Virus genome (UHGV): UHGV-0045429 | Source of the DNA: a virus | Length of the DNA stretch: 19,258 bases | Reading direction: 5' to 3' (one strand) | Part shown: piece by piece, positions 1-19,258 of the stretch | Position numbering within the stretch: the stretch's first letter is position 1 | How the letters are laid out: the number at the start of each line of letters is the position of its first letter | The notes under the pieces: model-generated | Databases searched by the model: none | What the model was told of the DNA's origin: nothing | Seen by the model: only the letters and a program-made list of their open reading frames with translations | Position numbers and translations under genes: made by a program

Positions 1-675
1 TTAGCGCAGTTCAAAAAGATAACCTTGCCCACGTACGGTGGTGATCACCTCATGCGGATATTGCGCCTGAATTTTTTTACGCAGACGTCCCATCAGGACA
101 TCAATGGTGTGACTTTCACGCAGTTCGGCATCCGGGTAGAGCTGTAACATAAGCGAATCTTTACTAACGACTTTGCCGCTATTACGGATCAGCGTTTCCA
201 TAATGGTGTATTCGAAAGCCGTAAGTTTGATCACTTCATCGTTCACGGACAGTTCGCGGCGAGAAAGGTCCACCTGAAATGGCGGAAGCGAGATTATCTG
301 CGAGGCCAGGCCACTATTGCGGCGCATCAATGCCTGCATTCTTGCAACCACTTCTTCAATGTGAAACGGTTTGGTGACGTAATCATCTGCACCGGCACTG
401 AGCACTTCCACTTTGTCCTGCCAGCCTTCACGGGCAGTTAATACCAGAATGGGCAATGAAACGTCATTACTGCGCCAGCGGCGGATCAGTGATAGTCCGT
501 CTTCATCGGGGAGCCCTAAATCGACGATCGCAATATCCGGCAGGTGTTCATTAAGAAAATAGTCTGCTTCCTTTGCATCTTCTGCATCATCCACCTGGTG
601 GCCTAAATCCTGGAGCTGAACCTTAAGGTGGTGGCGTAATAATGCATTATCCTCAACAACCAGCACGCGCATCAT
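1..675 (-). CDS. phoP: PhoP, OmpR-family two-component response regulator (complete; stop codon at positions 1-3)
   Basis: 224-aa ORF; [20 protein letters not shown]... through ...TVRGQGY matches enterobacterial PhoP as I recall it (receiver domain plus winged-helix output). Tandem ATG ATG at 675/672 with GGGAGA upstream; true start may be 672. Confidence 0.9.
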
Positions 676-745
676 TGTTTCTCCCTAAATTCATGGTACG
701 AATAGTTTAACGCTGATTATGTAGATTGAAAGCAGCGCTATGAAA
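676..745 (-). promoter_or_regulatory. phoP upstream control region, compressed to ~70 bp between the phoP start and the integrase stop
   Basis: Minus-strand reading upstream of phoP gives ...AGTTATTTAATTTCAT...ACATAATCAGCGTTAAACTATT...GGGAGAAACA ATG. This resembles the E. coli phoP promoter/PhoP-box region from memory, but the direct-repeat box looks degenerate. Confidence 0.35.
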
Positions 746-2035
746 TTAAATAACTTTTTTCATGCTCCCTCGCCCGTGGGGGCGTCCTGGGGGCAGTGCT
801 GTTGGCATCTGATTGTTCAGCATGTTGACCTGATCCTGGTTCATGTCGCCAATCCACTTGGAGTAAACCTCGTACACCATTCGCGCATCTTCATGCCCCA
901 TCTGACTCGCTATGAATGACGGGTTCGCTCCGGCCATCAACGTCCAGCAGGCATAGGTATGCCGTGACTGATAAGGATTCCTTTCGCGGATATTGGCAAG
1001 TTTAGTACCTCGCTTCCAGCCATAGGCAATCGAGTTCTTGGAAAAGTAACTGCCTTTCTTTGACGAATATGCTGTCGGTGAAAAAACGAAGCGAAGAGAT
1101 TGCTGCTCAGTTTTACCGATCTCCCGATGGTGAAATCGAATTTCTTGCTTCGGATTAGCGCCGGTGATTTCGTATTGCTCCTTCAGTGCATCCAGAGCAG
1201 GCCTAAGCAACGTTATTGTCCTTATTCCGGCATCTGTCTTAGGAGGTACAAATACTCGCTTATTCGTCAAACTTCTGGATACGTGGATTTCACCTTTTAC
1301 CAAATCAATATCTTCCCATGCCAGGGCGCACATCTCGCCCGGCCTCATCCCCGTATGTACGGCAACAATGATGATTAATGCCTGGCTACGGGGAAGGGCG
1401 GCTATCAGTGCCTGGTACTCATGAAGTAAAAGTGGGTCGGGATCATTTTTAGATAACTTGAGTCGCGACACTCCTTCATAAGGAGCATGCAATATAAACT
1501 GGCTTCGGTTTGCGAGCTTAAGCATTTCTGATAAAACTGCCATCTGTTTATTGACTGTTGAGGGCGCGCGGCCTTGCCGGGCCAGATTCGGCATTGCCGG
1601 GTTAATAATTGTACCGGTCAATAACTCCTTTCGGTAATGCAAAATATCGGCATGCTCAATATCTACCAGACGGGTATTTTCTCCGATTACACGCTGTAAC
1701 GTATTTACGACCGAAGTAAGCGATAGCAGCGTTGCACCAGATACCTCTAAGGCTTTGGTGTCTGTAAAAAAATCACTCAACTCTTTAAACGTGGTGATTT
1801 TTTTGGTTGTGATGAACTTCTTAAGCGCTTTGGATTCCGGGAAGCGTTCCGCATAGTCGAACTTACCGAGCTGTATTTCGCTTGTGATGAGTGCGCGAAG
1901 ATTTCCAGCTTTTTTGATGTTGCTGCTGTTCACCGTCCAACCGCGAAGGACTTCGCGGCAACGTTTGCCGCGATAGGTAAATGTAATCCGTATTTTCCCA
2001 TTATGCAGCTCAACGCCGGTTGGAAAGTCCATCAT
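746..2035 (-). CDS. int: Phage tyrosine integrase with N-terminal arm-binding domain
   Basis: 429-aa ORF; C-terminal catalytic signature ...RHTYACW...GHEDARMVYEVYSKW (R/H-x-x-R/Tyr). Start overlaps the stop of the upstream xis-like ORF. Confidence 0.9.
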   Translation of the reverse strand: MMDFPTGVELHNGKIRITFTYRGKRCREVLRGWTVNSSNIKKAGNLRALITSEIQLGKFDYAERFPESKALKKFITTKKITTFKELSDFFTDTKALEVSGATLLSLTSVVNTLQRVIGENTRLVDIEHADILHYRKELLTGTIINPAMPNLARQGRAPSTVNKQMAVLSEMLKLANRSQFILHAPYEGVSRLKLSKNDPDPLLLHEYQALIAALPRSQALIIIVAVHTGMRPGEMCALAWEDIDLVKGEIHVSRSLTNKRVFVPPKTDAGIRTITLLRPALDALKEQYEITGANPKQEIRFHHREIGKTEQQSLRFVFSPTAYSSKKGSYFSKNSIAYGWKRGTKLANIRERNPYQSRHTYACWTLMAGANPSFIASQMGHEDARMVYEVYSKWIGDMNQDQVNMLNNQMPTALPPGRPHGRGSMKKVI

Positions 2036-2247
2036 GCTTCCTGTACTAATTGGTTAATCTTTGGATAGTTGTACCAAAGCAGACCTTTAGAATTGCCAGT
2101 TTCCCCGAGAGCTGTCAGATGTTTGAAATGCACGCCTTCGATCCACAAATTCAACCGATAACTTTTAATTTGTCTTTCAGACAAGCCGGTCTTTTCTGTT
2201 AGTCGCGCTTCAACCATCCACTCTTCGCTGAAAATGAGTTGCGACAT
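2032..2247 (-). CDS. xis: Excisionase-like small DNA-binding protein
   Basis: Start chosen at MSQLIFSEEWMVEARLTEKTGLSERQIKSY... with a GGAG RBS 7 nt upstream. 4-nt overlap with the int start. Resembles the small prophage excisionase family; the 92-aa track ORF is probably over-extended at the N-terminus. Confidence 0.7.
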   Translation of the reverse strand: MSQLIFSEEWMVEARLTEKTGLSERQIKSYRLNLWIEGVHFKHLTALGETGNSKGLLWYNYPKINQLVQEA

Positions 2248-2306
2248 ACATAACTCCGATGCCGCCAGCCACAACAGTACATGCTGCGGTTGGCGAATAT
2301 TGATAA

Positions 2307-2534
2307 TCAAAAATCAGTAGTTGGTTTTGTCTTACGTTTTTGGCGCCGTTTTTTCTTCGGCTTGATGCTTGGTGGCATAACGAGCCGACGCGCTGGTGGC
2401 AGACTAAAAACATGCTCACTGATCTGTCTGCGTTCTCTCATTTTCCATACATGCCATGCCGTCCAGTCACACCCATCATCACAGATGTGCTGCGAGCGGA
2501 TCAGCGCTTCATCGCCGGTTAAATTCTCTGTCAC
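2307..2534 (-). CDS. Small hypothetical protein with Cys/His cluster and strongly basic C-terminus (KPKKKRRQKRKTKP)
   Basis: 75-aa ORF with a GTG start overlapping the stop of the upstream large ORF (GTGA coupling); sits between the RecE-like gene and xis. No family recognised. Confidence 0.35.
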   Translation of the reverse strand: MTENLTGDEALIRSQHICDDGCDWTAWHVWKMRERRQISEHVFSLPPARRLVMPPSIKPKKKRRQKRKTKPTTDF

Positions 2535-4399
2535 TGCTCCGCCTCCGCACTTATAACCCCAGCGGCCAGCGCAGCTGCCATGTGTGGCAATTCGTCAAAA
2601 TCACCTCGATATGCCGGGTTAGCGCACATCCCCTGCAGAGCCGCTAGCGTCAGCTGCTGGCGGTAGGTCAGGGTGGTAGACAGTTCACCATTGGTGACGT
2701 CGCTACCCGGTGAGGAAGCAGGCAATTCTGGTTTTTTCTTCGGTTTGGCTGTGACAACTGCTGGAGCTATCACTATCGGTTTTGGTGGCTCTGGTCGGCG
2801 ACATTCCACGATCGCATCGAGGGCGATTTTCTGACGCAAGGCAGCATCATCAGACCAGCCATCAAGAATTGTCGTTGCGACATCGTGAATTTCGTCATCG
2901 TTGAAATTAGGGGACAGACAAAATTCAGTGGTGGCGATATCGATGATCAGCAGAGGAAGAACGTCAGCGATAATATGACCGGTGCATGCCACAACGCCTT
3001 CCGCTTCTTCCTTACCCATAACGTCAGTACGTCCCGAAAGCAGGTCGTTCAGTGCGTGGGCAATCTCAATTTCATGATCATCCAGAAGTGGGCGACCGTC
3101 TTCCTGTTCGGTCACTTCCGTTTTTTCGCCCTCATTTGAGGCGCTATTGGCAAATGCTGCATCCAGTTCCCTGTTGAGCTCCGCAGCGCGAGACGGGCAG
3201 ACTGCCGGTATTTCAGTTCCGTTCTGTAATGTCTGTTCGGTTTGATCATTGAGGACCACCTCATTATTTTTTTGTGGCAGTGGGGCGGATGTACGGCCGC
3301 ATGCGATATCAACAATCAGTGGATCCGGATTTGCGTGATTTGACTCAGTCAGGTTTTTATTGATGTATTCGCGCAGTTTTACCGGATCGCGGTAGATATC
3401 CTCCGGAGAGGATTTAATTAGGGCAATAATTGCTGCGCGGGAAAAATCCAGAATACCGGGCGTGCGACGTAACTGTTTCCACCATGCAGTAAAGCGCTCA
3501 TCGGTTGCGGTTTCTTCCATTTTTTTGGCACGCTCATGAACGGCATGCGGCAGTTCGTAGATGTCGAAATCCATAGCAATACCCAGAATACCTATGCAGA
3601 CCTCGCGGCGCAGGGTTGCCAGCGTATGAGGTAGAACGCGATCGGTTGGGTTACCGCCGCCGAGCGTACAGCCTGATTCGGTGTGTGTGTCTTCACTGGT
3701 TTCAGGTTCGTCAGTTTTAAGTTTTACTGGCTCGCGTTTATCGGGCGGGGTCTCAGCCCATTGGGTAAACAGGTTTTTATAGTCTGGCCATTTAGCATTG
3801 TCGCGCGCCCTCTGACGCACCCAGGCCAGGCATTCGGTCTGTTTTTCAGGAAGCATGGCAAGAATGCGGGGTTCTTTGGCAAGACCCTCTGCCTGTTCGC
3901 GTAAAGGGCTAAATTCATCATCATTCAGCATGTCGATTAACTGGCCATACTGAGAAGGGGTGATTTCATCAATGACACCAAACACCGCGAGGCAGTATGA
4001 GCGGGCCAGCACATCCAGTTCTTTCACCGGTTTCATTTTTTCTTCTGTCGCGTCAGCATTGAGTTGTTCATTACCGCCAGCAAGCTCTGGCTCAACTATG
4101 ACGCGCTCTGGTTCACCTTTCTCCGCATTCCAGACAATTTCACCAGTGAAGAGGTCGGTATAGAACTGTCCCTCAACAGTGCAGAACATTCCTTCTTCTG
4201 TTTCCCAGACCTTGGGGGCGAAATAATCATCAGCATAATCTGGCGCGAACTGTATAAAGTCAGCATGCAGTAATGTCTTTGCAATTGTTTTATTTTTCGC
4301 TTGTTTAAAAGCAACATAAACCGGAAGTGTACTGTCTTTTTCAAGTGCACTTTTTTTCGGTTCGAATCTCCCGCCAAATTTTTTTAATCCAGTTGTCAT
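2531..4399 (-). CDS. Large acidic early-left protein resembling the N-terminal region of RecE (exonuclease VIII); no C-terminal nuclease domain recognisable
   Basis: Start taken at MTTGLKKFGG (ATG 4399, GAGG RBS 6 nt upstream). Segments GGGNPTDR...MDFDIYELPHAVHERAKKMEE and LREYINKNLTESNHANPDPLIVDIACGRTSAPLPQ match what I recall of the E. coli Rac RecE N-terminal region. No recT-like ORF follows. Confidence 0.6.
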   Translation of the reverse strand: MTTGLKKFGGRFEPKKSALEKDSTLPVYVAFKQAKNKTIAKTLLHADFIQFAPDYADDYFAPKVWETEEGMFCTVEGQFYTDLFTGEIVWNAEKGEPERVIVEPELAGGNEQLNADATEEKMKPVKELDVLARSYCLAVFGVIDEITPSQYGQLIDMLNDDEFSPLREQAEGLAKEPRILAMLPEKQTECLAWVRQRARDNAKWPDYKNLFTQWAETPPDKREPVKLKTDEPETSEDTHTESGCTLGGGNPTDRVLPHTLATLRREVCIGILGIAMDFDIYELPHAVHERAKKMEETATDERFTAWWKQLRRTPGILDFSRAAIIALIKSSPEDIYRDPVKLREYINKNLTESNHANPDPLIVDIACGRTSAPLPQKNNEVVLNDQTEQTLQNGTEIPAVCPSRAAELNRELDAAFANSASNEGEKTEVTEQEDGRPLLDDHEIEIAHALNDLLSGRTDVMGKEEAEGVVACTGHIIADVLPLLIIDIATTEFCLSPNFNDDEIHDVATTILDGWSDDAALRQKIALDAIVECRRPEPPKPIVIAPAVVTAKPKKKPELPASSPGSDVTNGELSTTLTYRQQLTLAALQGMCANPAYRGDFDELPHMAAALAAGVISAEAEQ

Positions 4400-4406
4400 A
4401 ATAACC

Positions 4407-4607
4407 TCAATAATGTTTATGTGAATGGCGTGCATTGCTTCTGCTTAAATTACAGCGCCGTGGTTCATGAATTTGTTTGTAGGAGATAGCATGCTCAAGG
4501 CTACAGAAATAAGCAGTCACTACTCTCTTATGAATTCTTTTTGTTGATTTATACATGGAATCATCAGAACTCCATTTTTTACAATACGGACAGCACTCAA
4601 GTGTCAC
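4407..4607 (-). CDS. Small Cys-rich ORF (possible zinc-binding protein); weakly supported
   Basis: 66-aa ORF with GTG start preceded by GGGAGGG; translation MTLECCPYCKKW... Position is analogous to the small ydaE/racC-type genes upstream of recE in Rac, but there is no sequence-level confirmation. Confidence 0.3.
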   Translation of the reverse strand: MTLECCPYCKKWSSDDSMYKSTKRIHKRVVTAYFCSLEHAISYKQIHEPRRCNLSRSNARHSHKHY

Positions 4608-4732
4608 TTACCCTCCCTGCATAGCTGGCTATGACAGGGCCATCATTGATGGATATAGTTAGCCCTGCCAGTTAAGGCATAAATAAAAACTCTCTTAATT
4701 GTTTGAAGTTATTGAAGGGGGTAAATAAAAGT

Positions 4733-4918
4733 TCAGCGTAAAAACTCGCTAATATTAACCCTCTGGTCGTTAACTATTTTGGTCATTACTTTGATGAAAC
4801 ACATATCCAGCACCGCCTCATCTTTATATTTTTGAACGCCGGTTATATCAGCCACAGCTTTTTTATATTCAGCTTCAGCTGTACGCTGGGCAATATCTTC
4901 GCTGGTAAATTTAACCAT
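4733..4918 (-). CDS. Hypothetical small early-left protein (61 aa)
   Basis: ATG at 4918 (MVKFTSEDIAQRTAEAEYKK...); 8-nt overlap with the upstream ORF suggests translational coupling. The track ORF from 4990 is probably an over-extension. Confidence 0.5.
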   Translation of the reverse strand: MVKFTSEDIAQRTAEAEYKKAVADITGVQKYKDEAVLDMCFIKVMTKIVNDQRVNISEFLR

Positions 4919-5105
4919 TGGCACGCACCATCCTGAGTAAAGATTCCGTGTGATCGAGAGCTGCCTTCTGTTGTTCGTACAGTGCCTCAAGTTCAGCTGT
5001 AAGGCGGTCGCGAAACGCAGGAACGCTTAACTGGTAAATAAAATTACTTACTGAGCTTTCCACATCAGGATCCCCGTCCGGTATAACTGGCTGTGAATTT
5101 TTCAT
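4911..5105 (-). CDS. Hypothetical small early-left protein (64 aa)
   Basis: ATG at 5105 (MKNSQPVIPDGDPD...) with a GGAGGG RBS immediately upstream; first ORF of the leftward operon. Confidence 0.55.
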   Translation of the reverse strand: MKNSQPVIPDGDPDVESSVSNFIYQLSVPAFRDRLTAELEALYEQQKAALDHTESLLRMVRANG

Positions 5106-5135
5106 AAACCCTCCGGTAAAAAGGTGCCCATCGTG

Positions 5136-5155
5136 GGAGATGGGCAAATACCACG
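5136..5155 (-). terminator. Terminator-like hairpin just upstream of the first early-left gene
   Basis: On the minus-strand transcript: GCCCATC-TCCCAC-GATGGGC followed by ACCTTTTTA (7-bp stem plus U-rich tail) immediately 5' of the RBS of the 64-aa ORF. Confidence 0.35.
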
Positions 5156-5182
5156 CGGCACACACTGCAATTAATCACATCT

Positions 5183-5246
5183 GCAAGCGCACTCCGCCTG
5201 TTTCACACCTGTCACCCATAACTGGTAAGTGAAGGAGTGCGCTTGC
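5183..5246. repeat. 13-bp perfect inverted repeat with 38-nt spacer inside the ORF-poor leader
   Basis: GCAAGCGCACTCC at 5183-5195 and its reverse complement GGAGTGCGCTTGC at 5234-5246; arms extend by a further 5 bp with a bulge. Confidence 0.5.
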
Positions 5247-5940
5247 ATGTTGTGTTCGCGGGGTCTACTTCCCTCCTGACACGGTTCTTTCCCCGCGTCA
5301 TCGTGTGTTCATTCGGTACATGAAACCCATTTGCCGGGATTCCACCGACTCCCATCTGTTTTTAAAGCCACTCAGATATCGTCTGGGCTTGCTCGTCTTT
5401 TCGAGCCGTCAGCGTTCTACTTCCCGCCGTCACTGCCGTGTTTACACAGTTGAACGTCTGCCGCTGTTCTCGGTGCTGGTACCGCCACTGTCCAGGACAT
5501 TTATAAGGGCCGTCTCCAAGTGGTAACTCTTCCAGTCCCGGTAAGAACCCTGCGAGATGCTTAGCGTGACTGGCTGTTATTCCCTGAAAAAGGCTGGCGG
5601 TTACCGGAAATACACGGGAAAACACCGGGCCGCCAAAACAGGGGGCTACTTGTTATTGCTTTGGCCTGCTTTTATCCACATCAGGCGCGGTGGTAGGTAT
5701 CTTCGGGCGGGGGCCAGTGACCAGCTGGCATCCCTACGGTACTTTTCACCGACAACCGCGGGTTAGACGGTTCCGTTTCGTCGGATAGAGCTGTCGATGC
5801 TGGTAGTCACTCCAGCCCGTAACCCCTCCCGAAGACACCTGTTTAGCGTTAAAACTTAAAATCTGTTTCCCCTTTATCGCCAGGGTAAGCGGAACAGTTT
5901 GATTCTGAGTAATCACTGCGTGTGGTTACTTGATGGAATA

Positions 5941-5996
5941 AACTTAGGTTAACTTAAGTTTTCAATCAAGATTTATTTTGTAGAAAAACCTAAGTT
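5941..5996. promoter_or_regulatory. Left operator-like region (OL analogue): inverted AACTTAGGTT / AACCTAAGTT half-sites downstream of the repressor gene
   Basis: AACTTAGGTT at 5941-5950 and its exact reverse complement AACCTAAGTT at 5987-5996. The 10-mer AAAACCTAAG (5985-5994) recurs exactly at 6521-6530 in the repressor/cro intergenic region. Confidence 0.45.
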
Positions 5997-6046
5997 TATG
6001 GGTGTAAAAACATAACTCATTGATTTTATGAGTTGAATATTTTGGT

Positions 6047-6463
6047 TTATTTTACTCGGGTTTTTCTTTTTCTCTTCTCTGCTTCTAGCAGTTCTTGCAG
6101 GCGGATGCTGTTGTTTTCGTTACGAGCGCGTAACTCTTCGAGGAAGCCGATCTGATCTGACTCGGGAAGTGAATCAAAGAGTTCTAATAACTCTAATTGA
6201 ATATCAGTTAATTCTCTTTGCTCTTCTAATGGTACCGGCGCGCCCGGAATCTGGGCCTCATCACCAAAAAGAAGCCATGCTGGCGCGCACTGCAGGCCTT
6301 TGCTAAGGGCGAACAACCTCTTTCCCGCCGGTTGAGTTTCATCGCGTTCCCACTGGGAAATAGTTACGTGTGCGACCTTTACCAGTTTGCCCAAGGCAGC
6401 CTGGGAAAGGTTTAGCTCTTTGCGTCGCCTTAAAAGACGAGTACCGAAGGTTTCTTTATCCAT
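6047..6463 (-). CDS. DicA/RacR-type prophage repressor (XRE-family HTH, no S24 peptidase domain)
   Basis: 138-aa ORF; N-terminal HTH (LNLSQAALGKLVKVAHVTISQWERDETQP), LFALSKGLQCAPAWLLFGDE and LELLELFDSLPESDQ closely parallel E. coli DicA as I recall it. No recognisable RBS before the ATG. Confidence 0.85.
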   Translation of the reverse strand: MDKETFGTRLLRRRKELNLSQAALGKLVKVAHVTISQWERDETQPAGKRLFALSKGLQCAPAWLLFGDEAQIPGAPVPLEEQRELTDIQLELLELFDSLPESDQIGFLEELRARNENNSIRLQELLEAEKRKRKTRVK

Positions 6464-6484
6464 ATTAGGTAATTCTAAATTCTC

Positions 6485-6531
6485 TTGACTTAAATTTCCC
6501 TACGATCTAGTTTCCTTAGGAAAACCTAAGG
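6485..6531 (+). promoter_or_regulatory. Right operator/promoter region (OR analogue) between divergent repressor and cro-like genes
   Basis: TTGACT at 6485-6490; perfect palindrome CCTTAGG-AAAA-CCTAAGG at 6514-6531, overlapping the AAGGAG RBS of the DicC-like gene. Confidence 0.5.
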
Positions 6532-6541
6532 AGATTTAATC

Positions 6542-6766
6542 GTGCTTAAAAAAGACGCAGTTATTTTTTTTGGAAGCAAATCAAAATTGGCAAAGGCTGC
6601 TGGTGTTGCTGCTTCATCAGTTTCTGTATGGGGCGACCTCGTGCCAGAGAAAAATGCGATGAGACTACAAATCGCTTCTGATGGTGCCCTGCGATATGAC
6701 CCCGAGGTCTATGACAAACATGCTAAAGCAAAACGGTCAGGAGAATTGAATGATGAAAATCAATGA
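6542..6766 (+). CDS. DicC/YdaS-like Cro-type regulator
   Basis: 74-aa ORF, GTG start with AAGGAG 8 nt upstream; MLKKDAVIFFGSKSKLAKAAG...GDLVPE...MRLQ...YDPEVYD closely matches E. coli DicC from memory; divergent from the repressor. Confidence 0.8.
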   Translation: MLKKDAVIFFGSKSKLAKAAGVAASSVSVWGDLVPEKNAMRLQIASDGALRYDPEVYDKHAKAKRSGELNDENQ

Positions 6767-7229
6767 GATCAAGTTACTGGCTATCGAGCTTGAAGAGTGG
6801 GCGATGAAGGATGGCAGGAAAGGGGGCTGGAAAAAGATTGTCCCACTGATTACCTCGCATCACTACGGTGATTTGCTGGATAGCCTGGCAGATATCGTGG
6901 ACCCGTCAGAGTATGTGCGCCGCCTGCATAACAACACGCAGATCATCCAGCGGGCATTTCGAAATGACACGCCGAACTATCGTGGTCAGGCAGCTGCGCT
7001 TGCGCCAGCAATCAGGGCTGCGATGGATGCAGAGCTGGCTGGTCAGCATGACTTACATAACCTGGTGGCCATTGCTAACCGCGAGTGCATCGAGGCGACC
7101 AGTGCGGTGCTGACTGGTAAGCCAATGCAGGTAATCCGCAAAGAAACGTCAGAGGCAATTCAGGCACTGGCCGATCTCATCCCCGGCGTCAGCATCCAGT
7201 TTAACCATATTGGTCCGCGCGCGGCGTAA
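6750..7229 (+). CDS. YdaT-like protein (third gene of the racR-ydaS-ydaT type immunity cluster)
   Basis: 159-aa ORF overlapping the DicC-like stop by 17 nt; AGGAG RBS; central NTQIIQRAFRNDTP...LAPAIRAAMD segment resembles the YdaT family as I recall it. Confidence 0.6.
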   Translation: MMKINEIKLLAIELEEWAMKDGRKGGWKKIVPLITSHHYGDLLDSLADIVDPSEYVRRLHNNTQIIQRAFRNDTPNYRGQAAALAPAIRAAMDAELAGQHDLHNLVAIANRECIEATSAVLTGKPMQVIRKETSEAIQALADLIPGVSIQFNHIGPRAA

Positions 7230-7241
7230 CAGGAGGCTCCC

Positions 7242-7484
7242 ATGCTTGCCCAGGAATTAGTAGACCGCATGAAAAATGCGATGAAGCACAAAGTACCGGC
7301 GGAGACAGTCGATCGCAGCGCTGAACTGATTCCGGGGATGAAATACCGCAACGAACGCGGACGCATGGTGACGGTAATGAGAGTTTCTCATCTTCGGGTT
7401 ATGTACCGATACGAAGGTTATCAGGACATCTGCGAGACAGGCCGGAGAGAGTTTGATTTGAAATTTAAGAAGGTGGAATTGTGA
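7242..7484 (+). CDS. Hypothetical phage protein (80 aa)
   Basis: ATG at 7242 with AGGAGG 5 nt upstream; tightly packed between the YdaT-like and HNH genes. Confidence 0.6.
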   Translation: MLAQELVDRMKNAMKHKVPAETVDRSAELIPGMKYRNERGRMVTVMRVSHLRVMYRYEGYQDICETGRREFDLKFKKVEL

Positions 7485-7486
7485 GT

Positions 7487-7840
7487 ATGAATTGCTGTGG
7501 CTGCCACAATCCTTTGGATGAGGACGAAATCTATAAACTTGCAGAGCGGTGCGGAATTTCGATCTGTGACCGTTGCGCGGGTAAGGTCGAACGCAGCTAT
7601 AACGAATGGCACGGTGGTCCTGGATATTTCCCCAAACCCCCTAAACACCCCCGCAAAAATATCTCACCGGGAGTGAGATTAAAAATTTATCGAAGGGATA
7701 AATACCGCTGTAAATATTGCGGCACCAGTGATGATCTCACCATTGATCATATTCAGCCTGTCTCTAAAGGCGGCGGAAATGAAGATGAAAATCTCCAGAC
7801 CTTATGTCGTGCCTGTAACCGCAGGAAGGGGGCGTCATGA
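7487..7840 (+). CDS. HNH endonuclease
   Basis: Cys-rich N-terminus plus H-N-H core ...DLTIDHIQPVSKGGGNEDENLQTLCRACNRRKG; ATG 7487 preferred over GTG 7481 because AGGTGGA lies 9 nt upstream. Confidence 0.8.
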   Translation: MNCCGCHNPLDEDEIYKLAERCGISICDRCAGKVERSYNEWHGGPGYFPKPPKHPRKNISPGVRLKIYRRDKYRCKYCGTSDDLTIDHIQPVSKGGGNEDENLQTLCRACNRRKGAS

Positions 7841-8772
7841 GCTCACTAATCAAGTTACTCGATCGCCCAGTGGCGTATCAACCAGCATTTGCACAGCTCA
7901 GGGCGGGAAAAGTGAAATCAGGCCCGTCGGCTGCTGTCCTGCTTTCCCAGTTCGTCTACTGGCATAACCGCATGGGCGGTGAGTGGATGTACAAGACGCG
8001 TGAAGACATAAAAAAAGAGACGGGGTTAAGCCGTGATGAGCAGGAAACAGCGAGAAAAAGACTGGTTGCTCTGGGGGTACTACAGGAAGAACTACGAGGG
8101 GTTCCTGCGACTGTACATTACAAAATTAATACCGGGCGTCTGGAGGTACTTTTGCTGGCTCCAGACCAGGCAGAATCACAGATGGGTGCAACGCCGCCAA
8201 CTAGAAAGCGGCAATCCCGCCAACTGGATGGCGGCAACACACCCAACAAGATGGCGGTAACCCCGCCAACAAGCAGGGGGGAATACCGCCAGCAAGATGG
8301 TGGTGATCCCGCCAACTTTCCTACAGGAGATTACACAGAGAGTACTCAGGAGATCACTCAAAGGGCCGGAGATGAATTTTCTGTGGATAACTTTTCTGAC
8401 GAGGACGTGAAATTTTCAGAGTGGTTCTTTGCTCGGGTCGTCGAGATGCATGAGCGAGCTGCTGAGTTTGACGGAACCATGTCACGCCCCGATGAACCTG
8501 ACTGGACTGAATGGGTGGGCGAGGTTCGCCTGCTGCGGGAAGAGCAGGGGTGCGATCACACGCAGATGCGCCGCATGGTTGAGCGCATTCAGGGGGATCC
8601 GTTCTGGTGCCCAAGGGTAAAAACCGCGCACGCCCTGCGGGACAAGTGGGCTGACCTGGTGGTGAGACTGTGCCCAGTGAGCTTGGCTGATCCGCCGCGA
8701 CAATCCACTTTCGACGATGAATATTACAAAAACGATTCTGAGTCCGCTGCGAAAGCAGGTTTCAGGATCTGA
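7837..8772 (+). CDS. Phage replication initiator (lambda O-like replisome organiser) with origin iterons inside the coding sequence
   Basis: 311-aa ORF, ATGA overlap with the HNH stop; N-terminal winged-helix-like segment (LLSQFVYWHNRMGGEWMYKTREDIKKETGLSRDEQETARKRLVALGVL); tandem DNA repeats in the middle of the gene encode the repetitive linker. Confidence 0.65.
   Translation: MSSLIKLLDRPVAYQPAFAQLRAGKVKSGPSAAVLLSQFVYWHNRMGGEWMYKTREDIKKETGLSRDEQETARKRLVALGVLQEELRGVPATVHYKINTGRLEVLLLAPDQAESQMGATPPTRKRQSRQLDGGNTPNKMAVTPPTSRGEYRQQDGGDPANFPTGDYTESTQEITQRAGDEFSVDNFSDEDVKFSEWFFARVVEMHERAAEFDGTMSRPDEPDWTEWVGEVRLLREEQGCDHTQMRRMVERIQGDPFWCPRVKTAHALRDKWADLVVRLCPVSLADPPRQSTFDDEYYKNDSESAAKAGFRI
8190..8320. 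repeat. Iteron-like direct repeats (putative replication origin)
   Basis: CCCGCCAAC at 8216-8224, 8262-8270 and 8308-8316 (plus CCGCCAAC at 8194-8201), each preceded by GATGG(C/T)GG at 8227, 8250 and 8295; unit about 22-24 bp; CCGCCA/TGGCGG gives internal dyad symmetry. Confidence 0.6.
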
Positions 8773-8800
8773 GAGAACTGAATTTAACCTGGAGAATTTT

Positions 8801-9463
8801 ATGGAAACCATTTTAGACGTACTGAAAGCGATGGAAAAAGCGACTGCCCGTGAAATTGCGGCGCGCATGAAAATTGAGCCGGCGGCGGTGATCGGGATGC
8901 TGCGTGAGCACGAAGAGCGTAATGAGGCTGTTCAGGCTAACGGGTACTGGAAAGTTGCCACCGGGGAAGTTAAATCACAGCCAAAAGCGATCAGTTCTTT
9001 CAGCAAAGCGCCGGTAAGTGTATCAGTCAGCGACGTCATCGCATTACTGGCGGAACATGGGCCACAGACATCCCTTGAGCTGGCAACACTGGCAGGTATT
9101 GAGTCAAAACGTGTGGCGCCAATGCTGACTCACCACATGACAAAAGGGCGGATCATCCGCGAAAAAGTAGGCAGCAAGTTTGTTTATTCGGTGCCGGCCA
9201 CTGCGTCAGTGAAAAACAAAAGCTCTGCACCACGGGAACCGGAAACATCAACACCACTGGTACCAGAAAAATCTGTCACTGAAATTGTTGAGGAAATCCC
9301 CGCTTTCGTCAGCCGTCCTGATGATCTGCTGATCCCAACGGTACGCGGTATCTCAAGTGAAATTCGGCGCACAAAAGCGAAGCTGGCTAACCTGGAAAAA
9401 CTTCGTGAAGCCGTTCGCAGCATTCGCAAACACGGCGCGCTGATGCAGGAGCTGGCGCAATGA
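8801..9463 (+). CDS. Hypothetical protein with two tandem winged-helix-like segments
   Basis: Start taken at METILDVLKAMEK (GGAG RBS); two similar blocks (ILDVLKAMEKATAREIAARMKIEPAAVIGML... and VIALLAEHGPQTSLELATLAGIESKRVAPML...). No Walker motif, so not a DnaC/P-type helicase loader. Confidence 0.6.
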   Translation: METILDVLKAMEKATAREIAARMKIEPAAVIGMLREHEERNEAVQANGYWKVATGEVKSQPKAISSFSKAPVSVSVSDVIALLAEHGPQTSLELATLAGIESKRVAPMLTHHMTKGRIIREKVGSKFVYSVPATASVKNKSSAPREPETSTPLVPEKSVTEIVEEIPAFVSRPDDLLIPTVRGISSEIRRTKAKLANLEKLREAVRSIRKHGALMQELAQ

Positions 9464-9684
9464 AACAGTCTGAGTTACCGCGCTGTCCGGCCTGCGGAAA
9501 TATGCCCGAATACGCGCTAAAGCCAAACCATATGGGATGGGTATGGGGTGGATTGAAATGTCCGTATGACCATTACCGCGTGAATTTGGATGGTCCAGCC
9601 GGTAGCCGCGTGCAGGCAGAAAAAAAGCTGGCGCCACAGTGGATTGAACTGGTCGAGAAAGCTAATCAGGAGAAATCAGCGTGA
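9460..9684 (+). CDS. Small zinc-ribbon protein, possibly Lar-type restriction alleviation family
   Basis: 74-aa ORF; AGGAG RBS; LPRCPACGN...GLKCPYDHY (C-x2-C ... C-x3-H) pattern. Family call is tentative. Confidence 0.5.
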   Translation: MKQSELPRCPACGNMPEYALKPNHMGWVWGGLKCPYDHYRVNLDGPAGSRVQAEKKLAPQWIELVEKANQEKSA

Positions 9685-10043
9685 AACCAACCTACGAAGA
9701 ACTGACAGTACAGCTCGCTAACGCCGAGAGCAAGTGCAGGGAGCTGGTGGTGGAATGTTCGACAATCAAAGCCATGAGCGATTGCCTGTCTGAAGAGCTG
9801 CGTGGTTATGAATCTGATGGGGCGTTTGAAGGACCGAAGATGCATCTACTGTGGTGGAAAGCAGAAACTCCCGCGACCGACGCTTTCCTGGCTGAAGTGC
9901 GGGCGCAGGTCCACAAGGAAGGTGCTCACTTTGTAGCAAATAGAATGCTGGCCGCCACTCTTTTTGTTTTCGTTATCCTCAATGCACCCGCATGTAACCC
10001 GCTTCGGCGGGTTAGCTTCTTCTATCTGAGATTTTGTTGCTAA
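9681..10043 (+). CDS. Hypothetical protein (N-terminal coiled-coil-like, hydrophobic C-terminus)
   Basis: GTG start with AGGAG 9 nt upstream, overlapping the previous stop. The C-terminal ~15 codons read through hairpin 9996-10013, so the 3' end may be a fusion artefact. Confidence 0.45.
   Translation: MKPTYEELTVQLANAESKCRELVVECSTIKAMSDCLSEELRGYESDGAFEGPKMHLLWWKAETPATDAFLAEVRAQVHKEGAHFVANRMLAATLFVFVILNAPACNPLRRVSFFYLRFCC
9996..10013 (+). terminator. Hairpin AACCCGC-TTCG-GCGGGTT (copy a of a repeated terminator-type stem-loop); weak U-tract
   Basis: Perfect 7-bp stem with tetraloop; identical 18-mer recurs at 17742-17759. Confidence 0.4.
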
Positions 10044-10205
10044 ACGCAGTCTTACCGTTCTATCTGCAGGCATTGAGTAACTAAGTTCAAATGTTACATT
10101 GATCACGTTTTTTAACGTCTCAAAACCTCATTGGTATTGAGTTCCTTTGTGGTAATGATTTTGTTGGATAAAATAGCCAATATCTCAAGGAGTAGGTAAC
10201 CACTA

Positions 10206-10559
10206 ATGATCAATGATGTTAAAAATGCAAAAATTGAAGAATATTTCACCGTTCTAAAAGAAAAGAGCAGACCTCCAAGCAAAGGTGGGAACACAAAGGC
10301 TCTGCATGCCCACTACATTAAAATTGATGGAATGTTATACAGTTTTCTCGCGTTCGGTTCTAAGCAATGGATTTTCAAAACCGACCGAGTATCATTTAAG
10401 TTCGAAATGAACGGCGAATACAGGAATATTCTCCGGGAATCCATTAGCACTATTGATAGCAATGGGGAAGTAGTAATCAGAGGGTTGCGTGGTTTTAGCA
10501 AGAAGATAAGGACTGCTGATACGCGTTTACCAGCATCCAGAAGGGAATGCAGGGATTGA
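10206..10559 (+). CDS. Hypothetical protein (117 aa) in AT-rich cargo cassette
   Basis: ATG at 10206 with AAGGAG upstream; AT-rich codon usage unlike the flanking phage core (by eye); no family recognised. Confidence 0.6.
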   Translation: MINDVKNAKIEEYFTVLKEKSRPPSKGGNTKALHAHYIKIDGMLYSFLAFGSKQWIFKTDRVSFKFEMNGEYRNILRESISTIDSNGEVVIRGLRGFSKKIRTADTRLPASRRECRD

Positions 10560-10712
10560 ATATGTAATTTGTGTCGAATTTGCAATCATTAGCTAGCAAA
10601 TTGAATAAGTAACATAATAATTTTCATGAATAATATGAATAAAAAACCAGGATGACATACTAGGTGTTTCCGGTATCTTATCTATATATTATTTACGTTC
10701 AAGTGACTTTAA

Positions 10713-10874
10713 ATGACTGGCCAGCAACTTACTGAGCTCGAAATCGCTTATGGTGGGGAAGCTTACTCAGATAATGAAATTGATGCGAAAACAGTAGCTA
10801 AATCACTAAAGGATGTTGAACATTCAATGTCAGTGCATTCAAACGCCCTTCAAAGCGACGCTGATAAGTCTTAA
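10713..10874 (+). CDS. Small acidic ORF (53 aa) below the ORF-track threshold
   Basis: ATG 10713 to TAA 10872-10874 (MTGQQLTELEIAYGGEAYSDNEIDAKTVAKSLKDVEHSMSVHSNALQSDADKS), ending directly before terminator b; weak RBS. Confidence 0.3.
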   Translation: MTGQQLTELEIAYGGEAYSDNEIDAKTVAKSLKDVEHSMSVHSNALQSDADKS

Positions 10875-10889
10875 AGTTCGTGTACTGCT

Positions 10890-10912
10890 AACCCGCTACG
10901 GCGGGTTTTTTT
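10890..10912 (+). terminator. Rho-independent terminator (copy b): AACCCGC-TACG-GCGGGTT plus T7
   Basis: Perfect 7-bp GC-rich stem, tetraloop, run of seven T. Confidence 0.75.
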
Positions 10913-10968
10913 ATGCCCCTTACCAATAAATAATTAACCTGAATTATTGTAAATTATTGAGGTTTGTT

Positions 10969-11607
10969 ATGGGTGGCATTTTCGATGAATCATGGTCTGA
11001 GCAATTTACTCAACGCGTTGAGGCTTTGCGTAAACTGGATGATCAGTCCGTTACTCAACCGCTTTTCAGAGAAAAAGCGGATCTGATTTTTACTCAAATG
11101 GCTGACCGTGTTCGTTCGCGTACGCGACAGCAGCTCGGAGAAATCGACGTTAGCGGGATAACATTTGATTACGCAATCCGCTATTACGTTAATCACGACA
11201 CTGGTGATCCGGTTCTGGATCACCTTGTGTCCAGGGTAGGGCCATTCTGTGACCAGATGAAGATCAGCACGGAGGCGTACGGCACAGCGGCGTTCTGCTG
11301 CGCGCTCATGATGTTGAAAGGCGAGTTGCGTATAGCGTATGCATTTTTCAGCATGCTGATGCGCCCGCTCGTTTCTGCGTACAGGTATAACACCGACGCG
11401 AAACGACGTGGCTCTGCTGGTGGGCGCCCGACAAATCCACTTAAAAACGAGGCACTGGAACTGGCGCGGGTATTTACAAAATCCTATCCTGATTCAACGA
11501 TGGTGGCTGTTGTTAACGCCGTCATTTCTGACCTTGAATCTCACTACGTTGGCACTCCGTCAGCACGCACAATAAAGCGCTGGATTCAGCAGGACCGGAA
11601 AAAATAA
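10969..11607 (+). CDS. Hypothetical protein with C-terminal resolvase-type HTH-like segment (putative DNA-binding regulator)
   Basis: ATG 10969 (GAGG RBS; the track start at 10957 is a TTG). C-terminal GGRPTNPLKNEALELARVF...TPSARTIKRWIQQ resembles the GRP-led HTH of serine recombinases, but no recombinase catalytic domain is present. Confidence 0.55.
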   Translation: MGGIFDESWSEQFTQRVEALRKLDDQSVTQPLFREKADLIFTQMADRVRSRTRQQLGEIDVSGITFDYAIRYYVNHDTGDPVLDHLVSRVGPFCDQMKISTEAYGTAAFCCALMMLKGELRIAYAFFSMLMRPLVSAYRYNTDAKRRGSAGGRPTNPLKNEALELARVFTKSYPDSTMVAVVNAVISDLESHYVGTPSARTIKRWIQQDRKK

Positions 11608-11614
11608 CCCCTCC

Positions 11615-11660
11615 GGACAAAACCTTCTTTTGTCGGCATAACCTGGTTTTGTCCGTTTTA
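11615..11660 (+). terminator. Terminator-like hairpin: GGACAAAACC ... GGTTTTGTCC followed by GTTTTATC
   Basis: 10-bp perfect inverted repeat (11615-11624 / 11645-11654) downstream of the 212-aa ORF. Confidence 0.5.
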
Positions 11661-11700
11661 TCATCAAAAAAAATACGTAGAATCCGTCTCACACTTTTTG

Positions 11701-11745
11701 TTGAGACATCTCCCGGATGAGGTGATACTGTTTATATATACAGTA
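11701..11745 (+). promoter_or_regulatory. SOS-regulated promoter: near-consensus LexA box TACTGTTTATATATACAGTA overlapping the -10 element
   Basis: CTG-N10-CAG at 11728-11743; 19/20 match to the E. coli LexA consensus TACTGTATATATATACAGTA; TTGAGA (-35, 11701-11706) and GATACT (-10, 11724-11729) with 17-bp spacing. Confidence 0.65.
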
Positions 11746-11773
11746 TTTGGTCTCTGAATTATCGGGAGATAAT

Positions 11774-11974
11774 ATGCAAATAACTAATGAATTAGTGCCT
11801 GGTGCCTCGGCCCACACAGGACCAGTTTTAATTCAACTGGTGGCGGGTGAAGTGCAAGGTGGCTTTATTTTAAGAGATGATGAATTTGTCACATCTATCT
11901 CCACACTAAATGAAACAAGAATTATGGCCGGATTAGACCCCGCGCCTTTTACCCGATCCCTAACTGATTTATAA
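11774..11974 (+). CDS. Small protein (66 aa) under the LexA box; candidate SOS-induced antirepressor
   Basis: ATG 11774 with GGGAGA RBS, 28 nt downstream of the LexA box; MQITNELVPGASAHTGPVLIQLVAGEVQGGF... No family recognised; function inferred from context only. Confidence 0.5.
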   Translation: MQITNELVPGASAHTGPVLIQLVAGEVQGGFILRDDEFVTSISTLNETRIMAGLDPAPFTRSLTDL

Positions 11975-12036
11975 TAATCACTCGCGAGCGTGAACAACTC
12001 GCAGCTGAGTAACACTGCGCCAACCGGAAATAAACG

Positions 12037-12351
12037 ATGGCGCGTAAAAAATCGTATATAACCAAAGCCGAGCAACAGCACCTCGATCGCGTAGCGTCGT
12101 TGGGTTGTTGTGTCTGCAAAAATCTTGGTTACCCCGACTCTCCAGCGGGGATTCATCATATCCGAACCGGGCAGGGTGCAAGCCAGCGCTCCAGCCATTT
12201 CGAAACTCTGCCGTTATGCGCTGCCCACCACCAGACGGGTGGCTATGGCATTGCTTATCACGCTGGCCCTGAGATATGGGCGAAAAAATACGGCACCGAA
12301 ACTGAGCTATTAATTCAGGTTACGTCAGATTTAAACGGGGACTGGTCATGA
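12037..12351 (+). CDS. YbcO-like nin-region protein (putative nuclease, Cys/His-rich)
   Basis: 104-aa ORF directly upstream of and overlapping rusA, as ybcO-rusA in DLP12; CCVCKN...HHIR...PLCAAHH metal-binding-like pattern. Confidence 0.6.
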   Translation: MARKKSYITKAEQQHLDRVASLGCCVCKNLGYPDSPAGIHHIRTGQGASQRSSHFETLPLCAAHHQTGGYGIAYHAGPEIWAKKYGTETELLIQVTSDLNGDWS

Positions 12352-12707
12352 CCCGTTACCCCGTAACTCCAATCGGCAAACCCCGAATGACAAGAGCCGA
12401 CAAATGGAAGCAGCGCCCGCCGGTGCTCCGTTATCGTGTTTTCTGCGACGAGGTGCGCCTGCATGAAATCGTTCTGCCTGAAAGCGGCGCCCACGTTATT
12501 TTTGTTCTGCCAATGCCAGCGAGCTGGAGCCAGAAAAAACGCGCCAGCATGAACGGACAGCCTCACCAGCAAAAACCGGATATAGACAACCTCACCAAAT
12601 CCCTCATGGATGCCATTTACGACGACGACGCCCACATTTGGGACGTCCGTGCATCAAAAATCTGGGGTGATGAAGGCGCGATTATTATTCAGGAGGGCAA
12701 GGCGTGA
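12348..12707 (+). CDS. rusA: RusA-family Holliday junction resolvase
   Basis: 119-aa ORF; ...KPDIDNLTKSLMDAIYDDDAHIWD... matches the RusA acidic catalytic region as I recall it. Confidence 0.8.
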   Translation: MTRYPVTPIGKPRMTRADKWKQRPPVLRYRVFCDEVRLHEIVLPESGAHVIFVLPMPASWSQKKRASMNGQPHQQKPDIDNLTKSLMDAIYDDDAHIWDVRASKIWGDEGAIIIQEGKA

Positions 12708-14245
12708 TGCCCTTAACATACGGATCCGTATGCAGCGGAATTGAGGCAGCGAGTGTGGCGTGGGAGGTATTGGGCTGGCGGCCGTCATGGTTTTCTCAGT
12801 TCGATCCGGAACACAATTACAAAAACGGTCCTGATTTCCCGTCTGCGGTGCTGGCGCATCACTGGCCGCACGTAAAAAACCTTGGCGATATGACAAAAAT
12901 CGCCGCAGCAATCCGGCTCGGAGAAATTGAAGCGCCCGACGTTCTGGTAGGTGGTACTCCCTGCCAGGCATTCAGCATTGCTGGACTGCGTAATGGCCTG
13001 ACGGATTCACGCGGCCAACTAACCCTCGCTTTTGTAGAACTGGTAAACGCAATTGATGAAAAACGAAGAGAACAGGGAAAACCACCCGTCATTGTCGTCT
13101 GGGAAAATGTCCCCGGAGTATTCAGCAGCAGAGATAACGCTTTCGGATGTTTTCTTGCAGGGCTTGCCGGCGAAAGCCGTGAACTGGAATCACCAGGGCG
13201 AAAATGGACAAACGCTGGTTATGTGCTGGGACCAGAAAGGGCTGTCTGCTGGCGAGTGCTCGACGCTCAATTTTTCGGAGTGGCCCAACGACGCCGCCGT
13301 GTGTTTGTTATCGCAAGCGCTAGAGGGGATATCGATCCCGCAAAAATACTTTTTGAGTCCGAAGGCATGCGCCGGGATACTCCGCCGCGCAGAGAAACGG
13401 GGGAGATCGTTGCCGCCCTTATTGCAAACGGCGTTGGAGTGTGTGGCGCAGACGATAATCAGGGGCAGGCAGGGCACCTGATTGCCATGGCGCACGGACA
13501 GGCAGGGGCAGAAATTAAAACGGATGATTCCGCGCCTACGCTTACCTGTAACCATGAAGCGCCTATTGTTTTTAGCTGTAATGGACACGCATCGTTTACG
13601 CCGGGAGTCAGTGCTCTGCGAACTAAATCAGGCGCAGACCATGAAACGCTGGCTGTTCATGGTACGCAAGATCCCGACACTTTAAAGAACCTGGCACATA
13701 CGCTGGGTCGAAACCATGGGCAAGAGAATGCCGTTGCCTACTGTCTCCAGCATGCACAAATTAACCGGGCAGATAACGCTGGCCCACAGGGTAAAGGATG
13801 GCAAGAAGAATGCAGATTCACTCTGGATTCTCGTTCTTGTGCTGATGCAGTCGCTTATGCCTTCAAGGCCGGGCAGGGCGCAAAAGCGGGTGGCATTGGC
13901 TGGGCAGAGGAACAATCCCCGACACTGACGGCCGCCAGCAGTGGATCGAATTTATCCCCTTCAGTGGTGAAAAATATGGCCGTTCGCCGCCTTACTCCTG
14001 TCGAATGTGAACGCCTGCAGGGCTTCCCCGATAACCACACTTTAATCCCCCGTGATAAGCGTAAGCAGATTACTGCTGATGAGTACGCATACGCGCGCCA
14101 CCACAACCCAAAAATAACCGCAGAGGAAGCCTACAGGCTGGCGAAGGATGGTCCGCGCTATAAGGCCATTGGTAACAGCATGGCCGTACCGGTTATGCGC
14201 TGGATAGGAAGGCGAATCTCTAACGCTCTGGAGCAGACAATATGA
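12707..14245 (+). CDS. Orphan DNA (cytosine-5) methyltransferase
   Basis: Motif I-like YGSVCSGIEAA, motif IV GGTPCQAFSIAG, motif VI VVWENVPG, QRRRRVF, C-terminal RRLTPVECERLQGFPDNHT and GNSMAVPV; large variable region between. AGGAGGG RBS; start overlaps the rusA stop. No adjacent restriction endonuclease ORF. Confidence 0.9.
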   Translation: MPLTYGSVCSGIEAASVAWEVLGWRPSWFSQFDPEHNYKNGPDFPSAVLAHHWPHVKNLGDMTKIAAAIRLGEIEAPDVLVGGTPCQAFSIAGLRNGLTDSRGQLTLAFVELVNAIDEKRREQGKPPVIVVWENVPGVFSSRDNAFGCFLAGLAGESRELESPGRKWTNAGYVLGPERAVCWRVLDAQFFGVAQRRRRVFVIASARGDIDPAKILFESEGMRRDTPPRRETGEIVAALIANGVGVCGADDNQGQAGHLIAMAHGQAGAEIKTDDSAPTLTCNHEAPIVFSCNGHASFTPGVSALRTKSGADHETLAVHGTQDPDTLKNLAHTLGRNHGQENAVAYCLQHAQINRADNAGPQGKGWQEECRFTLDSRSCADAVAYAFKAGQGAKAGGIGWAEEQSPTLTAASSGSNLSPSVVKNMAVRRLTPVECERLQGFPDNHTLIPRDKRKQITADEYAYARHHNPKITAEEAYRLAKDGPRYKAIGNSMAVPVMRWIGRRISNALEQTI

Positions 14246-14877
14246 TGACCCCACGACAAAAACGAGCTCACAAATCAGCACTGGAACATGCGGCAGCCGC
14301 ACCGAATAAGCGCTGGCTGGGGAAATCAATACTGCTCACCGGTATTCAGTCAGCCTGGATCAAATCGCTACTCTGTGTTTGGGGTGAAAGTATTCGCGGT
14401 GGAATGGCACCAGGAACGCCGAAAGGCCACGCGTGCTGGCGGTCGCTAAAGGGTATGCGCTGGTCCGATAAATCGCTCGAGCGTTTTACAGAGGCACTGA
14501 CTCAGGCGAGAGGTGAGGGATTTAAAGGCGAGCTGGCGTTAAAACGTGCACACGCGATTCTCTGGCCCACAAAACCGGTTAGCGTTATCGACGAGGCTAT
14601 AACGGACGATGATGCAGATTTTATGGAAGCGTGCGTGCTGGAGGCGTTTGAAACAACGGATCCGGTTTACGTTATTGGGGTGAGCTACTACACGACGAGG
14701 AAAAAAATCTCGGACCTGACCCGGGATATTCAGCAGATAGCCCCCAGGCTGACTCCGGATGAGGCAAGAAAGCGCGTGCGCTGGTGTGTTGAAATATTCG
14801 GGGCGCGCGTGTATCTGGAGGCACGCCGTCAGTTACACGCTGATTTACAGAAATCAGAATCTGGCGGGAAAATATGA
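14242..14877 (+). CDS. Putative late-gene antiterminator (Q-like); assignment from position and size
   Basis: 211-aa ORF overlapping the MTase stop; GGAG RBS; sits where Q lies in lambdoid genomes (after the nin/rusA block). Family membership not confirmed by any motif. Confidence 0.45.
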   Translation: MMTPRQKRAHKSALEHAAAAPNKRWLGKSILLTGIQSAWIKSLLCVWGESIRGGMAPGTPKGHACWRSLKGMRWSDKSLERFTEALTQARGEGFKGELALKRAHAILWPTKPVSVIDEAITDDDADFMEACVLEAFETTDPVYVIGVSYYTTRKKISDLTRDIQQIAPRLTPDEARKRVRWCVEIFGARVYLEARRQLHADLQKSESGGKI

Positions 14878-15037
14878 TTTTTGAAATAGAAAATAAGCCG
14901 AATTAATTCAATAAAAATATATAATTACAAATGCCAACATGATTGCATTTGTGTTGGTTATAGTAATTGATTTGTTATATGAAAATGAAATGCTTATAAC
15001 AATCCGCGAAGAATAAAATTAATATATCGAGGACATA

Positions 15038-15334
15038 ATGAAAGAACTATCAGCAAAAGATTTACTACATAAATATTCAAGCCCGCTTGATTCAGTAAGC
15101 CTATTTAACGCAATGCATCTCGCTGGTTTAATTGAAGTAAAGGAATATATTTCCTCGACAGGAAGTGGTGAGATTAAGACCTATCGATCGCTAACTGAGA
15201 GCGGTTTGAAGTATGGGATCAATAAAAGATCTAGTTATAGTGATGCAACTGACTTAAAGTTTTTTCCTTCAAACTTCCATGAATTGTTGGTATTGGTATC
15301 AAAGGAGATTTTGAAGCATTCAGAGATGCTTTAA
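15038..15334 (+). CDS. Hypothetical protein (98 aa) in AT-rich cargo
   Basis: ATG 15038 with GAGGA RBS; preceded by a 160-bp AT-rich promoter-like region directly after the Q-like gene. Confidence 0.5.
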   Translation: MKELSAKDLLHKYSSPLDSVSLFNAMHLAGLIEVKEYISSTGSGEIKTYRSLTESGLKYGINKRSSYSDATDLKFFPSNFHELLVLVSKEILKHSEML

Positions 15335-15415
15335 GGTTTTGATTGAAATCGATGTAGTGGAAAAGAAAACCTCGGCCTGGCAACCGGGGTTCTATAGCGC
15401 GCAAACTTTACCTTT

Positions 15416-15628
15416 TTAGCGTGATTTTTTTCGTTTGAAAAACTCGTAAATTTCGATGCCAACAATAGCGATGGCGTAAAAAGGCCAAAGAAAAGAGGTT
15501 CTAACCGTATCCAGCAGGTCAAATTCCATATCGAGTATTCGATCCGCATGAACCAACAGTGCGAACATCACGATAAATCCCGCGACGTTTAAGGCTAGGT
15601 AAAGATAGAGACTCATGGCTAAATCCAT
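15416..15628 (-). CDS. Small hydrophobic (membrane) protein, convergent with the 98-aa ORF
   Basis: 70-aa ORF; two predicted hydrophobic helices (LYLYLALNVAGFIVMFALLV and FLWPFYAIAIVGIEI) and basic C-terminus KRKKSR; weak RBS. Confidence 0.45.
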   Translation of the reverse strand: MDLAMSLYLYLALNVAGFIVMFALLVHADRILDMEFDLLDTVRTSFLWPFYAIAIVGIEIYEFFKRKKSR

Positions 15629-15812
15629 TTATTAAGGTTTGCTGTGAGTCTACGTGCGATAACCACACAATTAAAAATTGGTATTACAGATCGATTTATC
15701 TTTATCGATCGTTGAAAACGATCGTCATGACACAAATAGCTTAGTGATTGATTGTTATTTAATCAGTTGGAGCCAATTATTTAGTAATTAGTGCTTATTT
15801 TATTAAGCGGCA

Positions 15813-15840
15813 TTGAAAACGAGCCATATTTATTGATAAT
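15813..15840 (+). promoter_or_regulatory. Sigma70-type promoter: TTGAAA (-35), 16-bp spacer, GATAAT (-10)
   Basis: TTGAAA at 15813-15818 and GATAAT at 15835-15840; predicted start about 15847. Confidence 0.4.
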
Positions 15841-15847
15841 TACCTCA

Positions 15848-15935
15848 TGCTTGGCAGAGCTGCGCCACGATGGCAGCGACGATAAGCGAACAATTTGAAC
15901 ATAACGAGAACCCCGCCAGCGCGGGGTTTTTGCTT
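15848..15935 (+). ncRNA. Candidate ~90-nt small RNA or late-leader transcript (promoter to intrinsic terminator, no credible ORF)
   Basis: Only a 12-codon ORF without RBS lies between the promoter and terminator; internal GCTGC...GCAGC stem. Entirely a sequence-based prediction. Confidence 0.3.
15909..15935 (+). terminator. Rho-independent terminator: CCCCGC-CAGC-GCGGGG plus T5
   Basis: Stem 15911-15916 / 15921-15926 followed by TTTTT at 15927-15931. Confidence 0.7.
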
Positions 15936-15946
15936 TCCGGCGATCC

Positions 15947-15989
15947 GACAGGGGTATTCGCGAACGTGCTACGGCACAGTACCCCTGTC
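15947..15989. repeat. 10-bp perfect inverted repeat GACAGGGGTA ... TACCCCTGTC (23-nt spacer)
   Basis: Arms at 15947-15956 and 15980-15989, immediately downstream of the terminator. Confidence 0.45.
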
Positions 15990-16175
15990 AGATCGTCGTT
16001 ATGGTTACTTCTATATGTCAGTTTAGGCCGACATCATTTGTGCCTATCCTTCTGGTCTATTGGATGAGTCAAACGTACCTTGAATGAGGATTGTAGGTGC
16101 CAGCCCGTAAGCCCTGCGGCATGGGGCTTAGTCGAAAAAACACCTCTTTTTTGCAACTTTTTATCACGTTTTCCC

Positions 16176-16223
16176 GTGACAAGATCCTGTTTACTGTTAG
16201 AATCACTCCACATGATTCATGTG
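16176..16223 (+). promoter_or_regulatory. Promoter of the two-gene operon with operator-like palindrome
   Basis: GTGACA (-35, 16176-16181), 16-bp spacer, extended -10 TGtTAGAAT (16195-16203); palindrome CACATG-ATT-CATGTG at 16209-16223 at the predicted start site. Confidence 0.4.
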
Positions 16224-16280
16224 ATGTGAATCTTTTAAAAAAAATAAAAACACATCTATTTCAACGAGTAAGCTCAAAAA

Positions 16281-17045
16281 ATGCAGGCTCAACCCAAGAC
16301 TAAACACCAAGAGTTGGTCGAGACGCTATCATTATATATAGACTCGCGAACCCCGTTAGAAGAACCTCTTTTGGGTGAAATCTTTCGCGATATCAATAAA
16401 CAGTCCGGTGCGTCTCGTGCGTATCTCATGGCTTTGTGGATGGAAGTTCAGAACAGACATGATGAGACAGTGGAATGGTATCTAGAGGCGATAGCTACTT
16501 CTGGTGAGCTCGCTTCTGTTGTCGCAGGTAACTATCTGAGTTATCTGAGTTGCTCAGCGCACAATCTTTTTCACAGAACAGAATTGTTCCGATTGGTAGA
16601 TATATATTGTACTAAGCGGATAAGAAAAATGGCCAGGAATGCAGCATTTTGCATGGGAAATGACCGGCTTGTTAACCGATTCACTGTGATGATGAAGGCT
16701 TTACTCGACGGCCAAGAGCGGGAAGAAATTGAGCGTGAGGGGGCAAAAATGGTGGAAGCTATTGTTACTTTTAAAGAAGCCACTAAGCTAACTTCATCTG
16801 AAATCCAGCAGTTGTGTGATTCAGCCGAACAGATTGCAAATAGCCACGGCGTGAATTGCGCTGGTGTTGAATATTTTCTGAGTGGTGGATATGACAACGC
16901 CATAATCCTATTTGCAGAAACCAGCGACGCTAGCACACTTACCACTATGAACATGGAACTCATAGGTTTGCTTGCTGATGATGCCTATATCGATCGTCCA
17001 TTTACCTCATGGTTTAAGAGCGCAGATATGAAGGATAGGATCTAA
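16281..17045 (+). CDS. Hypothetical protein (254 aa), first gene of cargo operon; no recognisable catalytic motif
   Basis: ATG 16281; stop TAA overlaps the start of the downstream gene (TAATG); lower GC than the phage core by eye; no Walker or nucleotidyltransferase motif. Confidence 0.7.
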   Translation: MQAQPKTKHQELVETLSLYIDSRTPLEEPLLGEIFRDINKQSGASRAYLMALWMEVQNRHDETVEWYLEAIATSGELASVVAGNYLSYLSCSAHNLFHRTELFRLVDIYCTKRIRKMARNAAFCMGNDRLVNRFTVMMKALLDGQEREEIEREGAKMVEAIVTFKEATKLTSSEIQQLCDSAEQIANSHGVNCAGVEYFLSGGYDNAIILFAETSDASTLTTMNMELIGLLADDAYIDRPFTSWFKSADMKDRI

Positions 17046-17446
17046 TGAGCGTATCAGGTCAAGATTTCATTGATTTTGCAGAGAAATGTCTCGATTTCGG
17101 TGATGAGATAGGCTTCAGGAACGTAGTTGGACGCTCCTACTATGGTGTTTACCATGAGATCTGCAGTAAACTTGAGCATTGCTATGTATTGACCTCTCAT
17201 GAGGGGGTGCGTCAGTATCTTATGAGCTCTTCACAGTGTAAAAATGAGCCGTTTGATAAAGCCGGGCTGAGGAGGATTGGTGTTTTCCTTCATAGTCTTC
17301 ACGTGCAAAGAAAGTGGGCTGATTACACACTTCAGCGCGATTTGGTTAAAACTGATGCTGAGTCGGCGCTCAATACTGCGAAACAAGTAATGGATGAAAT
17401 TAAGGCGTTGCATGAGGCAGTTTACCCTCCTCAGCCAGCAGCATAA
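17045..17446 (+). CDS. HEPN-like protein (133 aa) with N-terminal R-x6-H motif; candidate RNase toxin/effector
   Basis: GRSYYGVYH (R30 at 17132-17134, H37 at 17153-17155) fits the HEPN Rx4-6H signature; AGGA RBS; translationally coupled to the upstream gene; followed by terminator c. Confidence 0.65.
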   Translation: MSVSGQDFIDFAEKCLDFGDEIGFRNVVGRSYYGVYHEICSKLEHCYVLTSHEGVRQYLMSSSQCKNEPFDKAGLRRIGVFLHSLHVQRKWADYTLQRDLVKTDAESALNTAKQVMDEIKALHEAVYPPQPAA

Positions 17447-17460
17447 CTCACCAATTATTG

Positions 17461-17488
17461 AAACCCGCTACGGCGGGTTTTCTTTTTC
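17461..17488 (+). terminator. Rho-independent terminator (copy c): AACCCGC-TACG-GCGGGTT plus T-rich tail
   Basis: 18-mer identical to copy b (10890-10907); followed by TTTTCTTTTTC. Confidence 0.75.
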
Positions 17489-17541
17489 GCTTCATCAATT
17501 CCTGCTACGATTCCCTGTCTTTTACTGATGGGGATAGGGAT

Positions 17542-17709
17542 ATGAAGAAAGTTCTTGTTGTTTTATTGGTGTCACTTTTCTCACTGACAGCAACGGCAGC
17601 AAACAAGCCATGCTCAGGTAAGAAAGGCGGAATATCGCATTGTTCGGGTGAAAAGTTTGTTTGCAATGATGGCTCTATCAGCAAGTCTAAGAAGGTTTGT
17701 CAGAAATAG
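17542..17709 (+). CDS. Small secreted Cys-rich, Lys-rich protein (55 aa) with signal peptide
   Basis: Start at MKKVLVVLLVSLFSLTATAA (signal-peptide-like) then NKPCSGKKGGISHCSGEKFVCNDGSISKSKKVCQK (4 Cys). The track ORF from 17458 reads through terminator c and is an over-extension. Confidence 0.55.
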   Translation: MKKVLVVLLVSLFSLTATAANKPCSGKKGGISHCSGEKFVCNDGSISKSKKVCQK

Positions 17710-17740
17710 TTATTAATAAATAGCACTCGCCATCAAAATC

Positions 17741-17763
17741 AAACCCGCTTCGGCGGGTTTTTC
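17741..17763 (+). terminator. Rho-independent terminator (copy d): AACCCGC-TTCG-GCGGGTT plus T5
   Basis: 18-mer identical to copy a (9996-10013). Confidence 0.75.
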
Positions 17764-17828
17764 ACTCTCTAACGGATATGTTATTTTCATGCAATAAGAG
17801 CGATTAGTAAGATGCTGCTGGGGAGAAC

Positions 17829-17990
17829 ATGGATTCAACGGACGACGAAGAGAAACGCATAGAATTTGAAAAATTCATCATTGAAAGGTTTGGTGATACG
17901 GTTGACCTTCGCAGGGCGAAGCATGGCAATAACGGATATATTTCATGGGAAGCGGCGGTTGCTTGGGTTGTCTGGCAGGAGCGCTCATAG
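17829..17990 (+). CDS. Small ORF (53 aa) below the ORF-track threshold
   Basis: ATG 17829 to TAG 17988-17990, GGGAG 3 nt upstream; MDSTDDEEKRIEFEKFIIERFGDTVDLRRAKHGNNGYISWEAAVAWVVWQERS. Reads more coherently than the overlapping 83-aa track ORF. Confidence 0.4.
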   Translation: MDSTDDEEKRIEFEKFIIERFGDTVDLRRAKHGNNGYISWEAAVAWVVWQERS

Positions 17991-18319
17991 CACCATGAAA
18001 CAACGTCTACCTCTAGCGGGCGCTGATTTATTATGGCGCTGCCCGGAGCGTCCCGTCATTCACTATGGACTCCCACTTGGCAACGTCGTTTTAGAATTTG
18101 ATTTTGGTCCGCTATGAGCTGTGAGTTCAACTGATGGACGCAACACACTTATTGAACCGCTCTGCAGGATGGCTCGGAACCTGGATTATTATTCCAGAGA
18201 TTAGCGCTGGCTTTTTTCTCGCTTTCAGGCAGCAGAATGAGGCCAATTTTTAACACCCGACCATGGCTTGCACGGCCGGGTAATGGCTAAGAATGCGCGT
18301 AAACAAAAGGTTATGCCAC

Positions 18320-19258
18320 TTATGTGCCTAAATGTTTATTAAAGAATGGAATAATCTCCGATAGCGCTTGTGCCGTCGCTTCCGGACGATCATACAGATC
18401 ATAGTGAGATACCCCTTTCACAACCTGCAGCGTCTTCTCAACGGAGCGCGCGCGCTGATAAAGTTCATAACCGTCGCGATAAGAACCAAAACCACCAGGA
18501 ACATCGCCAATAACAATATGTAATGGTTGTATCAGTAGCTTTTCCGTAAAGGCAAAAGCATCCCAGTTTAAGGCCGGTGCGGTGCTGGTAAGTCGCAGTT
18601 TGTTAGGCGAGCCTGGCTTTTGCCCGCGCGGGGTCGTGTAGTAATCAACGGCCTCAATGAGGTCGATATCGTTGATGTTCGCATTCGCCAACGCTTCTGC
18701 ATTGTCAGGAATATAACCGACAACAAGAGCAGCGGCTCCCCGAGCTTCAGCAGTACGCTGTTTACCCAGCGCGTCAATCGTTCTGAGCGCGGCATCCGGA
18801 CTGGAATCCCCTTCACGCATAATGCGCCCATAATTGGCGGCAACCACAGTGGCAACGGCTTTGAAACGGTGATCAATGGTAGCGGCGCTAACGGCATATC
18901 CACCGCCGCCACAAACGCCTAAAACCCCAATACGATCTTCATCCACGTAGGCTAAAGTCACCAGATAGTCTATCGCGCAGCGAAAGTCTTCCACGCGGAT
19001 GGATGGATTTTCGCTAAAGCGTGGCTCACCCCCGCTTTCACCCTGGGTAGAGGCATCGAAAGCAAGAGTAATAAATCCAGCTTCAGTTAGCTTCTGGCCG
19101 TAGACTGCGCCAGATGTCTGTTCTTTACAACTGCTGATAGGATGGGCGCAAACAATCGCCGGGTATTTCTGGTTGGCATCAAATCCCTCAGGTAAGCGGA
19201 GAGTGGCGGCAACTTGCCAGCTGTTGTGCCGGAATGAAACGAGTTGTTCATGAGACAT
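18320..19258 (-). CDS. Alpha/beta hydrolase of the dienelactone-hydrolase type (Cys nucleophile)
   Basis: 312-aa ORF; nucleophile elbow GVLGVCGGGGYA (G-x-C-x-G-G). The start codon lies at the last three bases of the window, so the upstream region is not visible. Confidence 0.8.
   Translation of the reverse strand: MSHEQLVSFRHNSWQVAATLRLPEGFDANQKYPAIVCAHPISSCKEQTSGAVYGQKLTEAGFITLAFDASTQGESGGEPRFSENPSIRVEDFRCAIDYLVTLAYVDEDRIGVLGVCGGGGYAVSAATIDHRFKAVATVVAANYGRIMREGDSSPDAALRTIDALGKQRTAEARGAAALVVGYIPDNAEALANANINDIDLIEAVDYYTTPRGQKPGSPNKLRLTSTAPALNWDAFAFTEKLLIQPLHIVIGDVPGGFGSYRDGYELYQRARSVEKTLQVVKGVSHYDLYDRPEATAQALSEIIPFFNKHLGT

What the first reader, a model, noticed from the sequence alone, without database searches (positions are those of the whole stretch)
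12707..14245. Orphan C5 cytosine methyltransferase with a large variable domain, no cognate endonuclease
All core C5-MTase motifs are present, but no restriction endonuclease ORF is adjacent. It sits between rusA and the Q-like gene. It could protect the element from host restriction or change host methylation and gene expression in lysogens.
Basis: partly seen in the sequence, partly recalled or inferred. Interest (0 to 1): 0.35.

Follow-up and report, generated by a model that had tools for sequence, protein, structure and literature searches.

The report
Phage methylase with hidden inner gene
This is a real phage DNA cytosine methylase with no partner restriction enzyme and a middle made of swappable target-recognition cassettes; inside it, in a shifted reading frame, sits a second small protein-coding gene that every relative examined keeps (phage P1 included) and that no family library I searched describes.

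Summary
Window 12707-14245 (+) is an intact 512-aa C5-cytosine methyltransferase (Pfam PF00145, E=3e-36). Its start overlaps the rusA stop and its stop overlaps the start of a Q-like gene, in a defective lambdoid prophage. No restriction-enzyme-like neighbour was found.

The "large variable domain" is a mosaic of at least four cassette-like modules, each with a TL motif. Relatives share them in different combinations, as in the multispecific Bacillus-phage enzymes.

The +1 frame (13047/13056-13481) holds a ~141-codon ORF, here called "Z". It is open in all 151 relatives, from Streptococcus, Mycobacterium and Caulobacter phages to P1 dmt. It has its own conserved ATG (86/95) and Shine-Dalgarno site. 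Over its last ~55 codons it is the frame under selection: pairwise identity is 0.60 in +1 against 0.32 in frame 0, and the wobble position moves to frame-0 position 1.

In other relatives Z is the N-terminus of a separate polypeptide carrying the recognition modules and motifs IX-X, which makes a split enzyme. Z is therefore most likely a methylase subunit or assembly domain (inferred). The closest precedent is the nested beta chain of M.EcoHK31I. Z matches nothing in Pfam, PHROGs, NCBIfam, PADLOC or PDB.

The parts
12348..12707 (+). rusA (Holliday-junction resolvase); its stop TGA overlaps the MTase ATG (TGATG)
   Evidence: PF05866 at E=7.8e-15; junction sequence read
12707..14245 (+). Orphan phage-type C5-cytosine DNA methyltransferase, 512 aa (frame 0)
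   Evidence: PF00145 at 3e-36, TIGR00675, PHROG 116, PADLOC oMTase; all catalytic motifs located
12950..12985 (+). Motif IV, GGTPCQAFSIAG (catalytic Cys)
   Evidence: P, C and Q are invariant in alignment A1; aligns to the M.HhaI PCQ
13094..13120 (+). Motif VI, VVWENVPGV
13250..13315 (+). Motif VIII, WRVLDAQFFGVAQRRRRVFVIA. The same bases encode 'NFSEWPNDAAVCLL' of Z in the +1 frame
   Evidence: frame-0 pairwise identity 0.88 here
13047..13481 (+). Embedded +1-frame ORF 'Z'. The family's start position is 13047, which is ACG in this window. The first ATG is at 13056 (TTG at 13053) and the stop TGA is at 13479-13481. From the ATG it is 141 aa
   Evidence: Open in all 151 relatives. The Z profile matches all 151 and is complete in 146. 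ATG kept in 86/95 and strict SD in 55/95 against a 5.8% background. The window and its closest relative L090 have AAC, giving ACG
13305..13451 (+). Zc, the conserved C-terminal domain of Z (LLSQALEGISIPQKYFLSPKACAGILRRAEKRGRSLPPLLQTALECVAQ), predicted as a helical hairpin
   Evidence: +1 pairwise identity 0.60 against 0.32 in frame 0; codon-position flip; host-GC tracking moves to frame-0 position 1; AF2 block-mean pLDDT 96-97 over residues ~101-130
13358..13411 (+). Frame-0 linker SEGMRRDTPPRRETGEIV. It is poorly conserved as protein and lies over the best-conserved part of Z
13412..13483 (+). Frame-0 'module 0', AALIANGVGVCGADDNQGQAGHLI. Linker plus module 0 are shared by 97/150 relatives
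13490..13603 (+). Variable-region module m1 (…SAPTLTCNHEAPIV…), found in 12/150 relatives
13604..13747 (+). Variable-region module m2 (…HGTQDPD…LAHTLGRNHGQEN…), found in 55/150 relatives
13748..13861 (+). Variable-region module m3 (…GPQGKGWQEECRFTLDSRS…), found in 7/150 relatives
13862..13975 (+). Variable-region module m4 (…GGIGWAEEQSPTLTAASSGSN…), found in 8/150 relatives
   Evidence: the DNA match to L090 resumes at 13856
13982..14032 (+). Motif IX, VRRLTPVECERLQGFPD (frame 0)
14150..14194 (+). Motif X, GPRYKAIGNSMAVPV (frame 0)
14242..14877 (+). Q-like antiterminator; its ATG overlaps the MTase stop (ATGA)
   Evidence: PHROG 753 at 4e-54; junction read
13249..13280 (.). Protospacer identical to an E. 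coli type I-F CRISPR spacer

Best explanation
**Shown.**
- 12707-14245 encodes an intact phage-type C5-cytosine methyltransferase with no partner endonuclease. It lies in the nin region of a defective lambdoid prophage, and its start and stop codons overlap those of rusA and the Q-like gene.
- Its long segment between motifs VIII and IX is a chain of short cassette-like modules, each with a TL-type motif. These modules occur in different combinations and positions in relatives.
- The +1 frame holds a ~141-codon ORF, Z. It runs from just upstream of motif VI to about 55 codons past motif VIII.
- The first ~85 codons of Z are only the shadow of the conserved frame-0 motifs.
- The last ~55 codons of Z (Zc) lie over a flexible frame-0 linker. 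There the +1 frame, not frame 0, is under purifying selection.
- Relatives keep an ATG and a Shine-Dalgarno site for Z even where this changes the frame-0 amino acid.
- In a large sister group the same Z is the N-terminus of a second polypeptide that carries the recognition modules and motifs IX-X. Frame 0 stops soon after motif VIII in the three such loci whose DNA I read.

**Inferred.**
- The MTase is expressed on induction. It methylates several target sequences, one set per module, and so protects progeny DNA from host restriction.
- Z is translated on its own.
- Zc is a structural or assembly element of the methylase. In split relatives it would dock the recognition/IX-X polypeptide onto the catalytic half. 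In fused forms like this one it would act as a small separate subunit, as the nested beta chain does in M.EcoHK31I.
- Fused and split forms could interconvert by a single +/-1 indel after module 0, because both frames are open there.

**Likelihoods.** Real orphan MTase, about 0.95. Z is a genuine selected coding sequence, about 0.9. Multi-target specificity, about 0.55. Z is an MTase subunit or assembly domain, about 0.45.
For: **MTase identity and orphan status.**

**Mosaic modules.**
- Each module is found in a different subset of the 150 relatives: 97, 12, 55, 7 and 8, against 138 for the C-terminus.
- The DNA match to the closest relative (Citrobacter sp., L090) breaks at 13402 and resumes at 13856, with unrelated flanks.
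- Bacillus-phage enzymes with tandem target-recognition domains are the precedent (PMC12707154, PMC8936443).

**Z is a selected coding sequence.**
- tblastn with the Z peptide hits 156 phage records and 533 plasmids. In the rows listed, every hit that has an annotation beneath it lies under a DNA methyltransferase or a hypothetical-protein gene, never under a gene of another named function.
- The hit is in the +1 frame in all four phages whose frame I checked: P1, a Streptococcus phage, a Mycobacterium phage and a Caulobacter phage.
- The +1 frame is open at least 62 codons upstream and typically 70-77 codons downstream of motif VIII in all 151 loci. The +2 control frame is usually open for far less.
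- In synonymous-codon shuffles, an ORF this long arises in about 1% of trials for the window and 0-0.3% for low-GC members.
- Diversity by codon position flips after motif VIII. Frame-0 position 3 falls to 0.02-0.12 at many codons, while position 1 becomes the most variable.
- Mean pairwise identity in that block is 0.315 in frame 0, 0.596 in +1 and 0.333 in +2.
- Tracking of host GC content moves from frame-0 position 3 to position 1.
- The ATG is present in 86/95. The Asn/Asp codon that supplies it is T-ending in 87/92 against a 43% background (P=6e-26, not corrected for phylogeny). A strict SD is present in 55/95 against 5.8%, and it is kept while the frame-0 residue changes among E, R and G.
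- AF2 gives block-mean pLDDT 96-97 across most of Zc.
- Z is complete in 146/151 loci.

**Split relatives.**
- The profile search found 4661 cluster representatives. About a third of the top 150 are 250-570 aa long.
- The 12 long proteins whose sequences I read (P0218) and the 40 aligned in A3 are Z + modules + IX + X, apart from a few frame-shifted or degraded ones.
- DNA was checked in L070, L170 and L171.

**Precedent.** The M.EcoHK31I beta chain is encoded entirely in another frame of the alpha gene and is required for activity (PMC2836561, PMC3404938).
Against: - There is no expression, proteomic or methylation data for Z or for this MTase.
- In this window the family's ATG is ACG. The next ATG (13056) has no clear SD, so translation of Z here may be weak.
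- Frame 0 already carries every MTase motif, so a subunit is not obviously needed.
- Zc shows no detectable similarity to motif IX (hhalign), to any PDB sequence or to any fold.
- Three natural variants with a broken Z keep frame 0 open: L036, L057 and L089.
- The modules were not shown to be homologous to characterised target-recognition domains. No target sequence can be read from them.
- Motif I of this clade lacks the second and third glycines, and I found no report that this clade methylates cytosine. The P1 record says only 'perhaps at C5 cytosine'.
- The statistical tests treat the sequences as independent.
Confidence: 0.65

Rival explanations
1. Z is an independent small protein that merely uses the methylase gene as a coding site. 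It could be a regulator of the operon or of methylase expression (like the C proteins of R-M systems), a DNA/RNA-binding factor, or an anti-defence protein. On this view it is not part of the enzyme.
For: - It has its own SD and ATG.
- Zc is a short basic helical hairpin (…GILRRAEKRGR…). The top Foldseek hits, none significant, are winged-helix MarR regulators.
- Frame 0 has all the MTase motifs.
- Z-null variants keep the MTase ORF open.
Against: - Z was found only inside this MTase family. None of the 270 hits listed or read (of 368 and 4661) showed a free-standing gene or a fusion to any other domain.
- In many relatives Z is covalently joined to the recognition/IX-X half of the enzyme. That is hard to square with an unrelated function.
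- The Foldseek hits have E>1.
Confidence: 0.18
2. Z is reached by +1 ribosomal frameshifting (or transcriptional slippage) from frame 0, not by its own initiation. This would give a second isoform: the catalytic half fused to Zc in fused genes, or a full-length single chain (I-VIII-Zc-modules-IX-X) in the 'split' genes.
For: - The first ~85 codons of Z show no constraint of their own. In the ENV block, +1 identity is 0.463 and +2 is 0.474.
- This window lacks the family ATG.
- After a shift, Zc would sit directly behind motif VIII, roughly where classical C5-MTases have a segment I recall as 'L.D.LE…KYYLS.K' (from memory, not tested).
Against: - An ATG and an SD at a fixed position 85 codons upstream are conserved against codon bias and across frame-0 amino-acid changes.
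- The scan for -1 slippery heptamers at the 3' end of Z found nothing conserved. I ran no systematic scan for +1 shift sites around motif VIII.
- Reading the window bases from 13040 to 13320 by eye, I saw no long A or T run of the kind slippage needs.
Confidence: 0.08
3. Z has no function in fused genes such as this one. It is an evolutionary leftover of the split form, or is kept only because lineages switch often between split and fused forms.
For: - Fused and split forms differ only in which frame continues after module 0.
- This window has lost the family ATG.
- A few fused genes carry a broken Z.
Against: - The selection signals were measured on a set that is almost entirely fused: 127 fused, 1 split and 4 broken among the 132 classified (19 unclassified).
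- That set spans several bacterial phyla, and Z is complete in 146/151.
- Different families of module 0 all preserve the last helix of Z (LPxxLxxAL) in the +1 frame.
Confidence: 0.06
4. There is no second gene. The +1 conservation is a by-product of frame-0 protein constraint, or of a DNA/RNA-level element, and the finding is just an ordinary orphan methylase.
For: - Across motifs VI-VIII the +1 conservation is fully explained by frame 0, since +1 is about equal to +2.
- In high-GC hosts a long open +1 frame is not improbable.
Against: - After motif VIII, frame 0 is the poorly conserved frame (0.32) and +1 the conserved one (0.60).
- There is a three-base periodic flip of variability and of GC tracking.
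- The +1 peptide is recognisable between Streptococcus (39% GC) and Mycobacterium (58% GC) phages: 19-24 of 37 residues identical to the window by my count, against about 9 of 37 in frame 0.
- A structural RNA or a protein-binding DNA site would not give amino-acid-preserving substitutions in one frame. Rfam finds nothing.
Confidence: 0.03

Closest known systems
M.EcoHK31I (heterodimeric C5-MTase with a nested beta gene)
   Same: A second polypeptide is encoded entirely inside the C5-methyltransferase gene in another reading frame. Its N-terminal few dozen residues are largely dispensable and its C-terminal part does the work. Both chains are needed for activity (PMC2836561, PMC3404938). This is the same genetic architecture as Z inside the window's MTase.
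   Different: - The EcoHK31I beta chain carries motif IX, which the alpha chain lacks. Here motif IX is in frame 0, and Zc shows no profile similarity to it.
- EcoHK31I belongs to an R-M system, whereas this gene is an orphan phage gene.
- I could not obtain the EcoHK31I sequence, so homology between beta and Z is untested.
- The need for Z is inferred, not shown.
M.AquI (alpha/beta split C5-MTase)
   Same: The enzyme is split within the variable region into a polypeptide with motifs I-VIII and another with the distal variable region plus IX-X (PMC3404938). The split relatives found here (A3, L070, L170, L171) have the same division of labour.
   Different: - In the split relatives here the two ORFs overlap by about 140-150 codons in different frames, and the overlap encodes a conserved domain (Zc).
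- The window's own gene is the fused form.
Multispecific C5-MTases of Bacillus temperate phages (SPR, phi3T, H2, rho11s)
   Same: These are orphan enzymes carried by temperate phages. They array several target-recognition domains in tandem between motifs VIII and IX and so protect against many R-M systems (PMC12707154, PMC8936443). The window's variable region is likewise a chain of short, shuffled modules with TL motifs.
   Different: - No sequence homology between these modules and the Bacillus-phage domains was tested.
- No target sequences are known for this gene.
- I know of no report of a nested ORF in the Bacillus enzymes (from memory).
Phage P1 Dmt (the C5-MTase-like half of the Dcm-Dam fusion) and other orphan phage MTases
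   Same: It belongs to the same protein family, with the same motif VIII, the same divergent motif I and the same embedded Z ORF. Like the window's gene, it has no endonuclease gene annotated beside it in the stretch read.
   Different: - P1 Dmt is fused to a Dam domain and has a different set of modules.
- The P1 record describes C5 activity only as 'perhaps'.
- No CDS is annotated inside dmt.
[quoted passage not shown]
   Same: It is a hidden ORF in an alternative frame of a phage DNA methylase gene, and the host frame stays open through it.
   Different: That case is a mobile insertion encoding a homing endonuclease, patchily distributed. Z is not an insertion and has no nuclease motifs. 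It overlaps the core motifs VI-VIII and is present in every family member examined.

Membership tests
C5-cytosine DNA methyltransferases (Pfam PF00145; conserved motifs I-X) | Profile match above the curated threshold | tested here: met
   PF00145 at 125.9 bits against a cut-off of 22; TIGR00675 at 114.7 against 100.65
C5-cytosine DNA methyltransferases (Pfam PF00145; conserved motifs I-X) | Catalytic motifs IV (PCQ), VI (ENV) and VIII (QxRxR) intact | tested here: met
   GGTPCQ, WENV and QRRRRVF are present and invariant in the family alignment. Motif IV aligns to M.HhaI
C5-cytosine DNA methyltransferases (Pfam PF00145; conserved motifs I-X) | Motif I AdoMet loop, FxGxG | tested here: inconclusive
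   The sequence is VCSGIEAAS. Only the first Gly is kept. This is the clade-wide form, whereas distant members have F(D/A)GxGGF. The effect on AdoMet binding is unknown
C5-cytosine DNA methyltransferases (Pfam PF00145; conserved motifs I-X) | Motifs IX and X in the same polypeptide, after the variable region | tested here: met
   VRRLTPVECERLQGFPD and GPRYKAIGNS are in frame 0 and align to M.HhaI
C5-cytosine DNA methyltransferases (Pfam PF00145; conserved motifs I-X) | Transfers methyl to cytosine C5 in DNA | not testable with these tools
   Needs bisulfite, EM-seq or nanopore data, or restriction-protection assays
Orphan (solitary) phage methyltransferases | No cognate restriction endonuclease gene adjacent | tested here: met
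   Neighbours are RusA, a RecA-dependent nuclease/DUF968 protein, a Q-like protein and unknowns. The neighbouring ORFs tested gave no REase hit in Pfam, PHROGs or PADLOC. The best PADLOC model is 'oMTase'. Several neighbouring ORFs have no known function, so a novel nuclease is not excluded
Orphan (solitary) phage methyltransferases | Carried by a phage or prophage | tested here: met
   Integrase, cI/cII-like, O-like, RusA and Q-like genes surround it. Relatives are found in phage records and prophages
Multispecific phage C5-MTases (SPR/phi3T type) | Several target-recognition domains in tandem between motifs VIII and IX | tested here: inconclusive
   At least four modules with TL motifs are present, each shared independently by different relatives, with recombination breakpoints between them. 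Homology to characterised domains was not tested
Multispecific phage C5-MTases (SPR/phi3T type) | Methylates several unrelated target sequences | not testable with these tools
   Needs methylome data
Heteromeric C5-MTases with nested or overlapping subunit genes (M.EcoHK31I, M.AquI) | A second ORF in another frame within or overlapping the MTase gene, under selection as protein | tested here: met
   Z at 13047-13481
Heteromeric C5-MTases with nested or overlapping subunit genes (M.EcoHK31I, M.AquI) | The second polypeptide supplies a canonical MTase motif that is missing from the first | tested here: not met
   In this window frame 0 has motifs I-X, and Zc shows no similarity to motif IX. In split relatives the Z-containing polypeptide does supply IX and X
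Heteromeric C5-MTases with nested or overlapping subunit genes (M.EcoHK31I, M.AquI) | Both polypeptides are required for methylation | not testable with these tools
   Needs genetics or biochemistry
Programmed ribosomal frameshift genes | Conserved slippery site at the frame junction | tested here: not met
   No conserved X_XXY_YYZ heptamer near the 3' end of Z. +1 shift sites around motif VIII were not scanned systematically. An independent SD and ATG are conserved instead

The most novel reading that the evidence does not exclude
A very large, cross-phylum family of phage and prophage C5-methyltransferases, including P1 Dmt and hundreds of P1-like plasmids, may really be two-gene systems. 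In this reading a separately translated protein, encoded in the +1 frame across motifs VI-VIII and the linker, is an obligatory subunit or docking domain of the enzyme. The family would then toggle between a fused form (MTase plus free Z) and a split form (catalytic half plus Z-recognition-IX-X) by single-base indels, because both frames are kept open. This would be one of the most widespread and ancient long same-strand overlapping genes known in bacterial viruses.
Probability: 0.4. Interest if true: 0.8.

Novelty: new variant of a known kind. Interest (0 to 1): 0.68.

Why it matters
**The finding as written.** As a plain orphan phage C5-methylase it is ordinary.

**What would matter.**
- A roughly 430-base dual-coding stretch is conserved from Streptococcus and Mycobacterium phages to P1. 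That would be a rare, clear case of a long same-strand overlapping gene in bacterial viruses, found in a gene family that annotation pipelines treat as a single CDS.
- If Z is part of the enzyme, expression constructs, methylome assignments and engineering of these methylases have been ignoring a component. This includes split-methylase tools of the M.EcoHK31I type.
- The fused/split toggle would be a simple model for how multi-domain enzymes break into subunits and rejoin.
- The cassette-like recognition modules suggest broad anti-restriction cover, which bears on phage host range and on transfer of P1-like phage-plasmids.

**Testability.** All of this can be tested directly in P1, a standard laboratory phage.

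Tried and rejected
1. **Family and structure searches with Z.** Pfam, PHROGs, NCBIfam, PADLOC and PDB, by single sequence and by profile, gave no hit.
2. **Fold searches.** Foldseek against PDB with the AF2 models of Z and of a split ORF-B gave nothing at E<1, only MarR-like noise and Dnmt2 for the IX-X part. Z's fold stays unassigned.
3. **Zc as a displaced motif IX.** By eye, 'FLSPKACAGIL' resembles 'RLTPVECERLQ'. hhalign gave no alignment of these segments, so I dropped the idea.
4. **-1 frameshift from Z back into frame 0 at Z's end.** There is no conserved slippery heptamer, and the stop position varies with the downstream module. Rejected.
5. **Long 'Z + modules + IX + X' proteins as sequencing or frameshift artefacts.** Rejected for the main group. 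Forty diverse proteins share the architecture and a conserved continuation after Z, and three DNA loci confirm it. Proteins that join motifs I-V directly to Z at varying points (P0154, P0167, P0177, P0209, P0251) do look like indel artefacts or pseudogenes.
6. **My recollection that 'SEWPND…GILRRAEKRG' is a motif of ordinary annotated proteins.** The database hits I read are all calls of this same embedded ORF.
7. **Literature search.** I looked for a described overlapping gene in phage C5-MTases and for evidence of C5 activity of P1 Dmt. The held library has nothing beyond M.EcoHK31I, M.AquI and the ShiLan HNH case. The original EcoHK31I and Trautner papers are not held.
8. **RNA genes.** Rfam and tRNA scans of the window found nothing.
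9. **Close DNA matches.** Megablast found no near-identical copy of the locus in E. coli genomes or phage records. Only the dual-coding core matches, at 76-82% identity.


Full report

Yes. The ORF 12704 (GTG) or 12707 (ATG) to 14245 on the + strand encodes 512 aa from the ATG. It matches Pfam PF00145 (E=3e-36), TIGR00675, PHROG 116 and PADLOC's orphan-methyltransferase model.

Motifs IV (GGTPCQ), VI (WENV), VIII (QRRRRVF), IX (VRRLTPVECERLQGFPD) and X (GPRYKAIGNS) are intact. Motifs IV-VI and IX-X align to M.HhaI and M.HaeIII. Motif I is divergent (VCSGIEAAS). This is the clade norm, and distant members of the family have the canonical F(D/A)GxGGF.

The upstream gene is RusA and the downstream gene is a Q-like antiterminator. 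The stop and start codons overlap at both junctions (TGATG and ATGA). The ORFs tested on either side (9681-12351 and 15038-17446) resemble no restriction endonuclease in Pfam, PHROGs or PADLOC.

The window as a whole is a ~17 kb defective lambdoid prophage. It runs integrase, cI-like, cII-like, O-like, nin-region genes and a Q-like gene, with no lysis or structural genes. It lies between a host response regulator and an alpha/beta-hydrolase gene.

**2. The "large variable domain".**

The ~210 aa between motifs VIII and IX break into short units, each with a TL-type motif:
- SAPTLTCNHEAPIV
- LAHTLGRNHGQENAVAY
- CRFTLDSRSCADAVAY
- QSPTLTAASSGSNLSPSVV

Each unit is found in a different subset of 150 relatives and at different positions. 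The counts are linker plus module 0 in 97, m1 in 12, m2 in 55, m3 in 7 and m4 in 8, against 138 for the IX-X end.

Against its closest relative (a Citrobacter sp. contig, L090) the DNA is 92.7% identical from 12707 to 13402. The match then breaks and resumes at 13856-14205, and the flanking genes are unrelated. The variable region is therefore a recombining cassette array inside a mobile gene.

This is the architecture described for the multispecific C5-methylases of Bacillus temperate phages, which carry tandem recognition domains (PMC12707154, PMC8936443). That the modules here each recognise a target is inference.

**3. A second gene in the +1 frame.**

Translating the gene and three relatives in all frames showed an open +1 frame. 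Its peptide (…NFSEWPNDAAVCLLSQALEGISIPQKYFLSPKACAGILRRAEKRGRSLPPLLQTAL…) is conserved even in an Aeromonas phage.

*Distribution.*
- tblastn with this peptide finds 156 phage records and 533 plasmids, the plasmids mostly P1-like. In the rows listed, every hit with an annotation beneath it lies under a DNA methyltransferase or hypothetical-protein gene.
- In P1 dmt, Streptococcus phage Javan261, Mycobacterium phage Dove and a Caulobacter phage the match is always +1 relative to the annotated CDS.

*Tests on an unbiased set.* I collected 160 loci by the frame-0 N-terminal domain only, so the set was not chosen for the +1 peptide.
- In all 151 loci that carry the motif VIII pattern, the +1 frame is open at least 62 codons upstream and typically 70-77 codons downstream. 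The +2 frame is usually open for far less.
- In shuffles that keep the frame-0 protein and the gene's own codon usage, an ORF this long arises in about 1% of trials for the window and 0-0.3% for low-GC members. It is not rare in high-GC hosts.
- In 99 sequences below 90% nucleotide identity, diversity by codon position is normal (position 3 highest) up to motif VIII and then flips. From the end of motif VIII for about 50 codons, frame-0 position 1 is the most variable. Position 3 is nearly invariant at many codons, at 0.02-0.12.
- Mean pairwise amino-acid identity in that block is 0.315 in frame 0, 0.596 in +1 and 0.333 in +2. Over motif VIII it is 0.883, 0.593 and 0.561. Over ENV it is 0.742, 0.463 and 0.474.
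- The codon position that tracks host GC content moves from frame-0 position 3 to position 1.

So the last ~55 codons of the +1 ORF (Zc, window 13305-13451) are under their own purifying selection, over what is a loosely conserved frame-0 linker (SEGMRRDTPPRRETGEIV). The first ~85 codons are only the shadow of the frame-0 motifs.

**4. Translation signals.**

The +1 ATG sits on the frame-0 Asn/Asp codon of 'A(N/D)AID'.
- It is present in 86 of 95 sequences.
- The Asn/Asp codon is T-ending in 87/92 against 43% elsewhere in the same genes (binomial P=6e-26, ignoring phylogeny).
- Seven bases upstream lies GGAG, GAGG or AGGG. It is kept although the frame-0 residue changes among Glu, Arg and Gly. 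A strict SD is present in 55/95 against a background of 5.8%.

This points to independent initiation rather than frameshifting. I found no conserved slippery heptamer at the 3' end of Z.

In this window and in L090 the codon is AAC, so the site reads ACG. The next ATG is at 13056 (TTG at 13053) and has no clear SD. The ORF itself is intact and Zc is conserved. How well it is translated in this particular copy is uncertain.

**5. What is Z?**

It matches nothing in Pfam, PHROGs, NCBIfam, PADLOC or PDB sequences.

AF2 with 103 sequences gives low confidence for the N-terminal part. Confidence is very high (block-mean pLDDT 96-97) over a helix-loop-helix at residues ~102-137, which has a basic face. 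A short helix at 85-89 scores lower. Foldseek finds no significant match.

The word-indexed protein search returned 368 small, domain-less, mostly singleton 'hypothetical proteins'. The two whose DNA I read (L008, L009) are sporadic calls of this same embedded ORF.

The exhaustive profile search was more informative. It found 4661 cluster representatives, and about a third of the top 150 are 250-570 aa long. Those whose sequences I read or aligned consist of Z at the N-terminus, then variable modules, then motif IX and motif X, all in one frame.

In the DNA of three such loci (L070, L170, L171), frame 0 encodes motifs I-VIII, the linker and module 0, and then stops. The +1 frame runs from the Z ATG through to motif X. 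A substantial sister group is therefore a split enzyme, and Z is the head of its second polypeptide.

Among my frame-0-selected loci the fused form dominates: 127 fused, 1 split, 4 broken and 19 unclassified. The selection signals above therefore apply to fused genes like the window's. Z is complete in 146/151 loci. Three natural variants have a broken Z and an open frame 0.

**6. Most likely mechanism.**

*Shown.* There are two protein-coding frames over ~430 bases. Z has its own start signals. Z is covalently part of the enzyme in split relatives.

*Inferred.* Zc is a structural or docking element of the methylase.
- In split forms it would tether the recognition/IX-X chain to the catalytic half.
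- In fused forms it would be made as a small separate subunit.
- A +/-1 indel after module 0 would convert one form into the other, because both frames are open there.

*Precedent.* M.EcoHK31I has a beta chain encoded entirely in another frame of the alpha gene. That chain is required for activity and tolerates N-terminal truncation (PMC2836561, PMC3404938). M.AquI is split within the variable region (PMC3404938).

*Against simple membership.* Here frame 0 has every motif, and Zc is not detectably motif IX.

*Rivals.* These are an independent regulator or DNA-binding protein, access by +1 frameshifting, a relic of the split form, or a by-product of frame-0 constraint. essentially exclude the by-product reading.

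*The methylase itself.* Its position in the early rightward operon, with start and stop codons overlapping rusA and the Q-like gene, argues for expression on induction rather than in the lysogen (inference from lambda biology). This favours protection of progeny DNA over remodelling of host methylation.

**7. Novelty.**

The orphan methylase itself is a new member of a known kind. The embedded gene is a new variant of a known kind, the nested-subunit architecture of M.EcoHK31I. It differs in scale and depth (cross-phylum, thousands of genes, including P1 dmt) and in the fused/split duality.

I found no description of it in the held literature. No CDS is annotated inside dmt in the P1 reference record. 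The nearest published case in phages is an out-of-frame HNH insertion in an actinophage methylase (PMC11855218), which is a different thing.

**8. Caveats.**
- No expression or activity data exist here.
- The statistics ignore phylogenetic non-independence, although the signal holds across phyla and GC contents.
- The locus sample was the 80 best matches per collection, so the true ratio of fused to split forms is unknown.
- C5 activity of this clade, with its unusual motif I, was not documented in anything I could read.

Noticed in passing
window 13249-13280; L172 1502-1533: A 32-nt spacer in the type I-F CRISPR arrays of three E. coli strains (MS1170, MS1266, VTB97074v) is identical to the motif VIII / Z overlap of this gene. 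E. coli has therefore acquired immunity against elements carrying this highly conserved dual-coding stretch.
   Followed up: partly
window 1-19258: The element is a ~17 kb defective lambdoid prophage. It has an integrase (746-2035, -), cI-like, cII-like and O-like genes, nin genes and a Q-like gene, but no lysis or structural genes. It lies between a host OmpR-type response regulator (1-675, -) and an alpha/beta-hydrolase gene (18320-19258, -). The stretch from about 14.5 to 18 kb has low GC (0.37-0.45) and carries ORFs of unknown function (15038-15334, 16281-17045, 17045-17446).
   Followed up: partly
window 15776-15998: A non-coding block is 83-91% identical in three otherwise unrelated relatives (L090, L091, L011). 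It contains a promoter-like site (TTGAAA-16-GATAAT, 15813-15840) and a GC-rich hairpin with a T-run (~15909-15935). It looks like a pR'/tR' late-promoter module, but it sits about 0.9 kb downstream of the Q-like gene with two small ORFs in between.
   Followed up: partly
window 13402 and 13856 (against L090): The recombination breakpoints of the mosaic MTase fall inside Zc, just after '…AEKRGR', and at the start of module m4. Different module-0 families all preserve Z's last helix (LPxxLxxAL) in the +1 frame.
   Followed up: partly
L001 3905-6097; L002 3906-6071; L004 1969-4233: The same C5-MTase core occurs fused to a Dam domain (E. coli CX21 prophage, P1 Dmt). In E. coli GN05064 it is followed by a separate Dam gene, and there the C5 gene is annotated as a pseudogene 'missing C-terminus'.
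   Followed up: no
L006 2065-3512 (Mycobacterium phage Dove): The MTase is interrupted by an in-frame stop and annotated as two genes (107 and 108). An HNH endonuclease gene (109) follows directly. The Z frame is still open and conserved.
   Followed up: no
L036 (P1-like), L057, L089: These are natural variants in which Z is broken (a nonsense codon, divergence, or a deletion of linker plus Zc) while the frame-0 MTase stays open. They are ready-made material for testing whether Z is needed.
   Followed up: partly
window 12719-12754: Motif I of this whole proteobacterial clade reads CSGIEAAS rather than FxGxGG. The Streptococcus and Mycobacterium phage members keep the canonical glycines. What this means for AdoMet binding is unknown.
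   Followed up: no
window 2531-4435 (-): A 634-aa ORF next to the integrase matches PHROG 26058 (unknown function, E=7e-203) and, more weakly, exonuclease PHROGs. It has no Pfam hit.
   Followed up: no

Follow-up and report, generated by a model that had tools for sequence, protein, structure and literature searches.

The right-hand part of the window, as we call the whole 19,258-nucleotide stretch of viral DNA analyzed here (UHGV-0045429), is probably the end of a defective Rac/lambda-like prophage of about 17.4 kb (746-18119) that lies beside phoP and that appears to have been truncated and then grafted. The locus would therefore reflect ordinary prophage decay combined with mosaic exchange rather than cargo put in place of late genes by design. 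The original prediction had read the DNA 3' of a Q-like antiterminator gene as a late region replaced by cargo; comparison with relatives points to truncation and grafting instead, and the late genes seem to have been cut off because phage homology stops at 18119 beside the end of an IS30-family element. The element has genes for integrase, cI/Cro, replication, RusA and Q, and late genes are absent from the window and from the next 10 kb, which would suit a defective prophage.

All open reading frames named in the original prediction were found where it had placed them, and its claim that no late genes follow Q in the window was upheld. 3' of the Q-like gene, the window lacks genes for holin, endolysin and spanin as well as for terminase, head and tail proteins. 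Scans of the main open reading frames with Pfam, PHROGs, NCBIfam and PADLOC identified no lysis or packaging genes, eight smaller or alternative-frame open reading frames (seven extra ones and an extended ydcA frame) gave no lysis or packaging matches, and tblastn of the window with four holin types, four endolysins, a spanin, terS and TerL of relatives returned none. The region 3' of Q is AT-rich, with a GC content of 0.37-0.44 compared to 0.53-0.55 in the phage core. Between the gap that separates phoP from the integrase gene and the right-hand part of the window, no shared repeat exceeded 11 nt, which we judged to be chance rather than an att site, and no relevant tRNA genes or Rfam families were found in the window. 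A search of E. coli genomes and GenBank phages for a near-identical relative gave module-sized matches only.

The comparison with relatives that had been proposed for locating the break placed it at 18119, where homology to a related prophage (L010) ends; non-phage homology (L055) begins at approximately 18162. The features at this junction are as follows.

18120-18165, plus strand: terminal fragment (inverted-repeat end) of an IS30-family element, 46 bp, 97% identity, at the phage/non-phage junction
18320-19258, minus strand: alpha/beta hydrolase gene (Pfam hydrolase families), the first non-phage gene, convergent with late transcription

The IS30 sequence is an end fragment only; it was recognized by matches of 59-62 nt, at 95-97% identity, to the terminus of an annotated IS30-family pseudogene copy in E. 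coli. The hydrolase gene is followed by adh_short, DLH, LysR and AaeAB-like genes, and the next 10 kb rightward contain non-phage genes only. An alternative is that the prophage is split rather than truncated. A large hydrolase-to-AraC block would have been inserted, transposed or rearranged in the nin region, and the DinI-nin-Q-lysis-morphogenesis half would lie further right, giving an element with two Q modules that may be inducible. Exactly such a layout is found in a sister strain type (L003), in which late genes lie 9.3 kb beyond the same junction, holin, lysozyme and spanin genes come after the second Q, and the breaks in the 53-aa and DinI modules map close together, about 0.9 kb from each other in E. 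coli PSJ-22; IMG genome 2876508654, called as two neighboring viral regions, is arranged in the same way. In addition, a 345-aa gene at the far end of the window's 10-kb flank is mobile-element cargo elsewhere. However, the window genome and most sister contigs diverge from the L003 flank after LysR, over at least 7 kb the flank is free of phage genes and carries efflux and regulator genes of chromosomal appearance, and in L055, a related lineage, the hydrolase block lies beyond the tail-fiber end of a prophage, beside metabolic genes, as expected of DNA outside a prophage. We therefore consider a split prophage unlikely, and even if it were correct, at least 11 kb of convergent genes would still separate the late promoter from the late genes. 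The 345-aa gene module was found in other contexts in metagenome loci; with this gene as anchor, the only match was a cluster representative on a 1.9-kb contig. An exact 38-mer from the rightward walk was absent from the viral and metagenome collections, and the sole match of an 80-aa fragment of a 246-aa gene was a Rosenbergiella homolog.

Truncation followed by grafting, the reading that we prefer, also accounts for the mosaic structure to the left of the junction, which involves the following features.

9751-17461, plus strand: variant-specific segment (nin genes, RusA, methylase, Q, late promoter and the 254-aa/133-aa gene pair) with flanks common to variant B
17460-17489, plus strand: terminator hairpin AAACCCGCTACGGCGGGTTT with U-tract, the putative joint of the Q segment with an older remnant (dG -14.9 kcal/mol, z -4.2)
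17542-17709, plus strand: ydcA-family moron encoding a secreted Cys-rich peptide of 55 aa with a signal peptide (NF007463, phrog_6000)
17741-17765, plus strand: terminator hairpin after ydcA, a module boundary (dG -12.8 kcal/mol, z -5.9)
17829-17990, plus strand: 53-aa open reading frame, a nin-region module that precedes DinI in relatives

Against three sister loci (L002, L003 and L005), the window is 98% identical over 8781-9750, has no counterpart over 9751-17461 and is 99.8% identical from 17462. This last position is exactly where homology to the window begins in variant-B strains and in a prophage of E. coli KMi029. The ydcA gene is flanked by hairpins on both sides; an E. coli prophage has, in its nin region, a cassette with 91% identity to 17462-17762, and a homology block with E. 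coli PSJ-22 begins at 17742. The ydcA product matched NF007463 with an E-value of 9.5e-27 and 92.6 bits compared to a cutoff of 93, and the L003 copy (99.8% DNA identity over 17462-19258) is tagged PF27300 YdcA. The 53-aa region shows 83% DNA identity to the PSJ-22 prophage, where it lies upstream of DinI. The order ydcA, 53-aa open reading frame, DinI is found in five loci (L216, L247, L250, L253 and L256), including a relative with the same integrase (L216) in which both genes lie 5' of DinI-nin-Q. In all 22 interpretable IMG/VR loci both precede the antiterminator, and only here do they follow it; because none of these 22 loci places them 3' of Q, their position in the window looks accidental. 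Judged by their arrangement in relatives, ydcA and the 53-aa open reading frame are early-region (nin) morons joined to the Q segment at the terminator hairpin 17462-17481. The prophage of L055 was tried as an intact ancestor at the same locus and rejected; it has only the ydcA module in common with the window.

These relationships suggest a sequence of events. An IS30-family element may have landed in the interval from the 53-aa module to DinI; most of this element, together with the phage DNA next to it, may then have been lost by deletion. At a later stage, a second lambdoid phage would have contributed the 7.7-kb segment 9751-17461 by recombination, with one crossover in shared replication-region DNA (8781-9750) and the other in the 20-bp terminator hairpin. 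Short terminator hairpins could thus be exchange points that shuffle morons between phages and remnants, and early-region morons can therefore land by accident under the control of a late promoter.

The grafted segment carries a Q-like gene and, 3' of it, a conserved module.

14242-14877, plus strand: putative Q-like late antiterminator gene, 211 aa, with a start that overlaps the stop of the C5 methylase gene
15813-15840, plus strand: predicted late promoter, equivalent to PR' (TTGAAA, 16-nt spacer, GATAAT; consensus match 10 of 12)
15845-15938, plus strand: conserved leader with an intrinsic terminator (stem 15905-15932 and U-tract); the terminated transcript would be about 85-90 nt long
15947-15989, plus strand: second conserved hairpin, after the leader terminator (dG -25.5 kcal/mol, z -4.5)

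As had been proposed, the 211-aa protein is very probably a Q-type late antiterminator, given its position and the module downstream. The gene order in genome, phage and IMG/VR loci of relatives runs from RusA, DUF968 and methylase genes through the Q-like gene to holin, lysozyme and terminase. Members of the protein family are always found at the Q position and are always followed by the same promoter-leader-terminator module (105 of 105 loci, comprising 25 of 25 genome loci and 80 of 80 IMG/VR loci), which in relatives precedes the lysis and terminase genes. The module spans 15813-15938 in the window, 935 nt 3' of Q; inserts of 0.4-4 kb between Q and the promoter occur in about 20% of loci, the window included. 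Both promoter hexamers are conserved in the 25 genome loci, and transcription would start near 15847.

The conserved leader sequence, approximately 190 nt, exceeds the Q-like protein itself in conservation. Its DNA identity across genera is 78-97%, and it is 92% identical to the sequence directly 3' of the Q homolog of Citrobacter phage Chris1. The terminator (dG -20.0 kcal/mol, z -3.4) keeps its stem through changes of A-U to G-C and G-U, and the stem of the second hairpin is invariant in 23 loci apart from one compensatory change. By analogy, the leader may be the equivalent of lambda 6S/tR', and it probably holds Q-binding and pause elements. A permissive Rfam scan of the leader matched no family, IsrK included. 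A second leader copy suggested by Logan contig breaks at 15915-15930 was rejected; the breaks coincide with the palindromic terminator.

A different role for the 211-aa protein, as a sigma-region-4-like activator or alternative-sigma-like factor for late genes with the leader itself acting as a regulatory RNA, seems very improbable to us. An activator-dependent promoter would be expected to show poor -35 and -10 elements, whereas all 105 loci have a Q-type signature, in which a strong, covarying terminator comes within about 60-90 nt downstream of a near-consensus sigma-70 promoter. Moreover, the single best structural match of the protein model is Q21 in its RNA polymerase-engaged form, which is consistent with antitermination.

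If it is a Q-type antiterminator, the protein matches none of the three recognized Q families, PF06530, PF03589 and PF06323 (PMC9388147). It had no Pfam match to PF06530 (the Q21 family) at E <= 0.1 and no sequence match to Q21 in the PDB by phmmer or by a profile of 50 sequences. No match was found to PF03589 (the Q-lambda family, with its zinc-binding motif), a search in which the L010 antiterminator, as positive control, matched 7ubm_Q with an E-value of 1e-50. PF06323 (the Q82 family) likewise gave no Pfam match, and hhalign of the family alignment against three PF06323 members returned a probability of 0.1%. A BFVD fold search with the Q model found nothing significant. The exact protein is found in only two contigs of the collection, and its family, of about 200 aa, is widespread in Enterobacterales prophages. 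We speculate that these proteins form a fourth, uncatalogued Q family or a remote branch of Q21, that the terminated leader RNA of about 85-90 nt acts as a prophage small RNA comparable to StxS or IsrK and that superinfecting phages of this family switch on the 254-aa/133-aa pair, a combined proposal that is rather improbable. This poorly catalogued family is the most interesting part of the locus. Proteins now listed as hypothetical, which make up a large family in prophages of Citrobacter, Enterobacter, Klebsiella, Salmonella, Kluyvera, Pectobacterium and others, could be annotated as late antiterminators together with a precisely defined promoter-leader-terminator module, which would extend the three recognized families and offer structural biologists a new test case.

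The original prediction also suggested that the genes that follow Q, in units delimited by terminators, could be under late antitermination control if the Q-like protein is functional. This depends on where each gene lies relative to the late promoter.

15038-15334, plus strand: 98-aa open reading frame, weak PHROG matches only (phrog_6486, E 1e-5), GC 0.37
15416-15628, minus strand: gene for a 70-aa small membrane protein, convergent with the 98-aa open reading frame and 5' of the late promoter
16176-16203, plus strand: predicted own promoter of the 254-aa/133-aa cassette (GTGACA, 16-nt spacer, TAGAAT, extended -10 TG; consensus scan)
16281-17446, plus strand: two-gene moron encoding proteins of 254 aa (16281-17045) and 133 aa (17045-17446), with overlapping genes

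The 98-aa and 70-aa genes form an AT-rich insert of 935 nt between Q and the late promoter and, on this map, are not downstream cargo. A 98-aa homolog, 75% identical, occupies the same position in L163, and L012, L040 and 13 of 80 IMG/VR loci carry 70-aa homologs (62-68% identity) in the interval from Q to the late promoter, on the reverse strand. This unit is upstream of the late promoter and therefore could not be driven by Q antitermination, which removes it from the claim. The three terminators to which the original prediction pointed are real, each a hairpin with a U-tract (z -3.4 to -5.9; none of 200 shuffles folds as well), but the one at 15909-15935 ends the late leader and does not close the 98-aa/70-aa unit. 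Support for them comes from folding and conservation because a consensus terminator scan alone gave no excess (4 found compared to 3.8 expected in shuffles). Q control is plausible for the units 3' of 15938, with the qualification that the 254-aa/133-aa pair appears self-sufficient.

The suggestion that the genes following Q are morons was borne out for this pair and for ydcA, which have terminators, are AT-rich and vary in map position. The 254-aa and 133-aa proteins belong to phrog_17809 (E 4e-53) and phrog_5176 (E 2e-35), two families without an assigned function, and the two genes stay together in seven IMG/VR prophages. The -35 element and the TGTTA(G/A)AAT element of the cassette promoter are invariant in 7 of 7 copies. 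The cassette occupies two map positions: 3' of a Q-lambda-type antiterminator, or ahead of a Q82-type Q within the nin region. Having a promoter and a terminator to itself, two map positions and atypical GC, the cassette is, to judge from its layout, a self-contained moron with an invariant promoter of its own and therefore has no need of Q. The 254-aa protein had no tblastn match in GenBank phages. The label 'HEPN-like' given to the 133-aa protein was not supported by Pfam HEPN families (E <= 0.1), PADLOC or PDB sequences, and its C-terminal R-K-W-A-D-Y lacks the His of the Rx4-6H motif; a single-sequence AF2 model was unusable (pLDDT 42).

Under the preferred reading, the late promoter would yield a short terminated RNA in the resting state, and the morons would run from their own promoters. 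Q, promoter, leader and terminator are intact, and read-through by Q-modified polymerase is therefore mechanistically reasonable. If Q were produced, or came from a superinfecting phage with a Q of the same family, transcription could read through 15938, 17481 and 17760, raising expression of the 254-aa/133-aa pair, ydcA and the 53-aa open reading frame and continuing into the hydrolase operon in the antisense direction. This unit would not include the 98-aa and 70-aa genes. The cI-like repressor lacks an S24 cleavage domain, which makes induction by the SOS response, as originally suggested, doubtful.

One interpretation, already contained in the original prediction, is that selection has domesticated this arrangement, so that Q and the late promoter sense derepression or a phage Q in trans and switch on ydcA and the 254-aa/133-aa pair, there a candidate defense or toxin-type system. 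The intact Q, promoter, leader and terminator match the family consensus, the cassette lies directly 3' of the terminator as stx does in Stx phages (PMC6266700, PMC7547250), and the strong conservation, throughout the family, of the leader and of the likely Q-binding region makes cross-activation by a heterologous Q plausible. Nevertheless, we regard domestication as distinctly improbable. The variant is found in one genome and one sequencing run only, and neither selection nor spread is therefore apparent; the cassette brings an invariant promoter with it and is also found in the nin region, away from any late promoter; and no PADLOC defense-system model meaningfully matched it or any other cargo protein.

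Truncation and grafting of a prophage have parallels in known systems. Morons, in the concept of Hendrix and Juhala, are reportedly units that bring a promoter and a terminator of their own and separate genes that are neighbors in relatives. The 254-aa/133-aa pair and ydcA resemble lambdoid morons in their flanking hairpin terminators, AT-richness and varied map positions, the pair also in its conserved promoter, and nothing essential is different. The same hairpin sequence of about 20 bp doubles as an exchange joint. The cryptic lambdoid prophages of E. coli K-12 (Rac, DLP12 and Qin) are IS-truncated and retain Q homologs. Like them, the window element has kept its integrase and early genes, seems to have lost its late genes, carries an IS scar at the break and appears to be a remnant that exchanged segments with other phages; it differs in its Citrobacter-like host (according to nearest matches), its Q family and its integration site, phoP|purB. 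Such exchange is illustrated by phage 434B, which acquired cryptic-prophage DNA (PMC9119081). The Salmonella Gifsy-1 AntQ-IsrK locus has a Q-like gene, a terminated short RNA, small genes and then lysis genes (PMC4825925); the first three would follow in the same order here, whereas the leader is not of the Rfam IsrK family. Stx prophages carry stx between Q/PR'-tR' and the lysis genes and make the StxS small RNA by early termination (PMC7547250, PMC6266700). As in these prophages, a moron directly follows the late terminator, where Q read-through would boost it, and the late promoter is expected to be active in lysogens, giving a short terminated RNA (PMC7547250, PMC6266700); unlike in these prophages, no lysis genes lie 3' in the window, the cargo has its own promoter and activity of the leader RNA in trans is conjecture. 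Compared to the late switch of lambda, phage 21 and phage 82, for which the general mechanism of Q antitermination has been described (PMC9388147), the window has a Q without a match to the three recognized families, a second hairpin after the terminator and an insert before the promoter, but it shares a Q gene at the end of the nin region followed by a strong constitutive-type promoter, a short leader ending in an intrinsic terminator and, in relatives, lysis genes downstream.

Prophages lacking from one strain and present in another locate the element. In strains with an identical PhoP protein (L021, L028 and L029), purB directly adjoins phoP, and prophages with the same integrase occupy the phoP-purB site in further strains with identical PhoP, which indicates that the window is a prophage integrated between phoP and purB. 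The integrase gene is followed by a cI-like repressor, Cro, a YdaT-like gene, replication genes, a RecA-dependent nuclease, RusA, a C5 methylase and a 211-aa ORF. Landmarks of the region are as follows.

1-675, minus strand: phoP, at the left edge of the window
746-2035, minus strand: integrase gene, adjoining phoP
14242-14877: 211-aa Q-like ORF, after the C5 methylase gene
18120-18165: inverted-repeat end of an IS30-family element, identified by sequence match
18320-19258, minus strand: alpha/beta hydrolase gene, right of the region studied

The cI-like repressor (6047-6463, 138 aa) is HTH-only, without an S24 peptidase domain, and its direct cleavage in the SOS response is unlikely. A 634-aa ORF (2531-4435, minus strand) had no match in a Pfam scan and carries the precomputed collection tag YdfE_N/YdfE_C (Qin-prophage-like). 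In the early-right region, an AT-rich interval (10001-11000, GC 0.37-0.39) overlaps 117-aa and 216-aa ORFs without a family match, which are probably further morons.

The original prediction held that late genes had been replaced by stacked cargo units that could be under Q control. Its observation is confirmed: all of its ORFs and terminators were found, and no lysis or morphogenesis function turned up when the main ORFs were scanned against Pfam, PHROGs, NCBIfam and PADLOC. A further eight ORFs, smaller or in an alternative frame (seven additional ones and the extended ydcA frame), likewise lacked such functions, and tblastn searches of the window with relatives' holins, endolysins, a spanin and terminases gave no match. 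GC content is 0.37-0.44 across this region, compared to 0.53-0.55 for the core of the phage. Support for the interpretation is partial. This is the end of an ordinary prophage that has decayed and become mosaic; the points that merit further work are a Q family absent from the catalogs and the highly conserved control module that goes with it.

The mosaic structure is evident from contigs that share the flanking hydrolase. An identical hydrolase protein occurs in 24 contigs, and the arrangement of the window was found in its own genome (L004, 100% identical) and in one sequencing run. The other places shown among these contigs carry variant B, in which genes for a dNTP pyrophosphohydrolase, DUF2946 and a TonB-dependent receptor are followed by ydcA. 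The window and variant B are 98% identical over 8781-9750, unrelated over 9751-17461 and 99.8% identical from 17462 to the end. The break at 17462 lies exactly within a hairpin, AACCCGCTACGGCGGGTT; in one E. coli prophage this hairpin also borders the ydcA cassette, and in a second one it borders the 53-aa module. Only two contigs in the whole collection carry the exact Q protein, suggesting recent acquisition of the 7.7-kb Q-bearing segment by exchange.

Relatives also show where ydcA (17542-17709) and the 53-aa ORF (17829-17990) normally reside. In prophage L216, whose integrase is 98% identical, replication genes are followed in order by ydcA, 53-aa ORF, DinI, nuclease, methylase, RusA, Q-like gene, leader, holin, lysozyme and spanin. 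The 22 IMG/VR loci with recognizable neighbors all have ydcA upstream of the antiterminator. Both genes therefore belong to the early-region morons, and by this comparison their position downstream of the late promoter is peculiar to the window. Morons are indeed stacked and late genes missing in the window, as predicted, but ydcA and the 53-aa ORF are displaced early-region genes.

At the right end, the match to the E. coli PSJ-22 prophage is lost at 18119, from where PSJ-22 itself runs on towards DinI. From approximately 18162 on, the match is to non-phage DNA of L055, a related lineage, where this DNA adjoins the hydrolase gene and the neighbors are metabolic genes; a search for a second IS end found none. 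The simplest reading is that an IS30-family element inserted between the 53-aa module and DinI and that a deletion with one end within the IS followed. The phage/IS junction is common to all 24 contigs, which makes it older than the A/B exchange. The 10-kb right flank contains genes for the hydrolase, a short-chain dehydrogenase, a DLH hydrolase, LysR, a 293-aa protein, an AaeAB-like efflux operon, AraC, and 345-aa and 246-aa proteins, and purB is not the neighbor on this flank in the window's genome. The 345-aa gene (L004 436-1782) is a discrete 1.35-kb mobile module, found elsewhere in a P4-like integrase/DUF927 island (L221) and, in L220, beside DUF1367 within the nin region of a prophage; because it is mobile-element cargo elsewhere, the right flank is itself mosaic.

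A less probable alternative, to which we give a minor but appreciable share of belief, is that the prophage is split and that its remaining half lies further right in the window's genome. In the variant-B sister strain L003, and also in IMG genome 2876508654, the flanking block diverges after LysR and ends after 9.3 kb at the DinI module, beyond which L003 has Rem, a nuclease, RusA, a second Q-like gene, leader, holin, lysozyme and spanin, for a total of about 30 kb of phage DNA. On this gene order, the L003 prophage is split rather than truncated. Its non-phage block (9801-18786 of the reverse complement; hydrolases, LysR, an ars operon and a racemase) lies between the 53-aa module and DinI and starts with the same IS30-family end fragment; the prophage is otherwise full-length. 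Whether split in this way or truncated by IS insertion and deletion, at least 11 kb devoid of late genes lie ahead of the window's late promoter, and the genes that come next are convergent with it.

The 211-aa protein has no Pfam or NCBIfam match and thus falls outside the three recognized Q families, PF06530, PF03589 and PF06323 (PMC9388147). PHROGs assigns it to phrog_753, "anti-termination protein Q-like" (E 4e-54). We found 282 homologs; the 120 listed all lack a Pfam domain, and every source-named one among them is called hypothetical. The strongest evidence for Q identity is map position: in the annotatable loci among 23 genome loci from many Enterobacterales genera, Citrobacter phage Chris1, an E. 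coli prophage and IMG/VR prophages, the homolog sits after RusA/DUF968/methylase and ahead of holin, endolysin, spanin and terminase. An AlphaFold model from a 50-sequence alignment was of moderate confidence (pLDDT 66), better at residues 76-206, and with this model the top Foldseek probabilities were Q21 entries with non-significant E-values. Profile comparison with Q82-type proteins gave no match, and membership in the Q-lambda family is ruled out by sequence. The protein is very probably a late antiterminator, and we regard the family as putative antiterminators that form either a fourth Q family or a remote relative of Q21.

A 155-nt unannotated match in phage Chris1 led to a conserved module, which in Chris1 begins about 30 nt past the Q homolog and in the window has these elements.

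15813-15840: near-consensus late promoter (TTGAAA, 16-nt spacer, GATAAT)
15845-15938: leader DNA, highly conserved across homologous loci
15905-15932: stem of an intrinsic terminator (dG -20 kcal/mol)
15947-15989: second hairpin, directly 3' of the late terminator (dG -25.5 kcal/mol)

The module lies 3' of the Q homolog in 25/25 loci from genomes, phage and E. coli and in 80/80 IMG/VR loci, with a median gap of 51 nt between the Q stop codon and the -35 element. Across genera, leader DNA is 78-97% identical, compared to only 54-76% for the Q-like protein, and no Rfam family matches the leader. Pairing in the terminator stem is preserved where A-U pairs are replaced by G-C or G-U. The second hairpin is very stable; its stem is the same across 23 loci apart from a single compensatory change, and it would be transcribed only upon read-through of the late terminator.

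In the window, 935 nt separate the Q-like gene from the promoter and hold the 98-aa ORF and a reverse-strand 70-aa membrane-protein gene (15416-15628). Gaps longer than 300 nt occur in 16 of the 80 IMG/VR loci; 13 of these hold a 70-aa gene homolog and one holds a 98-aa gene homolog. Where this small membrane-protein gene is present (also L012, a further locus, 6950-7141), the typical gap is 488 nt. The closest Q relative, prophage L226 (85% identity), has a YecR moron in this position; its nin region (3766-6126) carries an AAA_15 ATPase and DUF4435 gene that look like a defense-type pair.

Directly beyond the module is the 254/133-aa gene pair (16281-17446), also found in seven IMG/VR prophages with boundaries at approximately 16108-17492 in window positions. 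In two of these prophages the pair comes after a Q-lambda-type antiterminator; in at least two others its place is the nin region, before a Q82-type Q. The promoter of the pair (GTGACA, 16-nt spacer, TGTTAGAAT) is unchanged in all seven copies, and a strong terminator closes the pair, which by these features is a textbook moron. The HEPN label proposed for the 133-aa protein found no support in Pfam, PADLOC or a PDB sequence search, and a single-sequence structure model was unusable.

The evidence shows that the Q-like gene, late promoter, leader and terminators are intact in the window, that 254/133 has an autonomous promoter, and where the module boundaries lie. Transcription from 15813 would be constitutive and stop near 15935, with a predicted RNA of about 85-90 nt (about 15847 to 15932-15938) in uninduced cells. 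With the Q-like protein present, it would read through all three terminators (at 15938, 17481 and 17760), increasing expression of 254/133, ydcA and the 53-aa ORF and continuing antisense into the hydrolase operon. Q control of the cargo is thus plausible for the units beyond the late terminator and impossible for the 98-aa and 70-aa genes, which lie upstream of the promoter. Of the proposed triggers, SOS induction is doubtful, given an HTH-only repressor; conservation of the leader makes it plausible that a superinfecting phage of a related kind could activate the unit in trans. Cargo or small RNAs at the late-terminator position have precedents in stx/StxS (PMC7547250, PMC6266700) and AntQ/IsrK (PMC4825925), and the leader might itself act as a prophage-encoded small RNA, as StxS and IsrK do. 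In its arrangement of promoter, leader and terminator, the module matches the anatomy of lambda PR'-qut-tR'.

Follow-up and report, generated by a model that had tools for sequence, protein, structure and literature searches.

The window analysed here, a stretch of viral DNA of 19,258 nucleotides, probably contains two independently acquired morons between a Q-like late antiterminator gene and a pR'-like late promoter, the leftward of which, by analogy with known loci, would be a module for a 66-aa inner-membrane peptide controlled by a Dam/OxyR switch. This leftward moron would be self-contained, with its own operator, promoter, peptide gene and terminator. The operator architecture, consisting of two OxyR-type half-sites and three Dam sites, is shown to be present and conserved, and its exact arrangement and conservation are beyond chance.

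Prophage context

Profile and family matches identified the window as a lambdoid prophage adjoining a chromosomal response-regulator gene. Family matches were obtained for an integrase (746–2035, minus strand) and a CI-like repressor (6047–6463, minus strand), after which come, in order, CII-like, O-like replication, Ref/NinG-like nuclease and RusA genes; a 513-aa C5-cytosine methyltransferase gene lies just before the Q-like gene in the prophage order. The Q-like gene itself (14242–14877, plus strand) matched phrog_753, 'anti-termination protein Q-like', with E = 4e-54. Further downstream are two genes without assigned function (16281–17446) and an alpha/beta-hydrolase gene (18320–19258, minus strand) that is probably chromosomal. 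Because no lysis or structural genes were found downstream of the Q-like gene within the 19-kb window, and the hydrolase gene is probably chromosomal, the prophage is truncated. The peptide module could thus be a relic, although its coding sequence and operator are intact.

The gap downstream of Q is a classical moron insertion site in lambdoid phages. Here, a two-gene cassette begins past the stop codon of the Q-like gene and contains, as proposed in an earlier note, two convergent ORFs, at 15038–15334 (plus strand, 98 aa) and 15416–15628 (minus strand, 70 aa); two overlapping ORFs in other frames, at 15231–15404 and 15331–15549 (both minus strand), were rejected as being without support. The same note had described the pair as AT-rich and foreign-looking, which agrees with a GC content of 0.37 at 15001–15500, as compared with about 0.53–0.55 in upstream genes.

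Beyond the cassette, the top match of the interval in a promoter scan was TTGAAA-16-GATAAT (15813–15840, plus strand; 10/12 match to the consensus). This pR'-like promoter is conserved, and directly follows Q, in Citrobacter phage Chris1, a phage with neither ORF, and in Escherichia coli SC476 and locus L007; in Chris1 and SC476, the order is likewise a Q homologue followed by the same late promoter. Around 65 nt past the promoter there is a strong, tR'-like intrinsic terminator (15905–15937, plus strand), with a 12-bp GC-rich stem and a U-run (fold −34.7 kcal/mol, z = −2.3), that is 96.6% identical to Chris1; both elements are conserved after Q there and also in SC476 and L007. Promoter and terminator form a late leader of the pR'/tR' type, whose short transcript would end at this terminator.

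The two genes are inherited separately

Both ORFs are real genes, as indicated by many invariant alignment columns and by dN/dS values of 0.07–0.19 for the peptide gene (pS 0.54–0.83) and 0.09–0.12 for the 98-aa gene, synonymous sites being near saturation. Among 5.8 billion proteins we found seven homologue clusters for the peptide and 12 for the 98-aa protein, the latter with 37 invariant columns. A profile search of the peptide family against 1.84 billion representative proteins retrieved 11 representative clusters, corresponding only to its own small family, and of 185,579 species genomes only two, both of Citrobacter, had the peptide. The carriers identified were Citrobacter youngae, C. 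portucalensis and one E. coli; in the RefSeq genome of E. coli SC476 the gene is unannotated.

The earlier note had suggested that the 98-aa ORF might counteract the peptide, an idea that did not survive the comparison of loci. Relatives of the peptide occur at more than 25 other phage loci that lack the 98-aa gene, which accompanies the peptide, besides the window, only in L160 and L161; these are 97% identical to the window and hence constitute a single lineage with it. Conversely, the 98-aa gene has relatives whose loci lack the peptide: one setting is a Salmonella P2-like tail region, another follows a Bro-N gene and a third is the edge of a Lelliottia prophage; the peptide is absent from four other contexts of the 98-aa gene in all. 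The two genes are, therefore, not a functional pair.

The genes also appear to be separate transcription units. A hairpin between them (15363–15390) is terminator-like on the minus strand and weaker on the plus strand; in a terminator scan, the minus-strand stem (15386–15373) is followed by AGGTTTTCTT and is predicted to end the peptide transcript. A different hairpin with a T-run is found at the equivalent position in SC476. It is thus extremely unlikely that the two convergent genes form an addiction or abortive-infection cassette in which the 98-aa protein would be the antidote to a toxic or holin-like, killing peptide. Such a cassette would fit with two adjacent, convergent, AT-rich and foreign-looking genes, with the holin-like traits of the peptide (two transmembrane domains, a basic C-terminal tail and, in some clades, an additional ATG lying in frame four codons before the start) and with the recurrence of the pair in L160 and L161. 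However, a toxin and its antitoxin should show shared inheritance, and these two genes are together in only one lineage of near-identical members and are divided by a terminator-like hairpin, which leaves the idea unsupported; we rejected it on the basis of co-occurrence. Their convergent arrangement around the hairpin is also at odds with co-transcription or with the antisense RNA of a type I system, and no conserved antisense promoter was seen at the cassette. An Rfam scan of 14000–18400 yielded only sub-threshold noise, with nothing above any gathering threshold, and no toxin, antitoxin or holin matches were obtained from PADLOC, Pfam or NCBIfam.

The AlphaFold (AF2) model of the 98-aa soluble protein (pLDDT 91) combines two short helices with a sheet of four strands and closes with a long C-terminal helix. 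We detected no significant fold or sequence match in Pfam, NCBIfam, PADLOC, a structure search or PDB sequence profiles, and the PHROGs matches were weak (phrog_6486, 1e-5; phrog_129 at the C-terminus, 1e-3). We also considered that the protein could be a detached C-terminal domain of the KilA-N/Bro-N proteins found in the same slot, and rejected this because similarity was absent. Most likely, the 98-aa gene is an independent moron and a separate passenger, and not a partner of the peptide.

A small inner-membrane peptide

The product of the minus-strand gene had been described as a 70-aa membrane peptide with two helices. The two transmembrane helices were retained in our analysis, whereas the length was not: the in-frame ATG at 15628 would prepend MDLA, but homologues all begin with MS(I/L)Y, so the start is most likely at 15616. 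The gene would thus span 15416–15616 (minus strand, stop codon included) and encode 66 aa (MSLYLYL...KRKKSR). An upstream in-frame ATG four codons before the start exists in some clades, and in the largest clade it is out of frame.

The peptide contains a first transmembrane helix (residues 3–23), an acidic loop (24–41), a second transmembrane helix (42–60) and a C-terminal tail of charge +5 (KRKKSR). The loop has five D/E and two K/R residues and holds the invariant motif EFD...T..TSFLWPFY. From the positive-inside rule, the peptide is predicted to be a hairpin with both termini inside; AF2 placed helices at 2–27, 34–40 and 44–65 (pLDDT 70). Searches of Pfam, PHROGs, NCBIfam, PADLOC and PDB sequence profiles, with holin, toxin and defence families included, returned no match.

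In size, in its two transmembrane helices and in its basic cytoplasmic tail, the peptide resembles T4 Imm, class II holins and pinholins. Unlike a relative of these proteins, it shows no sequence or profile similarity to them, and its gene lies outside the lysis operon and in the opposite orientation. In every locus the peptide gene is located just upstream of the late/lysis operon, pointing away from it. Its other neighbour is a phrog_753-type Q in the window and in E. coli SC476, a PF06530-type Q in L003–L006 and a KilA-N gene in L007 and L008; in L010 and L011, Q is absent and the peptide gene is directly beside two holin genes.

This constant proximity would be expected if the peptide were a lysis-timing protein (holin, antiholin or pinholin-like) of the adjacent lysis cassette and the palindromes upstream of its gene served to tune lysis, and so would a size, two transmembrane domains and a charged C-terminus that fit class II holins and, in some clades, a possible dual start. 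We see only a slim chance of this. The gene has its own predicted promoter, of the switch type, and is transcribed away from the late operon, which makes it unlikely to be the holin of the phage; it is divergent everywhere, whereas a holin would share the lysis cassette, and a transcript from the late promoter, with the endolysin. Peptide-bearing loci also have recognisable holins, as is the case of the separate holins of L010 and L011, and despite its two transmembrane domains and charged tail the peptide matches no holin family of Pfam or PHROGs. The upstream ATG, moreover, is out of frame in the largest clade, and the window keeps the peptide even though its entire lysis cassette is gone. 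Rather, a role of the peptide in lysogenic conversion at the inner membrane is probable, for instance through superinfection exclusion or another change of the envelope. We propose a role in conversion, exclusion or defence because known Dam/OxyR switches control such genes (gtr, opvAB and mom; PMC2909390, PMC4652898) and because of the topology of the peptide.

A conserved predicted operator precedes the peptide gene

The ATCGAT/CGATCG palindromes upstream of the peptide gene, which the earlier note had taken for a regulator-binding pattern, are present, look genuine and travel with the gene, and we also predict that they are bound by a regulator. ATCGAT occurs at 15690 and 15704, and CGATCG at 15706 and 15719; the Dam sites (GATC) are at 15689, 15707 and 15720, with offsets of 18 and 13 nt. 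Two OxyR-type half-sites can be recognised. Half-site A (15708–15722; ATCGTTGAAAACGAT, or ATCGTTTTCAACGAT on the peptide strand) matches at 8/10 positions and is flanked by the GATCs at 15707–15710 and 15720–15723, 13 nt apart. Half-site C (15677–15691; ATCTGTAATACCAAT in the sense of the peptide gene) matches at 7/10 positions and includes the GATC at 15689–15692. The starts of the two half-sites are 31 nt apart (32 in L010).

The 10-mer TTGAAAACGA, found at 15712 and 15813, had likewise been read as a regulator-binding pattern, and in this case we disagree. The first copy is inside half-site A, and relatives retain just AAAACGATCG, which is part of the OxyR-type half-site; the second copy is included in the late promoter, and relatives retain just TTGAAAAC, which is the −35 hexamer. 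Since the copies belong to different conserved elements, the repeat is coincidental, and we rejected it as a repeated regulator motif.

We infer that the peptide promoter is located at 15647–15675 (minus strand), with the −35 hexamer TTTAAT (15675–15670) separated by a 17-nt spacer from the −10 hexamer TAGACT (15652–15647). Transcription is predicted to start near 15640, leaving a leader of about 24 nt with a GGA Shine-Dalgarno sequence, and all 23 distinct peptide modules carry GTAGACTC unchanged. The predicted promoter is weak, with matches at 3/6 (−35) and 4/6 (−10) positions, and the consensus promoter scan did not pick it up. The operator abuts the predicted −35 and occupies approximately −37 to −82 relative to the predicted start, with half-sites centred at about −75 and −44. 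No conserved −35 and −10 hexamers precede the operator in the sense of the peptide gene, and we therefore rejected an agn43-style promoter at that position.

When scored against ATAGnTnnnAnCTAT x2, on both strands and with spacings of 22, 31 and 32 nt, the operator was the only site in the window reaching at least 15/20. The 31-nt reading of the half-sites was adopted after the data had been inspected, and scores better than the 22-nt reading. With the classical 22-nt spacing, the distal half-site of the window matches at just 4/10 positions; at this spacing the peptide operators score 12–14/20, and validated OxyR sites score 13–14/20. The GATC cluster by itself is not beyond chance: when the window was shuffled with its dinucleotides preserved, 148 of 300 shuffles contained a triple cluster.

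Conservation, in turn, was clear. An alignment of the upstream DNA from five divergent loci showed that about 105 nt are strongly conserved with the gene, even beside unrelated late regions, and that the three GATCs never change although the spacers do; the three GATCs are also invariant in 23 distinct modules. Between clades, the 105 nt from the operator to the ATG are 74–92% identical, as compared with 57–74% for the next 107 nt upstream and with synonymous differences of 54–83%. Among 15 distinct operators of the peptide family, the positions specified by OxyR vary in 2 of 20 columns, vs 18 of 26 unspecified columns (Fisher p = 7e-5); considering the half-sites alone, the figures are 2 of 20 and 6 of 10, respectively (p = 0.007). 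Three features of a Dam/OxyR switch are found together: two spaced half-sites, GATCs within them, including a pair 13 nt apart, and conservation of both the specified positions and the GATCs.

We also asked on which strand the operator acts. Read on the plus strand, the half-site with one GATC precedes that with two, as in Mu mom and agn43, and in a related switch family, described below, the Com/methyltransferase gene is on that side; the operator could then control pR' or an unannotated rightward transcript, including, as a variant, a type I toxin or antisense RNA, and the peptide gene would just happen to lie beside it. This is very improbable, given that the distance to pR', of about 90 bp in the window, is unconserved, and that in L003 and L010 the late regions are unrelated and operator and peptide gene are still together, at a fixed 83–116 nt. 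Additionally, the scan found no plus-strand promoter next to the operator, and no Rfam match above the gathering threshold supports the type I variant. The association of the operator with the leftward peptide gene is, accordingly, the reading that we retain.

Similar predicted switches in other phages

We scanned 2.9 million viral contigs with a pattern built from half-site A only, obtaining 116 stretches. Of the 88 distinct contexts, 62 have a third GATC at a distance of exactly 18 or 19 nt from the other two, compared with about 1.4 expected by chance. Contexts were grouped by their downstream sequence into 23 families. The right arm of half-site C, A.CTAT, lies outside the search pattern and off the GATC, and was matched at 4/5 positions or better in 22 of the 23 families, with a background of 0.013. 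Thus, on phage contigs, at least 23 gene families that are unrelated to each other have the same architecture upstream, although a common ancestral cassette is possible and, therefore, the families are less than fully independent samples.

The geometry between operator and predicted promoter is the same in these families. Hexamers resembling a −35 (TTGACC, TTGATA, TTGAAT and TAGACA, all better than that of the peptide module, and TTTAAC) appear right after half-site C, a −10-like hexamer appears 17 nt past them, and a small ORF starts 65–115 nt beyond the third GATC, as the peptide gene does. The recognisable genes preceded by these operators are moron-like and include one for a Com-like zinc-finger protein together with a DNA methyltransferase, so annotated in phage Chuche, a GT25 LPS glycosyltransferase and an AntA antirepressor; the remaining cargo consists of orphan small proteins, several of them membrane peptides.

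These families bear on the identity of the regulator. The palindromes could be the operator of another protein, such as a phage repressor, another LysR-type regulator or SeqA acting on hemimethylated GATCs, with conventional regulation of the gene. Palindromes as simple as CGATCG and ATCGAT could be recognised by many dimeric proteins, the total score of the predicted OxyR site is only 15/20, and the half-sites deviate at positions 3 and 13 (ATCG...CGAT instead of ATAG...CTAT). Nevertheless, the same deviation exists in agn43, gtr and Mu mom, whose OxyR sites have been proven by experiment (PMC2909390), and is explained there because it creates the GATC, and variation among the peptide operators avoids exactly the positions specified by OxyR. 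Besides, as the element precedes at least 23 unrelated families, in different types of phages, and also agn43, it is simpler to assume a host factor than one specific to phages. Another regulator is, therefore, rather unlikely, and we favour OxyR.

As a tentative generalisation, in which we place less than even confidence, a portable operator of about 80 bp for Dam and OxyR, with its weak promoter, may have spread among temperate enterobacterial phages, where it would drive at least 23 unrelated families of morons; the peptide would then serve in defence or exclusion at the inner membrane, with phase variation as an epigenetic hedge against its cost. Should this be true, many prophage traits would be expressed only in a heritable subpopulation of lysogens.

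Proposed mechanism and significance

Enterobacteriaceae carry both dam and oxyR. If the operator works like those of opvAB, gtr, agn43 and Mu mom, it would be contested by the OxyR and the Dam methylase of the host: OxyR bound to unmethylated GATCs would block Dam, and methylated GATCs would block OxyR. Both states would be heritable, and a lysogen population could split into cells that are ON or OFF for the peptide. From the likeness to these loci we infer OxyR binding and its sensitivity to methylation, bistability and the function of the peptide, as well as the promoter position given above. That the operator adjoins a poor −35, as does OBSD of opvAB, suggests that the OxyR-bound state is ON, and we tentatively favour this polarity over repression of the kind seen at Mu mom.

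The regulatory logic of Dam and OxyR is already known, and the peptide module would be a new target of it. Only a handful of Dam/OxyR switches have been characterised experimentally in the searchable literature (agn43, Mu mom, gtr, opvAB and possibly ssaN), in which our searches turned up neither this module nor the broader group of phage morons linked to such switches; a catalogue of Dam-dependent bistable loci of Salmonella contains nothing similar (PMC7708049). If the operator works as predicted, the new target would have a very small inner-membrane product, and the sister families suggest that such switches commonly make prophage lysogenic-conversion genes bistable. This would be relevant for bet-hedging between phage and host, for the interpretation of undermethylated GATCs in methylomes, and for annotation, as exemplified by the gene missed in SC476. 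If the prediction fails, the finding would be that of two orphan morons at a known moron hot-spot.

Comparison with known Dam/OxyR systems

Likeness to the known systems is at the level of motifs only. When 5,426 E. coli genomes were searched by BLAST with the regulatory region, SC476 was the only match and agn43 was not hit, and similarity of this region to agn43 or gtr was not detected by BLAST.

In the mom operator of phage Mu, the offsets between the three GATCs (18 and 13 nt) are exactly those of the window, and both contain the string GGTA(A/T)TACAGATCGATT. Both are also phage-borne, with OxyR-type half-sites that overlap GATCs upstream of a weak promoter, and the resemblance extends to the sister switch family that drives a Com-like protein and a methyltransferase. 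In Mu mom, however, the half-site with two GATCs is proximal to the promoter, whereas it is distal in the window; mom requires the phage activator C and is repressed by OxyR (MomR), and its cargo is a DNA-modification enzyme instead of a membrane peptide. Whether Mu mom varies in phase is unsettled (PMC2909390).

The agn43 (flu) gene has one site for an OxyR tetramer, in which three GATCs are spaced by 19 and 13 nt, vs 18 and 13 nt in the window. It shares with the window the spacer TTTATCG and the half-site ATCGnTnnnAnCGAT, the sequence of E. coli K-12 being ACGATCAATATCTAT-TTTATCG-ATCGTTTATATCGAT and that of the plus strand of the window ACAGATCGATTTATC-TTTATCG-ATCGTTGAAAACGAT. [quoted passage not shown] Relative to the gene, the order of half-sites in the window is the reverse of that in both Mu mom and agn43.

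The gtr operator of P22 is also encoded by a prophage, and the two GATCs of each of its pairs are 13 nt apart inside one half-site, with half-sites 32 nt apart (PMC2909390); half-site A shares this 13-nt offset, and the spacing is that of the peptide operators (31–32 nt). It differs from the window in having three half-sites and four GATCs, and in its cargo of O-antigen glucosylation genes.

A similar geometry relative to the promoter is offered by the Salmonella opvAB operon, whose half-sites are centred at −148, −116, −75 and −43, with the 32-nt spacing that is canonical for reduced OxyR (PMC4856963); the spacing in the window is 31 nt, and the predicted centres, at about −75 and −44, compare with those of OBSC (−75) and OBSD (−43). 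OBSD matches at 7/10 positions, contains a GATC and is immediately upstream of the −35 (PMC4856963), as is half-site C with respect to the predicted −35 in the window. In opvAB, four half-sites and four GATCs allow alternative occupancy, whereas the peptide module, having two half-sites and three GATCs, would permit only one bound state. OpvA and OpvB are unrelated in sequence to the peptide; opvAB is, nonetheless, like the module proposed here, a horizontally acquired, AT-rich locus with small inner-membrane products, which in Salmonella confer resistance to phages (PMC4856963, PMC4652898).

Truncation and insertions in the prophage

The prophage in the window (746–18320) is truncated: genes for integrase, immunity and replication, the nin region and Q are retained, whereas those for lysis, head and tail are absent. 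Two genes without known function (16281–17045, phrog_17809; 17045–17446, phrog_5176) lead to an alpha/beta-hydrolase gene on the minus strand (18320–19258).

In a conserved block at 15813–15937, a pR'-like promoter is followed by a short leader and then by a strong tR'-like terminator. This block shares 96.6% identity with the corresponding region of Citrobacter phage Chris1, where it lies directly 3' of Q, whereas in the window it is separated from Q by ca. 930 bp holding the two morons, the 98-aa gene and the membrane peptide gene. On the other side of Q, an unusually long C5-cytosine methyltransferase (513 aa; 12704–14245) lies between RusA and Q; locus L160, otherwise nearly identical to the window, does not contain it, and there RusA abuts Q. 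We also observed a second AT-rich island at 10001–11000, with a GC content of 0.37–0.39, which is probably a further moron inserted in the nin region; it includes two ORFs, one of 117 aa that matches no family (10206–10559) and one of 216 aa (10957–11607) assigned to phrog_5215.

Start codon and homologs of the membrane peptide

In four of the five peptide clades, an in-frame ATG occurs four codons 5' of the consensus start (15616–15628 in the window, and equivalent positions in loci L003, L007 and L010), giving the N-termini MDLAM, MEFTM, MELTM and MGSIM, an arrangement that recalls the dual starts of holins. In the remaining and largest clade, the SC476-like one, the upstream ATG is out of frame and its TGA overlaps the start codon of the peptide. 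The homolog from E. coli SC476 itself (MSLYHYLAIY..., 65 aa; locus L002, 3944–4141, NZ_LR778151.1) and its switch fall where the RefSeq record has no annotated feature.

Cargo of the predicted switch in other loci

Two lambdoid loci, L007 (6652–6687, minus strand) and L017 (1448–1483, plus strand), have a second switch of the three-GATC type in their nin region, in both cases 5' of orphan ORFs of 61–69 aa, indicating that a single prophage can hold more than one. The same operator architecture precedes unrelated tiny membrane peptides of 40–51 aa (L075, L047, L035 and L127), GT25 LPS glycosyltransferases (L025 and L061) and a 164-aa AntA-type antirepressor (L112), where a switch could make prophage induction itself bistable.

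The largest group matching the operator pattern comprises L020, L021, L023 and around 30 more viral contigs, together with phage Chuche (PP925824.1, 8803–8997). Here the operator, whose GATC offsets are 18 and 13 and whose OxyR match is 15/20, is located 44 nt 5' of a gene for a Com-like zinc-finger protein, and a DNA methyltransferase gene comes next. This pair looks like an operon of the Mu com-mom type, with the methyltransferase standing where Mu has Mom.

Follow-up and report, generated by a model that had tools for sequence, protein, structure and literature searches.

A conserved promoter-leader-terminator unit as the putative late-transcription switch of a Q-like protein in a defective lambdoid-type prophage

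The stretch of virus DNA analysed in this work (UHGV virus genome UHGV-0045429, 19,258 nucleotides; hereafter "the window") harbors a sigma-70 promoter that is followed, about 90 nt later, by an intrinsic terminator and then by an inverted repeat. Such an arrangement might represent either a small RNA gene or the counterpart of the pR'-tR' leader on which the Q antiterminators of lambdoid phages act; hence, the question is which function this unit has been conserved for and which protein, if any, acts on it. The window corresponds to a lambdoid-type prophage of about 17 kb, extending from the integrase gene to about 17.5 kb, with host genes resuming at position 18320. The features relevant to the following analysis are:

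1-675, minus strand: host response regulator
746-2035, minus strand: integrase
6047-6463, minus strand: cI-like repressor
6542-6766: Cro
12348-12707: RusA
12704-14245: C5-cytosine methylase
14242-14877, plus strand: Q-like (Sb49 / ZF40 gp25-type) putative late antiterminator gene, 211 aa, phrog_753
15416-15628, minus strand: small ORF (70 aa) between the Q-like gene and the leader, found at the same position in 37 related loci
16281-17446, plus strand: two cargo ORFs (254 and 133 aa), phrog_17809 and phrog_5176, both of unknown function

No lysis or structural gene was found in the prophage, which is a defective remnant retaining an intact early region and late switch; the cargo ORFs are followed by host genes (a hydrolase, an SDR, a LysR regulator, and aaeAB-type genes; locus L167, GCA_902363475.1). 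Since the late genes have been lost, the term "relic" used in the original prediction is apt, and transcription reading through the terminator could reach only the two cargo ORFs. The same prediction had placed a HEPN-like operon directly downstream of the unit: the position of the two ORFs after the terminator was correct, but the HEPN-like label found no support in Pfam, NCBIfam, or PADLOC, the two ORFs having no assignment in either Pfam or PADLOC. Furthermore, they are absent from all the other Q-like loci that were compared. The 254-aa ORF is preceded by a further promoter-like sequence (window 16176-16233; GTGACA-16-TAGAAT, with an upstream TG), the -10 of which is overlapped by an operator-like palindrome with 17-nt arms (16199-16215 / 16217-16233); thus, the cargo ORFs may have their own regulated promoter.

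The unit itself is composed of the following elements:

15813-15840, plus strand: pR'-like sigma-70 promoter, with the -35 TTGAAA at 15813-15818, a 16-bp spacer, and the -10 GATAAT at 15835-15840
15846-15851, plus strand: CATGCT, a -10-like hexamer and candidate sigma-dependent pause element, -1 to +5, containing the presumed start A15847
15846-15879, plus strand: conserved initial transcribed block, a candidate Q-utilisation site, -1 to +33, with TGGCAG at 15852-15857 and 15871-15876
15866-15871, plus strand: CACGAT, a second -10-like hexamer, +20 to +25, with a resemblance to lambda
15909-15936, plus strand: tR'-like intrinsic terminator, with an 8-bp G+C-rich stem at 15909-15928, a CAGC loop, and a UUUUUGCUUU tail
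15938-15998, plus strand: long post-terminator hairpin of 61 nt and about 26 bp, with one C.A mismatch and an asymmetric internal loop

The TTGAAA-16-GATAAT promoter that had been predicted is indeed present and matches the consensus at 10 out of 12 positions; the promoter scan of the window returned 8 sites versus 9.0 expected, so that a promoter match by itself is at chance level, and the unit was judged to be real because it is conserved in more than 160 phage contigs. According to the usual promoter spacing, transcription probably starts at A15847. The strong terminator expected about 90 nt further on is represented by AACCCCGC-CAGC-GCGGGGTT at 15909-15928, followed by TTTTTGCTTT, with the U-tract extending up to 15936; the energy of the stem is -13.8 kcal/mol alone and -19.3 kcal/mol with the extended stem, and the terminated RNA is predicted to be 85-90 nt long (about 87) and untranslated. 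The 90-nt leader stretch folds at -34.7 kcal/mol (z = -4.1). A simple terminator scan of the window did not detect the terminator at 15909-15936, probably because the greedy extension of the stem absorbs the T-run. Among 100 unique leaders, the stem is kept despite varying loops, and two of its pairs covary, one of them being AU in 62 sequences and GC in 35. Two perfectly complementary 8-mers, CATAACGA (15900-15907) and TCGTTATG (15996-16003), flank the terminator and the hairpin; the 3' copy falls in the variable region after the hairpin, and the pair may be window-specific or due to chance.

The distribution of the leader in other phages was then compared with that of the Q-like gene. Phages of Citrobacter (Chris1), Klebsiella, Salmonella (ST64B), and Pectobacterium (ZF40) harbor homologues of the leader DNA, and so does an E. 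coli prophage. The leader is located directly after the Sb49/gp25-type gene and before the holin/lysozyme (lysis) genes in the E. coli SC476 prophage, Chris1, ST64B, and ZF40; in ZF40, the Sb49/gp25-type gene is annotated as "anti-termination protein Q-like". A set of 160 viral loci was gathered through two members of the Q-like protein family; probing with the window sequence 15800-16000 (nhmmer) retrieved a match in 165 out of 166 loci, 160 of which had been collected through the Q-like proteins, and the match was always on the plus strand and downstream of the Q-like gene. The usual distance between the stop codon of the gene and the start site is about 90 nt, with inserts of about 0.5-2 kb in some loci, including the window, where the small-ORF insert accounts for the gap of about 930 bp; this ORF (15416-15628) is not part of the switch. 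In the region upstream of it (15689-15723), TTGAAAACG occurs for the second time (15712-15720), and three GATC sites are found within 35 bp. An exact search for the leader core retrieved 32 species genomes, belonging to Enterobacterales genera plus a few MAGs labelled otherwise. The latter are contigs assigned to Alphaproteobacteria, Microbacterium, Caulobacter, Acidobacteriota, Woesebacteria, and others (L342, L346-L350, L353, L364, L365), which are probably mis-binned phage or enterobacterial contigs.

The association between leader and gene may in part derive from the physical linkage of neighbouring DNA. An independent test was carried out by searching viral contigs with nothing but the hairpin arm (GACAGGGGTATTCGCG), and 120 loci were obtained. 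Where enough upstream sequence was available in this hairpin-anchored sample, 93 out of 94 window-type leaders have a Q-like gene upstream, a count that includes two variants first scored as "other" and reclassified by eye. The remaining hairpin-anchored loci harbor at least four other leader types, located behind genes of the Q82 type (seven), the Q21/933W type (five), and the Q-lambda type (two). Therefore, the leader is specific to the Q-like protein and, in turn, the Q-like gene plus its leader and the true Q modules replace one another ahead of a shared module at the 5' end of late operons. This interchangeability is the strongest evidence for a Q role of the Q-like protein.

The protein itself matches phrog_753 ("anti-termination protein Q-like") with an E value of 4e-54. 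Three Q antiterminator families have been defined, PF06530, PF03589, and PF06323 (PMC9388147), and, according to a later paper citing their work (PMC12315714), Grose and Casjens distinguished at least five Q types by position. From the Pfam search, the protein of the window resulted outside all three families, with no match at E <= 0.01, and no match was found in NCBIfam or PADLOC either; phmmer against the PDB retrieved only spurious kinase matches. The sequence identity with Q21 (PDB 6jnx chain P) is 11%. The AlphaFold model has a mean pLDDT of 67.7, with values of 70-89 in the C-terminal half and a poor region between residues 25 and 71; since the Foldseek search of this model against the PDB and BFVD returned nothing and hhalign against Q933W gave a probability of 1.4%, a link to the Q fold may be regarded as a lead, not as membership. 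The family is small, with 282 matches among 5.8 billion clusters, all "hypothetical", and 65 representatives among 1.84 billion; our literature search retrieved no paper with experiments on the Sb49/gp25-type family.

On the whole, we consider it probable, at roughly 80%, that this unit serves the Sb49/gp25-type protein encoded at 14242-14877 as its cis-acting switch of late transcription, analogous to pR'-qut-tR'. The possibility of a pR'-tR' late leader, which the original prediction had raised, is thus strongly supported, the unit being a conserved partner of the Q-like gene and lying between this gene and the lysis genes in complete phages. This logic is that of the canonical Q cassette (10.1101/651190; PMC6606751; PMC9388147), and the gene order of the lambdoid cassettes of lambda, 21, and 82 is the same: antiterminator, constitutive sigma-70 promoter, short leader, intrinsic terminator, and lysis genes. 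In principle, the switch could work as follows. The near-consensus sigma-70 promoter, probably constitutive, would start transcription at about A15847 and, without the Q-like protein, the polymerase would stop at 15909-15936, with the release of a transcript that is not translated and measures about 87 nt. Upon induction, the Q-like protein would be produced from the early-right operon and would load onto the polymerase in the conserved initial transcribed region, most likely at a sigma-70-dependent pause set by CATGCT (-1 to +5), with a specificity dictated by the clade-specific block from +6 to +33. The modified polymerase would then pass the terminator and the hairpin and enter the late genes; in the window, where these are deleted, the relic switch could feed only the two cargo ORFs. 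The prophage thus keeps a functional-looking switch, which could express the cargo genes on induction.

The conservation of the single parts of the unit was measured over 112 unique leaders:

-35 hexamer: 98.7%
-10 hexamer: 91.7%
-1 to +18: 98.5%
+19 to +33: 93%
+34 to +58: 84%
terminator: 89%
hairpin arms: 95-99%
just outside the unit: about 56%

The -35 hexamer, positions -1 to +18, and the hairpin arms are thus the most conserved parts; moreover, GCCA is conserved in the promoter spacer from -24 to -21. Among the candidates for a sigma-dependent pause element, we prefer CATGCT, at -1 to +5. A -10-like hexamer is also found at the start of the lambda transcript, where the pause element AACGAT, from +1 to +6, occupies nearly the position that CATGCT has in the window. 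The second hexamer, CACGAT, was favoured at first for its likeness to lambda, sharing with the lambda pause element AACGATGGG the 7-mer ACGATGG; it was then downgraded in view of a variant with a 1-nt deletion, CAC-TCG, which replaces it in about 29 loci, and of the distant-clade leaders, in which the CACGAT hexamer was not found. Its other variants are CGCGAT, CATGAT, CACTAT, CACACT, and GATAAT. Sequence alone cannot separate the two candidate pause hexamers, CATGCT and CACGAT.

The comparison was extended to two clades of distant proteins, the P0137 clade, about 29% identical to the protein of the window (45 loci), and the P0126 clade, about 38% identical (five loci). These distant clades keep, right after the gene, the same layout: a -35, a 17-nt spacer, a -10, five nucleotides, YATGCT, a clade-specific block, and a terminator. 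In many of the distant-clade leaders the -35 is embedded in TTGAAAACG, with the variants TTGCAAACG and TTGATAACG. According to a pattern search in clades A, B, and C, a YATGCT-type hexamer with A2 and T6 is present in all 192 leaders, a count that is partly built in because T6 was a fixed letter of the pattern, which admitted no base other than A or T at position 2; L205, a leader outside this set, has CTTACT in place of YATGCT. A2 and T6 correspond to the two key positions of a -10 element. The -35, the -10, and YATGCT recur across the clades, and we interpret them as the elements read by the host polymerase; the block from +6 to +33 differs between clades. The distance between the Q-like proteins correlates with that between their transcribed blocks (r = 0.64 in clade A and 0.59 in clade B) better than with that between their promoter spacers (r = 0.32 and 0.40, respectively), although the spacer sits between the gene and the block; the spacer is also less constrained, and its correlation therefore noisier. 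Being clade-specific and better correlated with the protein distance, the +6 to +33 block fits a protein-specific recognition element, for which we consider it a candidate.

A further aspect concerns the 5' end of the transcript, which is bordered by an inverted repeat (GCTT...AAGC in the window, TGCTC...GAGCA in clade B, and TACTC...GAGTA in L329) with two compensations between clades, as judged by eye. Such a repeat is compatible with a helix in the RNA as well as with a symmetric site in the DNA. If the polymerase pauses at about +16, the DNA from +6 to +33 would lie inside or ahead of it, so that the recognition of the nascent RNA is a real possibility.

Other functions can be imagined for the unit. 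It might primarily be the gene of a trans-acting sRNA: by binding Hfq or ProQ, the RNA of about 87 nt would control mRNAs of the host or of the phage in lysogeny, and the conservation would reflect this role. The short untranslated transcript, the strong terminator with its U-tail, the A/U-rich single-stranded stretch ACAAUUUGAACAUAAC before the terminator, and the intactness of the unit in a prophage from which the late genes are gone would all agree with such a gene, which also has a precedent in the Stx phages, whose pR'-tR' transcript is processed to the Hfq-binding sRNA StxS (PMC7547250). Like the RNA predicted for the window, StxS is a short terminated late-leader RNA made in lysogeny from a constitutive pR'-type promoter, but the 933W leader has no evident resemblance to that of the window by eye. 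The search of the leader against Rfam gave zero matches at the gathering threshold, the E-value search giving only sub-threshold, terminator-driven ones, and tRNA scans gave nothing meaningful; similarly, a literature search of titles and abstracts retrieved nothing specific on an sRNA at the ST64B leader site. The distribution of conservation points elsewhere, being strongest at the promoter and at the extreme 5' end and reaching only 84% in the candidate seed region; moreover, a different type of Q gene is accompanied by a different leader type, and the leader co-varies with the protein, as expected of a cis-acting site and not of a host-directed seed. We thus regard a primarily trans-acting RNA as rather unlikely; the late leader might give rise to a regulatory RNA too, the two functions being compatible, but a trans role is not needed to explain the conservation. 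An even smaller probability is assigned to the unit encoding a small protein, as the mechanical ORF of 65 aa (15870-16067) and the deposited ST64B annotation (CDS sb50) would imply. This is the sole ORF over the leader, and it crosses both the terminator and the hairpin; the homologous leaders differ by frame-shifting 1-nt indels inside the stretch, for which reason the leader was considered non-coding, in keeping with the original prediction that no credible ORF would lie between promoter and terminator. The region has no PHROG match, and its conservation follows the promoter, the start site, and the stems, with no codon periodicity, so that a coding function is scarcely credible. In ST64B (L003 4002-4361), sb50 starts at the ATG of the conserved start-site motif CATGCTTGG and overlaps the leader and the terminator; it is very likely mis-annotated non-coding DNA, and similar CDS calls should be read in the same way.

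The remaining alternatives concern the mode of action of the protein. Lacking homology to any proven Q family, the Q-like protein might bind DNA in the manner of sigma region 4 and activate or repress this promoter or a nearby one, the terminator being a simple attenuator or insulator. We consider this quite improbable, since a promoter matching 10 out of 12 consensus positions needs no activator, a strong promoter with a terminator within 90 nt ahead of the lysis genes follows the logic of antitermination, and genuine Q82-, Q21-, and Q-lambda-type genes are followed, at this same position of the genome, by the same U-tract and hairpin module. Alternatively, the leader RNA might be self-acting, like the put RNA of HK022, its fold making the polymerase resistant to termination with no protein involved. 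The leader shares with HK022 put and with the N-nut system of lambda a conserved element in the nascent transcript and a possible 5' stem-loop, the 5'-terminal inverted repeat recurring across clades (GCUU...AAGC, UGCUC...GAGCA in clade B, and UACUC...GAGUA in L329) and the 5' 44 nt of the window folding at -14.7 kcal/mol. Unlike in those systems, the element is located at the late-promoter position, with a protein in the position of Q and a terminator immediately downstream, and its RNA structure has no covariation support within the clade: in the RNA structure test on 100 unique leaders (alignment A3), no compensatory pair was found in helices 1 and 2 at the 5' end of clade A leaders, several changes being uncompensated, and RNAalifold did not predict these helices, so that the 5' hairpins of the single-sequence fold were dropped. 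Furthermore, a self-acting antiterminator in front of its own terminator would leave no regulation, and the strict pairing with the Q-like gene points to a protein partner; a put-like leader is, accordingly, extremely unlikely.

Returning to the late-transcription switch of the Q-like protein, it would be ordinary in its logic, and what appears to be new is a protein outside the three Q families together with a different layout of the cis elements. In lambda and 21, the Q-binding element (QBE) lies between the -35 and the -10 (PMC6606751), whereas the strongest clade-specific conservation of the window type lies in the transcript, from +6 to +33; no Q-binding DNA element was identified in the window leader by sequence comparison. 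TGAGCA, the hexamer of the Q21 QBE (PMC6606751), is present in the clade B leaders, and its core GAGC is found in the window at +12 to +15, but in both the motif is downstream of the start, and it does not form a direct repeat within the spacer of the promoter. A tentative proposal, which we hold to be more doubtful than not, is that the Sb49/gp25-type proteins represent a fourth, mechanistically distinct class of late antiterminators, whose specificity element would be located in the first 35 or so transcribed nucleotides instead of the promoter DNA and would be read either as DNA located right behind a displaced pause or as nascent RNA (for instance, a 5'-terminal stem GCUU...AAGC, or UGCUC...GAGCA in clade B). 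If this were true, the system would be a hybrid of Q-type loading (sigma pause, DNA) and N/put-type loading (RNA), and a specificity element read in the transcript would change the picture of how a protein in the position of Q loads onto the polymerase. In any case, the leader and its partner protein would define a further Q-like family beyond the three of Pfam, widespread in Enterobacterales phages and annotated as "hypothetical" or "Q-like", and the comparison provides a testable map composed of a -10-like hexamer that is universal at the start site, a transcribed block that is specific to the clade and co-varies with the protein, and a modular hairpin common to different Q types.

Lastly, the perfect 10-bp inverted repeat that had been noticed after the terminator (GACAGGGGTA/TACCCCTGTC) was confirmed and turned out to be the core of a longer hairpin, with arms of 19 nt (15938-15956 / 15980-15998) that are 89% complementary and a fold of -38.2 kcal/mol; the whole 155-nt stretch has a z of -7.2 versus shuffled sequences. 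Among the 100 unique leaders, 15 out of 20 pairs of the long hairpin are invariant, and G.U to G-C and U.G to U-A switches occur; the apical stem covaries (GC 46, GU 25, AU 24, and UA 2 in one pair; CG 90 and UA 7 in a second one), and the hairpin of the window carries a compensated change from A-U to C-G (alignment columns 103 and 150). In 72 out of 100 sequences, the RNA of the plus strand is more stable than that of the minus strand, by a mean of 2.5 kcal/mol. The covariation, the G.U switches, and the greater stability of the plus strand suggest that the hairpin is most likely a plus-strand RNA element; a role on the minus strand, at the 3' end of convergent genes, was disfavoured on the grounds of the G.U pairs and of the same 72 sequences.

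The hairpin is also found behind other leaders, with Q82-, Q21/933W-, and Q-lambda-type genes upstream, and the part common to the different leader types starts in the U-tract of the terminator, TTTTTGCTTTCCGGCGA. From this distribution, we interpret it as a separate module at the 5' end of late operons, common to all four Q types; most plausibly, it might act as a processing or stability element, as substrates of the RNase III type do. Lambda likewise has a long hairpin directly after tR', and a lambda-like version follows the terminators of the distant Q-like clades; given this presence in lambda and in the distant clades, a hairpin after tR' looks like a general lambdoid feature. The lambda sequence (L290 975-1065, right after tR') belongs to a second family of post-terminator hairpins, CTGCACAACAGGTAAG...CGTTGTGGTGAAT, whose members also lie 3' of the terminators in L299, L301, L305, L312, L322, and L339, all from distant Q-like clades; we know of no function assigned to this family. 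In L175 (IMGVR_UViG_2874319281_000002), a phage whose Q is of the 933W/Q21 type, the region about 190 nt upstream of the hairpin contains a chimeric leader, in which a window-type 3' half follows a tRNA-like sequence; this arrangement points to recombination within the leader.

What the first reader, a model, noticed from the sequence alone, without database searches (positions are those of the whole stretch)
16176..17488. Promoter-driven, translationally coupled two-gene cargo operon with an HEPN-like (R-x6-H) second gene - candidate undescribed defence or toxin module
Two ORFs (254 aa and 133 aa) overlap as TAATG and sit between intrinsic terminators in the place where a lambdoid phage should carry lysis genes. 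The second protein has GRSYYGVYH near its N-terminus, fitting the HEPN RNase signature Rx4-6H. The first has no motif I can assign. The promoter carries a perfect palindrome (CACATG-ATT-CATGTG) at the predicted start site, suggesting autoregulation. GC content looks lower than the phage core. HEPN RNases are recurrent effectors of toxin-antitoxin, abortive-infection and CRISPR-associated systems, but this partner protein and layout do not match any pair I can name.
Basis: partly seen in the sequence, partly recalled or inferred. Interest (0 to 1): 0.78.

Follow-up and report, generated by a model that had tools for sequence, protein, structure and literature searches.

The report
Prophage TPR–HEPN two-gene cassette
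A self-promoted two-gene cassette in a decayed prophage pairs a repeat-containing partner protein with a non-canonical HEPN (RNase-type) protein; the pair recurs in over 80 temperate-phage genomes, matches no described system, and is most likely a toxin or abortive-infection defence module, although this has not been tested experimentally.

Summary
The sequence features are real. There are two overlapping ORFs (254 aa at 16281-17045, 133 aa at 17045-17446), a promoter conserved across diverged copies, and flanking terminators. The cassette lies 1.4 kb downstream of a Q-like antiterminator in a truncated lambdoid prophage.

Gene 1 is a TPR/PPR-like solenoid plus a C-terminal alpha-beta-beta-alpha-beta domain. 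It has no enzymatic motif and no family assignment.

The gene 1 partner lies immediately upstream of gene 2 in 81 of 83 phage loci, and it evolves faster than gene 2. The cassette occupies different accessory-gene slots in different phages.

The palindrome is not conserved. No described system matches the pair. The function (RNase effector held by a TPR sensor/neutraliser) is inferred, not shown.

The parts
14242..14877 (+). Q-like late antiterminator of the host prophage (context, not part of the cassette)
   Evidence: phrog_753 'anti-termination protein Q-like', E=4e-54. It occupies the same position as the Antiterm/Q genes upstream of the cassette in E. coli and Enterobacter prophages.
15909..15936 (+). 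Upstream intrinsic-terminator-like hairpin (AACCCCGC-CAGC-GCGGGGTT) followed by a T-run. It may be the late-operon tR'-type terminator.
   Evidence: Read directly from the sequence. The segment is ~90% identical to Citrobacter phage Chris1 and to one E. coli chromosome. The consensus scan did not list it.
16176..16203 (+). Cassette promoter: -35 GTGACA, 16-nt spacer, extended -10 TGtTAGAAT
   Evidence: 10/12 consensus match with TG. The block is invariant across six loci whose coding regions have diverged. Promoter-like extended -10 elements lie upstream of most of the 64 distinct phage copies.
16209..16232 (+). Two overlapping inverted repeats at the predicted transcription start. The other is GATTCA-N7-TGAATC (16214-16232).
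   Evidence: The first is perfect only in the window and is not statistically unusual. The second recurs as GATTCA-N6/7-TGAATC in most close relatives. The 5' UTR fold is not significant, z=-1.15.
16281..17045 (+). Gene 1 (254 aa): TPR/PPR-like helical repeat region (~8-140), a long helix, and a C-terminal alpha-beta-beta-alpha-beta domain (172-247). Proposed binding partner, sensor or neutraliser of gene 2.
   Evidence: - phrog_17809, unknown function, E=4e-53.
- AF2 pLDDT 89.9.
- Family profile hits designed PPR/TPR proteins at 2e-14 to 5e-9, and TPR Pfams in 10 of 53 relatives.
- No PADLOC family.
- Few conserved residues: N84, L89, N224, L227, F245.
16629..16663 (+). Protospacer (16632-16663) with an ATG PAM (16629-16631), identical to a spacer in E. 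coli type I-E CRISPR arrays
   Evidence: Spacer L099_sp8 matches 32/32. The array context and repeats were verified.
17045..17446 (+). Gene 2 (133 aa): HEPN domain protein of the AF0298/UPF0332-like (HEPN-T) type. Predicted RNase effector with H52 and R89 (plus E21, R25, D93, Y94) as the conserved site.
   Evidence: - Profile E=2.4e-9 to PDB 9xbd 'HEPN domain-containing protein' and 1.2e-4 to 2hsb.
- AF2 pLDDT 90.3.
- E21, R25, H52, R89, D93 and Y94 are invariant in 64 distinct relatives.
- Relatives hit PADLOC HEPN_IX at E=1e-6 and 4e-5.
17460..17491 (+). Intrinsic terminator 14 nt after the gene 2 stop codon
   Evidence: 9-bp stem with 5 GC pairs and a T-rich tail.

Best explanation
This is an autonomous accessory cassette ('moron') of temperate phages. 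It encodes a two-protein toxin/abortive-infection-type module.

Gene 2 is a small HEPN domain protein of the AF0298-like class. I predict it dimerises and cleaves RNA (rRNA, tRNA or mRNA) using a non-canonical site built from H52 (helix 2-3 insert) and R89 (end of helix 3, where the canonical Rx4-6H motif would sit). The retron type IX HEPN effector was shown to use this kind of site.

Gene 1 has no catalytic signature and evolves faster than gene 2. I propose it binds the HEPN protein and keeps it inactive. Its C-terminal alpha-beta-beta-alpha-beta domain has the same topology as the HEPN-binding domains of the retron IX partner protein. I propose its TPR-like solenoid senses a phage-derived ligand, whose binding releases or activates the RNase.

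The cassette is transcribed from its own conserved promoter in the lysogen. In intact phages, Q-antiterminated late transcription would also read through it.

Shown: gene structure, conservation, obligate pairing, HEPN fold and clade, conserved residues, genomic placement.
Inferred: RNase activity, toxicity, physical interaction, the sensing role of the TPR region, and the anti-phage phenotype.
For: - Site: R89 aligns with the R of the degenerate motif in AF0298 (REESDY) and 9xbd (RNRSDY), and H52 aligns with their insert His. Anantharaman 2013 describes exactly this alternative His for AF0298-like HEPN-T.
- Conservation: E21, R25, H52, R89, D93 and Y94 are invariant in 64 distinct relatives down to ~27% identity.
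- Precedent: the retron IX HEPN lacks Rx4-6H. Its H64A and R122A mutants abolish toxicity and defence, and it cleaves rRNA and tRNA. Its 245-aa partner wraps it with two alpha-beta-beta-alpha-beta domains.
- Link to that precedent: PADLOC HEPN_IX matches three scanned relatives of gene 2, at E=1e-6, 4e-5 and a marginal 0.019.
- Pairing: a gene 1 relative lies immediately upstream of, and abuts or overlaps, gene 2 in 81 of 83 phage loci. One contig carries two diverged pairs.
- Co-divergence: Spearman 0.73 between the two genes' divergence, with gene 1 more diverged in 56 of 57 loci.
- Placement in accessory slots: Q-to-lysis interval; nin region next to an M78/ImmA pair; beside HicAB; near tail genes.
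- Own promoter conserved.
- Gene 1 is TPR-like with no enzymatic hits.
Against: - No experiment exists on any member of either family.
- The window's own proteins hit no PADLOC, Pfam or NCBIfam model. The HEPN_IX link rests on distant relatives and partial alignments.
- The canonical catalytic His is absent. Some HEPN-T proteins may be non-catalytic binders.
- Gene 1 shows no sequence similarity to the retron IX WH partner. The shared alpha-beta-beta-alpha-beta topology is a comparison of secondary-structure order only, not a structural superposition.
- No complex model could be run.
- E. coli isolates carry a nonsense codon at position 14 of gene 1 with gene 2 intact. That is awkward if gene 1 is an indispensable antitoxin, unless translation restarts at codon 31.
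- R30, Y32, Y33 and H37 are also invariant, but the retrieval pattern selected for them, so their role is unclear.
Confidence: 0.55

Rival explanations
1. The pair is an ordinary toxin-antitoxin addiction module that stabilises the prophage. Gene 1 is a proteinaceous antitoxin and gene 2 a HEPN toxin. It has no role in sensing or blocking other phages.
For: - The antitoxin-first, overlapping bicistronic layout has its own promoter.
- HEPN toxins are common in TA systems.
- The cassette is adjacent to another TA pair, HicAB, in Enterobacter sp. 638.
- The cassette has been retained at the edge of a decayed prophage.
Against: - Gene 1 is large (254 aa) and has no DNA-binding domain for classical autoregulation.
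- It carries a TPR sensor-type domain.
- The nonsense allele of gene 1 coexists with an intact gene 2.
- Two diverged copies occur in one phage, and the partner evolves rapidly. Both fit specificity diversification better than simple addiction.
- TA and defence roles are not mutually exclusive.
Confidence: 0.17
2. Gene 2 is a non-catalytic HEPN domain that binds a nucleotide or RNA. The pair then serves the phage itself, for example as a counter-defence factor that sequesters a host signal or inhibits a host nuclease, or as a regulator of host or phage RNA.
For: - The canonical His of Rx4-6H is missing.
- Anantharaman 2013 notes that HEPN domains can act as binding modules.
- The gene 1 profile hits RNA-binding repeat proteins (designed PPR, IFIT1).
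- The gene 1 C-terminal domain resembles ribosome-associated RimP, with a weak RsfS hit.
- In intact phages, late transcription would also express the cassette.
Against: - A constellation of invariant polar residues (E21, R25, H52, R89, D93, Y94) is typical of an active site.
- The closest characterised relative with the same His/Arg arrangement is an active, toxic RNase.
- All carriers seen are temperate phages or prophages, with a lysogen-type promoter.
- The matches to designed PPR/TPR proteins may only reflect consensus-repeat composition.
Confidence: 0.15
3. The pair is a conserved late-gene function of lambdoid phages, such as control of lysis timing or of late transcription, because it sits between Q and the lysis genes.
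For: It lies directly between the antiterminator and the holin/endolysin genes in E. coli and Enterobacter prophages, and downstream of Q in the window.
Against: - Most related lambdoid phages lack the pair. No full-length copy is found in 5,426 complete E. coli genomes, and the only DNA match among 50,697 phage records is a short flank upstream of the operon.
- The position varies: nin region, tail region, genome end.
- The cassette brings its own promoter and terminator.
Confidence: 0.03

Closest known systems
AF0298-like HEPN-T / UPF0332 HEPN domain proteins (PDB 2hsb; also 9xbd/9xbc)
   Same: - Detectable sequence homology: E=2.4e-9 and 1.2e-4.
- Same helix-2 'RaYYxxxH' signature.
- Arg retained but His lost at the Rx4-6H position (R-x4-Y).
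- A conserved His in the helix 2-3 insert.
   Different: - Classical members pair with, or are fused to, a minimal nucleotidyltransferase. Here the partner is a 254-aa TPR protein with no NTase motif or hit.
- The window protein does not reach the Pfam HEPN (PF05168) threshold. One of 18 relatives gives E=0.037.
HEPN + WH effector pair of type IX retrons (Retron-Kva2; PADLOC HEPN_IX)
   Same: - A small HEPN lacking Rx4-6H with a conserved His plus Arg. In Kva2 these were shown to be catalytic and toxic.
- 2hsb is the best template for both.
- Relatives of gene 2 hit the HEPN_IX model.
- Overlapping gene pair with a ~250-aa non-enzymatic partner.
- The retron partner's HEPN-binding domains are alpha-beta-beta-alpha-beta, and so is the gene 1 C-terminal domain.
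   Different: - No reverse transcriptase or ncRNA lies nearby.
- Gene order is reversed: the partner comes first.
- The partner has a TPR solenoid instead of an HTH/msDNA-binding domain, and no sequence similarity to any PADLOC model.
- The window's own gene 2 does not reach the HEPN_IX model.
HepT/MntA type VII toxin-antitoxin (HEPN-MNT)
   Different: - HepT has a canonical RxxxxH. Here the His is absent.
- The neutraliser is not a nucleotidyltransferase, so AMPylation of Y94 by gene 1 is not expected.
Prophage-encoded single-protein HEPN defences HepS (Gifsy-1) and Tha (S. aureus phages)
   Same: These are HEPN nucleases carried in accessory slots of temperate phages, constitutively expressed in lysogens and activated by proteins of incoming phages. 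They give a functional analogy for the proposed role.
   Different: - Both are single proteins with canonical Rx4H motifs.
- The present system splits the effector and the putative sensor into two genes.

Membership tests
HEPN superfamily | Four/five-helix up-down HEPN bundle | tested here: met
   [not shown]
HEPN superfamily | Rx4-6H motif at the end of helix 3 / start of the helix 3-4 loop | tested here: not met
The aligned position is R89-KWAD-Y94. The Arg is present and invariant, but the His is replaced by an invariant Tyr.
AF0298-like HEPN-T (UPF0332) clade | Arg of the motif kept, His lost, with a compensating conserved His in the insert between helices 2 and 3 (Anantharaman 2013) | tested here: met
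   H52 is invariant in 64 relatives and aligns with the insert His of 2hsb and 9xbd.
AF0298-like HEPN-T (UPF0332) clade | Significant sequence similarity to clade members or the Pfam HEPN PF05168 model | tested here: inconclusive
   The family profile reaches 9xbd (2.4e-9) and 2hsb (1.2e-4). No member passes the PF05168 gathering score; the best is E=0.037. JGI labels relative P0002 'UPF0332 family'.
HepT/MntA (HEPN-MNT) type VII TA | Adjacent minimal nucleotidyltransferase antitoxin | tested here: not met
   Gene 1 has no NTase Pfam, NCBIfam or PDB hit. Its fold is TPR plus a RimP-N-like alpha/beta domain.
Type IX retron effector module | HEPN matching the HEPN_IX model | tested here: inconclusive
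   In the alignment scan, 4 of 18 family members match. In the individual scan, three show hits: 1e-6, 4e-5 and 0.019, all partial alignments. The window protein itself has no hit.
Type IX retron effector module | Linked reverse transcriptase and msr/msd ncRNA | tested here: not met
   No RT domain appears among neighbours in the window or in related loci. There are no Rfam hits in the window.
Type IX retron effector module | [quoted passage not shown] | tested here: not met
   Gene 1 has no HTH or WH domain, and its family matches no PADLOC model.
Type II toxin-antitoxin system | Toxin growth inhibition neutralised by direct binding of the co-encoded antitoxin | not testable with these tools
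   This needs expression and interaction experiments or a multimer structure prediction. Only the bicistronic overlapping layout is shown.
AbiV | Similarity to AbiV HEPN; RNA antitoxin (type III) | tested here: not met
   No PADLOC AbiV hit for the window protein or its relatives. AbiV's partner is an RNA.
Anti-phage defence system (generic) | Protection of cells against phage infection | not testable with these tools
   Only indirect evidence is available: accessory-slot placement in temperate phages, neighbours such as HicAB and ImmA-like pairs, and an own promoter.

The most novel reading that the evidence does not exclude
The pair is a previously unrecognised family of prophage-encoded abortive-infection systems. 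It would be a retron-independent cousin of the type IX retron effector module. A TPR protein, rather than msDNA plus a winged-helix protein, would cage a non-canonical HEPN RNase whose active site is built from His and Arg rather than from an Rx4-6H motif. The TPR protein would release the RNase on binding a protein of an incoming phage.
Probability: 0.35. Interest if true: 0.7.

Novelty: new variant of a known kind. Interest (0 to 1): 0.55.

Why it matters
If confirmed, this would add a compact two-gene immune or toxin module, carried by many enterobacterial temperate phages (plus one Pseudomonas phage among the annotated carriers), to the list of HEPN-based systems.

It would also show that the unusual His/Arg HEPN active site, so far demonstrated only in type IX retrons, works in a retron-free context with a different kind of sensor. 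That would make a modular 'swap the sensor, keep the effector' evolutionary link directly testable.

There is a practical point as well. Searching for the Rx4-6H regex can give the right fold for the wrong reason and then direct mutagenesis to the wrong residues.

Tried and rejected
- Direct family scans of both window proteins (Pfam, NCBIfam, PADLOC) gave only sub-threshold noise: TPR_11, RseA_N, DndA/SspA, NifS. I rejected these as chance.
- DNA searches of the operon against phage records and complete E. coli genomes found no full-length copy.
- DefensePredictor system DS-28 (HEPN 163 aa + 252-aa partner) looked similar in layout. BLASTP shows no relationship, and its HEPN has a canonical RNSVAH motif. 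The family's conserved peptides are absent from that paper's supplementary sequences.
- AbiV, HepS, Tha and Butters gp57r were considered and rejected as relatives. They differ in architecture, have canonical motifs, or have an RNA antitoxin.
- A degenerate MNT fold for the gene 1 C-terminal domain was considered. No NTase motif is conserved, the strand-helix order differs, and only a weak RsfS hit appears (E=0.011). Rejected.
- A search for attL/attR direct repeats of 11 nt or more between 550-800 and 14800-18400 found none.
- Literature searches for PDB ids 9XBD/9XBC and for 'UPF0332 + HEPN' found nothing relevant.
- Rfam found no RNA family in the window. The 5' UTR fold is not significant.
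- An apparent enrichment of CRISPR spacers on the cassette was rejected. The arrays were chosen because they hit the cassette, and their other matching spacers hit other parts of the same prophage.
Full report
**What is at the coordinates**

The window holds two ORFs on the + strand: 16281-17045 (254 aa) and 17045-17446 (133 aa). They overlap as TAATG.

- A sigma-70-like promoter, GTGACA-16 nt-TAGAAT with an upstream TG, lies at 16176-16203.
- A clean intrinsic terminator lies at 17460-17481.
- A second hairpin plus T-run sits at 15909-15936.
- GC is 0.42-0.44 across the operon, against 0.53-0.55 in the phage core at 12-14.5 kb.
- The palindrome CACATG-ATT-CATGTG is at 16209-16223.

**Which features exceed chance**

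- The raw count of promoter-like sites in the region is no higher than in shuffles. However, in an alignment of six loci whose proteins are only ~70% identical, the block TTTCCCGTGACAAGA...CTGTTAGAAT is invariant while its flanks have diverged.
- Promoter-like extended -10 elements lie upstream of most of the 64 distinct phage copies. The promoter travels with the cassette.
- The palindrome does not hold up. Nine perfect 6/3 palindromes occur in the window against about 4.7 expected. A 1-nt indel destroys it in the E. coli copies.
- A different inverted repeat, GATTCA-N6/7-TGAATC (16214-16232), recurs in most close relatives. The 5' UTR does not fold significantly, and gene 1 has no DNA-binding domain. 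Autoregulation is therefore unsupported.

**Genomic setting**

The window comes from contig CABJAD010000001.1 of assembly GCA_902363475.1. Its layout is:

- a chromosomal response regulator and then an integrase;
- a lambdoid early region with an O-like replication gene, RusA and a C5 methylase;
- a Q-like antiterminator at 14242-14877 (phrog_753, E=4e-54);
- the cassette, then a small YdcA-like gene;
- chromosomal hydrolase, SDR and LysR genes.

No lysis or morphogenesis genes are present, and I found no att repeat. The prophage is a truncated remnant.

In intact relatives the cassette sits in several different places:

- between the Q-type antiterminator and the lysis genes in E. coli prophages;
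- between Q and a HicAB pair plus the holin in Enterobacter sp. 638;
- in the nin region beside an ImmA/M78 pair in other E. coli prophages;
- next to tail genes in Klebsiella phage ST405-OXA48phi1.3, in the nin region of phage Chronis, and near the genome end of Pseudomonas phage YMC11/02/R656.

This is the behaviour of a mobile accessory cassette.

**Gene 2**

The window protein alone hits nothing in Pfam, NCBIfam or PADLOC. It matches only phrog_5176, of unknown function.

A profile of 18 relatives changes the picture:

- It matches PDB 'HEPN domain-containing protein' 9xbd/9xbc (E=2.4e-9 and 2.1e-8) and the UPF0332 protein AF0298, 2hsb (E=1.2e-4).
- The AF2 model is confident (pLDDT 90.3) and all-helical.

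**The motif is misplaced**

- In HEPN domains the Rx4-6H motif lies at the end of helix 3.
- It corresponds to the 'RaYYxxxH' signature of this HEPN subfamily. 9xbd has Tyr at the His position, and AF0298 has Ser at the Arg position.
- The regex is also unspecific: R76/R77...H83 fit it as well.
- At the canonical position the protein has R89-KWAD-Y94, aligned to REESDY of AF0298 and RNRSDY of 9xbd.
- Anantharaman et al. describe this situation for AF0298-like HEPN-T proteins: Arg kept, His lost, and a second conserved His from the insert between helices 2 and 3 proposed as the alternative catalytic residue. Here that residue is H52.
- In 64 distinct relatives retrieved from viral contigs (identity down to ~27%), E21, R25, H52, R89, D93 and Y94 are all invariant.
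- R30, Y32, Y33 and H37 are invariant too, but they were part of the retrieval pattern. Their invariance is biased.

**A functional precedent**

- Scanning relatives against PADLOC showed hits to HEPN_IX, the HEPN effector of type IX retrons: E=1e-6 for the Pseudomonas phage copy, 4e-5 for the Chronis copy and 0.019 for P0014. The window protein itself has no hit.
- Mestre et al. modelled the retron HEPN on 2hsb and noted the missing His and an alternative one.
- A 2026 preprint on Retron-Kva2 shows that this HEPN uses H64 and R122 at the dimer interface. H64A and R122A abolish both toxicity and defence, and the enzyme cleaves rRNAs and tRNAs.
- The same preprint shows that the 245-aa partner wraps the HEPN with two alpha-beta-beta-alpha-beta 'HEPN-binding' domains.

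This makes an active RNase with an H52/R89 site the most likely reading of gene 2. The residue equivalence is inferred, not aligned, because I could not obtain the retron sequences.

**Gene 1**

- It matches phrog_17809, of unknown function.
- The family is small and uniform. Only 78 cluster representatives in 1.84 billion match at E<=1e-3. Most are about 250-270 aa (a few are shorter fragments), and the rest are long multi-repeat proteins that match only the 30-90 region.
- The AF2 model (pLDDT 89.9) has a helical-repeat region at 8-140, a long helix, and a C-terminal domain at 172-247 with the order alpha-beta-beta-alpha-beta.
- The family profile hits designed PPR and TPR proteins (2e-14 to 5e-9) and IFIT1. 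TPR Pfam models hit 10 of 53 relatives.
- No enzymatic motif is conserved. Only N84, L89, N224, L227 and F245 reach 80% identity.
- No PADLOC model matches the family.

**The two genes are one unit**

- In 81 of 83 phage loci a gene 1 relative lies immediately upstream of gene 2 and abuts or overlaps it. One exception is cut by a contig end. The other has a same-sized partner too diverged for the model.
- One 71-kb viral contig carries two diverged pairs 4 kb apart.
- Divergence of the two genes is correlated (Spearman 0.73). Gene 1 is the more diverged in 56 of 57 loci.

**Mechanism proposed**

Gene 2 is a dimeric HEPN RNase effector. Gene 1 binds and restrains it, plausibly through the C-terminal domain, and uses its TPR solenoid to detect a phage-derived ligand. 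The result would be abortive infection or growth arrest.

Steps shown: gene structure, pairing, fold, clade, conserved site and placement.
Steps inferred: activity, toxicity, interaction, trigger and phenotype.

One observation cuts against a simple essential-antitoxin role. E. coli isolates carry a GAG-to-TAG change at codon 14 of gene 1 with gene 2 intact. A restart at codon 31 is possible.

**Comparison with known systems**

The pair is not any of the following:

- HepT/MntA, because there is no nucleotidyltransferase partner;
- a retron, because there is no RT, no ncRNA and no winged-helix partner;
- AbiV, because there is no model hit and AbiV's antitoxin is an RNA;
- HepS or Tha, which are single proteins with canonical motifs;
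- DefensePredictor DS-28, which shows no similarity.

I found no paper describing a TPR plus HEPN-T pair. I classify it as a new variant of a known kind: a HEPN effector of a known clade combined with a new type of partner.

**Side finding**

The E. coli version of the cassette has no full-length copy in 5,426 complete E. coli genomes. However, 146 of those genomes carry 100%-identical 32-33-nt matches inside type I-E CRISPR arrays, at three sites in the cassette.

- The spacers are flanked by canonical repeats, and the protospacers carry AAG or ATG PAMs.
- One spacer matches the window itself at 16632-16663, with an ATG PAM.
- Other spacers in the same arrays hit other genes of the same prophage. 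This shows that the carrier phage is a CRISPR target. It does not show that the cassette is singled out.

Noticed in passing
window 16629-16663 (also 17064-17094 with 2 mismatches); loci L098-L100, L012-L015: Natural E. coli type I-E CRISPR spacers match the cassette. 146 of 5,426 complete genomes carry at least one of three spacers that are 100% identical to the E. coli copy, with AAG or ATG PAMs. One spacer matches the window's gene 1 at 32/32 with an ATG PAM. Other spacers in the same arrays hit other genes of the same prophage, while no complete E. coli genome carries the cassette itself.
   Followed up: yes
L012:7237-8001 (and L015), E. coli draft assemblies: Gene 1 carries a GAG-to-TAG nonsense change at codon 14 while gene 2 is intact and identical. 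The next in-frame start is a TTG at codon 31. This bears on whether gene 1 is an essential antitoxin.
   Followed up: partly
L069:1171-2368 and 5222-6405 (IMGVR_UViG_2599185261_000001): One 71-kb viral contig carries two diverged copies of the whole two-gene module about 4 kb apart. This suggests paralogous modules with different specificities.
   Followed up: partly
window 17542-17709, with a bidirectional terminator at 17741-17760: A 55-aa YdcA-family small protein has a signal-peptide-like N-terminus (phrog_6000, E=4.7e-26). The DNA is 91% identical to a 'YdcA family protein' locus in three E. coli chromosomes. It is possibly another cargo gene at the prophage edge.
   Followed up: partly
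window 746-18300: The prophage is a remnant. Integrase, early genes, replication genes, RusA, a methylase and Q are present. No lysis or structural genes follow the cassette, and chromosomal genes come next. No att direct repeat of 11 nt or more was found.
   Followed up: partly
window 16108-16155: A hairpin (TAAGCCC...GGGCTTA) followed about 20 nt later by a T-run lies just upstream of the cassette promoter. It is conserved in the closest (E. coli) copies but not in more diverged ones. Its role (terminator remnant, or insulation from late transcription) is unknown.
   Followed up: no
window 10001-11000 and 15001-15500: Two further low-GC stretches (0.37-0.39) contain small ORFs of unknown function (e.g. 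10206-10559, 10713-10874, 15038-15334 = phrog_6486). They may be additional accessory genes.
   Followed up: no
window 2531-4435 (- strand): A 634-aa early-region protein has no Pfam hit. It matches phrog_26058 (E=7e-203) and exonuclease-annotated PHROGs.
   Followed up: no
window 16571-16963 (- strand): A 130-aa antisense ORF lies inside gene 1 and is also open in the E. coli copies (L012/L013 7527-7919). This is probably a by-product of gene 1 conservation.
   Followed up: no
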